From Eledone cirrhosa (Eukaryota), in contig OZ024761.1 in NCBI GenBank assembly GCA_964016885.1, positions 4,650,001-4,714,000 of the forward strand: a stretch of 64,000 nucleotides of DNA. Reading direction: 5' to 3'. Position numbers and translations under genes: made by a program. Below, one piece after another: positions 1 through 64,000 of this stretch. Positions within the stretch are counted from its first letter, which is position 1; the number at the start of each line of letters is the position of its first letter. The notes beneath the pieces were generated by a model. That model had not been told where the DNA came from. It made no database searches and saw only the letters and a program-made list of their open reading frames with translations.

Positions 1-835
1 TCACCAAACTTTCATATATCTCAAGATATCACCAAACTTTCATATATCTCAAGATATCACCATACTTTCATATATCTCAAGATATCACCATACTTTCATA
101 TATCTCAAGATATCAACATACTTTCATATATCTCAAGATATCACCATACTGTTACATATCTCAAGATATCAACATACTTTCATATATCTCAAGATATCAC
201 CATACTTTCATATATCTCAAGATATCAATATACTTTCATATATCTCAAGATATCACCATGCTTTCATATATCTCAAGATATCACCATACTTTCATATATC
301 TCAAGATATCAATATACTTTCATATATCTCAAGATATCACCATGCTTTCATATATCTCAAGATATCACCAAACTTTCATATATCTCAAGATATCACCATG
401 CTTTCATATATCTCAAGATATCACCATACTTTCATATATCTCAAGATATCACCATACTTTCATATATCTTAAGATATCAACATACTTTCATATATCTCAA
501 GATATCACCATACTGTTACATATCTCAAGATATCAACATACTTTCATATATCTCAAGATATCACCATACTTTCATATATCTCAAGATATCAATATACTTT
601 CATATATCTCAAGATATCACCATGCTTTCATATATCTCAAGATATCACCAAACTTTCATATATCTCAAGATATCACCATGCTTTCATATATCTCAAGATA
701 TCACCATACTGTCATATCTCTGAAGATATCACCATACTTTCATATATCTCAAGATATCACCATACTTTCATATATCTCAAGATATCACCATACTTTCATA
801 TATCTCAAGATATCACCATACTTTCATATATCTTA
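1..835. repeat. 28-bp minisatellite (tcaccatactttcatatatctcaagata)n
   Basis: Direct tandem unit visible throughout; runs off the window start. Confidence 0.97.
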
Positions 836-869
836 TGATATTGTAACCTAAGACCTTATTTATTACCAA

Positions 870-1112
870 TGTGACTCTTAGTGACCTCACGAAGAACCCT
901 TTGTGACCTCTCGTGGAACCACTAGTGACCTCTCGTGGAACCACCAGTGACCTCTCGTGGAACCACCAGTGACCTCTCGTGGAACCACCAGTGACCTCTC
1001 GTGGAACCACCAGTGACCTCTCGTGGAACCACCAGTGACCTCTCGTGGAACCACCAGTGACCTCTCGTGGAAACCTAGGGTTCCGGAGAACACCAACTGA
1101 GAAACGCTGCAC
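870..1112 (-). mobile_element. hAT-like transposon end containing a 22-bp tandem array (gtgacctctcgtggaaccacca)
   Basis: Minus strand begins CAGCGTTTCTCAGTTGGTGTTCTCCGGAACCCTAGG, resembling hAT termini; about 8 tandem 22-mers lie internal to it. Confidence 0.6.
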
Positions 1113-1849
1113 TAACCACTAGGCATACATGGAGACAAACACACACATACTCACACATACATACATACATGTACATATATACATACTATATTATATTTAG
1201 AGATTAAACTCATAGTCGTTTACAATTAATCAGCTCAAAGAAAGAGGCATTTCTGAGCAGTGAAATACAAGTTATATATTAATATATATGATAAACACAA
1301 AACGTGTTTGCATTGTAACAGACAAAGTTAGCTAGCATGAAATAAACTAATTAAAGTGAATACAATTTGTCTGTCTCGATATACGTCAATAAAGACAAGC
1401 TTATATTGGCAAAAGCCGTGATTCCTGGACAAATTTAAATTTCAAAATCCAAACCCGCTCCGTAGATGAATTTGAACTTCGAAACCCAAATATGTTTCGC
1501 AACGATGTTACATGGTATATATACATATATATATATCTATATCCAAAATTAAGATAAATCAAAATGAATTTAATCTAAATCAAAATTATGGGTGTCATTG
1601 ATTATTTATATGTTTATTTATATGTTAATCAATTTCTAGTTGTTACATCATCATCATCATCATCATCATTTTACGTCCGCTTTTTCCCTGCTTGCAAGGG
1701 TGGGACGGGAACTGATTCTGGCTTGATTTCTACAGCTGGATGCCCTTCCTAACACCAACCTCATTTACAGTGAGTGCTGGGTGCTTTTTTGCCGTGGCAC
1801 CTCCACGACCACTTTGCAGTGGAATGATAGGGACCCCAGTCCCTTTCAT

Positions 1850-1992
1850 CTCATTTCTACAGCTGAGTAAACTGGAGCAATGTGAAATAAAGTGTCTTGC
1901 TCAAGGAAACAACACATCACCTGGTCTGAGAATTGAACTCACAACCTTTCGATTGCAAGGCCAATGCTCTAACCACTAAGCCATGTGCCTCC
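1850..1992 (-). mobile_element. tRNA-derived CORE-like SINE (relatives at ~13270-13410, 13590-13705, 20020-20145, 39680-39770, 41322-41440, 57092-57215)
   Basis: A box TGGCTTAGTGG and B box GTTCAATTC, followed by ccttgagcaagacactttatttcac, which is shared among the copies. Confidence 0.8.
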
Positions 1993-2381
1993 ATATATAC
2001 ATGTAAATATGATACATCAAATAACATCGATTCATTTGCAATTATGCAAACAGCCTCTTTAAAGCTATGTCAGTAGAATGAGCCCCTCATTCTTGCTCTT
2101 ATGTTGGCATGTAAACAGAACTGCAGACACTAATGTTTCTGGGTATTACCCTTCATCAGTACAGCTCACTGTTCACCTGCCAACTGTCAGAGCTAGTGAA
2201 AATATATACTATTTTCAAAAATACACAGTCACTGATCGGCCTGATTTGCATATTAGCAGACTGGCTGATCAGTTAGATCTGCATATTAGCAGATCCACTG
2301 ATAAGCCAGATTTGCATATTAGCAGATTGGCTGATCAGTTTCCTGTATATGAGGAATTTTCTTTTTTATTTTCTTTCTTTT

Positions 2382-2447
<66 letters not shown>

Positions 2448-2818
2448 GCTGAGAGAGAATGCAAAGAAAGGAGGGAGGGAAAGTTAGAGAGAGAGAAAGA
2501 TGGAGAGGGAGAGAGAGGTATGGACAGTTAGAGAAAGAGAGAGGGGGAGAAAGAAAAGAAAGAAGAGAGAGAAGGAGGGAGTTAGAGTGTGTGAGTAAGA
2601 AAGACTAAAAGGAAAGAGAGAAAGAAAGAGAGAGGGAGAGAGAGAGAAGGAGGGAGAGAGATATAGGAGAGAGAGAGAGGGAGGGAGAGGGGGTAAGGAG
2701 GAAGAGAGAAAAGGAGAGAGGGAGAGGAGGGAGAGATAGAGAATGAGTGAGAGAGAGAATGAGCAAAAGAGAAGGAGGGAGCGAGAGAGAAGAGGGAGGG
2801 AGAAAATGAATGCGTTAC

Positions 2819-2957
2819 CTTTCCTGAACTTTTGACCCCTCCACGAAGACAGAGATATATTACAACCCAGGTAACTAACAATGTTAGAATGTTCTTCAAA
2901 CTGACTCCACCTATATTTCCAATATCACTGGATTCATTGATTCGCAACATCACTAAA
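2819..2957 (-). CDS. SLC6 transporter exon (end of EL2, TM4): (D)LVMLRINESSDIGNIGGVSLKNILTLLVTWVVIYLCLRGGVKSSGK
   Basis: ttgcag acceptor and gtaacg donor; phase matches the preceding exon; GVKSSGK motif is typical of glycine/proline-type SLC6. Confidence 0.93.
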
Positions 2958-3169
2958 CTGCAAGAAAGAAATATTGTGAGTTATAATGGAGGTTTGGTGG
3001 AACTATTAGAGCTTGGGACAAATATGTATTACAGCATTACGGCCCTTTACTTTCAACCTTTCATCCTCCAGGGGTTGCTAAAATAAAATACCAGTCATGC
3101 ACTGAGGTAGAAGTAATAGACTTTCAGCTCCTTTCAAATTGTTGGCTTTGTGCTTAATTAGGTATTAAT

Positions 3170-6100
3170 CTGTGTGTTGTGTAATGTAGTGTTGTGTGTT
3201 GTGTAGTGTGTTGTGTTGTGTGAAGTGTGTAGTGTGGTGTGTCTTGTGTTGTGCTGTGTGTTGTGTGGTGTGTGGTATGTGTTGTGTGTTGTATTGTGTT
3301 GTGTGTAGTGTGTTGTGTAGTGTATTATGTAGTGTGCAGTGTGTTATGTGATGTGTTGTGTAGTGTGCAGTGTATTGTGTAGTGGGTGGTGTAGTATGTG
3401 GTGTAGTGTGTTGTGTAGTGTGTTGTGTAATGTGTAGTGTGTTGTGTGGTGTTTGTTGTGTAGTGTGTAGTGTGTGTTGTGTCTTGTGTGTTGTGTAGTG
3501 TGTAGTGTGTGTTGTGTTGTGTGTTGTGTTGTGTGTTGTGTGTGTTGTGTTGTGTGTAGTGTGTAGTGGGTGTTGTGTTGTGTGTTGTGTAGTGTTTGTG
3601 TTGTGTGTTGTGTAGTGTGTTGTGTGTAGTGTGTGTTATGTAGTATGTTGTGTAGTATGTTGTGTAGTGTGTAGTGTGTGTTGTGTGTAGTGTGTAGTGG
3701 GTGTTGTGTTGTGTGTTGTGTAGTGTTTGTGTTGTGTGTTGTGTAGTGTGTTGTGTGTAGTGTGTGTTATGTAGTGTGTTGTGTAGTGTGTAGTGTGTTG
3801 TGTTGTCTGTTGTGTAGTGTCTTGTGTGTAGTTTGTAGTGTGTGTTGTGTGTAGTGTGTAGTGTGTTGTGTGTAGTGTGTAGTGTGTTGTGTTGTGTGTT
3901 GTGTAGTGTTTGTGTTGTGTGTTGTGTAGTGTGTTTTGTGTAGTGTGTGTTATGTAGTGTGTTGTGTAGTGTGTAGTGTGTGTTGTGTTGTGTGTTGTGT
4001 AGTGTTTGTGTTGTGTGTTGTGTAGTGTGTTGTGTGTAGTGTGTGTTGTGTTGTGTGTTGTGTTGTGTGTTGTGTAGTGTGTAGTGTGTGTTGTGTTATG
4101 TGTAGTGCGTAGTGGGTGTTGTGTGTTGTGTAGTGTTTGTGTTGTGTGTTGTGTAGTGTGTTGTGTGTAGTGTGTGTTGTGTAGTGTGTTGTGTAGTGTG
4201 TGTTGTGTAGTGTGTGTTGTGTAGTGTGTGTTGTGTAGTGTGTCTTGTGTTATGTGTTGTGTGTAGTCTGTGTAGTGTGTTGTGTAGTGTGTTGTGTAGT
4301 GTGTGTTGTGTTGTGTGTTGTGTTGTGTGTTGTGTCGTGTGTAGTGTGTGTTGTGTTATGTGTAGTGTGTAGTGGGTGTTGTGTGTTGTGTAGTGTTTGT
4401 GTTGTGTGTTGTATAGTGTGTTGTGTGTAGTGTGTGTTATGTAGTGTGTTGTATAGTGTGTAGTGTGTTGTGTTGTCTGTTGTGTAGTGTCTTGTGTTGT
4501 GTGTAGTTTGTAGTGTGTGTTGTGTGTAGTGTGTAGTGTGTTGTGTGTAGTTGGTAGTGTGTTGTGTTGTGTGTTGTGTAGTGTTTGTGTAGTGTGTGTT
4601 GTGTAGTGTGTTTTGTGTAGTGTGTGTTATGTAGTGTATTGTGTAGTGTAGTGTGTGTGTTGTGTTGTGTGTTGTGTAGTGTTTGTGTTGTGTGTTGTGT
4701 AGTGTGTTGTGTGTAGTGTGTGTTGTGTAGTGTGTTGTGTAGTGTGTGTTGTGTAGTGTGTGTTGTGTAGTGTGTTGTGCAGTGTGTTGTGTAGTGTGTC
4801 TTGTGTTATGTGTTGTGTGTAGTCTGTGTAGTGTGTTGTGTAGTGTGTTGTGTAGTGTGTTGTGTAATGTGTAGTGTGTTGTGTGGTGTTTGTTGTGTAG
4901 TATGTGGTGTGTTTTGTGTAGTGTGTAGTGTGTGTTGTGTTGTATATAGTGTGTAGTGGGTAGTGTGTTGTGTTGTGTGTTGTGTAGTGTGTTGTGTAGT
5001 GTGTAGTGTGTGTTGTGCTGTGTGTGGTGTAGTGTGTTGTGTTGTGTGTTGTGTAGTGTGTAGTGTGTGTTGTGTTGTGTGTGGAGTAGTGTGTTGTGTT
5101 GTGTGTTGTGTGTTGTGTAGTGTGTTGTGTAGTGTGTACTGTGTAGTGTGTGTTGTGTTGTGTGTGGTGTAGTATGTTGTGTTGTGTGTTGTGTAGTGTG
5201 TTGTGTGTAGTGTATTGTGTGTAGTGTGTTGTGTAGTGTGTTCTGTAGTGTGTAGTGTGTGTTGTGTGTGGTGTAGTGTGTTGTGTTATGCGTCGTGTAG
5301 TGTCTTGTGATGTGTGTAGTATGTAGTGTGTGTTGTGTGTAGTGTGTAGTGTGTGTTGTGTTGTGTGTTGTGTAGTGTGTTGTGTTGTGTGTTGTGTGTA
5401 GTGTGTGTTATGTAGTGTGTTGTGTAGTGTGTAGTGTGTGTTGTGTTGTGTAGTGTGTTGTGTAGTGTGGTGTGTAGTGTGTTGTGTGTAGTGTGTGTTG
5501 TATTGTGTGTAGTGTGTAGTGTGTGTTATGTAGTGTGTTGTTTAGTGTGTAGTGTGTAGTGTGTGTTGTGTGTTGTGTAGTGTGTTGTGTAGTGTGTTGA
5601 GTGTAGTGTGTGTTGTGTTGTGTATTGTGTAGTGTGTGTTATGTGTTGTGTAGTGTTTTGTGTAGTGTGTAGTTTGTTGTGTTGTGTGTGGTGTAGTGTG
5701 TTGTGTTGTGTGTTGTGTAGTGTGTTGTGTAGTGTGTAGTGTGTGTTGTCTTGTGTGTAGTGTGTAGTGTGTAGTGGGTGTTGTGTTGTGTGTTGTGTAG
5801 TGTTTGTAGTATGTTGTGTAGTGTGTAGAGTGTTGTGTGTCGTGTGTAGTCTGTGCTGTGTAGTGTGTTGTGTAGTGTGTAGTGTGTTGTGTAATGTGTA
5901 GTGTGTTGTGTGGTGTTTGTTGTGTAGTATGTTTTGTGTAGTGTGTGTTGTGTTGTATATAGTGTGTAGTGGGTAGTGTGTTGTGTTGTGTGTTGTGTAG
6001 TGTGTTGTGTAGTGTGTTGTGTGGTGTTTGTTGTGTAGTATGTTTTGTGTAGTGTGTGTTGTGTTGTATATAGTATGTTGTGTAGTGTGTTTTGTGTAGT

Positions 6101-7910
6101 GTGTGTTGTGTGTTGTGTAGTGTGTTGTGTGTAGTGTGTAGTGTGTGTTGTGTTGTGTGTAGTGTAGTGTGTTGTGCGTCGTGTAGTGTTTTGTGATGTG
6201 TGTAGTATGTAATGTGTGTTGTGCGTAGTGTGTGTTGTGTTGTGTTGTGTAGTGTTTGTGTAGTGCGTTGCGTGTAGTGTGTGTTATGTAGTGTGTTGTG
6301 TGTTGTGTGTTGTGTAGTGTGTTGTGCAGTGTGTAGTGTGTGTTGTGTTGTGTGTTGTGTAGTGTTTGTGTTGTGTGTTGTGTAGTGTGTAGTGTGTGTT
6401 ATGTAGTGTGTTGTTTAGTGTGTAGTGTGTAGTGTGTAGTGTGTGTTGTGTTGTGCGTTGTGTAGTGTGTTGTGTAGTGTGTAGTGTGTGTTGTGTTGTG
6501 TGTTGTGTAGTGTGTTGAGTGTAGTGTGTGTTGTGTATTGTGTAGTGTGTGTTATGTGTTGTGTAGTGTTTTGTATAGTGTGTAGTGTGTGTTGTGTTGT
6601 GTGTAGTGTAGTGTTGTGTTGTGTGTTGTGTAGTGTGTTGTGTAGTGAGTAGTGTGTAGTGTGCGTTGTGTTGTGTGTAGTGTGTAGTGTTTGTAGTGTG
6701 TTGTGTAATGTGTGTTGTGTTGTGTGTTGTGTGTTGTGTGTAGTCTGTGTTGTATATTGTGTTGTGTAGTGTGTAGTGTGTTGTGTAATGTGTAGAGTGT
6801 TGTGTGGTGTTTGTTGTGTAGTATGTGGTGTGTTTTGTGTAATGTGTGTTGTGTTGTATATAGTGTGTAGTGGGTAGTGTGTTGTGTTGTGTGTTGTGTT
6901 GTGTGTTGTGTAGTGTGTTGTGAAGTGTGTAGTGTGTAGTGGGTGTTGTGTTGTGTGTTGTGTAGTGTTTGTAGTGTGTTGTGTAGTGTGTGTTGTTTTG
7001 TGTTGTGTGTAGTGGGTGTTGTGTTGTGTGTTGTGTGGTGTTTGTTGTGTAGTATGTGGTGTGTTTTGTGTAGTGTGTAGTGTGTGTTGTGTTGTATATA
7101 GTGTGTAGTGGGTAGTGTTTTGTGTGTTGTGTAGTGTGTAGTGTGTGTTGTCTTATGTGTTGTGTTGTGTGTTGTGTAGTGTGTTGTGTAGTGTGTACTG
7201 TGCAGTGTGTGTTGTGTTGTGTGTGGTGTAGTATGTTGTGTTGTGTAGTGTGTGTAGTGTGTGAGTTGTGTGTTGTGTAGTGTTTTCTGTAGTATGTAGT
7301 GTGTGTTGTGTTGTGTGTCGTGTAGTGTCTTGTGATGTGTGTAGTATGTAGTGTGTGTTGTGTGTAGTGTGTAGTGTGTGTTGTGTTGTGTGTTGTGTAG
7401 TGTTTGTATTGTGTGTTGTGTAGTGTGTTGTGTTGTGTGTAGTGTCTTGTGTTGTGTGTAGTTGGTAGTGTGTAGTGTGTGTTGTGTTGCGTGTTGTGTA
7501 GTGTGTTGTGTGTAGTGTGTGTTATGGAGTGTGTTGTATAGTGTGTGTTGTGTAGTGTGTTGTGTTGTGTGTTGTGTGTTGTGTAGTGTGTTGGGTAGTG
7601 TGTAGTGTGTGTTATGTTGTGTGTTGTGTAGTGTTGTGTTGTGTGTTGTGTAGTGTGTTGGGTAGTGTGTAGTGTGTCTTGTGTTGTGTGTGGTGTAGTG
7701 TGTTGTGTTGTGTGTTTTGTGGTGTGTTGTGTAGTGTGTGTTGTGTTGTGTGTTGTGTAGTGTGTTGTGTAGTGTGTTGTGTGTAGTGTGTGTTGTGTTG
7801 TTTGTTGTGTTATGTGTTGTGTAGTGTGATGTGTAGTGTGTAGTGTGTAGTATGTAGTATGTTGTGTACTGTGTATTGTGTTGTGTGGTGCGTTTTGTGT
7901 TTTGTATGTT
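3170..7910. repeat. Complex TG-rich microsatellite (gtgtt/gtgta units)
   Basis: About 4.7 kb of 5-7 bp low-complexity units. Confidence 0.97.
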
Positions 7911-7949
7911 GTAACCTGTATTTTAATTAACCAGCCTTTCCACACTCCA

Positions 7950-8585
7950 TTAAAGGTATTGTGGTGTAAAGCTACCCACGTGGTGTGGAGTTACACCTCG
8001 CTAAAGGTACCCACGTGGTGTGGTGTTACACCTCGCTTAAGTTACCCACATGTTGTGGTGTAAAGGTACCCACGGGGTGTGGTGTTACACCTCGCTAAAG
8101 GTACCCACGGGGTGTGGTGTTACACCTCGCTAAAGGTACCCACATGCTGTGGTGTAAAGGTACCCACGTGGTGTGGTGTTACACCTAGCTAAAGGTACCC
8201 ACGTGGTGTTACACCTAGCTAAAGGTACCCACATGTTGTGGTGTAAAGGTACCCACGTGGTGTGGAGTTACACCTCGCTAAAGGTACCCACGTGGTGTGG
8301 TGTTACACCTCGCTAAAGGTACCCACATGTTGTTGTGTAAAGGTAGCCACGTGGTGTGGTGTTACACCTCGCTAAAGGTACCCACGTGGTGTGGTGTAAA
8401 GGTACCCACGTGGTGTTACACCTAGCTAAAGGTACCCACGGGGTGTGGTGTTACACCTCGCTAAAGGTACCCACATGTTGCGGTGTAAAGGTACCCACGT
8501 GGTGTGGTGTTACACCTCGCTAAAGGTACCCACGTGGTGTTACACCTAGCTAAAGGTACCCACGTTACACCTAGCTAAAGGTACC
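7950..8585. repeat. Variable 23-35 bp minisatellite (aaaggtacccacgtggtgtggtgttacacctcgct)
   Basis: Tandem units containing GGTACC and CCACGTGG palindromes. Confidence 0.93.
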
Positions 8586-8783
8586 CAGCGATCGCCAACC
8601 TTTCTGATCTCAAGGACCACTAAATTCATAATTTTAAATCCCGCGGACCACTTATATGAATTTTTTTTAAAAAGATAGATACATCAAAATCTTTCTGCGG
8701 ACCACCAACATTTTTCTCTCGGACCACCGGTGGTCCGTGCGTGAATGACCAGTTGTTCGCGGATCACTGGTTGGTGACCGCTG
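8586..8783. mobile_element. hAT-type MITE
   Basis: Imperfect TIRs CAGCGATCGCCAACC / GGTTGGTGACCGCTG; subterminal ggaccac repeats; no target-site duplication seen. Confidence 0.75.
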
Positions 8784-8897
8784 TACTAGATGGTCGTGTG
8801 AACCCGGGTGAAGCATCATGTCTGCCACACATTCCATGTCAATTCTTTACATCCCGTTAATTGGATATGTTATAAAAGAAGAAAATATGAGACTTAC

Positions 8898-9018
8898 TCC
8901 CAGTATTCCTGTGCTGGAAGTGTTGAATTGTGGGCACATTCCGTCAACTTGATGATCTCAGTAAAATTGAACGTTTCATTCTGTTGTTTGTCATTCAGGC
9001 AGTTAATATCAGTGAAAT
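8898..9018 (-). CDS. SLC6 transporter EL2 exon: (N)FTDINCLNDKQQNETFNFTEIIKLTECAHNSTLPAQEYW
   Basis: Not in the ORF track. tgtag acceptor and gtaagt donor; phases 1 and 2 fit both neighbours; ends in the SLC6 PxxEYW motif. Confidence 0.9.
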
Positions 9019-9030
9019 CTACAAATGGAT

Positions 9031-9629
9031 ATTATACACATATGGTTAGAAACTTGTACATATAGATAGAAATACTAGAGCACCCACAAATAGTGAAACA
9101 CCGCGAATATTGGACGTGGTCTGTAAAAATGCCTATAGACGTCAAAACATAACGTAAAATATAGGCCGTCAAATATGGTATAACAATATACGTAAAATAT
9201 AGGCCGTCAAATATGGTATAACAATATACGTAAAATATAGGCCGTCAAATATGGCATAACAATATACGTAAAATATAGGCCGTCAAATATGGCATAACAA
9301 TATACCATATTTGACGGCCTATATTTTACGTTATGTTTTGACGTCTATAAGCATTTTTACAGACCACGTTCAATATTCGCGGTCTTTCACTCTTTGTGGG
9401 TGCTCTAGTATTTCTATCTACATGTACAAGTTTCTAACCATATGTGTATAATTTAGCGTTAAAAAGCGTGAAAAAAAAAAAATATTGCCACGAAAAAAAG
9501 CCATTAAAAAATAGCGGAAGATGTTTACGATTCCGCGAATATGCGGTGGTTTCCAGGAACAATTATTAATTAGGTTCTAAGGAACATCCCGCGAATAACC
9601 GGGACTGCGAATGCCGGGGATACACTGTA
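9031..9629. mobile_element. Rearranged Tigger/pogo-like MITE with a ~150-bp inverted duplication and internal ~40-bp tandem repeats
   Basis: Arms 9031-9180 and 9303-9451 are reverse complements; homologous to 14830-15190; ends in ACACTG-TA. Confidence 0.75.
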
Positions 9630-9667
9630 ATTATTTCTTCATAAATGTAATGAATATTATATATATA

Positions 9668-9850
9668 TGGATTGGCAGTATCGGTAGAGGGTCGGACGCC
9701 ATGCTTTCCAGCATAGTTACGTCCCTTTACGATCTGAGTTCAAATCCCGCCGAGGTTGACTTTGCCTTTCATCCTTACGGGGTCGATAAAATAAAGTACC
9801 AGTAATGCACTGGGTAATTGCTGGCCTTGTGCCTAAAGTAGAAACAATTA
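9668..9850 (+). mobile_element. tRNA-like SINE family 2 (copies ~12571-12720 minus, 12925-13110, 16008-16180, 41110-41300, 57220-57410)
   Basis: Shared tggcagtatcggtagaggg...gagttcaaatcccgccgagg...gcctttcatccttacggggtcgataaaataaagtacc. Confidence 0.85.
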
Positions 9851-10751
9851 TATATATATGGACATATAAACTTGTTCATATAGATAGAAAATAGCTCATT
9901 TAGTGTAAACCCTTTCTCATAAATATGCTGAAAGCAATCGTATATCAAGTTGTTCTACAGAATAGAGTTTAAGTTATTTTATGTAGATTATATATATTAA
10001 TTTCCTTAACTTTATTTACTTATGTGGCAATAAAAATTCTCCCCCATTTATTGTAAAGGATTATATTTTCTAACACGATATCTTACTTTCCACTTTCCTT
10101 TGCTTTGTTTCACTCATGCTTCACTCATGTTTCACGTGCTATGTGAGACACCATACTTTTCCCCCTAACGTCACACAACATTCTATGTGTTTCTAGCTTA
10201 ACGGCTTCTATATTACTATTTTGTCTCTTGTCTCTTACTCCATTGGACAGTGTTTGGCTTATGTCAGACGCTGTGACCCCGGATGGACCAGTAGTAGCGT
10301 GGGTAGGGGTGGAAACTTCTCAACTCCATCTCAACGGCCGATGACCATGGAGTTCCGTGTCCTTCGTTTGTATATTTATTTAAAAAAAATAATTCTTTAA
10401 GGTTTCCCCTTAAAAAATTGTTTTTCGTTTTGTTTTGTTTCCTTTCGTTGTCTTGTCCTTACTTTAATTTTCTTGTTTACACACACACACACATATATAT
10501 ATATATTACTCTTTTACTCTTTTACCTGTTCCAGCTATCCGGCAGAGGCCATGCTGGTGCACCGCCCTTGGATATATATATATAGATAATATATATATGT
10601 GTGTGTGTGTGGTTGTATATATATATATATAGAGAGAGATTTTGAGTATATGTTGGTTGTATACCAACACCTCAGTATGCAGGCTGGAGCACTCGACGAA
10701 GTGCGCAGGTTGGTTTGGTTACTCCGGAGTAATGTAAAATAAAGTAAAATA

Positions 10752-11020
10752 AATAAGTCAAATGTTTAAAATTTAGCTTCGTTTATTACTGCTATATATA
10801 TTTCGGTGGAATCATATGATTCCAGTTCCTCAGTGAAATAACAACCCAACCAGGAACTGGGCATATCAGAGTATTGACAAAATTATACACCTCAACAACA
10901 TATGTACTTGTCTATACCACACTAATTCGGACTGCCTGAAGAGGTCACAGCCAAAGATGGCTGTCACCGACATATACATAGCAGTAATAAACGAAGCTAA
11001 ATTTGAAACATTTGACTTAT
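10752..11020 (+). mobile_element. PLE-derived terminal repeat with an inverted 5' arm and a mutated hammerhead (10931-10985)
   Basis: Same family as 25170-25398 and 45115-45340; 10752-10808 is an inverted copy of the 3' end; core GAAA changed to GACA. Confidence 0.75.
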
Positions 11021-11239
11021 TGTTGCGCGCCACACAACTTTCTACTTCCTCCTCACCAATTCTACGGTTCCGACACCGCTGGTCACACGCTCTGGACATC
11101 CACCATTTAATACCCGGATTTTTCACCATCTGTCCACACACTCACCAGAAAAACATTCAGGAACACACACATACACAAACACTTACACCATTTTCGCACA
11201 CACGCAACCATACATTCCCACGTATCCACACAACACAAA

Positions 11240-11270
<31 letters not shown>

Positions 11271-11279
11271 TATCCTCAC

Positions 11280-11754
11280 ATACACCCACTCAGATTCCGG
11301 ATTCCACACGCTCCCTCTCCCCTACCCCGTCCGACCCCTCTCCATGCATACGCGCACACACACAGACTTACACCCCACCCCATGTACACACGGGTTTTCC
11401 TAATACACGAACATGGAACCCCGTTCTCCCCAAAACTCTCACACTCACATCCACACATACACACACACCACCTTCCACCCTCCCCGCTTGGACGCCCAAT
11501 TCCCTTCTCCCTTTTCCCTCCCCCCACCATCCACCTTTCACCACTTGTTTTCATTTTAATTTTATTTCCTTCATTTTAATTTTTTTCAATGTCTTTACAC
11601 CACTCCTCCTCATCCTCTCGGAACTCTTTTCCTTCCCACCTTTCTCTTGATGAAGAGCCTATGCCCGAAACGCCCCCCCCCCCCCACTCTCAAGCGTGAA
11701 CCTAATACCAACACTGTTCGTAACTGCACTCCTTACTTTTGTTTTGTTCTTTGT

Positions 11755-11757
<3 letters not shown>
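11280..11757 (+). mobile_element. Dispersed repeat, probable PLE 3' UTR; inverted homolog at 25981-26610
   Basis: Shared atggaaccccgttct...actctcaca segment and (C/T)TGA(T/A)GAAG...GCCCGAAA hammerhead-like core; ends at (TA)n. Confidence 0.6.
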
Positions 11758-11827
<70 letters not shown>

Positions 11828-11947
11828 AATATATTTAAAAAAAAAAGACTCCAGTTGCATTTTCGATTTCATCTTTTTTCCTTGTACTTTCACTCATGTA
11901 GGACACCTCGTTTTTTTTTCATTTTGTAAAAAAAGCCTCACTTTCTA

Positions 11948-12042
<95 letters not shown>

Positions 12043-12152
12043 AGATATATATATATATATAATTGGTGTGGGATGCTTAAAGCGTCCGTATGCGGTATGC
12101 CGTTTGAGCACTCGATTAACTGGACATTTGGAAACTCTGCTTCGAAAGATCG

Positions 12153-12250
12153 AGACGTATCTGAGGATCTTGCAATTTCAGAGGTCAGGTTCGATCATCA
12201 CATCGATCGTGCCTCGAGCTGGTCGCCAGAGAAACGATTGTAATATGTCT
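12153..12250 (+). ncRNA. Type-I hammerhead ribozyme motif with long stem II
   Basis: agacgtat-CTGAGGA-...-GAAA-cgattg-TA-atatgtct; 8-bp stem I with one G-U pair. Confidence 0.7.
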
Positions 12251-12293
12251 AATGAATTTTAATTCGTCGCACCACTGATTCTTTGTTTCTTAT

Positions 12294-12353
<60 letters not shown>

Positions 12354-13763
12354 AATAAATAAATAACCAAGGTTTAATAAATTATATAATTTATTTACAT
12401 ATGTTTCATTCCAGTACAGAAGGGGGTATTTAATTCAACTGCATAGAAATGGTCAAAATCGCTAGTATAAAAATATATTTACCGACTGTATATTTTAGTG
12501 GCTCCAGACAGGAAAATTTGAAAAACATATTTCAATGAAACATATGTAAATCAATTAAATAATTGTTACTACTTTTGGCACAAGATAAGCAATTATCCCA
12601 GTGTATTACTGGTACTTTATTTTATTGACCCCGTAAGGATAAAAGGTAAAGTTAACCTCGGCGGGATTTGAACTCAGACCGTAAAGGGACGTAACTCTTC
12701 GCCGAAAAGCATGGCATCCGATTAAAATCAGTTAATTAATGTATTAGTTAAACCTTGGTTATTTATGTAGTCATTTACAAATGCTATGTGGTTTTTGTAA
12801 AACTATCATGACTAGAAATGTACAAATTAGATCTAACTCTGAACTGTCTTTTGTCAATCTTGCTGGGGATAATAAAATCACATTAGAACTTTGAATATCT
12901 GCCTTATACAGTTGTATTATCAAGGGGCGGTTGATTAGCAGTATCGGTAGAGGGTCGGACGTATTGCTTTGCAGCAAAGAGTTACGGCCCTTTATAGTCT
13001 GAGTTCAAATGCCGCCGAGATTAACTTTGCCTTTCATCCTTACGGGGTCGATAAAATAAAGTACCAGTAATGCACTGAGATAATTGGTGGCCTTGTACCA
13101 AAATTATCAACTCATTTAATCTACTTTATATGTATATTTTTTCTGTGCTTCCATAGCTTTGACGAAGCCTTGACCTTTGTCCCAGCTCCATGGGCGTTAA
13201 GGACTGATAATAACAGAAAACCTTCCCAACCCATTCCTCCACAGGGCTAACTCTCAGCTGCCACTGGTTCTCATTTTCGGCTGAGTCAACAGGAGCAATG
13301 TAAAATGAAGTGCCTTGCTAAAGGTCACAACGCATATCTTGTCTGGGAATCGAATCCAAGGCTTTATGACTGATATTCCAACTCCCTAAACAATAGGCCA
13401 CGTGCCTTCATTCCACAGATTACCGATTTGTAAAAAAAAGTTTAAAGTTGTCTCGATTCCTGAGGCTCATCAGGCAGGTGCATATCCTGGTTTCTGTGGC
13501 GTTAAACAACTGAGTGTACAAGACTTTCCCCTGGACAGGACGCTAGTTCCTTACAGGATTAACCCCTCACCCAGCTATTGCTAGTACTCATTAGCAGCTG
13601 GGTATACTGAAGCAACATGAAATGAAGTGTTTTGCTCAAGAACACAGCGCACAGGAATTTAAACCACGACTTTATGATCGTAAATCCAACAACCTTACCA
13701 CTAAAAATATCTACATAAAAAAATCAAATATTATCAGTTTAGAAAAATATAAGATAAACTTAC

Positions 13764-13982
13764 TCAAAACTGCCAGGCGCTTTTCTGATTCTGTCATGGA
13801 GTCGTAATCTGGTTTAGCGATAATGCAGTTTTCCGTATTCCATTCGTTTTTACAGCTGGACCAAGGCACATTCCCATCGAGAGAGACGAACGAAACCAAC
13901 ATATAATACACAGAATACATGATGATTACATTATAATAGATGGAAACCATCAGGGAAATAATGGCCATACTGAAACCGACCC
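13764..13982 (-). CDS. SLC6 transporter exon (TM3 and start of EL2): (G)VGFSMAIISLMVSIYYNVII...VPWSSCKNEWNTENC...
   Basis: gacag acceptor and gtaagt donor; YYN and PWxxCxNxWNTxxC family motifs. Confidence 0.96.
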
Positions 13983-14671
13983 CTGTCGGGAAAAAAAAAA
14001 TACAAAAAAAAAAAAATTAAAACATCAAATTCAACAATGCAATCAACAAGTTACACATATATACCTTTTCAACAGAAAAGAGTAAAAAGAAATCTCATAT
14101 ATAATGATTGGAGAACTGCGAGACTGTGTCCAGTTTATTATTTTACATTACGTTATTAAAATAAGTTGGATTACTTTGAATAAATCATGAATGAATATTT
14201 TGTAATTCATCTACTAAATTTATTAGCTCTTGATTAAACATAAATAATCTTATATATAATGTATTGGTCATTTCAAGATTCACTTGACGTGTGGAGAATA
14301 ACGTACTTATCGGGGTTCAATAGCTAACTCCCAGTCGAAGTACGCCCCTTGTGCCGCCACATACTTAGCCCAGCAATCCCTCCACTGTTTGAAGCACACC
14401 TGTTGCTTCCAGAATGGCTCTCAATTACGTAGTCGCAGTCACTGCATGATATCCTCTTGTCTATCAAAGAGAGAACTTCCTCAACAGCATCTTCATTTTT
14501 AAGAACAACCAGAAATCAGAATGAGCCATGAATAGAAATTAGGGGCCTTGGCAAGCTAGTGACCTTGAATGAGCTCCGATAAATGAGCGCTGGCATGATG
14601 CAACTACCAGTCAAATGAGTGAAACTAATAAAAGAATAACATCCTATAATTTAATGACTGTAAAGTTTTAC

Positions 14672-14803
14672 CTTTAAAGGCAGGTGAGATTTTCCAAATT
14701 GTCACAGAGCCGAGGGAGGAGAACTGACCAAAACACAACTCGAGGAAGAATAACGGTAGACCAGCAATGAACAACATGATTATGTAAGGAATAAGGAAGG
14801 CAC
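14672..14803 (-). CDS. SLC6 transporter exon (TM2): (G)AFLIPYIIMLFIAGLPLFFLELCFGQFSSLGSVTIWKISPAFK
   Basis: tttcag acceptor and gtaaaa donor; canonical GAFLIPY and GxPLFFLE..GQF motifs; 132 bp, phase 1-1. Confidence 0.96.
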
Positions 14804-14829
14804 CTGAAATGGAAATATATATAATATAT

Positions 14830-15190
14830 ACAGTTGTCCCTCGGTATTCACGGAGGTTACGTCCCTAGAAGACCCGCGAAGTAAAAAAAACCACGAATAT
14901 TGGACGTGGTCCATAAAAATGCCTATAAACGTCAAATATAACGTAAAATATAATAAAAAAAAGAGGAAGCGTCTTATGCGAAGAGGCGTCCAATAGGCAG
15001 GCAAATACGGTATATTGCTTTTAATAATTTAGTGTTAAAAAATGTATATTGCCACGAAAAAGCCACTAACAAATCGCGGAAGATATTTACGATTCCGCGA
15101 ATATGCAGTGGTTTCTACGAACAATTATTAGCTAGGTTCTAAGGAAAATATTGCGAATAACCAGGACCGCGAATATCGGGGGTACACAGT
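14830..15190. mobile_element. Tigger/pogo-like (Tc1-mariner) MITE
   Basis: Starts TA-CAGTTGTCCCTCGGTATTCACGG; degenerate inverted end ccgcgaatatcgggggtacacag-TA. Confidence 0.7.
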
Positions 15191-15603
15191 ATTCACTACT
15201 ACACGGGCCGTTGGTCTACGAACGGAATACGTCATATTCTGTTTCATTGCGTTTAAACATGTAAATTGGTTATGTCTAGGAAGCCATTACAATATTCAAG
15301 CACCAAAGTCAGGCGAAGAAACGGAAAGGTGAGGTTGAGTGAAGAAGAGGGAGAAAAAAGGAAAAAAATTTACAGAGATAATGTTACCTTGGAAATATTT
15401 ATTGCTCCCTATATTTCGGATGTAACATTATTTCTAGTTCTTTTCTTTATTCCTTTTTTCTTTCTCTTCTTCACTCGACCTCACCTTTCCGTTCTTCACC
15501 TAAGTTTGTAGCCTGGATACTTACAACCCCGTCTGTATTGTAGTGGCTTACTAAACACAACAAATTTTCATATACCACAATGCTTCAAGCAAACTATAAC
15601 ACG

Positions 15604-15634
<31 letters not shown>

Positions 15635-15658
15635 TAATTATTAAAATATTATTATTAT

Positions 15659-15710
<52 letters not shown>

Positions 15711-15712
<2 letters not shown>

Positions 15713-15896
15713 CGAAGGAAATGTGGTAAGGAACCAGGTGGACCATAACGCACCAAAGTACTCAATACTTAGGGTAGTAGAGTGGGTAATAGGAACGAGT
15801 AGGACCCCGACGGCTGAGCTCAAGCCGTTTCGACGGCTAATGTCCAGAATTAGCCGTCGAAACGGCTTGAGCTCAGCCGTCGGGGTCCTACTCGTT

Positions 15897-15900
<4 letters not shown>
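15711..15900. mobile_element. (TA)n-flanked fold-back element (family also at 17392-17563, 24828-25165, 25759-25956, 56893-57053)
   Basis: ~130-bp shared unit plus an inverted partial copy; contains a hammerhead 3' half GAAAC-ggct..agcc-GTC. Confidence 0.85.
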
Positions 15901-15942
<42 letters not shown>

Positions 15943-16497
15943 TGGCTGTCCCCTCGTTATCGAGTATGGCCATTGCACGATATACCATTATTAATAATTA
16001 TTAGGTAAATGGCAGTATCGGTAGAGGGTTGGACGCCATGTTTTCTAGCATAGTTACGTCCCTTTACAGTCAAATCCCACCGAGGTTAACTTTGCCTTTC
16101 ATCCTTACGGGGTCGATAAAATAAAGTACCAGTAATGTACTGGGTAATTGCTAGCCTTGTGCCTAAAGTAGAAACAATTAATTAATTCTATCGTATAATG
16201 CCTGTGCGTGAAGATATTTTTTAAAGTGAGGAAAGACTGCACTGAGCCAATCCCACTCTCTGAGCGACAATAGCTATAACCCGAAAAGAAGAAAAGATCA
16301 ACATCATCGGTAACTACTGAGCCGCAGACTTTTATGAGTTCTCCCGCCCTTTGTCAGGTTTTGTATTTTGTCTTGCAGGGTGTCCGAAATCACCCTCCTC
16401 ACCAACTTGGTGGGGTTGCCGGTTTAGTCGCCGACGACCCGACTATGCGATAGATTGTACTGGGTTACATGTTACCAGTAGCACTCAAGAGTGACCC

Positions 16498-16530
<33 letters not shown>

Positions 16531-17162
16531 CTATATATATACGTGTGCGTGTGTGTATTATATGTGTGTGTGTGTGTCACTGTGTGTGCGTGTACTTAAT
16601 TCCAAATTTTTTCCTTTAATTATGGTCGAGTGGCCATATTGGTAAAGTCATGCTGCTATACTAAGCCTTACCACCAACCCCAGTCAGTCAATGTTGATGT
16701 CATTTGCTGACCGACCAGGGTTAGTGCCACGCGTGGGATTCCGGCACAAACTCGAAATTATAGTAGTAAGGTTGATTTTCGGAAATCCCCAAAGGACGCT
16801 GGGCGATGAAAATTCCCTTGGCCGGAATTTGCTGGTTAGGAATTTATTATTAATTGCTGACCAACGGAAGTTGAAACAATACTGTACCAGCTTAGACATG
16901 GATATTCGTAGTCCGGCGGCTTTTTATGTGCTAAACTAGGACGCTACTGGCTGTTTCAATTGATGAAATTGCGAGTGTTTTAATGTTTTCATACATTAAT
17001 CTGTTGATACAATAATTTCACTGTTTTAGAAGCTTAGGCTTCTGGCTGAGAATGTTGTCTTACAATTAATCCTATGCGTCTGTTCCAAATTAATTTTTTC
17101 AGCAAATTGTAAAGAACGAGATCGAAATCACTGGATACAGATCTAAACCTTTATTATAAACA

Positions 17163-17262
<100 letters not shown>

Positions 17263-17307
17263 ATAGAATACTATTAGCTTCTCGCTAAAACAATTTCTAT
17301 ACCTTTC

Positions 17308-17393
<86 letters not shown>

Positions 17394-17620
17394 CGAAGGA
17401 AGTGTGGTAAGGAACCAGGTGGACCATAGCGAAACCAGAGTACTCGATATTTTGGGTAGTAGAGTGGGTAATAGGAAAAGGTTCAGGACCCCGACTGCAG
17501 AATTCAAGCCGTTTCCACGGCCGGAACGACTTGAGCTCTGCCGTCGGGGTCCTGAACATTTTCACATATATATATAGGTATATGAAGTACGTAAAGAGGT
17601 GAAGAAATGTATGTACATAC

Positions 17621-17744
17621 CTCCTCCATTTTCGTACGCAAGGTAAGGAAATCTCCATATGTTTCCCAATCCTACAGCGTAACCAACAAGGGAGAGAATA
17701 AACTCGATCTTGTTACCCCATTGTTCACGGGCAACTGTGGTAAC
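17621..17744 (-). CDS. SLC6 transporter exon (TM1): [41 protein letters not shown]
   Basis: Signature GLGNxWRFPY; ttcaag acceptor and gtatgt donor. Gly rather than Asp in TM1 argues against a monoamine transporter. Confidence 0.97.
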
Positions 17745-17957
17745 CTTGAAGAATATAACACAACATATTTTATATAAATGGCTCAGTAACAACAACAACA
17801 ACAGAAACAACAACAGTAACAACAACAGTAACAACAACAACAGTAACAACAACAACAGTAACAACACCATACAAAGTTGTGACAACATGGTAAAAAAGAT
17901 ACGCAAACTACAATACAAACAGTAAGATGTAATGTTTGTCCTGATAATATTGTATAA

Positions 17958-18119
17958 GGTATAGTGATGTGGTGGCCTTCAGCCTGGGTTTATAGGAGAG
18001 CAACTTTATAGGGTATAGTGATGTGGTGGCCTTCAGCCTGGGTTTATAGGAGAGCAACTTTATAGGGGGTGCAGTGGTGGCCTTCAGCCTGGGTTTATAA
18101 GAGACTAACTTTATAGGGG
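17958..18119. repeat. ~53-bp tandem repeat, 3 copies
   Basis: gtggtggccttcagcctgggtttata repeated three times. Confidence 0.85.
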
Positions 18120-18407
18120 CGTTGTTACTGTGTGTGTGTGTGTAAGTGATGGAGTGTGTGTGTGTGATGGTGCAAGTAAAAGTTATTACTAAGGGTGCAA
18201 AATAATTTGTTTCCGGCCTGAATCGTGAGATATGAAATTAGTATTTTCTGGAAGACATTAGCGGTGTAAGAGAATATGTTTCTTCTGAAAAAAACCCCCA
18301 GAAAGTTAACTGAACAGGAACTAGAAATGTTTATGACATTTTTTCTAAGCGTGCAGAATCGTAAAATAAAAACCCTGCTCAAAATCGTCCCCTTGTTTAC
18401 TACTTAC

Positions 18408-18932
18408 ATTAAAGTGGAAAAAAGCAAAGACTTTTCCAAATAAACCTGGTGGTGGGGGTTCTTCCACAGAAAATATTCTGCTGAATTCCGAGGCCAGTCT
18501 GGAACTACATTCATCTGCATCAATATCTACCAGTTGCAAAGTAAATCCGTCGAATGTAGTATCGTGTTTCTGAAACTGTTCAAATTCGTTCTTGTCGACA
18601 AGGAAACACAAGGTACCGTCAGGTCCTTCAACCCCCTTTTTTTTGATAGAACAACACACAAAGCTAGGTAAAGGGGCTGCCTCACGTGGGGTATCTTTTC
18701 CTGAATCACGTGGGGTCTCTTTTCCTGATTCACGTGGGGTGTCTTTTGCTGAATCACGTGGGACCTCTTTTCCTGATTCGCGTGGGATCTCTTTTGCTGA
18801 ATCACGTGGGATCTCTTTTCCTGATTCGCGTGGGACCTCTTTTACTGATTCACGTGGGATCTCTTTTTCTGATTCCTCTTTTCCTGATTCACGTGTTCCC
18901 TGTTCAGTATTTTCTTTACGGGGGTCAGACAT
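18408..18932 (-). CDS. Candidate long N-terminal exon of the SLC6 gene (175 aa, with 8-aa PRESGKE(I/V/T) repeats)
   Basis: ATG-initiated open frame ending at AAT|GTAAGT; phase 0 joins in frame to the TM1 exon. Confidence 0.7.
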
Positions 18933-19195
18933 ATTTATAAATATATATATTTATATATTTATATATATATATATAAATATATATACATATAAATAAATAT
19001 ATATATATATTAAAATACAAATATTAATAAAATAGATGTTCTTTTGATCAATTACATTTTATTATATATATATTTATATGTATATTATTATTTCTTTTAG
19101 AGCATGCTAGTCATTGAAAAATTACGAAAATATCTTCTAACGAAAGATATGTGAATCATCAACCACATTCAAAAGTGGTCAACTCGTTAGTATAT

Positions 19196-19230
<35 letters not shown>

Positions 19231-19318
19231 TGTATGTATGTATGTATGTATGTATGTATGTATGTATGTATGTATGTATGTATGCATGTATGTATGTGTG
19301 TGTGTGTATGTATGAATA

Positions 19319-19349
<31 letters not shown>

Positions 19350-20979
19350 ATATGTATATATGTATGTATATATGTATGTATGTATTTATGTATGTTTGTA
19401 TGTTTGTATGTATATATATATATGTTTGTATGTATATATATGTTTGTATGTATATATATGTTTGTATGTATATATATGTTTGTATGTATATATATGTTTG
19501 TATAAAGAAATGTTTGAGGCAAATTATTTAAAAAAAGGTTTTTCTTTTCTGCATTTTCTTTCTTTATTTTCGATAAACTGTATTATGACGTCAAAATAGA
19601 GCGGGAAAGAGTAGGAGTCTATTCAATGTTGAGACAGTAGAATGGATGACAATGGACCTCCGTTGGAGTCTACGATGACAATTCCAGATGTATCAGCAAC
19701 GGAACACCCTGCCCGTGACATTAAAGTGAAGGTGGTTGAGTATTCCATTGTCATGGCTACTCTTAATGTGATTCTCGGGGAGATTCAACGTGACACTGTG
19801 TGACAAAGCTTACCCTTTTGATTAGGGGTACAATCCACCCAGAGAGAATCTATCTGCCAAAATTCACCCACAGAACAGAGGTCCACCCGAGATTATTGAA
19901 AAACGTTACTTGGACACGCTGCCACGAAATGGGATTGAACCTGCGTCCTTACGATTACAAAGCAAACTTTATTCAGCTATGTAGAGTCATCAGAAGGATA
20001 CTGAATAATTTAGGTGTGCTGTATGGCCCAATGGTTAGGATATTGGATTTACAATCATAATGTCGTCGGCTCGATTCCTTTGACAGGTTGCTGCGTTGTG
20101 TTCTTGAGAAAAACACGTGGTTCACGTGGTCCCAGTTCACTCTGTTGAGGGCGAGTAGAAGCAGAGAGCCAGGGATAAATATTATCCTGATGAGCCGCCA
20201 TTTTAAAACTGATTTTACCTTAACATATATACCAGGATTACTGGTTATATGGACAGAGAAATTGGCCTTTTGCATAAAAGAAACCCTATAGTTTATGTTA
20301 ATTACTGCTATGTGGAAGTGATTAAAGATAATAATTTATTTCTAGCATATAATTACATAAATAATTAGCATATATGTACAAATGATACACAGGGTTAAAT
20401 GTAGGAGTAAGTTTGGAGAAATACTTATTTAGATGGGGAAATGTGGAGTTGAAACTGAGGAAGTTTCGAGTGGGAAGTGTTGTTGTTATGGTGGCAATAT
20501 GGCTGAGATAGGAGATGGATGTGTGAGTGTTGAAGAATTACATTTGGATACATACACACGCACACGCACACACACACACACACACGCACACATAAACATA
20601 CACGCACACATAAACACACACACACACACACACATACACACACACACGCACACACGCACACGCACACGCACACATAAACACACACATACACACACACACA
20701 CGCACACGCACACATAAACACACACATACACACACACACACACGCACACGCACACGCACACATAAACATACACGCACACATAAACAGACACACGCACACA
20801 CATACACACACACACGCACACACACACACACACGCACACGCACACATAAACACACACATACACACACACACACGCACACGCACACATAAACACACACACA
20901 CGCACACGCACACATAAACGCACACGCACACATAAACACACACACACACACACGAACACGCACACATAAACACACACAT

Positions 20980-21011
<32 letters not shown>

Positions 21012-21190
21012 ACGCACACATAAACACACACGCACACATAAACACACACATACACACACACACATACACACACACACGCACACACACACACGCACACACA
21101 TAAACACACACACACACATAAACACACACATACACACACACATACACACACACACGCACACACACACACACACACACACAGGTATATATA

Positions 21191-21802
21191 CAAGGGAGCT
21201 TCAAAAAGTTCGTGGAAAAAGGACAATTGGAAAAAACAGTTTAAGTTATGTTGTTTATTTTTCAACATAAGCTCCATCTAGGTCAATATACTTCTGCAAG
21301 TGTTGATACCAGACTTTAAGTCCATCTGTGTAAAACTGAGGTCCATCTGTGTAAAACTGAGGTCCATCTGTGTAAAACTGAGGTCCATCTGTGTAAAACT
21401 GAGGGCCATCTGATTTAAACCATGTCACAGCAACATTTTTTACATCTTCAACTGGGGATCATCTTCAACCTCATCTCTTCCACTTCTAAAACAACTTATC
21501 TATTTATAGGTTGTTGATTTCTTTAGGGTATTGTCCCCATAAACTTGCTCCAGAGTGTCAATGGTTTGGCTGTTCTTCCACCCTAGCTTCACCATGAATT
21601 TGATGTTTTGATGGAGGCTACGTTGCTCGATCATGTGCTGACTTCTGACTGGCAGGGCCACGTTACAACATACATTTAAGGGTTCATGTTAGAACATGTT
21701 ATGACACATTGGTATGGGCATGTACAGGTGTATTGAGGTCAGAATCCCCGCATATGATTTTTAGCTATGTATTTTTTTCACAAATTGTTTGAAGCTCCCT
21801 CG
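21191..21802. mobile_element. Non-autonomous mariner-type element with internal 21-bp tandem repeat
   Basis: TIRs CAAGGGAGCTTCAAA / TTTGAAGCTCCCTCG, flanked by TA on both sides. Confidence 0.85.
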
Positions 21803-22031
21803 TATATATATATATGTGTGTGTGTGTGTGTATATATGTGTGTGTGTGTTTATGTGTGTGTGTGCGCGCGCGTGTGCGTGCGTGCGTGCGTGTGTGCGTG
21901 CGTGTATCCCGGGTTCAATCGGGGGGTAACCACAGTAAGTAAGGTACTCAATACACAGTAGATTATATAAGGTTTAATATAGAAATGGCTTCAACAGGAC
22001 TAGAACTGTTTCATTCGAAGGAAATTATCAG

Positions 22032-22083
22032 GGCTTTCCTGATGATTTCCTTCGAATGAAACAGTTCTAGCCCGGTAGAAGCC
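22032..22083 (+). ncRNA. Hammerhead-like motif in a palindromic element (21965-22105)
   Basis: ggctttc-CTGATGA-...-GAAAC-...-GTA-gaagcc; stem II is weak. Confidence 0.55.
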
Positions 22084-22306
22084 ATTTCTAAATTAAACAT
22101 TATATATATATATATATATATATGGGGGGGGGGGGGCAAAACAAAGGAAAGGCACGAAAACTGCGTCACCAAGGAGGTCACAGAATGTGTGACGAAAGAG
22201 CTTTGACAATATATAAACAACCTTCCGGTTATATTAAATTGAAGAGTGAAAACCAACAGGAGCGTATTTTTATTGGCAGCATGACCCTCCCATAGTATAA
22301 CACACA

Positions 22307-22357
<51 letters not shown>

Positions 22358-22389
22358 TCACACACATATATATATATATATATTAGGAT

Positions 22390-22624
22390 TGGTGCTCTGA
22401 AATAGCGATATATACATGAATGTATGTTAGAAGACCACACGCTATCAGTTTTAAAGTAGTGACTATGTCACTTATTTCTTTTCGGTGAAAGAAGGGAGAG
22501 AAGCTGACAGTCTGTTTCACGCTGGTTGACGTTCATCAGAGTCATGTACTCCTCAGCTTCCGCCGCCGAAAAGAAGTAAGTGACATAGTCACTACTTTAA
22601 AACTGATAGCGTGTGGTCTTCTAA
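22390..22624 (-). mobile_element. Fold-back element with a hammerhead core in its loop (22502-22544)
   Basis: ~60-bp inverted arms; minus strand CTGATGA-acg..cgt-GAAAC-agact-GTC; shares gctctgaaatagcgatatata with the 62628 element. Confidence 0.65.
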
Positions 22625-22673
22625 ATGTTTTTAATTAAATATACGGTATATTGCCAAATATACTATACATACA

Positions 22674-22716
<43 letters not shown>

Positions 22717-22889
22717 AAGAAAAGAAAAGAAAAGAAAAGAAAAGAAAAGAAAAGAAAAGAAAAGAAAAGAAAAGAAAAGAAAAGAAAAGAAAAGAAAAGA
22801 AAAGAAAAGAAGAAAGAATTGAGGCTAGTTTGCAAAATTGCAAACGAATCGAAAAACTTACATTTCGAAAAAAGATTACATTTATATAA

Positions 22890-24155
22890 TCGGCATTATG
22901 GGGAGGGTTGAGCCACGTTACGTCGTGTGAGCGGCGGCGTCGCCTATGGGCGCGACCGACTCGGCCGAGGTGACCGACCTTATAGGATTATTCTTACTAT
23001 ATAAACTCACCGAAATGTTTCCTGCATTCGGCGGCGGATTGTACCGTGATGATGGGCTCCTTACCCTCAAAGGATACAACCCCAGTAGTACAGACCGGGT
23101 CCGTAAACAATAATAAACTTCTTCCTGGACTGGGGATTTAAAATCACCCTACAAATGTCCCTAACCCGAGTCAATTTCCTGGACGTTACCCTCAACCTCG
23201 AAAATGATTTGTACTACGCATACAGGAAACCAAATGACAACCTGCACTTCATCCACTGCCGCTCTAACCATCCTAGAAACATCACCATAACCTGGTTAAA
23301 AACATCTCCCTCCGCATATCTCGTTTGTCCGCTAATGAGCAGATATTCGGCGAACATGCGCCGCATTACTACCTGGCCCTCAAGCGAAGCGACTTTCGGG
23401 AGATAATCTCCTTTTATCCAGCTTCCCTAGCGGACCCAGCAGGCGACGCCGCCGCTCACGTCACGTAACGTGGTTCACCCTCCCCATAATGCCGAGGTAG
23501 CAACACCCATCGGGAAAATCTTCTTTAGACTCCTCGAAAAACACTTCCCACCACAACACCGCTACCACAACATAATCAACAAAAACACTACCAAACTCTC
23601 CTTCAGCACCACACCCAACTTCGCACAAACATCGCCTCCTCTAACAACAAGAAACTCAACCCCCTATGGAAGATACAACCTAGACATTAGTGGAGAGCTA
23701 ACCAGGAGGTGTAACTGCCCTGATAGATTTACGTGCCCCCTCAACAACAGATGCCGAGAAGGTAACGTGATCTACCAATGCAACGTGAGGACGGAAACCT
23801 CCAACAAAGCCTATATAGGATTAACGGCTTGTGAATTTAAGACCCGGCTCTACCAACACGTTCCGAAACCCGGCCCGGCGACACGCCACTACACTTTCGG
23901 GCCACATCTGGGACCTCCAAGATAATAACATAACATACAATCTTACTTGGAGCTTATTGTCCAGGGCTAACTCCTGCACGGGCGGACGCCGTCCGTGTAA
24001 CTTATGCTCGGAGGAAACATTACAAATACTGTTTACGAAGGACCAACTCCTAAACAAAAAAGACGAACTTGTAACTGCATGTAAACACCGATTGCGTAGG
24101 ACTTACCTCGCCCTCAACCCCCCCCCCCCCATGACCCGAGTGGGTAGGCAATGAC
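22890..24155 (+). mobile_element. Degenerate 5'-truncated Penelope-like retroelement (RT plus GIY-YIG, Naiad-like)
   Basis: GLYRDDGL, VNFLDVTLNL, SNHP, CNC..CPL...C, VIYQC..YIGLT..FKTR; frameshifts; 22890-22945 is an inverted copy of 23441-23495. Confidence 0.92.
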
Positions 24156-24963
24156 TGCAACATCCTTCTTTTCCCCACTTGCTGAACAAGATAGGGGAAA
24201 CCCCAGCCAACATAGGTAGATGTACTTCTTTTCTCCCCCCCCCTATTCCTTCCTATCACTTCCTTCCTATCACTTCCTTCCAATCCCTCTTCTCTTCCTT
24301 TTCTTTTTTCCTCTTTCGCCTACCCGAGGCAGCCCATCTTGCTTTTATAGCCTCAGTACCCCCAATCCAGTAAATTATATATAGCACTGGCCGAAAACGC
24401 ATATAGCACAGCTGCTTTAGACTCTAGAGATTTTTACTTTTTACTATTTAATTTAATTATTTTTATATACTTTTTATTTATTTATTACCTTTTAATCTCA
24501 TTTTATTAACCTATTCTATAACGTCCCACCCTCTCTATTTCCTCCAGAATCCTTTGTCGCCTGCTTCTCTACTAGCCTAATTTCACACACACTCCTTAGA
24601 ATCTGCTGTATAGAAGTCACTTTCCAAGCTTAACCGGCCCCAACCACTCCCTCACTGTTATACAGGAAAGTTCAGCCACCCCCACTTCCCACCCACTGCC
24701 ATGAAAGACTTAATTATGTTTACAAGAAATTTTAACCAATCCTTTTGACAACTACAATCTTCCCATATAAGGAATTACCCGTTGAAAAGTTCGGCTATTT
24801 ATTTACCACTCTAAAAATTCTAATTTAGACCAGAAATAGCCGTCGAAACGGCTTGAGCTCTGCCGTCGGGGTTAAAGTTTTTCCTATTACCCACTCTACT
24901 AGCCTAAGTATTGAGTACTCTGGTGCGTTATGGTCCATCTGGTTCCTTACCACACCTCCTTCG

Positions 24964-25027
<64 letters not shown>

Positions 25028-25291
25028 CGGAGGAAATGTGGTAAGGAACCAGGTGGACCATAACGCACCAAAGTACTCAATACTTAGGGTAGTAGAGTGG
25101 GTAATAGGAACGAGAAGGACCCCGACGGCTGAGCTCAAGCCGTTTCGACGGCTAATTCTGGACTAAAATCTATCATATGACTCCAGTTCCCCAGTGAATT
25201 AACAACCCAGCAAGGAACTGGGCATATCAGAGTATTGACAATATCATACACCTAAACAACATATGTACTTGTCTATACCATACTAATTCAA

Positions 25292-25346
25292 ACTGCCTGA
25301 AGAGGTCACAGCCAAAGATGGCTGTCACTGAAATATATATAGCAGT
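25292..25346 (+). ncRNA. Type-I hammerhead ribozyme motif
   Basis: actgc-CTGAAGA-(acagcc/ggctgt stem II)-GAAA-tatata-TA-gcagt. Confidence 0.75.
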
Positions 25347-25392
25347 AATAAACGAAGCTAAATTTTAATCATTTGACTTTTATTTAACTTTA

Positions 25393-25533
<141 letters not shown>

Positions 25534-27124
25534 TTTGTTATTTTTATTGATTTATTACTTTAAATCGAGTCAGGCAAACTATATTGTTTTAAATTATTAT
25601 TTTTTCAACCTAGCTAACTTGGGCATTTGCAATTGGAACACATGTATACTTATATATGTGTTCATCTCTCTCATATTCCCTTCTTTGAGCTACTTAATAG
25701 AAAAAGACTATTTTGAGTTTATAACTCAATCTATGATATATATATATATATATATATATAACAAAGGAAATGTGGTAAGGAACCAGATGGCCCATAACGC
25801 ACCAGAGTACTCAATACTTAGGGTAGTAGAGTGGGAAATAGGAAAAAGTATGACCCCGACGCAGAGCTCAAGCCGTTTCGACGGCTATTTCTGGACTCAC
25901 AGAAATAGCCGTCTAAACGGCTTGAGCTCTGCCGTCGGGGTCATACTTTTTTCCTATATATATATATTTATATATATATAGTGAAAAATGGAACGGGAAC
26001 AAAACAGAGAGGCAGTACGAACAAAGGTTTATTAGTTTCACGCTCTTGAGAGTGGGGGGGACGACGACATTTCGGGCATAAGCCCTTCTTCAGGCGAAAA
26101 GTGTGTGGGAAGAGAGTTCCAAGGGTGTGTAGGGGAGTGGGGGTGAGACATTTAGAAAAGAGGGGGTGAGAAGAAACGGTGGAAATGGTACAAATGAAAA
26201 GAAATATGAAAAGAAATATGAAAAAATAATAATAAAAATAAAAATAAACATGAAGATAAACAACTGGTGGAAGGATGTGGGGCATGTAGGGGTGGTGGCG
26301 GGTGGAGTGGGGAGAGGGAGGCGGGGTGTCCGAGCGGGGAGGGCTGAAGGTGGTTTGTGTGTGTAGGTGCACGTGTGTGTGTGTGTGAATGTGAGAGTTG
26401 GGGGAAGAACGGGGTTCCATTTTCAGGAAAAGGTGTGTGTGGGGTGGGGTGTAGGTTGGTGTGTGTGTGCGTGTGTGGATGGGGGAAGGGTCATGGGGTG
26501 GGAGATGGGGGGGGGGGGGGGATTCCGGAGGCTGAGTGTGTAAATATGTGGGGGTACGCACGTGTGTGTGGTGTTTATACTTATTGTGGATGTAGGTGGC
26601 GTGTAAGAATTTTTTTTTATATATATATATATATATATGTAGGAGGTGAGTTTTATTGTAGCACAATGAAGCAATGCAAATATCGGATAAGTAGCACTCA
26701 ACAGTTTATAGGACCGGAGTATAAATAATATAAAATCAAAAGATGGTTAAAAGAGTTCCATGTATTTTATTATGCGCATTTCAAAAACAATGGGATGATA
26801 TTTGCGTTCTCATCAGATAAATTAGGGAAGACAGTGTTTCTCAGTATTAGAATATGAGACAGCGTTTCTCAGTATTAAAGGTTATCTCTCTCTCTCTCAT
26901 TTTCTCCTCTCTCATCCTTCCTTCTTATACTCCTCCTCCGTCATCCTTTTCTTATTAATATATTTTTTTCTTCTATCTATATTTTTTCTTCCTCTTCCTT
27001 ACCTTTTCTTTCCCCCTTTCATTTCTTTTTCCAATCTCATATATCCATCTTATTTAATTTTTCATATGTTGATGTAACACTTCACTGCTCGCAAGTGTTT
27101 TTTAAGCTTCATATCATGTCTCCC

Positions 27125-27195
27125 TATTTTATCTGATGAGAACGCAAATATCATCCCATGATGATATTTCTTTTTGAAATGCGCATAATAAAATA
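27125..27195 (+). ncRNA. Type-I hammerhead ribozyme motif; inverted copy at 26763-26824
   Basis: tattttat-CTGATGA-(aaatatcatc/gatgatattt)-GAAA-tgcgca-TA-ataaaata. Confidence 0.75.
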
Positions 27196-27226
27196 CATGG
27201 AATCCTTTTAAACATCTTTTGCTTTT

Positions 27227-27258
<32 letters not shown>

Positions 27259-27266
27259 ACTTACAC

Positions 27267-27423
<157 letters not shown>

Positions 27424-27449
27424 CATACATACATACGTATACATACACA

Positions 27450-30400
27450 CATTAGCCCAGAGGCTCATTAGACTAGAGACTAATTAGCCAAGAGACTCAT
27501 CAATTCAGAGATACATTAGACCAGAGATTCATTAGACCAGAGAATAATTAGACCAGAGACTCGTTAGACCAGAGACTCATTAGACCAGAGATACATTAGA
27601 CCAGAGATTCATTAGACCAGAGATTCATTAGACCAGAGACTCATTAGACCAGAGATACATTAGACCAGAGATTCATTAGACCAGAGACTCATTAGACCAG
27701 AGACTAATTAGAGCAGTGACTCATCAGAGAAGAGACTCATTAGACCAGAAACTCATTAGACCAGAGACTCATTAGACCAGAAACTCATTAGACCATAGAT
27801 TCATTAGACCAGACATTCATTAGACCAGATGCTCATTAGACCAGAGACTAATTAGACCAGACACTCATTAGACCAGAGACTCATTAGACCAGAGTCTCAT
27901 TAGAACAGAGATTCATTAGACCAGAGACTAATTAGACCAGAGGCTCATTAGACCAGATATTCATTATACCAGAGACTCATTAGACAATAGACTCATTAGA
28001 CCAGAGTCTCATTAGAACAGAGACTCATTAGACCAGAGAATCATTAGACTAGAGACTCATTATACCAGAGATACATTAGACCAGAGATTCATTAGACCAG
28101 AGACTCATTAGACCAGAGATACATTAGACCAGAGACTAATTACACCAGAGACTCATTAGAACAGAGATTCATTAGACCAGAGACTCATTAGACCAGAGAC
28201 TAATTAGACCAGAGGCTCATTAGACCAGAGATTCATTATACCAGAGACTCATTAGACCAGAGACTCATTAGACCAGAGTCTCATTAGAACAGAGACTCAT
28301 TAGACCAGAGACTCATTAGACCAGAGACTAATTAGACCAGAGGCTCATTAGACCAGAGATTCATTAGACCAGAGACTCATTAGACCAGAGAAAAATTAGA
28401 CCAGAGAATCATTAGACTAGAGACTCATTATACCAGAGATACATTAGACCAGAGATTCATTAGACCAGAGACTCATTAGACCAGAGATACATTAGACCAG
28501 AGACTAATTAGACCAGAGACTCATTAGACCAGAGACTAATTAGACCAGAGGCTCATTAGACCAGAGATTCATTATACCAGAGACTCATTAGACCAGAGAC
28601 TCATTAGACCAGAGTCTCATTAGAACAGAGACTCATTAGACCAGAGGCTCATTAGACCAGAGATTCATTAGACCAGAGACTCATTAGACCAGAGAAACAT
28701 TAGACCAGAGAATCATTAGACTAGAGACTCATTATACCAGAGACTCATTAGACCAGAGACTAATTAGACCAGAGGCTCATTAGACCAGAGATTCATTATA
28801 CCAGAGACTCATTAGACCAGAGTCTCAATCGAACAGAGACTCATTAGACCAGAGACTCATTAGACCAGAGACTAATTAGACCAGAGTCTCATTAGACCAG
28901 AGATTCATTAGACCAGAGACTCATTAGACCAGAGAAACATTAGACCAGAGAATCATTAGACTAGAGAATCATTATACCAGAGATACATTAGACCAGAGAT
29001 TCATTAGACCAGAGACTCATTAGACCAGAGATACATTAGACCAGAGACTAATTAGACCAGAGACTCATTAGACCAGAGACTCATTAGACCAGAGGCTCAT
29101 TAGACCAGAGATTCATTAGATCAGAGGCTCATTAGAACAGACACTAATTAGACGAGAGACTCATTAGACAAGAGACTAATTAGACCAGAAACTAATTAGA
29201 CCAGAGACTAATTAGACCAGAGACTCATTAGACTAGAGTCTCATTAGACGAGAGATTCATTAAACCAGAAACTCATTAGACCAGAGACTCATTAGACCAG
29301 AGACTCATTAGACCAGAGTCTAATTAGACCAGAAACTCATTAAACCAGAGATTCATTAGACCAGAGATTCATTAGACGAGAGGCTCATTAGACCAGAGAA
29401 TAATTAGACCAGAGACTCATTGGACCAAAAACTCATTAGACCAGAGACTAATTAGACCAGAGACTCATTAAACCAGAGATTCATTAGACCAGAGATTCAT
29501 TAGACCAGAGGCTCATTAGACCAGAGACTAATTAAACCAGAGAATTATTAGACCAGAGATTGATTAGACCAGAGATTCATTAGATCAGAGGCTCATTTGA
29601 CCAGATACTAATTAGACCAGGGACTCATTATACCAGAGACTCATTAGACCAGAGTCTCTTTAGAACAGAGATTCATTAGACCAGAGACTAATTTGACAAG
29701 AGATTCATCATTAGACCAGATACATCATTTGACCAGAGATTAATTAGACCAGAGACTGTTTAGATCAGAGACTCAGTAGACCAGAGTCTCATTAGAACAG
29801 AGGCTCATTAGACAAGAGATTCATTAGACCAGAGACTCATTAGACCAGAGATTCATTAGATCAGAGGCTCATTATAACAGACACTAATTAGACGAGAGAC
29901 TCATTAGACAAGAGACTAATTAGACCAGAAACTAATTAGACCAGAGACTAATTAGACCAGAGACTCATTAGACTAGAGACTCATTAGACGAGAGATTCAT
30001 TAAACCAGAAACTCATTAGACCAGAGACTCATTAGACCAGAGACTCATTAGACCAGAGTCTAATTAGACCAGAAACTCATCAAACCAGAGATTCATTAGA
30101 CCAGAGATTCATTAGACGAGAGGCTCATTAGACCAGAGAATAATTAGACCAGAGACTCATTGGACCAAAAACTCATTAGACCAGAGACTAATTAGACCAG
30201 AGACTCATTAAACCAGAGATTCATTAGACCAGAGATTCATTAGACCAGAGGCTCATTAGACCAGAGACTAATTAGACAAGAGACTCCTTAGACCAGAGAC
30301 TAATTAGACCAGAGACTCTTTAGACCAGAGACTCATTAGACAAGATATTCTTTAGACCAGAGACTCATTAGACCAGAGATTCATTAGACCAGAGATTCAT

Positions 30401-33400
30401 TAGACCATAGATTCATTAGACCAGAGATTCATTAGACCAGAGGCTCATTAGAACAGAGACTAATTAGATCAGAGACTCATTAGACAAGAGACTAATTAGA
30501 CCAGAGACTCATTAGACTAGAGACTCATTAGACCAGAGATTCCTTAGACAAGAGATTCATTAGACCAGAGACTCATTAGACCAGATATTCATTAGACCGG
30601 AGGCTCATTAGACCAGAGACTCATTAGACCAGAGACTAATTAGACCAGAGACTCATTAGACCAGAGACTTATTAGACCATAAACTTATTAGACAAGAGAC
30701 TAATTAGACCAGAGACACATTAGACTAAAGACTCATTACACCAGAGATTCATTAGACCAGAAACTCATTAGACCAGAGACTAATTAGACCAGAGATTCAT
30801 TAGACCAGAAACTCATTAGACCGGAGACTAATTAGACCAGAGACTCATTAGACCAGAGATTCATTATACCAGAGACTCATTAGACCAGAGTCTCATTAGA
30901 ACAGAGTCTCATTAGACCAGAGACTCATTAGACCAGAGACTAATTAGACCAGAGTCTCATTAGACCAGAGATTCATTAGACCAGAGACTCATTAGACCAG
31001 AGAAACATTAGACCAGAGAATCATTATACCAGAGATACATTAGACCAGAGATTCATTAGACCAGAGACTCATTAGACCAGAGATACATTAGACCAGAGAC
31101 TAATTAGACCAGAGACTCATTAGACCAGAGACTCATTAGACCAGAGGCTCATTAGACCAGAGATTCATTACACAAGAGGCTCATTAGACCAGAGATTCAT
31201 TTGACCAAAGATTCATTAGACCAGAGCCTCATTAGACAAGAGCCTCATTAGACAAGAGATTCATTAGACCAGGGGTTCATTAGACCAGAGACTCATTAGA
31301 CCAGAGACACAGTAGACCAGAGATTCATTAGACCAGAGGCTCATTACACAAGAGACTCAGTAGACCAGAGATTCATTAGACCAGAGACTCATTAGACCAG
31401 AGACTAATTACACCAGAGATTCATTAGACCAGAGATTCACTAGACCAGAGGTTCATTAGACCAGCGACTCATTAGACCAGAGATTCATTAGACCAGAGAC
31501 TCATTAGACCAGAGATTCATTAGACCAGAGGCTCATTAGAACAGAGATTCATTAGACCAGAGGCTCATTAGACAAAATATTCATTAGACCAGAGACCCAT
31601 TAGACCAGAGATTTATTAGACCAGAGATTCATTAGACCGGAGATTCATTAGACCAGATGCTCATTAGAACAGAGACTAATTAGACCAGAGGCTCATTAGA
31701 CAAAATATTCATTAGACCAGAGACCCATTAGACCAGAGATTCATTAGACTAGAGATTCATTAGACAAGAGATTTATTACACCAGAAACTCATTAGACCAG
31801 AGACTAATTAGACCAGAGATTCATTAGACCAGAGGTTCATGTTACCAGAGGCTCATTAGAACAGAGATTCATTAGACCAGAGGCTCATTAGACAAAATAT
31901 TCATTAGACCAGAGACCCATTAGACCAGAGATTCATTAGACCAGAGATTCATTAGACCGGAGGCTCATTAGACCAGAGACTAATTATACCAGAGACTCAT
32001 TATACCAGAGACTCATTAGACCAGAGACTCATTAGAACAGAGACTCATTAGACTAGAGATTCATTAGACAAGAGATTTATTACACCAGAAACTCATTAGA
32101 CCAGAGACTAATTAGACCAGAGATTCATTAGACCAGAGGTTCATGTTACCAGAGACTCATTAGACCAGAGACTCATTAGACCAGAGTCTCATTAGACCAG
32201 AGATTCATTAGACCAGAGGCTCATTAGACCAGAGACTAATTAGACCAGAGACTCATTAGACCAGAGACTCATTAGACCAGAAATTCATTAGACCAGAGGC
32301 TCATTAGCCCAGAGAGTAATTAGACAAGAGATTCATCATTAGACCAGATACATCATTAGACAAGAGACTCATTAGACCAGAGACTATTTAGACCAGAGAC
32401 TCATTAGACCAGAGACTCATTAGACCATAAACTCATTAGATAAGAGACTAATTAGACCAGAGCCTCATTAGACTAGAGACTCATTAGGCAAGAGATTCAT
32501 TACACCAGAAACTCATTAGACCAGAGACTAATTAGACCAGACATTCATTAGACCAGAGGTTCATTTTACCAGAGATACATTAGACCAGAGACTCATTAGA
32601 CCAGAGTCTCATTAGACCAGAGATTCATTAGACCAGAGGCTCATTAGAACAGAGATTCATTAGACCAGAGGCTCATTAGCCCAGAGAGTAATTAGACACG
32701 AGATTCATCATTAGACCAGATACATCATTAGACCAGATTCATCATTAGACCAGAGACTATTTAGACCAGAGACTCATTAGATCAGAGCCTCATTAGACCA
32801 GAGACTCATTAGGCCAGAGTCTCATTAGAACATAGATTCATTAGACCAGATACTCAATAGACCAGAGACTAATTAGACCAGAGGCTCATTAGACCAGAGA
32901 CTAATTAGACCAGAGACTCGTTAGAACAGAGACTCATTATACCAGAGACTAATTAGACCAATGACTCATCAGACCAGAGACGCATTAGACCAGAGACTCA
33001 TTAGACCAGAGACTAATTAGACCAGAGACTCATTAAACCAGAGATTCATTAGACCAGAGATTCATTAGACCAGAGATTCATTCAACCAGAGATTCATTAG
33101 ACCCGAGGCTCATTAGACCTGAGACTAATTAGACCAGAGACTCATTAGACCAGAGACTCATTAGACCAGAGATTCATTAGACCAGAGGCTCATTAGACCA
33201 GAGACTAATTAAACCAGAGAATTATTAGACCAGAGATTGATTAGACCAGAGATTCATTAGACCAGAGGCTCATTTGACCAGATACTAATTAGACCAGGGA
33301 CTCATTATACCAGAGACTCATTAGACCAGAGTCTCTTTAGAACAGAGATTCATTAGACCAGAGACTAATTTGACAAGAGATTCATCATTAGACCAGATAC

Positions 33401-36400
33401 ATCATTTGACCAGAGATTAATTAGACCAGAGACTGTTTAGATCAGAGACTCATTAGACCAGAGTCTCATTAGAACAGAGGCTCATTAGACAAGAGATTCA
33501 TTAGACCAGAGACTCATTAGACCAGAGATTCATTAGATCAGAGGCTCATTAGAACAGACACTAATTAGACGAGAGACTCATTAGACAAGAGACTAATTAG
33601 ACCAGAAACTAATTAGACCAGAGACTAATTAGACCAGAGACTCATTAGACTAGAGTCTCATTAGACGAGAGATTCATTAAACCAGAAACTCATTAGACCA
33701 GAGACTCATTTGACCAGAGACTCATTAGACCAGAGTCTAATTAGACCAGAAACTCATTAAACCAGAGATTCATTAGACCAGAGATTCATTAGACGAAAGG
33801 CTCATTAGACCAGAGAATAATTAGACCAGAGACTCATTGGACCAAAAACTCATTAGACCAGAGACTAATTAGACCAGAGACTCATTAAACCAGAGATTCA
33901 TTAGACCAGAGATTCATTAGACCAGAGGCTCATTAGACCAGAGACTAATTAAACCAGAGAATTATTAGACCAGAGATTGATTAGACCAGAGATTCATTAG
34001 ACCAGAGGCTCATTTGACCAGATACTAATTAGACCAGGGACTCATTATACCAGAGACTCATTAGACCAGAGTCTTTTTAGAACAGAGATTCATTAGACCA
34101 GAGACTAATTTGACAAGAGATTCATCATTAGACCAGATACATCATTTGACCAGAGATTAATTAGACCAGAGACTGTTTAGATCAGAGACTCATTAGACCA
34201 GAGTCTCATTAGAACAGAGGCTCATTAGACAAGAGATTCATTAGACCAGAGACTCATTAGACCAGAGATTCATTAGATCAGAGGCTCATTATAACAGACA
34301 CTAATTAGACGAGAGACTCATTAGACAAGAGACTAATTAGACCAGAAACTAATTAGACCAGAGACTAATTAGACCAGAGACTCATTAGACTAGAGACTCA
34401 TTAGACGAGAGATTCATTAAACCAGAAACTCATTAGACCAGAGACTCATTAGACCAGAGACTCATTAGACCAGAGTCTAATTAGACCAGAAACTCATCAA
34501 ACCAGAGATTCATTAGACCAGAGATTCATTAGACGAGAGGCTCATTAGACCAGAGAATAATTAGACCAGAGACTCATTGGACCAAAAACTCATTAGACCA
34601 GAGACTAATTAGACCAGAGACTCATTAAACCAGAGATTCATTAGACCAGAGATTCATTAGACCAGAGGCTCATTAGACCAGAGACTAATTAGACAAGAGA
34701 CTCCTTAGACCAGAGACTAATTAGACCAGAGACTCTTTAGACCAGAGACTCATTAGACAAGATATTCTTTAGACCAGAGACTCATTAGACCAGAGATTCA
34801 TTAGACCAGAGATTCATTAGACCATAGATTCATTAGACCAGAGATTCATTAGACCAGAGGCTCATTAGAACAGAGACTAATTAGATCAGAGACTCATTAG
34901 ACAAGAGACTAATTAGACCAGAGACTCATTAGACTAGAGACTCATTAGACCAGAGATTCCTTAGACAAGAGATTCATTAGACCAGAGACTCATTAGACCA
35001 GATATTCATTAGACCGGAGGCTCATTAGACCAGAGACTCATTAGACCAGAGACTAATTAGACCAGAGACTCATTAGACCAGAGACTTATTAGACCATAAA
35101 CTTATTAGACAAGAGACTAATTAGACCAGAGACACATTAGACTAAAGACTCATTACACCAGAGATTCATTAGACCAGAAACTCATTAGACCAGAGACTAA
35201 TTAGACCAGAGATTCATTAGACCAGAAACTCATTAGACCGGAGACTAATTAGACCAGAGACTCATTAGACCAGAGACTAATTAGACAAGGGACTCATTAG
35301 ACCAGAGACTCATTAGACCAGAGACTAATTAGACCAGAGACTCATTAGACCAGAGACTCATTAGGCCAGAGTCTCATTAGACCAGATTCTAATTAGACCA
35401 GAGGTTCATTAGACCAGAGACTCATTAGACCAGAGATTCATTAGACCAGAGATTCATTAGACCAGAGGCTCATTAGATCAGAGACTCATTAGACCAGAGA
35501 CTCATTAGACCAGAGACTAATTAGACCAGAGATTCATTAGACCATAGATTCATTAGACCAGAGACTCATTAGACCAGAGATTCATTAGACCATAGATTCA
35601 TTAGACAAGAGACTCATTAGACCAGAAACTCATTAGATCATAGATTCATTAGACCAGAGATTCATTTGACCAGGGGGTCATTAGACCAGATACTAATTAG
35701 ACGAGGGACTCATTATACCAGAGACTCATTAAACCAGAGTCTCTTTAGAACAGGGATTCATTAGACCAGAGACTAATTTGACAAGAGATTCATCATTAGA
35801 CCAGATACATCATTTGACCAGAGACTAATTAGACCAGAGACTGTTTAGATCAGAGACTCATTAGACCAGAGTCTCATTAGAACAGAGGCTCATTAGACAA
35901 GAGATTCATTAGACCAGAGTCTCATTAGACCAGAGATTCATTAGATCAGAGGCTCATTAGAACAGACACTAATTAGACGAGAGACTCATTAGACAAGAGA
36001 CTAATTAGACCAGAAACTAATGAGACCAGAGACTAATTAGACCAGAGATTCATTAGACCAGAGATTCATTAGACGAGAGGCTCATTAGACCAGAGAATAA
36101 TTAGACCAGAGACTCATTAGACCAAAAACTCATTAGACCAGAGACTAATTAGACCAGAGACTCATTAAACCAGAGATTCATTAGACCAGAGATTCATTTG
36201 ACCAGAGGCTCATTAGACCAGAGACTAATTAGACAAGAGACTCCTTAGACCAGAGACTAATTAGACCAGAGACTCTTTAGACCAGAGACTCATTAGACAA
36301 GATATTCTTTAGACCAGAGACTCATTAGACCAGAGATTCATTAGACCAGAGATTCATTAGACCATAGATTCATTAGACCAGAGATTCATTAGACCAGAGG

Positions 36401-39192
36401 CTCATTAGAACAGAGACTAATTAGATCAGAGACTCATTAGACAAGAGACTAATTAGACCAGAGACTTATTAGACTAGAGACTCATTAGACCAGAGATTCC
36501 TTAGACAAGAGTTTCATTAGACCAGAGACTCATTAGACCAGATATTCATTAGACCGGAGGCTCATTAGACCAGAGACTCATTAGACCAGAGACTAATTAG
36601 ACCAGAGACTCATTAGACCAGAGACTTATTAGACCATAAACTTATTAGACAAGAGACTAATTAGACCAGAGACTCATTAGACTAAAGACTCATTAGACCA
36701 GAGATTCATTAGACCAGAAACTCATTAGACCAGAGACTAATTAGACCAGAGATTCATTAGACCAGAAACTCATTAGACCGGAGACTAATTAGACCAGAGA
36801 CTCATTAGACCAGAGACTAATTAGACAAGGGACTCATTAGACCAGAGACTCATTAGACCAGAGACTCACTAGACCAGAGACTAATTAGACCAGAGATTCA
36901 TTAGACCATAGATTCATTAGACCAGAGACTCATTAGACCAGAGATTCATTAGACCATAGATTCATTAGACAAGAGACTCATTAGACCAGAAACTCATTAG
37001 ATCATAGATTCATTAGACCAGAGATTCATTTGACCAGGGGGTCATTAGACCAGATACTAATTAGACGAGGGACTCATTATACCAGAGACTCATTAAACCA
37101 GAGTCTCTTTAGAACAGGGATTCATTAGACCAGAGACTAATTTGACAAGAGATTCATCATTAGACCAGATACATCATTTGACCAGAGACTAATTAGACCA
37201 GAGACTGTTTAGATCAGAGACTCATTAGACCAGAGTCTCATTAGAACAGAGGCTCATTAGACAAGAGATTCATTAGACCAGAGTCTCATTAGACCAGAGA
37301 TTCATTAGATCAGAGGCTCATTAGAACAGACACTAATTAGACGAGAGACTCATTAGACAAGAGACTAATTAGACCAGAAACTAATGAGACCAGAGACTAA
37401 TTAGACCAGAGATTCATTAGACCAGAGATTCATTAGACGAGAGGCTCATTAGACCAGAGAATAATTAGACCAGAGACTCATTAGACCAAAAACTCATTAG
37501 ACCAGAGACTAATTAGACCAGAGACTCATTAAACCAGAGATTCATTAGACCAGAGATTCATTTGACCAGAGGCTCATTAGACCAGAGACTAATTAGACAA
37601 GAGACTCCTTAGACCAGAGACTAATTAGACCAGAGACTCTTTAGACCAGAGACTCATTAGACAAGATATTCTTTAGACCAGAGACTCATTAGACCAGAGA
37701 TTCATTAGACCAGAGATTCATTAGACCATAGATTCATTAGACCAGAGATTCATTAGACCAGAGGCTCATTAGAACAGAGACTAATTAGATCAGAGACTCA
37801 TTAGACAAGAGACTAATTAGACCAGAGACTTATTAGACTAGAGACTCATTAGACCAGAGATTCCTTAGACAAGAGTTTCATTAGACCAGAGACTCATTAG
37901 ACCAGATATTCATTAGACCGGAGGCTCATTAGACCAGAGACTCATTAGACCAGAGACTAATTAGACCAGAGACTCATTAGACCAGAGACTTATTAGACCA
38001 TAAACTTATTAGACAAGAGACTAATTAGACCAGAGACTCATTAGACTAAAGACTCATTAGACCAGAGATTCATTAGACCAGAAACTCATTAGACCAGAGA
38101 CTAATTAGACCAGAGATTCATTAGACCAGAAACTCATTAGACCGGAGACTAATTAGACCAGAGACTCATTAGACCAGAGACTAATTAGACAAGGGACTCA
38201 TTAGACCAGAGACTCATTAGACCAGAGACTCACTAGACCAGAGACTAATTAGACCAGAGACTCATTAGACCAGAGACTCATTAGGCCAGAGTCTCATTAG
38301 ACCAGAGTCTAATTAGACCAGAGGCTCATTAACCAGAGACTCATTAGACCAGAGATTCATTAGACCAGAGATTCATTAGACCAGAGGCTCATTAGACCAG
38401 AGACTCATTAGACCAGAGGCTCATTAGACCAGAGACTCATTAGACCAGAGACTAATTAGACCAGAGATTCATTAGACCATAGATTCATTAGACCAGAGAC
38501 TCATTAGACCAGATATTCATTAGACCATAGATTTATTAGACAAGAGACTCATTAGACCAGAAACTCATTAGACCATAGATTCATTAGACCAGAGATTCAT
38601 TTGACCAGGGGGTCATTAGACCAGATACTAATTAGACCAGAGACTCATTAGACCAGAGACTCATTAGACCAGAGCCTCCTTAGACCAGAGATTCATTAGA
38701 CCAGAGATTTATTAGACCAGAGGCTCATTAGACCAGAGACTAATTATACCAGATAATCATTATACCAGAGACTCATTAGACCAGAGCTACCTTAGACCAG
38801 AGATTCATTAGACCAGAGATTCATTAGATCAGAGGCTCATTAGACCAGAGACTAATTAGACCAGAGATTCATTAGAACAGAGGCTCATTAGACCAGAGAA
38901 TAATTAGACCAGAGACTCATTAGATCAGAGTCTCATTAGACCAGAGATTCATTAGACTAAAGGCTTATTAGACCAGAGACTCATTAGACCAGAGACTGTG
39001 TAGACCAGAGACTAATTAGACCAGAGATTCATTAGACCAGAAACTCATTAGACCAGATATTCATTAGACTAGAGGCTCATTAGACCACTGACTCATTAGA
39101 CCAGAGACTCAGTAGACCAGAGACTCAGCAGACCAGAGATTCATTAGACCAGAAACTCATTAGACTAGAAATTTATTAGACCAGAGACTAAT
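27450..39192. repeat. 11.7-kb satellite of a 16-bp unit (cattagaccagagact) with higher-order duplications
   Basis: Continuous tandem array, roughly 730 units by length; variant blocks recur. Confidence 0.98.
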
Positions 39193-39194
39193 GT

Positions 39195-39590
39195 CAACTT
39201 AATGTTCCTTATTTCATCTGACCGAAAAGTGATGAAAAGTTCATGCTCTCCCAAACATTAAGGCAAGTCAGTCAATCATATTGGTGACCTCCCCACAGCC
39301 CCGGCGGACAGAATGGAGAAGGCGTTTCCCCGGAGGACGGCAAGCGAGACGCACTGGATAAGCCATTCTAGCTCGCGGGGCTCCACCTGCGGCTGGCCAG
39401 CTCAGCGCTTATGGTGGTGAGTAGGGAGGTAGCCTTAGGGCCGAGGACACCAGAAGTCTCCACTGCCAAGGGTACAACCACAAACCTGTCGGAGAGCGAC
39501 CGGTATTTGAAGAGTTTGGCCTCCTCAGCCCGACGTGCAGCAGAACCCGGGTTAATCGCAGACTGCACCAGGTTGCGGCTGGAGAAAGTA
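39195..39590 (-). mobile_element. CRE-like non-LTR retrotransposon 3' fragment (restriction-like endonuclease)
   Basis: PGSAARRAEEAKLFKY..L...FVVVPLAVETSGVLGP...SLAVLRGNA motif pattern; satellite units resume at 39590-39640. Confidence 0.75.
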
Positions 39591-40123
39591 AAGAGACTAA
39601 TTAGCCCAGAGATTCATTAGACCAGAAACTCATTAAGCCGGAGCTTATCTGGGTTTCACTGGTTAACCTGCTGTTGAATGAATGAAGCCAAGTGAAATGA
39701 AGTGTTTTGTTCAAGAACACAACGTGCGTTCGCTCCCCCACCTGGCTCGGGGAATCGAACCAACGCTCTAACCTCGTCAACGTGATAAGCCCGGAACATG
39801 AATATATGAAGAAGCCGGTGCTTCAAATAAGTTTAGATGAAAAGGTCAAGAGTTGAAATAAAAAAAAGAAGAGGTGGAAAGAGGCAGTAAAGAAGGGTTA
39901 GTGGGGAACATCCCATGATACAGGCTGCTTAGATACTCATTCACCGAGAAACTAACACAATACTTTCTATACAGTTGTATAGAACACACTTAATTTTGAA
40001 TGGAAAAAGACAGAATAAAGGAGGAAATGTTTAGCCATCCGCAACAATGTAAATTAGATTGTCAACGAACATTTCCATACAGTCACACCAAAGTACAACG
40101 CACCCACCGACATTTGCATAGAT

Positions 40124-40189
<66 letters not shown>

Positions 40190-41658
40190 ACACAGACATA
40201 CACGCACACACACACACAAACACAGACACACAAACAGACACAGATACACACACACACAAACACACAGACATACATACACACACACACACACACAGACTCA
40301 CAAACACACACAGATATACAGACACACAAACACAGAGACACACAAACACACAGAGACACACAAACACACACACACACATATATATTCGCTAGTACAAGCA
40401 GCCATCCACACCCGTATATTCGTCACGATATAGACATACAATTAACATCTGGATTATTATGTGAAGCATATGTGGAAGATAATCAGGTGAAGTTGATAAG
40501 AAAGAAAGAGAGGGAGATGGAAAATCACAGGCAATGGAGGGGTAGAAAATATTCCTTGCGAAGTTCCGAGGTGGAAGATGAGATGCTTATCCTTGTCTCT
40601 TAGAAAGTCGATTGAGTCATAGCGTATGGATGATAACAGAAAACATATTACTAAAGTAGTAAAGTCAGTGATTACATGTTTAATGTAGTGATCGAAAAAG
40701 TCCCTTCATCAGGGTTTAAGGAACTTTCAGTAGATAATGTTCCTGTTTCCTTTCTTTGGGATAAAATTTTGATTTTTGATTTACATTTTATCTAAGTCGT
40801 TTTCAAGCGTTTTTTTAAAATGGTTATTGAATGACGTCAATTGCCAATATAGTATTTCATGAAATCAATTTTCTTTTGTATGAAATGTTTACTTTGTGAG
40901 CCTGTTGGTGTGTCTTTATATGTCAAGTACAGTGTGCTGAGTTCTAATCTTATTCATTTGTGGGTTGAATCTATGTATGAGCAGGGCTTCCTTAATTCTT
41001 AAATTGCCCACTTTCTGTCTCCAGCTTCAATACTGACAGTAATATGTTTGTTGATGCTTCTACATTTTTTAATGTGTTTTTTTATATAACATTATTTATA
41101 TAACACACAGGGCGGTGAATTGGCAGTATCGGTAGAGGGACGGACACCATGCTTTGACGCATAGAGTTACGACCCATTCCATTCTCGGTTCAAATCCCGC
41201 CGAGGTTAACTTTGCCTTTCATCCTTACAGGGTCGATAAAATAAAGTACCTGTAATGCACTGAGATAATTGCTGGCCTTGTGCCAATAGAAGAAACAATT
41301 ATTTATATAACACATAAAACAGAAGGTGCGTGGCTTAGTGGTTGAAGAATTGGATTCGCAATCGTGAGGAAGCGAGTTCGATTCTCGGATCGGGCGATGG
41401 ATTATGTCCTTAAACAAGAAACTTTATATCCCGTTGCTCTATCTGTCAGGAGTTGAGACTGACAGATAGTATCAGCAATTGAAAGATCAATGGAAACATT
41501 GTTTCCTCGGTCCGATTTGACGAGGTCCCCCCCCCCCCCCCTCCCACCTAGAAAGCGAATGAGGTCTAGGATCTTGTCGATCACATAAAACAACAACAAA
41601 GATAGAAAATGAAGAAATGAAAGAGAAAATAGCTTCCCCGAGGAGCTTCAGTACTTAC

Positions 41659-41676
41659 CTGTTTCTTATCTTCCAT
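41659..41676 (-). CDS. Candidate distal first coding exon of the SLC6 gene (MEDKKQ)
   Basis: acgATGG start context, consensus CAG|GTAAGT donor, phase 0, in a non-repetitive island. Confidence 0.55.
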
Positions 41677-42484
41677 CGTGGAATAGCAGGTCTCTTGCTA
41701 GAGGTAGGCTATTCAATGAGTTGGTAAATCGATGAAGATAATCGCGAAACTTGGAGTAGAAACTCTTCAATAAATAATTTTCCTCTATTTCTGGCTTCAG
41801 TAGATTTTCTCTCTTGTATGTAAATTCCAACGTACACACATATATAAATACATATATATATATATATGGGTGTGTATTTGTGTATTTTTAGATAGGTTTA
41901 CATGCGTGTATGTGTGTGTGTATTTAATATATATGTGAGATCGATCATAGGGCTGATCAACCAACGATACATTTCAAGACAAAATTAAAATATACAAAAT
42001 CCAGAGTATTAAAAGTTATCCAACAGAACGCGGTTTAATTATATTTTATAAATACATTCATATATAAATAAATACTAAAATATATTATATTCATATATAT
42101 TTACATATATACATACTATATATTATATATATATACACATTTATAAACTATATTTAACCCAAATAATATATATATATTTATATGTTTATCTATATATAGA
42201 TATTTGTTTATATGTGAGCTGGTGTAAAATTGTATTTTTGTTTCAGTTTGTATTTAAAAAGAACTTATTTGTAGAAAGTTGTAAGAAAGTTTGACGGTAG
42301 ATGAAGGTGTTAATCAAGCTGTAATTAAGTTAATTAAAATGATCTTATTGATGAGATGGGATGAAGTGAGCCTATTACCTGTTGCTCTCACCCAGGCTAC
42401 TGTGGAGGTCTTACCTATCTACCTAACTTATATCTCACAATCATTCATCTGTAATTTTCCGATCTACCCGCTCCTCCTGCTTTC

Positions 42485-44952
<2,468 letters not shown>

Positions 44953-45114
44953 ATTTTTTTAAAGTGAGGAAAGGATTTGCATTAAGTCCAGAGTTAACGC
45001 CATAGCTATAAAGTGTGACCCCAACAAAATCGACCGAACGCAACAGCTTTAGATACAACAAAATTATGATATATACATATATATATATATGTGTATCTAT
45101 ATATGCATATATAT

Positions 45115-45340
45115 AAAATAAAGTTAAATAAAAAGTCAAATGTTTAAAATTTAGCTTTGTTTATTGCTGCTATATATATTTCAGTGACAGCCATCTTTGG
45201 CTGTGACCTCTTCAGACAGTCTGAATTAGTGTGGTATAGACAAGTACATATGTTGTTGAGGTGTATAATATTGTCAATACTCTGATATGCCCAGTTCCTG
45301 GTTGGGTTGTTATTTCACTGAGGAACTGGAATCATATGAA
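45115..45340 (-). mobile_element. PLE-derived repeat with hammerhead (45166-45220)
   Basis: Reverse-complement homolog of 25170-25398. Confidence 0.8.
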
Positions 45341-46052
45341 TTCAAACAAACGAATTTCAGTGTCAAAGGGCCTCTTCTCCTCTCATTGGTCAGTTGTTAG
45401 AACATTCCTTATTCTAAGTGTTGTTATTGTTGGAGTTAGCTTAAAAAATTGATAAAGTGGTAGAAGGGACAAGGTGTTAAACGAACAAAATAACAAAAAA
45501 AAGTGTCAAACTTCCCATTGGTCAGTTCTGAGAGCATTCCTCCGTCAGAAGTCTATAGAATTCATTCTGGGGTGAGGCTCCCTGTAGTGTTTGTGTTTGC
45601 TATTGTTAAGTACATTTGACCTCTACCATTATTTTGGTAGTGTTGTTGGTGTTGTGGTCAGCTTATGTCTTGCTTCTGTTGACAATTTAGAAGTATCTGT
45701 GTGTGTTTTTTCTTCATCCCTCCTGCCACCATCTCTCATAGTAGTGGTGTTGGTGGTGGTGGTGGTGGTGGTGGTGGTGGTGGGGGGGGGGGGGTTCTTC
45801 CATGTATATGAAGAAATATAAGGCAATAAATGAAGAAAACAGAAAATAAATAATATATTCAGAAATAATTTCTGAAGACGGCGGGTAGGGAAGACGTATG
45901 TAAATTTTCTTAATTTGATAATTTGTAATATATTTTACATAGATGACTAATAGAATGAACATACAGAGAACTACCCCCTAGAAACGATCGTAAAATAATG
46001 AGTTTTACTATGAATTACCCGTATTTTGTTTAATTTCATTGTTTTCACTATT

Positions 46053-46109
<57 letters not shown>

Positions 46110-46249
46110 ATACAACTGGCTATCCGCAAAATACATATAGTTAGCACCCCAAACGTAAAATTGGGATTATACTAAGGTATATCCTAATGTTTGTTGAGTG
46201 AGATGGAAGCCGGTCGGAGTATTGCTTAAAGCTTTCTCTGTTAATGTAT

Positions 46250-46299
<50 letters not shown>

Positions 46300-46301
<2 letters not shown>

Positions 46302-47215
46302 TGGTTACACAACAGTTAGTTCACCATACCGAGAACAATTGTTTCACCTTAGCGGATCCTCAGCTCGTAATGGACATGGTTATACGGAACAGGAAGGACA
46401 ACCGTACAAACGCGCATGCGCAGAAACGATCACTTTACAGGCAATACTAAAATGCGTGCGAGAGGTGTAAGGGAGATAACTGCGAAAGTACGAACAGTTT
46501 CCAATTGATAAGAAAATTAGGATGTTGTTGCAATTCAATCCGGAGCTTTGTAGTTAGGTAAGAGGTGTTTCGAGACGTGCGGACAACGTGTGAAGAATTC
46601 ATTTCTCGCGTTTAGGCAATCGCTATTGCATAATCTCTTTAGAATATTTATTCGTTCATCAATACATAGTCCACACGACGGATTTCCCCTTGCATATGGC
46701 TTGGACTTAGTGATGGCTTTCCATTGAATGGAGTAGTCTATACTTGAGTCCTTGAGGGACCATACGTGGCTCGCGAGTTTCGTGGATGAACGTCTGTCCG
46801 GGTACCTAAAGGTCGACTGGTGGTTCAGGAAGCGTTCCTTAAATCGGCCCTCCGCCATGCCCACATAGGATTTGACCTCCTGTGATTGATTTGGTCGGTT
46901 GGAAGTGACCACAGCTTCATAAACTACAGCGGGTGTGTTGCATTGCTGTTGAAGGGGACAAGCTTCGGGCTTACGGCAGGAGCACCCTGGTGGGGTGTTG
47001 CTCTTAGGGCTGTTGGTGATGTGGGCCTTCATGTTCTTAGCGCAGGAGTATCCTAGTTTTACTTTGTGTCGGTTAAAGATGGAGCGGTATTTATGACCTA
47101 TGGGAAAGTGTCTATCTAAGAGGGCTAGCAATTTTTTGCCTACATTGGTTTTAACGTTGAGTGAGAAGGGAGGAGAGAACCAGATAGTTTGTCTATTGTT
47201 ACGCTTGATCATCAT
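46300..47215 (-). mobile_element. Penelope-like element 3' part with open GIY-YIG frame (46535-47215)
   Basis: IWFSPPFS, CSC...CPL...C, VVYEA..SYVGMAE..FKER..NH, CGLCIDE, LNARNE..CPH. Confidence 0.93.
46330..46367 (-). ncRNA. Minimal hammerhead in the PLE 3' terminal repeat
   Basis: cgag-CTGAGGA-...-GAAAC-aatt-GTT-ctcg, about 170 bp downstream of the GIY-YIG stop codon. Confidence 0.7.
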
Positions 47216-47339
47216 CTATTTTCACTACATGACCACTACATCTTAATCGATGTTGAAATCTGAGAGACTCTATACTGGTAGACTGACTGCATTTAAGGAC
47301 TTCAGTGTCATTCACATACATACATACAAACATTCAAAA

Positions 47340-48249
47340 GAGGAGGGCCATCAGTTGACAATAAATGTAAGCTATGTAAAACAAAGATTGAAGATGTTAG
47401 CCACATTGTTGCCAACTGTGAAAGTATGTCGTTTCGCTACTACCTCCCTATGAGACACAATGTGATAGCTAGAACCATCTAGAGCGCAATTAGGAAAACA
47501 AAATTAAAAACAAATGAGGAGGAATATATTGAGACAGATGGCACTAAAGAATACCGATGGAACCTGAAAATAAAAACAGCCACCAAATTAAAGCACAACC
47601 GGCCTGATATTGTTGTTTGGGACCACACATTGAAAACGTGTTCTGTTGTGGAGATCAGCTGCCCACTTGATGTCAACACTGTAAGAAACATACACGAGAA
47701 GGAGGACATCTACGGACGATTGATGAGGAGTTTGCAGATCCAGTATCCAAGATACACCTTCAGCTTCATACCCATCATTATTCGAGCTACAGGTTATATA
47801 CCAACTCGCTTGGATCAAAATATAACTGAACTTAGATTCGTGGACAAAGATCGCAGCTACCTAATTCCTAGACTACAAATGGCTGCGATAGCTGGTACCT
47901 TCAAAATTTGTAAAACGTTCTTGCGATTCAAGGGATGACAATTTCTTTTCTTTTACAACCTTGCCACCAGGAAGGTGGCCGGTCAAAAATGTACTCGAAA
48001 TTAAGAGAAAGAGAAATACATACATACATAGTTCACATGTACAGATACAAAGCATATGCACATGTACACATATAACTAAAAACATACACCTCCACACATA
48101 CAATAACAACCATACCTGCACACATACGCATGCATACAGACATGCATACCTAGTTGATGTTGTGTAAATTCCAATGAGAGTCTTGTAACTATGTTAGAAA
48201 CCGATTCTTTCTCTATTAGCAAACCTTTATAACATTATAAAACCAGAAC
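47340..48249 (+). mobile_element. 5'-truncated R4/Dong-like LINE (CCHC, RLE, 3' UTR)
   Basis: CKLC..EDVSHIVANC, YLPMRH, HNRPDIVVWD, VVEISCP; ends in (ATAC)n. Confidence 0.88.
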
Positions 48250-48282
48250 ATACATACATACATACATACATACATACATACA

Positions 48283-48314
<32 letters not shown>

Positions 48315-48319
48315 CTATA

Positions 48320-48525
48320 CAGTCAACGCGATCAGTCGCATATTTTGGCGTGGGAGACTATTTATTAAATTTAAGATGAATACTATCTCCGACAGTACAC
48401 GTACAGATACAAATCTACCTAGTTGATGTTGTGTAAATTCCAATGAGAGAGTCTTGTGTCTATGCTAGAAACCGACTCTCTCTCTCTATTGGTAAAACTT
48501 TATGAAATTAACAAACCAGAAGAAC
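48320..48525 (+). mobile_element. Short internally deleted derivative of the R4/Dong-like LINE
   Basis: 48320-48397 matches the LINE 5' end (48557-48634) and is fused to the LINE 3' terminus. Confidence 0.75.
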
Positions 48526-48556
48526 ATACGTACATACATATATACATACATTCCAT

Positions 48557-51500
48557 CAGTCAACGCGATGAGTCGCATATTTTGGCGTGGGAGACTATTT
48601 ATTAAATTTAAGATGAATACTATCTCCGACAGTAATGCCACAACTACAGCCAGGTTGAATAACTGGTTATTCTTCTAACTATCCCTTCTGAAGACACCTT
48701 TTATTCGAATTCGTAGAGATATCCGACTAAATACATAATTCCTTTTACAAGGATTTGCTACAAACAGCATGGCTGAACACAACATCAACAAGAAAATTAA
48801 GGAAGTATCGAAGACAAATAACAAAGAAGGTAATCAAACTTTATTCAGTTGTAGCTACAGAAGAAACCGAAATTATAAATCACATTTCTCTTGGAGTTGC
48901 GAACTTAATAATGATTTATTTAATTGTTATAAAATGGCAAAAAACAATCCCTCCATTGGCTATATGAATAGAATGAAGCTACACTGGGACGAAATGCACC
49001 CAGAGCTAAATTATTTCACAGCGAAACAATTACGCCAACAAGCGACGTTTGTTGAACGTAAAAATAACATAAATATTATTAATTGTAAGTCCCCCACAAC
49101 AAACATGGAATCAACAACACGTGCTACAGATCGCCATGCTACTAGACTTCCTAGCAGCCAGGTCGAACAGCGCCTTGAAACAACTATGCCTGTAAGAAAC
49201 TTGACACCACCTGTACCATCTAAGTCTACATCGAATGCTGGGGAAAACACTATCGATAATAATAATAATCGAAGAAATAATAATAATAATCGAATAAATG
49301 TGACACCACGTATACCACCCGAGTCTACCTCGACTGTTGTGGAAAATACTATCGATAATGATAATCAAAAGTATAAACAATTGAAAATTTCCCTCAACGA
49401 AATCTTCCAGAGAGAAATTAACTCATGTATAAATATCTCTCTTGCTGAACGTGTTAAAATGACAATGGTGAATAAAAAACCAAATAATGAAATACTACGT
49501 GTTATTGACGAAATAGGGGATGAATATTTACGACGGATAAAAACCCCAACATTTTGGCAAATCAACGCCTGTTTATATGCCTTAGCAATGACAGTGAAGC
49601 ATTATCTTGGTGATAGCAGAGATATTAACAAGAACAAAACACCACCAAAAATACCATCATATATAACTAAAATAGAAAAAAAGAGTGCTGACCTACGAAA
49701 AAACATAGGACATGTGACAATGCTCCTTACATGCAAACAAACACAAAAAACCTCACTCCTCACCAACAAAGAGTGAAAAATAAAATAGAGATGATGTTTG
49801 GTAACAGTAGAACCAGAACTCTCCAATATAAGCTGATCTCCAATATAGGCTGTCTTCTTCTTGGGCTACTATCCTAAGGTTAAAGACAGAGAGGGAGGAC
49901 TCTATTTTCACTGATAAAATAAAATATTGCAGGGGTATATTTCAGGGGGACAGTCTCTCTGTGATATTGTTCATCTTGTCATTAAACCCCTTGTCCTTTC
50001 TGCTTAAGAAATGTGAGGGATACATCATTGGCTCAGAGGAGGACAGAAATACGAAACTAACCCATAACTTCTTTGTGGACGATCTGAAACTCTATGGCAA
50101 GAACATGGATGGGATGAAGAAAAATCTTGACCTGGTTACAACGTTCTCAAAGGATATAGGAATGGAGTTTGGCCAAGATAAATGCTCATACATGACTGTA
50201 AAGCGGAGAAAAACAACAACCCAGTCTAGCAACATTGTCATCAATGGTCTAACTGTTTCACCGATATCTGATGAGGACTGCTACAGATACCTGGGGATAG
50301 ATGAGAACATATCCTATAATGGTATCTGTAATAAAGAACGCGTAACCAGGGAATACTACACCCGATTAAGAAAGATCTGGTCATCGGAACTCTCTGCGCA
50401 AAACAAAACAGTGGCTCACAATGTGTTTGCTGTGCCTGTCCTAACACCAACGTTTGGGATACTCAATTGGACGATAGACGAAATCTGAGCAGTTGATTTT
50501 GGAACTCTAAAAATACTGAACAACACCGGAAACTTCCACATCAACAGTGACATAAACCGCCTTTACTTGAAACGTAAGCAGGGAGGCAGAGGCCTAACAT
50601 CAGTCCAGACAACATTTGAATGTCGCATCATATCTCTCCGACAACATCTACGAACCTCGAAGCGTAGGAGCCCGCTTCTCGAGCAAGTCTATCTGCATGA
50701 AACAGATAAGATCATGAGAGTTGGGAAGGAACTCCTTGAGAGATATTCCCTGTGTGATAATCAAAAACTCACACCCAGGGATGTCGCTCAGCAGTATCGC
50801 AGTGAATCCATGGATGAAAAACTGCATGCCTATCAGCAAAAAATCATGCATGGATATGTTGCCAGGAAGCTCCAGAGTGAGAGTAATATAGATAAGGAAG
50901 GTAGTCTATCTTGGACCAACAACCGCTATATTGACTCCCACTTTGAAGGATATGCTTTTGCAATCGAAGAACAGGAGATTAGCACGAAATACCTGATTCA
51001 CAAAAGAGATAGGGATGCAGGAAAAACACCTAGATGTGATAACAAGTGCAAACTCTGCAGAACTAACATCGAGGATATCACCCATGACATCAGCAGCTGC
51101 CCAAAGATTGTCATCGCGGTACTATCTACCTATGAGGCATGATGTAGTGGCCAAAACACTGTACAATGCAGTTCGTAAAAAAGATAACCCCGATAATAAA
51201 CACATTAAAAGCTACAATAATGTGGAAGACATCCATGTACATAATATGAAAGAGTACTGGTGGAATGTTCCAGTGAAAACCCCAATAAAATGCAGGCATA
51301 ACAGACCAGATATTATGATATGGGACAGGGAGAAGAAAGCATGCACAGTAGTGGAAATTAGCTGCCCAACAGATGCCAATATAATATCAAAGATTAGTGA
51401 AAAGGAGAATATTTATGCAGAACTTATGAGAAATCTGCAGATACTCCACCCTGATTACACCTTCAGATTTATGCCTGTGATTATTAGGGCACTGGGATAC

Positions 51501-51866
51501 GTTAGTAACTGCCTCAATACAAATCTTGAGAAGCTAAGCTTCACAGGAACGGAAAGAACACAACTAGTTACGAAATTACAAGTACAATCCATTAATCCAA
51601 CAGTAAAAATATGTAAAACATTCCAAAAATTTTGCATCTAATAACTGCATATACACATGTACAGATACAAAGCATATACACATGCACACATACAACTCAA
51701 AACATACACATCCACACATACAATAACATCCATATCTACACATGCATGCATACATACATATCTACCTAGTTGATGTTGTGTAAATTCCAATGAGAGAGTC
51801 TTGTGTCTATGTTAGAAACCGACTCTCTCTCGGTAAAACTTTGTAAAATTATAAAACCAGAAGAAC
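48557..51866 (+). mobile_element. R4/Dong-like RLE-clade LINE, internally deleted and frameshifted
   Basis: GIFQGDSLS, FVDDLKLY, YRYLGI, GGRGL, CKLC, RHD, RPDIMIWD..VVEISCP; both ends present; (ATAC)n flanks. Confidence 0.92.
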
Positions 51867-52479
51867 ATACATACATACATATATGATGGTTACAAACTCA
51901 GCTAAGAGTACTGCAATCGCTTGTCAGATTATAGAGTTTGGTGCATTTGTAGGCTACGACCAGCCACACGAATCTGTAACAAATCCTGAACAAGCAATGT
52001 TGACCTTAGAAAGTGTTGACTTTAGCTGTGTCACCATTATATATATATGATAGCACCCTCCCAGCCTTCGCTCTCGTCTGTGCTTCACAAGACACCTATT
52101 GCCATCTGTCGTAGTCTCTAGTTTCATTAAAAGATGTTAAATGGTATTTAAATATGGCATAACATAATTTTTAAAATCTATTTAGAATATCTAAATAGAG
52201 AAAGTAATAAAGAAAATAACAGAAAAATGAAGTCTATGGAAATTATAAAACATTTACAGAACTTCAGTATATAAAATGTTGGTAACTTTTTTCTTTGGAG
52301 CATATATGCAGAGTTTGTTGGGCTTTCCTAGTCTGGAATAATTTACATACAATGGACCATGTAAGAAACATCTCTCTTCTAGATGGAGACTGACAACCTG
52401 CAGGGTTTGATCTTGGGACTTGTTAATGGTCATTATGTAACTGACTCTCACTGGGAATGGCATCATTTGAAATGGAAGG

Positions 52480-55400
52480 GGACATCTGTTGGTATTATCG
52501 GTACTCTAGGACATCTGTTGGTATTATCGGTACTCTAGGACATCTGTTGGTATTATCGGTACTCTAGGACATCTGTTGGTATTATCGGTATTCTAGGACA
52601 TCTGTTGGTATTATCGGTACTCTAGGACATCTGTTGGTATTATAGGTACTCTAGGACATCTGTTGGTATTATCGGTACTCTAGGACATCTGTTGGTATTA
52701 TAGGTATTCTAGGACATCTGTTGGTATTATAGGTATTCTATGACATATGTTGGTATTATAGGTACTCTAGGACATCTGTTGGTATTATAGGTACTCTAGG
52801 ACATCTGTTGGTATTATCAGTACTCTAGAACATCTGTTGGTATTATTGGTATTCTAGGACATCTGTTGGTATTATCGGTACTCTAGGACATCTGTTGGTA
52901 TTATCTGTATTCTAGGATATCTGTTGGTATTATCGGTACTTTAGGATTTCTGTTGGTATTATCTGTATTCTAGGACATCTGTTGGTATTATCGGTATTCT
53001 AGGACATCTGTTGGTATTATCTGTATTCTAGGACATCTGTTGATATTATCATTACTCTAGGACATCTGTTGGTATTATCGGTACTCTAGGACATCTGTTG
53101 GTATTATCGGTACTCTAGGACATCTGTTGGTATTATCGGTATTCTAGGACATCTGTTGGTATTATCGGTACTCTAGGACATCTGTTGGTATTATAGGTAC
53201 TCTAGGACATCTGTTGGTATTATCTGTATTCTAGGACATCTGTTGGTATTATCGGTATTCTAGGACATCTGTTGGTATTATCGGTTCTCTAAGACATCTG
53301 TTGGTATTATCGGTATTCTAGGACATCTGTTGGTATTATCGGTACTCTAGGACATCTGTTGGTATTATCGGTACTCTAGGACATCTGTTGGTATTATAGG
53401 TACTCTAGGACATCTGTTGGTATTATCTGTATTCTAGGACATCTGTTGGTATTATCGGTATTCTAGGACATCTGTTGGTATTATCGGTTCTCTAAGACAT
53501 CTGTTGGTATTATCGGTATTCTAGGACATCTGTTGGTATTATCGGTACTCTAGGACATCTGTTGGTATTATCGGTACTCTAGGACATCTGTTGGTATTAT
53601 CGGTACTCTAGGACATCTGTTGGTATTATCGGTACTCTAGGACATCTGTTGGTATTATCGGTATTCTAGGACATCTGTTGATATTATCATTACTCTAGGA
53701 CATCTGTTGGTATTATCTGTATTGTAGGACATCTGTTGGTATTATCGGTATTCTAGGACATCTGTTGATATTATCATTACTCTAGGACATCTGTTGGTAT
53801 TATCGGTACTCTAGGACATCTGTTGGTATTATCGGTATTCTAGGACATCTGTTGGTATTATCGGTACTCTAGGACATCTGTTGGTATTATAGGTACTCTA
53901 GGACATCTGTTGGTATTATCTGTATTCTAGGACATCTGTTGGTATTATCGGTATTCTAGGACATCTGTTGGTATTATCGGTTCTCTAAGACATCTGTTGG
54001 TATTATCGGTATTCTAGGACATCTGTTGGTATTATCGGTACTCTAGGACATCTGTTGGTATTATCGGTACTCTAGGACATCTGTTGGTATTATAGGTACT
54101 CTAGGACATCTGTTGGTATTATCTGTATTCTAGGACATCTGTTGGTATTATCGGTATTCTAGGACATCTGTTGGTATTATCGGTTCTCTAAGACATCTGT
54201 TGGTATTATCGGTATTCTAGGACATCTGTTGGTATTATCGGTACTCTAGGACATCTGTTGGTATTATCGGTACTCTAGGACATCTGTTGGTATTATCGGT
54301 ACTCTAGGACATCTGTTGGTATTATCGGTACTCTAGGACATCTGTTGGTATTATCGGTACTCTAGGACATCTGTTGGTATTATCGGTATTCTAGGACATC
54401 TGTTGATATTATCATTACTCTAGGACATCTGTTGGTATTATCTGTATTCTAGGACATCTGTTGGTATTATCGGTATTCTAGGACATCTGTTGATATTATC
54501 ATTACTCTAGGACATCTGTTGGTATTATCGGTACTCTAGGACATCTGTTGGTATTATCGGTATTCTAGGACATCTGTTGGTATTATCGGTACTCTAGGAC
54601 ATCTGTTGGTATTATAGGTACTCTAGGACATCTGTTGGTATTATCTGTATTCTAGGACATCTGTTGGTATTATCGGTATTCTAGGACATCTGTTGGTATT
54701 ATCGGTTCTCTAAGACATCTGTTGGTATTATCGGTATTCTAGGACATCTGTTGGTATTATCGGTACTCTAGGACATCTGTTGGTATTATCGGTACTCTAG
54801 GACATCTGTTGGTATTATAGGTACTCTAGGACATCTGTTGGTATTATCTGTATTCTAGGACATCTGTTGGTATTATCGGTATTCTAGGACATCTGTTGGT
54901 ATTATCGGTTCTCTAAGACATCTGTTGGTATTATCGGTATTCTAGGACATCTGTTGGTATTATCGGTACTCTAGGACATCTGTTGGTATTATCGGTACTC
55001 TAGGACATCTGTTGGTATTATCGGTACTCTAGGACATCTGTTGGTATTATCGGTACTCTAGGACATCTGTTGGTATTATCGGTATTCTAGGACATCTGTT
55101 GATATTATCATTACTCTAGGACATCTGTTGGTATTATCTGTATTCTAGGACATCTGTTGGTATTATCGGTATTCTAGGACATCTGTTGATATTATCATTA
55201 CTCTAGGACATCTGTTGGTATTATCGGTACTCTAGGACATCTGTTGGTATTATCGGTACTCTAGGACATCTGTTGGTATTATCGGTATTCTAGGACATCT
55301 GTTGATATTATCATTACTCTAGGACATCTGTTGGTATTATCTGTATTCTAGGACATCTGTTGGTATTATCGGTATTCTAGGACATCTGTTGATATTATCA

Positions 55401-56048
55401 TTACTCTAGGACATCTGTTGGTATTATCGGTACTCTAGGACATCTGTTGGTATTATCGGTACTCTAGGACATCTGTTGGTATTATCGGTATTCTAGGACA
55501 TCTGTTGATATTATCATTACTCTAGGACATCTGTTGGTATTATCTGTATTCTAGGACATCTGTTGGTATTATCGGTATTCTAGGACATCTGTTGATATTA
55601 TCATTACTCTAGGACATCTGTTGGTATTATCGGTACTCTAGGACATCTGTTGGTATTATCGGTATTCTAGGACATCTGTTGATATTATCATTACTCTAGG
55701 ACATCTGTTGGTATTATCTGTATTCTAGGACATCTGTTGGTATTATCATTACTCTCGGACATCTGTTGGTATTATCGGTACTCTAGGACATCTGTTGGTA
55801 TTATCGGTATTCTAGGACATCTGTTGATATTATCATTACTCTAGGACATCTGTTGGTATTATCGGTACTCTAGGACATCTGTTGGTATTATCGGTATTCT
55901 AGGACATCTGTTGATATTATCATTACTCTAGGACATCTGTTGGTATTATCGGTACTCTAGGACATCTGTTGGTATTATCGATACTCTAGCACATCTGTTG
56001 GTATTATAGGTATTCTAGAACATCTGTTGGTATTATCGATACTCTAGG
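52480..56048. repeat. 29-bp satellite (ggacatctgttggtattatcggtactcta), ~120 copies
   Basis: Direct tandem array. Confidence 0.98.
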
Positions 56049-56110
56049 TATAAATACGATGTCTCACTACAACATCCAGTGAGGATTTTGGCTTCGATAA
56101 TGTGAGGCTG

Positions 56111-56860
56111 TAGTTCAGTCACAACCATACGTATCCCTAGTTCAGTCACAACCATACGTATCCCTAGTTCAGTCACAACCATACGTATCCCTAGTTCAGT
56201 CACAACCATACGTATCCCTAGTTCAGTCACAACCATACGTATCCCTAGTTCAGTCATAACCATACGTATCCCTAGTTCAGTCATAACCATACGTATCCCT
56301 AGTTCAGTCACAACCATACGTATCCCTAGTTCAGTCATAACCATACGTATCCCTAGTTCAGTCATAACCATACGTATCCCTAGTTCAGTCACAACCATAC
56401 GTATCCCTAGTTCAGTCACAACCATACGTATCCCTAGTTCAGTCACAACCATACGTATCCCTAGTTCAGTCATAACCATACGTATCCCTAGTTCAGTCAC
56501 AACCATACGTATCCCTAGTTCAGTCATAACCATACGTATCCCTAGTTCAGTCATAACCATACGTATCCCTAGTTCAGTCACAACCATACGTATCCCTAGT
56601 TCAGTCATAACCATACGTATCCCTAGTTCAGTCATAACCATACGTATCCCTAGTTCAGTCACAACCATACGTATCCCTAGTTCAGTCACAACCATACGTA
56701 TCCCTAGTTCAGTCACAACCATACGTATCCCTAGTTCAGTCACAACCATACGTATCCCTAGTTCAGTCACAACCATACGTATCCCTAGTTCAGTCACAAC
56801 CATACGTATCCCTAGTTCAGTCATAACCATACGTATCCCTAGTTCAGTCACAACCATACG
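56111..56860. repeat. 27-bp minisatellite (tagttcagtcacaaccatacgtatccc), ~28 copies
   Basis: Near-identical units with two variants (cac/cat). Confidence 0.98.
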
Positions 56861-57049
56861 TTACGACAGCTAGATCATCAGAACTACTTCTCATCTAGCT
56901 GTCGTAACGGCTGGAGCTCAGCCGTCGGGGTCCTGACTCTTTTCCTATATATATATATATATATATATATATAACGAAGGAAAAGTGGTAAGGAACCAGG
57001 TGGACCATAACGCACCAAAGTACTCAATACTTGAGGTAGTAGAGTGGGT

Positions 57050-57093
<44 letters not shown>

Positions 57094-58534
57094 CATGGCT
57101 TAGTGGTTAAAGCATTGGGATTGCAATCGAAAGGTTGTGAGTTCTATTCTCGGACCGGGTGATGTGTTGTTTCCTTGAGCAAGACACTTTATTTCACGTT
57201 GCTCCAGTTTTACTCAATATGGCGGTGGATTGGCAGTATCGGTAGAGGGTCGGACGCCATGCTTTCCAGCATAGAGTTACGTCCTTTTACGATCTGAGTT
57301 CAAATCCAGCCGCGGTTGACTTTGCCTTTCATCCTTACGGGGTCGATAAAATAAAGTACCAGTAATGCACTGGGTCATTGCTGGCCTTGTGCCTAAAGTA
57401 GAAACAATTAATTTCAAAAACACCGAATATTCAAGACATTGTCAAACTGACATATGTTTCTGCCGGCCTAAAGACCTCCAATTGCAAAATTTCAAAATTT
57501 TAAATTCTGAAATTTTATCGTTTTATAACTAAACCCCAGGTGTTGATTCAAGGTCGGTGTCATCACAGTTTATTTATACATCATCAATATTTCACACAGG
57601 TTAAAATTTCATTACTCATTTATCATTCATTAGAAAAACAGAATAGGAGAATATTTTAAAAAATCTTTAAAAGTTCCAATGTTTATGTATGAGATCCTCA
57701 TATTCAAAAATCAAAATACACAGCACAATACCAAATTTACATATTAGTCCATTTAGTGCACGAAATAAAATTGAAAATTTATGCATACACGTCGGTGTGT
57801 GGTGTATCTATGCATCCATTGAATATGTATAGAATTTAGGTAGAGTTTCAATCTTCGATATCCTAAATTGAAGACATTTTTACAAGGGCGGTGCCCCAGC
57901 AAGGCCTCAGCCGGATGGCTGGAACAGGTATACACAATTTAAATACAAAAAACAACAACTGTCTTTCTCATTATTAAGCAGGTGTTTGGAACATAACATA
58001 ATACAGGTCTTTTCATAGAATTATGATGGAAGGATTTTAGATAAATCTAAATACTTTAAAAGTTTTGTATTGTAGAATCAGTTTCAGGTAGCAACAAACT
58101 AGTTCTCAGGGAGATTCAACGCCACACAGTATAGTGTGATAAGGCCAACCCATTTGAGCTGGCTGCGTCCATGCACACTTAGAATATCCACAGGTAAGTT
58201 ATTCACACCTAGCTCACCTAAATAGACAAAAGGAAAAGTACTATCTTTGTTTCTTTTGAAAATATTAAAAGAATTTTAGTTGTTTATGTGACTCTTCATA
58301 TAATATCATTAAAATCAGCATGGCAAACAAACTGGTCTTTAACACTACTATATGTACATACACACACACACATATATAACTATATGTATACACACACACA
58401 CACATATATATAACTATATGTACACACATAAACACATATACATTACATACATACACATACATACATAAATATACATGCATACATACATACACACATACAT
58501 ACACACACACATGCATACATACATACTCACATAT

Positions 58535-59090
58535 ATGGTGGCTGCCAACTCGTTTTCGAGTATGGCCACTACTTTATATCCATGTAGGAGAACCCCTACC
58601 GATGTGCTGAACAAGTGTGACTTTTTAGTCCAGCCAGCGACTTGAAAACTCTGGTACAAACAGTACACTTGTGACAATTATTGACATAGTGCTGGGCCCA
58701 TGGTACCATGTGACGACAAGTGCAGAGAGATCTCCAGATATAAAGCAATGCCTGTGCCGTGAAGCTTTTATAGTGAGCAAGGCACTGCACAAAGCCAGTC
58801 CCACTCTCTTAACCAAGATGATATTAACCAAGAAGAACAAGTCAACATCATTGGATATCATCAGCGTTGCAGGTGTTATATCAGAGTTTTTATGCAGGTG
58901 TTATATCAGAGATTTTGGATGGCCATTGACACTTAAGAGCTCCTTTGCCCTTTGACAGGTTTTGTTTTTAGTCCTGCAGGATGTCCAAAGTCACCCTCCT
59001 CACCAAGAAACCTTGGTGGGGTTGCCAGTTTAGTCAACAACGACCTAACCATGGGACAGGTTGTACTGGGATACATGATACCAGTAGCAC
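58535..59090 (-). mobile_element. Internally deleted RTE-like LINE remnant
   Basis: C-terminal C2H2-like CTVCTRVFKSLAGLKSH; ends shared with 15940-15980 and 16345-16485. Confidence 0.6.
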
Positions 59091-59164
59091 ATATACATAT
59101 ATACATATATATATATACATGTTTATATATATATACATATATCTATACATATATATACAAATAC

Positions 59165-59197
<33 letters not shown>

Positions 59198-59250
59198 CAT
59201 ATACATATGTATATACATATATATAAATATACATATACACATATACATAC

Positions 59251-59301
<51 letters not shown>

Positions 59302-59965
59302 TACATATATACATAGCCTCCTCCTCAACTTTCACTCACTCATTCTCTGTCACTACCTCCCCTCCTCCTCCTCCTCCTCCTCCTCCTCCTCCTCCTCTTT
59401 CTTCCCGTTTGACCTGTGTGTAATTCTTTTCTCGCGCTTTCTTGGTCAAGCCGGTATGAAATTTTTTTTCTCTCTCTCTCTTTCGTCTGCGACTTCACAA
59501 AACTTATGTTTACCGAATTCGTAGACCAGACCCCTTCTTCTTCTTCTTCTTCTTCTTCTTCTTCTTCTTCTTCTTCTTCTTCTTCTTCTTCTTCTTCTTC
59601 TTCTTCTTCTTCTTCTTCTTCTTCTTCTTCCCCCCGTTAGACCTGTGCGAAATTCCTTCCTTGCTCACATTTCAACCAGGTTTGATGGTCTTTTGTCTCT
59701 TGTTCACGATTTCACCGAGTTTATATTCATAGAAATCTGGGACTTGTCTCTTTCTTCTCACTTTCCGTTGCTTAAACCATTTTGTTTGTTACCCTAACGT
59801 CCCCTTTATTTACGTGTCCCAACGACTTTTTTTAGCCGTTGTTCGCACCAACCTGAGGTATATGCCCCTTAAAGCGATGAAATGCCTGGGACGGTTGGAG
59901 GGTCACTGATGAAGGACTTACTTTTTCATATGCACCCCATTTGCAACGCGCAGCTCATCATTATT

Positions 59966-60033
<68 letters not shown>

Positions 60034-60289
60034 TAAACGGAATAGAAAATGCTGACAAATTGTTCACAGTTGAAAAATGGTTTAATTAGGAATAAAAGAG
60101 TATTAGTGATTGTATGGGTTAGTATTCAGTTGTGGTTTTAAGTTTTTAAGTTTTTACCGGTTGCGCATTTCTAAATGCTTTTCAAAAATAATTTTGAGAT
60201 AGAGTGTCCGTGCTGTTTGCTCTATATATATATTTCGTTTCTGAATTTGTTTAACAAGATTCTTTATCTGAAATCGTGTGTTGAAACCG

Positions 60290-61115
60290 ATATTGTTATA
60301 CTTTGGGAGGGTCATGTTGCCAATAAGAAACACACGCACCAGGTGCTTTCACTTCAATTTATTATATATTTATAAATTTATAAATTTACAAATCTACAAA
60401 CTTATAAATTTCTGGTTGGTTGGTTGGTTCCACAACCAGATAGTTGTTTATATATAGTCATAGTCCTTTCGTCACACACTCTGTGACCTCTTCAGTGACT
60501 GGGGATTCCTTTCTTTGTTTCTGTGCCTTTCCTTTCTTCTATCCTACACCATTTTGTTTCTGTGTGTGTGTTGTGTGCTCAGTTTGCGCATGCGCCACAT
60601 CCGGGCGTCTGTGTGTGTTTGTGTTCATTTATCTATTTGTTTATTTATTTATTTATTTATTGTTGGTTGGTTGTTTGTTCTATGTGTGTGTGTGTTTTCA
60701 TTTTGTCCTTAATTGTAAGTTGTGATGTTGCTGTTCCACTCATATTTTCTATTTAATTTGGTTGTAATTCTTTTATGCTTACTGTCTCTGTAATTTGCCT
60801 AAACATTGCATCTTTTCTGTGTGTGGATTCTATTTTTATTTCTATGTTCTCTAATCTACCCCTGTGTTCTATCTTAGCAAGTTGGTAGAGCACAGATGAT
60901 TCTTTATTATCTTGAAGGTCTCGCCAGTGTTCATTGCCAGAGTGTGTGACTATATATAAACAACTATCTGGTTGTGGAACCAACCAACCAACCAGAAATT
61001 TATAAGTTTGTAGATTTGTAAATTTATAAATTTATAAATATATAATAAATTGAAGTGAAAGCAACTGGTGCGTGTGTTTCTTATTGGCAACATGAGCCTC
61101 CCAAAGTATAACAAT
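60290..61115 (-). mobile_element. 5'-truncated PLE with GIY-YIG tail, hammerhead (60456-60500) and inverted terminal repeat; related copy at 22140-22300
   Basis: EHWRDL..SVLY..EH...RQITETVSI...P; agtca-CTGAAGA-g-gtcaca/tgtgac-GAAA-ggac-TA-tgact; 60935-61115 inverts 60290-60480. Confidence 0.85.
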
Positions 61116-61149
61116 ATATATATATACATATATATATATACATATATAT

Positions 61150-61200
<51 letters not shown>

Positions 61201-61247
61201 CATATACACATATATATATATACGCACATATATATATATATACATAC

Positions 61248-61296
<49 letters not shown>

Positions 61297-62161
61297 CACA
61301 TATATATATACACATATATATACATATATATATATACTTATATATATATACATATATATATATACATTTATACATATATATCTATATATATATATATATA
61401 CATATATACATATATATACATATATACATATATATATATATACATATATATATACATATATATATATATACATACACATACATACATATATATGTATATA
61501 CACACATATATATATACACATATATATATACATATATATTTATATATATATATATATATATACATATATATCCATATATATACATATATATACACATATA
61601 CATACACATATATATATACATATATATTTATATATATACATATATATACATACATACATATACATATATCTATATATATACATATATATATACATATATA
61701 TATATTTATATATATACATATATACATATATATATATTTATATATATACATATATACATATATATATATTTATATATATACATATACATATACATATATA
61801 TATACATATATATATATACATACACACATATATATACACATATACATATACATATATATCCATATACATATATATACATATACACATATACACACATACA
61901 TATATATATATATATATACATATACACATATACATATATATATATATACATATACATACACATACATATATATACACATACATATATATATATATATATA
62001 TACATATATACATATATATACATATACACACATACAGATAGATATACATATATATATATACATATATACATATATATATACACATATACATATATATACA
62101 TATACATATATATATATACATATACACATACATACATATATACACATATACATATATACAC

Positions 62162-62194
<33 letters not shown>

Positions 62195-62223
62195 TACACG
62201 TATATATATACACATACACACAC

Positions 62224-62257
<34 letters not shown>

Positions 62258-62405
62258 GTATAATATATATAATATATATATATATACATATATATATAGA
62301 TACATATATATACATATACATATATACATACACATATATACATATATATACACATATATATATTTATATATACATACATATACATATACATACATATACA
62401 TATAC

Positions 62406-62456
<51 letters not shown>

Positions 62457-62585
62457 CATATATACATATATATATATATATACATATACATATACATACA
62501 TATATATACATATATATATATACATATATATATATACATATATATATATATACATATACATATATATATATATACATACATATAC

Positions 62586-62618
<33 letters not shown>

Positions 62619-62627
62619 CATATATAT
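61115..62627. repeat. TA/CA-rich microsatellite
   Basis: Direct reading. Confidence 0.97.
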
Positions 62628-63310
62628 ATTGGAATAAATGCTCTGAAATAGCGATATATATGTGAATATAGACATAGAATATTCGAAAATATTCTGTATG
62701 TTTATAATAAACATTTTGAAGACCTAATCGCTATAGAATAGAATACGTCACGTATTACAATTAGATTCTCGATAAAAGCAAGGGAAGTAATCTACGCGTT
62801 TCATTCTCGTAAGAAATCATCAGGACTACATATCCAGTGCTTTTATCGAGAATGACACAGCTAGAGACTTATAGAATACTTAGCTGTGTACAGGAACTGG
62901 TTTGAAAGAGCGGTTTCTATTCTATAGCGATTAGGTCTTCAAAATGTTTATTATAAACATACAGAATATTTTCGAATATTCTATGTCTATATTCACATAT
63001 ATATCGCTATTTCAGAGCATTTATTCCAATTTCTAATTTCTGCCGGACCGGCAACCGCTCTTTCAAACCAGTTCCTGTACACAGCTAAGTATTCTATAAG
63101 TCTCTAGCTGTGTCATTCTCGATAAAAGCACTGGATATGTAGTCCTGATGATTTCTTACGAGAATGAAACGCGTAGATTACTTCCCTTGCTTTTATCGAG
63201 AATCTAATTGTAATACGTGACGTATTCTATTCTATAGCGATTAGGTCTTCAAAATGTTTATTATAAACATACAGAATATTTTCGAATATTCTATGTCTAT
63301 ATTCACATAT
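62628..63310. mobile_element. Non-coding ~310-nt hammerhead element: partial tandem plus inverted copy
   Basis: 62628-62915 is inverted relative to 62916-63310; hammerheads at 63139-63181 (+) and 62787-62829 (-). Confidence 0.88.
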
Positions 63311-63334
63311 ATATATATACATATATATATATAC

Positions 63335-63365
<31 letters not shown>

Positions 63366-63429
63366 CATATATATACATATATATATATATACATACATAT
63401 ATATATATACATATATATATACCAGTGCA

Positions 63430-63672
63430 ATCCCAAAAGTCAGCTCAAAAGTGACACAGAGGAGACTGAGGTTAGCTGGACATGCTCACCGACATCCAGA
63501 GTTGACATTGCACTCAGTGCTCCTTTGGGAGCCCCTACATGGACACACTGGAAGAGGAAGACCAAGGACAGACACTGGTCTGTTGGAGACGCAGGACATG
63601 GCAGCGATAATGAGGTACAGAGACCGCTGGAGAGAACTCGTCCATGGATCTCGGGAATTTTACCCGCCTTAG
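63430..63672 (+). mobile_element. RTE-like LINE 3' fragment
   Basis: [24 protein letters not shown]; (TAGA)n tail. Confidence 0.8.
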
Positions 63673-63729
63673 ATAGATAGATAGATAGATATATATATAC
63701 ATATATACATATATATATACACATATACA

Positions 63730-63769
<40 letters not shown>

Positions 63770-63775
63770 CATATA

Positions 63776-63813
<38 letters not shown>

Positions 63814-63868
63814 CATATATTTATTAAATATATTACATATATATATATATACATACATACATATACAT

Positions 63869-63913
<45 letters not shown>

Positions 63914-63936
63914 CATATATATATATACATACATAC

Positions 63937-63969
<33 letters not shown>

Positions 63970-64000
63970 CATACATATATATATATACATACATACAAAC

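Follow-up and report, generated by a model that had tools for sequence, protein, structure and literature searches.

Results

Organisation of the locus

The window analysed here is a stretch of 64,000 bases, of which tandem repeats make up 32,605 (51%, or 47% without the two arrays described below). Two minisatellites lie close together on its minus strand. The 29-bp minisatellite extends from 52482 to 56048 and consists of 123 whole units, which in the array decomposition run from 56048 down to 52482 without a single indel. The majority unit reads PRVPIIPTD(V), as given in the preliminary description, and the seed is a short run of helicase codons. The 27-bp minisatellite (56111 to 56861) contains 27 whole units (56111-56839) and a 22-nt partial upstream unit (56840-56861). 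Its units stay in frame over nine codons and read GIRMVVTEL or GIRMVMTEL. The earlier reading RMVVTELGI had the right letters but a rotated phase, because the last copy continues into QPHII and thereby sets the unit as GIRMVVTEL. A single-copy helicase spacer of 62 bp (56049 to 56110, minus strand; QPHIIEAKILTG...DIVFI), which contains a 1-nt frameshift, separates the arrays, close to the 60 bp first estimated. Elsewhere in the 64-kb window no extra units of either array were found at up to 6 mismatches.

Downstream of the 29-bp array lies the C-terminal tail of the helicase (52254 to 52481, minus strand), with PFHFK, an in-frame stop, a 1-nt frameshift near 52461 and an open frame from 52457 to 52254 (FPVRV...EVL*, 67 aa). 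On the same strand the dispersed family continues with AT-rich non-coding 3' sequence (52110 to 52253), which is multicopy in the sequencing runs X4 and X1 and has loose ends at 52128. A candidate Helitron 3' end (52040 to 52109, minus strand) is a GC-rich stretch of near single-copy depth that ends in CTAT before a TA run. Helitrons insert between an A and a T and leave no target duplication. The candidate 3' hairpin does not fold significantly (z = -0.66), and relatives give no alignment over 52022-52087 at 80%. The published 3' feature of Helitrons is a hairpin of 16-20 nt followed by CTRR (PMC13404089).

On its other side the 27-bp array adjoins a truncated hairpin (56859 to 56945) that belongs to an unrelated dispersed repeat family. 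The hairpin has perfect 17-bp arms (56859-56875 and 56893-56909), its right arm runs on unpaired to 56945, and it folds strongly (z = -8.0). The 27-bp array has taken the place of its left arm, with a CGT microhomology at the junction where 6 of 8 bases agree. An 80-bp head of the same hairpin family lies on the plus strand at 56974 to 57053, between two TA runs, and a sequence that we take to be a SINE follows at about 57225-57410. No Rfam family was found in the window. We had considered the hairpin as a Helitron 5' end and rejected this, since it belongs to a different family with five other copies in the window, all without Helitron DNA. Penelope-like remnants, in which a 5'-truncated copy and an adjacent inverted truncated copy are inserted in (TA)n (PMC8557442), show an arrangement that fits three of these five copies, while the other two continue into unrelated DNA.

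Helicase homology of the collapsed sequence

With one unit kept per array and an X placed at each of two 1-nt frameshifts, the locus reads as 115 residues. Colinearity with helicases after this collapse had been set beforehand as the test of the proposed helicase origin, and the reading aligned without gaps over 113-115 residues, at 49-54% identity, to each of the six helicases tested, of which three were full-length RepHel proteins of Helitrons. The proteins behind our profile were found through the downstream tail alone, and the match of the units is therefore independent of the homolog search. Scores were taken at the expected profile columns: 24.9 bits for the 29-bp unit, a value that none of 117,484 nine-codon windows elsewhere in the 64 kb reached, and 25.6 bits for the spacer (0 of 117,448 windows). 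The 27-bp unit, whose homologue is the GTRL stretch closing the Pif1 2B domain, scores 12.2 bits (2 of 117,484 nine-codon windows). For each unit the best placement is the colinear one. A 45-residue piece made of the two units, the spacer and a short flank scores 37.6 bits, while the best of the 1,702 scores reported from 2,000 shuffles was 4.5.

The spacing of the motifs agrees with these scores. Collapsed distances are 163 nt and 80 nt. The commonest spacings among homologs are 55 codons (in 18 of 47) and 27 codons (in 20 of 42), which indicates exactly one unit per array and two 1-nt losses; across the spacer, the R-to-P distance is 83 nt where 84 are expected from the modal spacings. Neither motif is repeated in any of 69 homolog segments. 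The collapsed DNA splits at the frameshifts in tblastn, where distant homologs (P0001-P0009) match the upstream pieces weakly, and when three 27-bp units with the spacer served as the query of a protein search, none of 1,007 candidates matched at E 10. The single-copy ancestral state of the 27-bp unit is predicted from distant proteins.

The proposed Helitron parentage is upheld by the tail. Pfam returned no family for the 67-aa tail alone, and the tail was assigned through phmmer. PF14214 is listed for three of nine phmmer matches, namely the three longest, and the close full-length relatives P0036, P0053 and P0082, the best annotated ones, all carry Helitron_like_N (PF14214) together with PIF1 (PF05970). 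That the parent was instead a pseudogene of a cellular PIF1 helicase is extremely improbable. Only the helicase tail is present at the locus, and Rep domain and termini are absent, as such a pseudogene would have it; but the parent forms a dispersed multicopy family in two species, the 115 codons contain no intron, the reading stops where RepHel proteins stop (positions 1572 of 1573 and 1610 of 1615), and PF14214 occurs in all three full-length relatives scanned, in a comparison set that held no cellular PIF1. A Rep (HUH) domain and a 5'-TC end were not found in cis, and nine helicase proteins (three of about 1,415 aa with PF14214) match 52257-52592 only. Since in addition the upstream DNA is of another family, the locus holds a Helitron fragment and not an intact or mobile element.

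Relatives of the locus and copy number

Reads and contigs were compared from four of nine runs (X1, X4, X7 and X8; X2 and X3, with a share of 0.05, and X5, X6 and X9 were omitted). X4 may be the sample of the assembly itself. Between 52132 and 52483 the contigs of X4 sum to a depth of about 1,100-7,800, compared with about 10 in the unique flank, 40-86 contigs cover each majority site, and the family is also present in X1, so the parent is a dispersed multicopy family of Helitron type in two species. The family majority differs from the copy studied here, in both X4 and X1, at no fewer than 27 positions within 52142-52504 (363 bp; 27 of 32 among the listed rows), that is at 7% of sites or more. 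Behind 52461, contigs of relatives carry an extra base (8 in X4, 22 in X1).

One of these differences reaches into the array. At position 52498, column 13 of the unit, all 123 units share one base, and the raw reads covering this position have the other, family base in 19 of 20 cases in X7 and 12 of 12 in X8; these reads stem from few loci (9 and 5 start points). As only 0 (X7) and 1 (X8) RAD reads reach 99% identity, neither run samples the locus itself. Because the non-family base is common to all units, decay at this site preceded array growth, and it is likely that the 29-bp array grew from an already mutated copy. At 52504 the family base is the minority type (49 of 123) and is absent from both end units, so that no one unit can be identified as the seed.

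The preliminary description proposed to check whether other copies of the Helitron lack the arrays. The region compared, 51890-52540, covers the side of the 29-bp array; the 27-bp unit lies outside it. The sampled relatives do not run into the second 29-bp unit, with one ambiguous contig. Depth at 52528-52540 is zero in both X7 and X8, and X1 record 8 aligns up to 52507 and continues with 239 unlike letters. The ambiguous contig is X4 record 15, with 43 other letters and 7 gaps; its alignment extends 16 bases into the second unit, as far as 52526. X1 retains a depth of 82 at 52528-52540. These may be forced alignments or relatives with a duplication.

The 29-bp array is present in X4, as seen from a joint going back 58 (two contigs) and from a contig of the flank that differs once in 260. 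A rough unitig model of this one array predicts more depth over it than is observed, with a ratio of observed to predicted depth of 0.27-0.68. This leaves no room for further copies, and the array appears to sit at one locus. Overlaps inflate summed contig depth, and a figure of about 110 copies derived from it in X4 was therefore replaced by the unitig simulation. The tandem arrays are real, but what had been called satellites appear to be single-locus minisatellites of 3.6 kb and 0.75 kb. It is most improbable that the assembler created or greatly inflated them. The depth below that predicted for 123 units would fit such an artefact, as would the fact that we saw no long reads spanning the arrays; nested order among eighteen unit types and private alleles at the array ends are unlike the products of read errors, and X4 itself contains the back-joint and high depth over the units.

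Internal structure and origin of the arrays

The 29-bp array comprises 18 unit types with 19 derived alleles in 3,567 bp and a mean pairwise difference of 6.5%. Higher-order blocks are nested at lags of 3, 7, 24/25 and 49 units, and at lags of 25 and 49 as many as 21 consecutive unit types are identical, where 1,000 shuffles gave runs of up to 9. The centre is homogeneous and the ends are mutated: nine of eleven units with rare alleles are units 1-3 or 107-115. The nested blocks point to repeated block duplication and not to rolling-circle copying. The 27-bp array has two unit types (17 and 10 copies), which differ pairwise by 1.8%, with 1 derived allele in 729 bp. With several rounds of block duplication in the one array and the upstream edge of the other lost, the locus is not the clean snapshot of repeat birth for which it had been taken.

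Flanking microhomology is 2 bp for the 29-mer and absent on the surviving side of the 27-mer, so the classic route through flanking repeats of 5-10 bp probably does not apply. Three 27-bp units fold weakly (z = -2.3, with 5 of 200 shuffles equally good) and three 29-bp units show no fold at all; together with the candidate 3' hairpin, this gives little support to expansion driven by structure.

A mobile, non-autonomous Helitron or Helentron with central repeats, whose arrays were made or spread by rolling-circle transposition, is a very unlikely description of the whole unit of hairpin, two arrays and Helitron 3' part. Cg_HINE of the oyster has central repeats, exceptionally as two clusters in a row (PMC7492417), Helitron tandem arrays are reported in Xenopus (PMC12001565), and here a hairpin stands on the 5' side. 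This hairpin is of a different family, however, and Helitron DNA is absent from the five further copies of that family in the window; the 3' hairpin is not significant, the sampled relatives (the one ambiguous contig apart) do not reach a second unit, X4 depth shows no excess under the rough model, and the nested variant blocks fit block duplication.

The arrays had also been described as two independent expansions. Judged by sequence, the two seeds are independent, with a best identity of 13 of 27 bases; the two events are presumed to be separate. We regard it as rather unlikely that the second event depended on the first, such that breaks or stalled forks at the unstable 29-bp array or at the hairpin led to repair that seeded the 27-bp duplication, with an otherwise identical history. 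The window contains eight complex arrays besides these two, and those at 1-841 and 877-1072 are only 35 bp apart. Two of nine gaps between complex arrays of at most 65 bp hint at incomplete independence between neighbours, and the probability of two or more such gaps among 10 arrays is 0.006-0.012; but the cut-off and the list of arrays are post hoc, the pair was selected for being a pair, and counted as one site it gives 0.10-0.14. The 27-bp array looks younger by its derived alleles, although the difference is not significant (Poisson P = 0.10). It adjoins the strong hairpin, and a 38-bp array lies at the centre of another long inverted repeat (about 9040-9420), yet the adjacency to the hairpin probably came about only through a later deletion.

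Discussion

We consider it probable that both arrays are pieces of a Helitron helicase remnant and arose after its decay through chance duplications and block growth, without help from the Helitron's transposase. The copy would have decayed first, with two frameshifts, a stop and at least 27 differences, an order that is seen at one site and presumed for the others. Seeds of 29 and 27 bp would then have been duplicated, each in an event of its own. Growth probably proceeded by block copying of units, in keeping with the nested pattern, and may have occurred in replication or repair by slippage, unequal exchange or gene conversion. Finally, a deletion using a short microhomology would have taken away the remaining Helitron and left the 27-bp array fused to the hairpin repeat; since the G-I codons are left only in internal units, it would have come later than the first 27-bp duplication. 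The conserved motifs had been thought notable as the source of the arrays. As the copy was very likely already decayed, motif conservation serves as a dating tool and is not a cause, and the arrays most likely have no function. The SINE and the repeat make-up suggest an octopus-like organism. Helitrons of Octopus vulgaris are reported to have expanded about 25 million years ago, at a distance of 0.09 (PMC13282606), and the divergence of this copy, 7% or more, might correspond to that expansion.

Repeats born from transposons, including transposase coding DNA, are already published. In Chenopodium the CACTA-like element Jozin gave rise, through its tnp2 transposase domain, to the CficCl-61-40 satellite (PMC7320549). 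As here, the coding sequence of a conserved DNA transposon domain supplied a short monomer, and its array starts inside a deletion derivative of the element. Unlike that major pan-chromosomal family, repeatedly formed from one fragment of about 40 bp, our arrays have two seeds at apparently one locus, the parent is a Helitron helicase, and helicase sequence resumes colinearly around the 29-bp array. Tandem arrays within Helitron-type DNA, sometimes of two adjoining kinds, are described for Cg_HINE of Crassostrea gigas (PMC7492417), for the central repeats of Drosophila DINE elements (reviewed in PMC9659126) and for Heli2Xen with its 166-bp minisatellites (PMC12001565). Those arrays exist in many mobile copies with intact ends, whereas here the repeats are helicase codons, the 5' end is gone and the sampled relatives lack the 29-bp array. 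An array of the HINE or DINE kind lies between intact 5' and 3' modules of its own element; here the 5' neighbour is a truncated member of another family. Squamate SINE-derived satellites (PMC10702118) are likewise local arrays from part of a dispersed repeat, below the level of classic satellites, but have a non-coding parent and occur at many loci and in many species, while the parent here is coding. Our literature search found no case of Helitron coding DNA as a source of repeats.

In the human genome at least 7,276 tandem repeats (23% of mini- and satellites) are transposon-derived (Ahmed and Liang 2012, PMC3389668). They grew by local duplication, mostly without flanking direct repeats, and known models explain 6% of them. 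The seeds described here likewise lack flanking direct repeats, and the 29-bp seed, with its 2 bp of microhomology, joins the transposon-derived majority that lies beyond the standard models. The unexplained human cases mostly have two units, however, while the present arrays have 123 and 28, show higher-order structure and stem from coding DNA of a rolling-circle element.

Most minisatellites have an origin that cannot be traced, since the sequence before repetition is not known. At this locus the ancestor and the limits of the seeds can be established from the reading frame and the many relatives, and so can part of the succession of events, from decay through duplication and block growth to deletion. 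As a further idea, to which we give a low probability, new minisatellites in this genome might be seeded beside unstable arrays or hairpins without flanking microhomology and so spread contagiously along the chromosome, with dead Helitron coding DNA as a genome-wide ruler. If this were true, dead Helitron relatives would supply ancestral state and frame and thus yield birth rates, seed junctions and event order. This is one neutral locus that changes no concept, and its value is that of a worked example; it also hints that birth rates and clustering of tandem arrays could be studied by systematic mining of a very repeat-prone genome.

Results

Both minisatellites lie on the minus strand. Tandem Repeats Finder places the 29-bp array at 52480-56048 and the 27-bp array at 56111-56861, with a single-copy spacer of 62 bp between them. 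Fixed-period cutting yielded 123 whole 29-bp units without indels (56048 to 52482), and 27 whole 27-bp units, with a further 22-nt partial one at the upstream edge, ending at 56861. The two units are unrelated (best ungapped identity 13/27), and no further copies of either were found elsewhere in the window when up to six mismatches were allowed. The 27-bp unit consists of nine in-frame codons. The preliminary description had read them as RMVVTELGI; the codons stand, and the phase has to be corrected to GIRMVVTEL because the last copy runs into QPHII.

Below the 29-bp array an open frame of 67 aa (52457 to 52254) continues the helicase tail. This frame alone has no Pfam match, matches 9 proteins among 31 candidates, and retrieves 2,559 proteins from 1.84 billion representatives at E 0.001. 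All three full-length relatives scanned contain Helitron_like_N, PIF1 and Pif1_2B_dom. For a helicase profile we kept 69 of 159 proteins, selected for a single T[IV][NH]K motif that is preceded by 75 residues or more. Placed at its expected columns, the 29-bp unit reaches 24.9 bits, a score attained by 0 of 117,484 control windows; the spacer reaches 25.6 bits (0 of 117,448), and for the 27-bp unit the score is 12.2 bits (2 of 117,484). With one unit left per array, the distance to TINK is 163 nt from the 27-bp seed Arg, against a homolog mode of 55 codons (18 of 47), and 80 nt from the 29-bp seed Pro, against 27 codons in 20 and 29 codons in 18 of 42 homologs. The distances of 163 nt versus 55 codons and 80 nt versus 27 codons thus point to two single-base losses. 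Read with X at the breaks, the collapsed sequence aligns over 113-115 residues without gaps to all six proteins tested (49-54% identity) and stops where all six stop; taken by themselves, its 45 upstream residues reach 37.6 bits, and shuffles stay at or below 4.5. The colinearity with Helitron/PIF1 helicases that had been proposed is therefore borne out. Both arrays are real, and the preliminary reading of them as derivatives of helicase coding sequence was correct.

Four of nine public sequencing runs were aligned to 51890-52540, a stretch without the 27-bp site. The segment 52110-52510 belongs to a family dispersed in two species (runs X4 and X1), with summed contig depths in the thousands; the depth of the unique flank is about 10 in X4 and 0 in X1. 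Between 52142 and 52504 the majority in both runs is unlike this copy at 27 of the 32 rows listed, so that on these rows the copy diverges from the family majority by at least 7.4% of 363 bp. Contigs of the relatives have an extra base behind 52461, the site of the frame shift in this copy. At 52498 the family has G, while all 123 array units have T; the 29-bp array therefore likely grew from this Helitron copy after it had mutated. Raw reads over this position, drawn from a small number of loci, carry G in 19 of 20 cases in X7 and 12 of 12 in X8 (both RAD runs), and at 52528-52540 depth is nil in both. Position 52504 shows the family base in 49 of 123 units, neither end unit among them. One X1 contig (record 8) departs at 52507, with 239 unlike letters beyond. 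To the contrary, the alignment of X4 record 15 extends into the second 29-bp unit by 16 bases (with 43 other letters and 7 gaps), and a depth of 82 persists in X1 at 52528-52540. A protein search with the 27-bp site (three units plus spacer) returned nothing at E 10 among 1,007 candidates. The Helitron may have its 3' end near 52050, although support for this candidate was not found. A very high-copy repeat at 51890-51999 ends sharply at 51999, some 40-110 bp beyond the Helitron remnant, and its relatives have different sequence from there on.

X4 matches the locus over 260 bases with 1 difference and shows a joint going back 58 bases. We compared its depth with a simple and rough unitig model that assumes a single array of 123 units at depth 10.1; this run may stem from the same sample as the assembly. 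In the last two bins the observed depths are 4,232 (model 6,245) and 1,527 (model 2,380); T at 52498 has at most 1,110 (model 2,111) and C at 52504 at most 854 (model 3,111). Under this model the X4 depth would contain no excess calling for further arrays elsewhere.

The 29-bp array contains 19 derived alleles with a mean pairwise difference of 6.5%. In its unit order a 7-unit block occurs in doublets that are nested within 24/25-unit blocks, identical runs reach a length of 21 units (at lags 25 and 49) compared with at most 9 in 1,000 shuffles, and 9 of 11 rare-allele units lie at the two ends. These patterns suggest that the array grew by repeated block copying. In the 27-bp array a single site varies; this array may be younger, the difference being not significant (P = 0.10).

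We found no helicase sequence beyond 56861. There the 27-bp array adjoins a perfect 17-bp hairpin, whose right arm extends to 56945; a TA run and then an 80-bp head come next. Since five further copies of this head-plus-arm family, 88-96% identical in the head, lie in the window, we rejected the hairpin as the end of the Helitron. With the one beside the array (56859-57053), the copies lie within TA runs at 15712-15899, 17393-17567, 24837-24964 (minus), 25027-25154 and 25761-25955. They have an 80-bp head and then an arm of roughly 50 bp, which is mirrored across a loop of varying length in three of the five further copies and continues into other DNA in two. The 27-bp array takes the place of the lost part of the left hairpin arm, and the two share CGT where they meet (6 of 8 bases are alike). 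The G-I codons are confined to internal 27-bp units, hence the upstream Helitron sequence would have been lost after the first 27-bp duplication. A second array beside a hairpin is found at about 9040-9420, where four repeats of a 38-bp unit occupy the centre of a long inverted repeat.

Further elements surround the locus. A broken non-LTR retrotransposon (48739-51641, plus strand) encodes a reverse transcriptase at 49832-50485 (PF00078, E 5e-11), followed downstream by a frame resembling a restriction-like endonuclease; a related fragment lies at 47483-47938. The 226-codon frame at 46535-47215 (minus) has no Pfam match and presumably resembles the GIY-YIG endonuclease of a Penelope-like element. 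The SINE-like repeat at about 57225-57410 has at least five other window copies (85-97% identity) and may resemble an octopus SINE. A complex array at 7959-8587, in which one motif occurs in versions of 24, 35, 59 and 94 bp, begins 46 bp past a 4.7-kb TG-rich array (3171-7912).

Discussion

Transposon-derived tandem repeats are common, and 23% of human mini/satellites are given as such (PMC3389668). The survey in PMC9659126 lists repeats derived from open reading frames of L1, CR1, gag and Tnp2 transposase, and a Helitron entry in it is the DINE central repeats. The closest case described is the Chenopodium satellite, whose monomer stems from a tnp2 fragment of about 40 bp (PMC7320549). The Helitron-linked arrays described in oyster (PMC7492417) and Xenopus (PMC12001565) are instead carried along by mobile copies. 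In the abstracts and text passages searched, mostly of open literature, we found no report of monomers derived from RepHel coding sequence; Helitron arrays are tabulated in supplements, for example in Table S3 of PMC12001565. Penelope-like elements have truncated copies that carry an inverted 5' piece and lie in TA runs (PMC8557442), and the head-plus-arm family is alike in layout only.

At least two matched stretches are present in 18 of the best 150 protein matches to the helicase tail. Two of three such matches examined, P0012 and P0018, are predicted Cordylochernes scorpioides proteins with repeated helicase-region blocks. The predicted protein P0010 also consists of tandem tail blocks, in seven copies of about 63 residues. 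Elsewhere, then, this region either is multiplied in tandem over greater lengths or sits in gene models that fuse adjacent copies.

The minisatellite model of 5-10-bp flanking repeats (PMC6947457) is not applicable to the 29-mer, since its seed has a flank match of only 2 bp; the 27-bp seed has none on its surviving side. The mechanism is ordinary, and the case is unusually well resolved.

Tandem repeats make up 32,605 of the 64,000 bases of the window, and 47% without these two arrays. Eight other complex arrays have a period of at least 12, at least 3 copies, at least 84% matches and an entropy above 1.6, among them 732 copies of a 16-mer over 11.7 kb (27450-39189), of which a few degenerate units reappear at 39592-39635. 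Among the ten arrays two of nine gaps are short (35 and 62 bp), the other close pair being the unrelated arrays at 1-841 (28 bp x 30) and 877-1072 (22 bp x 8), 35 bp apart. Random placement gives two such gaps with P = 0.006-0.012 for a cut-off picked afterwards, and with P = 0.10-0.14 if the present pair is counted as preselected. This clustering is the sole hint of something beyond the ordinary. Any DNA in this window seems prone to expansion, and the Helitron origin merely makes the ancestor of the array legible.

Follow-up and report, generated by a model that had tools for sequence, protein, structure and literature searches.

The feature under study occupies positions 62628-63314 of the 64,000-nt stretch of DNA that was analysed (hereafter the window) and forms a non-repetitive island within a TA/CA microsatellite. 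A repeat scan places the left flank, which is the target site and in which a target duplication is unreadable, at 61114-62629 and the right flank at 63307-63421. Within the island, exact matching delimits two arms. The direct arm (62915-63314, + strand, 400 nt) has a period of 310 nt, with 62915-63004 repeated exactly at 63225-63314 (90 nt), and comprises 1.29 units (400/310); its 3' end lies at 63304-63314, the final 10 letters being ambiguous with the microsatellite. One unit, in a phase chosen arbitrarily, spans 62915-63224 (+). The inverted arm (62628-62915, - strand, 288 nt) is a partial unit that lacks 63031-63052. Its segment 62654-62915 corresponds without mismatch to the reverse complement of 63053-63314 (262 nt), as does its segment 62628-62743 to that of 62915-63030 (116 nt); the arms are 100% identical over the 288 nt of the inverted arm and join at 62915, a single base common to both. 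The 3' end of the inverted arm overshoots that of the direct arm by a 26-nt tail (62628-62653, -, equivalent to 63005-63030), which is present on this end alone and runs into the TA microsatellite. Its 5' end falls at the 3' foot of a G+C-rich hairpin at 63041-63053 (+). Folding and contig ends further delineate a 3' module at 62920-63030 (+), made up of a long stem with an inner hairpin and containing the two insertion end points, one close to 63004 and the other close to 63030-63035. The original prediction, that sequence at 62916 recurs near 63226 in about 1.3 tandem copies, is preceded by an inverted copy identical by eye and sits in TA-rich microsatellite, is confirmed on each of these points, with the refinement that the inverted copy is 288 nt long and not a whole unit.

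Each arm carries a single type-I hammerhead motif, found by motif scan and folding at 63139-63181 (+) and, as an identical mirror, at 62787-62829 (-). In the direct arm the core consists of CUGAUGA (63145-63151) and GAAA (63166-63169), and the GUA triplet lies at 63173-63175, with cleavage predicted after A63175; the 3' ends of the direct arm are 129-139 nt beyond this predicted cut. Helix I has six pairs (63139-63144 with 63176-63181) and is extended, across a 3x1 internal loop 1 (63136-63138 opposite 63182), by a middle stem of three pairs and an outer stem of 16 bp (63115-63130 with 63188-63203), such that the extended helix (63115-63203, +) encloses the hammerhead in the outer hairpin that had been proposed. 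Helix II has four pairs (63153-63156 with 63161-63164) over a U-U at 63152/63165 and is capped by loop 2 (63157-63160). Helix III has two pairs and includes the palindrome 63169-63174, for which self-pairing was computed at -7.5 kcal/mol. The 101 nt from 63110 to 63210 fold with z = -5.94 (0 of 200 shuffles equally stable), and the 310-nt unit also folds stably, both as a linear molecule (z = -4.22) and as a circle (z = -3.9, 0 of 100 shuffles equally stable). A strict type-I scan, which demanded the core, NUH and a helix I of at least 5 pairs, returned seven sites in the 64-kb window against a mean of 0.25 and a maximum of 3 in 40 block shuffles. An Rfam search of the window gave no hammerhead match at the gathering score, and none of its 12 matches at E values up to 10, all driven by microsatellites, was to a hammerhead.

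The type-I assignment and the palindromic stem III of the original prediction are upheld by the motif scan; the label "minimal" is not. Minimal PLE (Penelope-like element) hammerheads, as described in the available text of PMC4209133, have a helix II of 7-8 bp, a helix I of 4-5 bp, a scant or missing helix III and a G10.1-C11.1 pair. The hammerhead of the 310-nt unit differs from these in having a helix I of 6 bp plus its long extension, a helix II of 4-5 bp and a helix III of 2 bp, and the usual G10.1-C11.1 pair is absent, with U-U or A-U at 10.1/11.1. The helix lengths and the missing pair rule out the minimal label, and by the same definitions the sequence is that of a canonical metazoan type-I hammerhead. 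It resembles the hammerheads of PMC4209133 in other respects, namely the type-I form, the palindromic helix III region, the predicted action as a dimer and the occurrence of opposite-strand pairs a few hundred bases apart. Hammerheads in both orientations had also been claimed, and this holds for the locus, by way of the inverted arm, but not for the unit, which has a single polarity: its antisense strand contains no hammerhead by the strict type-I scan and no other ribozyme class by Rfam. Viroid-like ribozymes in both polarities were considered and rejected, the minus-strand motif being the mirror within the inverted arm. Because there is one hammerhead per strand, the locus itself could neither release a monomer nor form an intramolecular dimer.

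The distribution of the unit in public sequencing data is informative as to its nature. Contigs or reads of 4 of the 24 listed public runs (3 of the 20 unit-bearing runs) were compared to 62915-63224. Run X8 contains one contig of 340 nt, equal to the 310-nt unit plus a 30-nt end overlap and thus a closed cycle, and run X9 contains one of 331 nt with a 21-nt end overlap; both bridge the junction 63030|63031 with at least 31 letters on each side. The Logan paper treats a contig as circular when it shows such an end overlap, and a cyclic contig of this kind may equally represent a circle, a tandem array or a collapsed multicopy family. In run X1, 564 contigs lie on the unit, 336 of them at 99+% identity, 132 at 95-99% and 96 at 90-95%, and three runs of the same sample contain 0.87-0.94 of the sampled words. 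Among the loose ends listed for X1 (6 of 22), at least nine contigs exit into TA runs after 63004 and at least one after 63035, matching the two insertion ends of the window locus, and at least two exit after 63061 into other sequence; none of those listed enters at 63031. Summed contig depth was rejected as unreliable, both as a measure of copy number and as a truncation profile along the unit. The unit itself has a G+C content of 34.5% (below 50%), has no LTR and is non-coding: its longest ATG-led ORF is 30 codons, tblastn gave no hit below E 0.27 to the PLE proteins P0001-P0003, and the reverse transcriptase (RT) and GIY-YIG endonuclease ORF of an autonomous PLE is not found in it. The closed contigs, the abundance in X1 and the lack of an ORF indicate that this is a young, abundant, non-coding and multi-copy family with an intrinsic unit of 310 nt. 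The proposal of a young non-autonomous unit of about 310 nt is thereby borne out, and neither of two outcomes that would have spoken against it was seen, namely a single genomic copy (there are 564 X1 contigs with several distinct exits into TA runs) or a unit that is always the terminal repeat of a coding PLE.

Variation within the family is concentrated in one part of the hammerhead. Only three sites of the unit vary at 5% or more in X1 (63152, 63157 and 63160), and all three fall within the 14-nt helix II/loop 2 stretch, for which the naive chance is 7e-5, a figure to be read with the possible linkage of the sites in mind; the core, helix I and helix III have no variant at this level. At 63152, A is present in 23% and closes an A-U pair. 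At 63157, A is present in 99.6%, and the T of the window copy accounts for only 0.4% of the X1 depth; at 63160, A is present in 74%. The majority letters at 63157 and 63160 give loop 2 the purine...A form, which PMC2632901 (available text) reports for 22 of 27 natural hammerheads and which the window copy does not have. Of four letter combinations folded by computation, those of the window copy, of X9 and of the majority at each site put helix II into an inactive pairing with the core GAAA at a probability of 0.82-0.84, and only that of X8 forms helix II (0.91); the energies used disregard tertiary contacts. On this modelling the hammerhead of the window copy looks weakened. The locus is probably inert, a dead end: each strand has only one hammerhead, loop 2 does not carry the letters of most family members, and in a read-through transcript 262 bp of pairing would form between the arms.

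By structure the unit may be classed as a non-LTR retrozyme. It shares with the animal non-LTR retrozymes of PMC7229834 and bioRxiv 10.64898/2026.07.22.740005, as far as their available text describes them, a non-coding tandem unit of 150-450 bp, a type-I hammerhead, a G+C content below 50%, the lack of an LTR, a stable predicted circle and co-occurrence with PLEs, and on this likeness it represents a new sequence family within a known class. Axolotl HHR_Amex2 likewise has a U-U at the foot of helix II (PMC7229834), an axolotl retrozyme with this U-U being reported there to cleave better as a dimer. The window locus differs from non-LTR retrozymes in having 1.29 units and one hammerhead per strand, and so fails the test of "two complete units" for active copies in bioRxiv 10.64898/2026.07.22.740005. 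Two or more consecutive hammerhead-bearing units are not present at this locus; the X8 and X9 cycles imply that the unit junction recurs, whatever the length of any array. The locus differs further in its inversion, its tail and its TA targeting: in the available text of the retrozyme literature, no description of an inversion and tail on a retrozyme insertion was found, nor was TA targeting seen.

These latter features are marks of PLE-type integration: a copy truncated at its 5' end lies inverted beside the direct arm, only one end has a tail, and the target is TA. PLE insertions have been described as partial tandems accompanied by a neighbouring inverted copy with a truncated 5' end, as biased towards microsatellites and as bearing a tail of 30-40 bp, often on just one of the ends (PMC8557442); the 26-nt tail of the window locus is shorter. 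A close likeness is to the insertions of endonuclease-positive PLEs, those of the Hydra clade in particular (PMC8557442, PMC11167929, available text), which share the partial tandem, the adjacent inverted 5'-truncated copy, the one-sided tail, the AT-rich or (TA)n target and a hammerhead upstream of the 3' end, and which differ in that the unit has no RT or GIY-YIG ORF, a period of 310 nt versus about 3 kb and a tail of 26 nt versus 30-40. The Chlamys elements, for example MRC1 (PMC8557442), are likewise short non-autonomous PLE-type units with head-to-tail copies, but belong to green algae, target (CA)n or (C)n and are mostly without a canonical hammerhead. A biochemical basis for such a scar is offered by PMC11167929 (in part), which shows cleavage of AT-rich DNA on both strands by a PLE protein, with cDNA starting at two adjacent internal sites and the tail corresponding to the interval between them. 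By analogy with that study, the 3' module at 62920-63030 is likely to be the recognition site of a PLE enzyme.

The arms also carry information as to the template. Both have the rare T at 63157, so a single template or a single source locus gave rise to the two. In addition, each arm continues across the predicted cut site and the direct arm exceeds one unit in length, so the template was either a circle or an uncut multimer and not a cut linear monomer; between the first two, we lean slightly towards a circle. The reading preferred here, to which we assign a probability of roughly 0.7, is that the locus is a very recent insertion of a 310-nt non-LTR retrozyme family into a TA microsatellite, likely made by the reverse transcriptase-endonuclease of an autonomous PLE. 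Under this reading, tandem source loci would be transcribed, the hammerhead would cut out monomers, likely aided by the pairing of two palindromic helix III segments, and a host ligase would circularise them. A PLE protein would then bind the structured 3' module and nick both strands of a TA run, and cDNA would start, once for each arm, at sites separated by about 26 nt. One cDNA would have run for 400 nt and the other stalled at the hairpin after 288 nt, with the two subsequently joined; the stop of the inverted arm at the foot of hairpin 63041-63053 is plausibly such an RT stall.

The involvement of a PLE reverse transcriptase, as originally suggested, is thus favoured by the inversion, the one-sided tail and the TA target, but the helper is inferred by type only. 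In the available text of PMC7229834 the return of retrozymes to DNA is still treated as a hypothesis for which PLEs are "a strong candidate", and in that of bioRxiv 10.64898/2026.07.22.740005 the insertion mechanism "remains to be elucidated"; both take shared hammerheads, co-occurrence and phylogeny as grounds for mobilisation by PLEs. The window locus is of interest in this regard for the footprint of a PLE enzyme (two starts about 26 nt apart, the inversion and the TA target) on a unit that has no ORF. A young family with natural variants of loop 2 and helix II and a small conserved 3' module would be a handy test case for the circle-template model.

Two remnants of coding PLEs are present elsewhere in the window. 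The first (46538-47215, -, within 46300-47215) is the 3' end of a coding PLE, with an endonuclease bearing Hydra-type motifs, a 3' UTR and then a TA run; the 46300-47215 stretch (-) includes a hammerhead-like core at 46331-46363 and is 39-41% identical to P0001-P0003. The second (22946-24097, +) is frameshifted, retains RT and endonuclease parts and shares 31% identity with the first across 134 residues. Both resemble the RT and endonuclease proteins P0001-P0003, and the motifs CxCx5C, CxxC and CxH can be read by eye in both; these are motifs of the Hydra clade, which bears hammerheads and targets (TA)n (PMC8557442, in part). The assignment derives from motifs read by eye and from homology, as Pfam gave no GIY-YIG call on the remnants or the three homologues and a PDB search was blank. 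Comparison of the unit with the two remnants gave best E values of 0.18 and 0.37, neither of them significant, and the remnants were rejected as the direct parent of the unit because they share no sequence with it. The helper can for this reason be described by type only, by analogy most likely a TA-targeting PLE of Hydra type, and comparison with the two window remnants found no autonomous PLE partner with the 3' module of the unit. The host would be an animal with a genome rich in microsatellites, probably an invertebrate living in water.

An older relative lies at 22381-22686 (+), where sequence comparison revealed an inverted and a direct arm in a TA run, with a tail on the inverted arm only. 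It shares only the 3' module with the 310-nt unit (77% over 82 nt, and 91% over 32 nt at the tail) and has a different, decayed hammerhead-like core at 22501-22539 (-). All 14 of the proposed pairs of the 3' module are kept, one of them changed on both sides; covariation across the module, with two informative sequences per pair, was not significant against shuffles (247 of 500).

The alternative that survives best, although we consider it unlikely, dispenses with circular RNA: the unit would be a PLE-derived short tandem repeat that moves via linear read-through multimers, with the hammerhead as an ancestral pLTR passenger. An uncut multimer would explain arms that cross the cut site equally well, and most of the letter combinations misfold in computation. 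Hammerhead cleavage is also unnecessary for PLE insertion in vitro (PMC11167929, in part), and of the predicted frog retrozymes in the available text of bioRxiv 10.64898/2026.07.22.740005, eight of nine were without cleavage and one cleaved. This view is countered by the lack of variants at 5% or more in the core, helix I and helix III, by the fit of the family-majority loop 2 to a tertiary-contact motif (PMC2632901, in part) and by the stable fold of the unit as a circle. Moreover, comparable units of coral, mussel and axolotl give circles (PMC7229834, in part).

A more far-reaching interpretation, and one that we regard as very improbable, is that the element is transmissible or was transferred recently and has stayed almost the same across many unrelated species. 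It draws on the presence of a near-identical unit under 18 organism codes: in 20 runs from 17 studies (2020-2025), 0.65-0.94 of 31 sampled words are present, a share that corresponds to a divergence of about 1% or less, and X8 and X9 have different letter combinations. The organism codes may, however, be those of close relatives, and outside organism A the runs X8 and X9 contain a single contig apiece, of low depth (34.2 and 9.63), which is what trace DNA of a very high-copy repeat would give. Two further runs of the X18 sample contain 0.00 of the words and another sample of organism B has no match in 12,836,656 raw reads, such blanks being no proof of absence; raw Hi-C reads of X23, which are not counted as a test, also had no match to the unit. 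Exact-pattern scans of viral contigs, metagenome contigs and prokaryote genomes gave no match, part of the viral and metagenome scans being handicapped by patterns that included the rare T at 63157, and no RNA run is among the unit-bearing runs listed. The blank follow-up checks and the single low-depth contigs outside organism A make cross-contamination or close kinship likelier than horizontal transfer. One of the unit-bearing runs dates from 2020 and predates those of organism A, which indicates that some of the unit-bearing runs have another source. It is similarly improbable that a 310-nt hammerhead circle is now spreading in a viroid-like manner among many animal species and being fixed by resident Penelope-type enzymes, with the 18 codes as its footprint. 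If true, cross-organism transfer would matter far more than the insertion described here; present evidence points the other way.

From the window alone, in which the junction 63030|63031 occurs once and is not spanned by the inverted arm, whose tail ends at 63030, the tandem might have arisen by the joining of truncated PLE ends. That there is no independent element, but three 5'-truncated end pieces of a long coding PLE joined as a partial tandem and an inversion with an accidental 310-nt period, is considered very improbable. It is suggested by the coincidence of this junction with the end of the inverted-arm tail, by the attribution of opposite-strand hammerhead pairs 100-700 bp apart to truncated PLEs (PMC4209133, in part) and by the at least two contigs that diverge after 63061 among the X1 loose ends listed (6 of 22). 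Against it, X8 and X9 assemble through 63030|63031 and along no other path, and the loop-2 letters of these two runs match neither the window copy nor one another; none of the loose ends listed lies before 63031, and the unit is without an ORF.

Several further elements of the window deserve mention. Another young inverted insertion, with arms 98.8% identical over 171 nt, is located at 60290-61117; it has its own type-I hammerhead motif at 60495 (-) and related pieces at 22165-22302. An inverted pair at 26720-27238 has type-I hammerheads at 26816 (-) and 27133 (+) with a palindromic helix III and a long helix II. Three copies (10732-11024, 25172-25400 and 45111-45339) that are 92-96% alike and end in TA runs make up a further hammerhead-bearing family. 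In a short fold-back insertion at 21964-22106 the arms join exactly where a hammerhead core begins on its 5' side, and the helix II region there resembles that of the 310-nt unit, U-U base included, with 86% identity across 28 nt. At 2126-2159 (-) there is a lone type-I hammerhead motif that has a longer helix III and a helix I of 8 bp. A family of short copies that start at TA runs, several of them with inverted partners, occurs at 15712-15917, 17393-17583, 24824-25167, 25761-25973 and 56903-57053 and has no hammerhead by the strict scan. A broken non-LTR retrotransposon occupies 47483-51641 (+), with an RT domain (PF00078, E 5e-11) followed by an apparent restriction-type endonuclease domain, as judged by eye. 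Finally, minisatellite arrays of a 16-nt unit (732 copies) and a 29-nt unit (123 copies) are found at 27450-39189 and 52480-56048.
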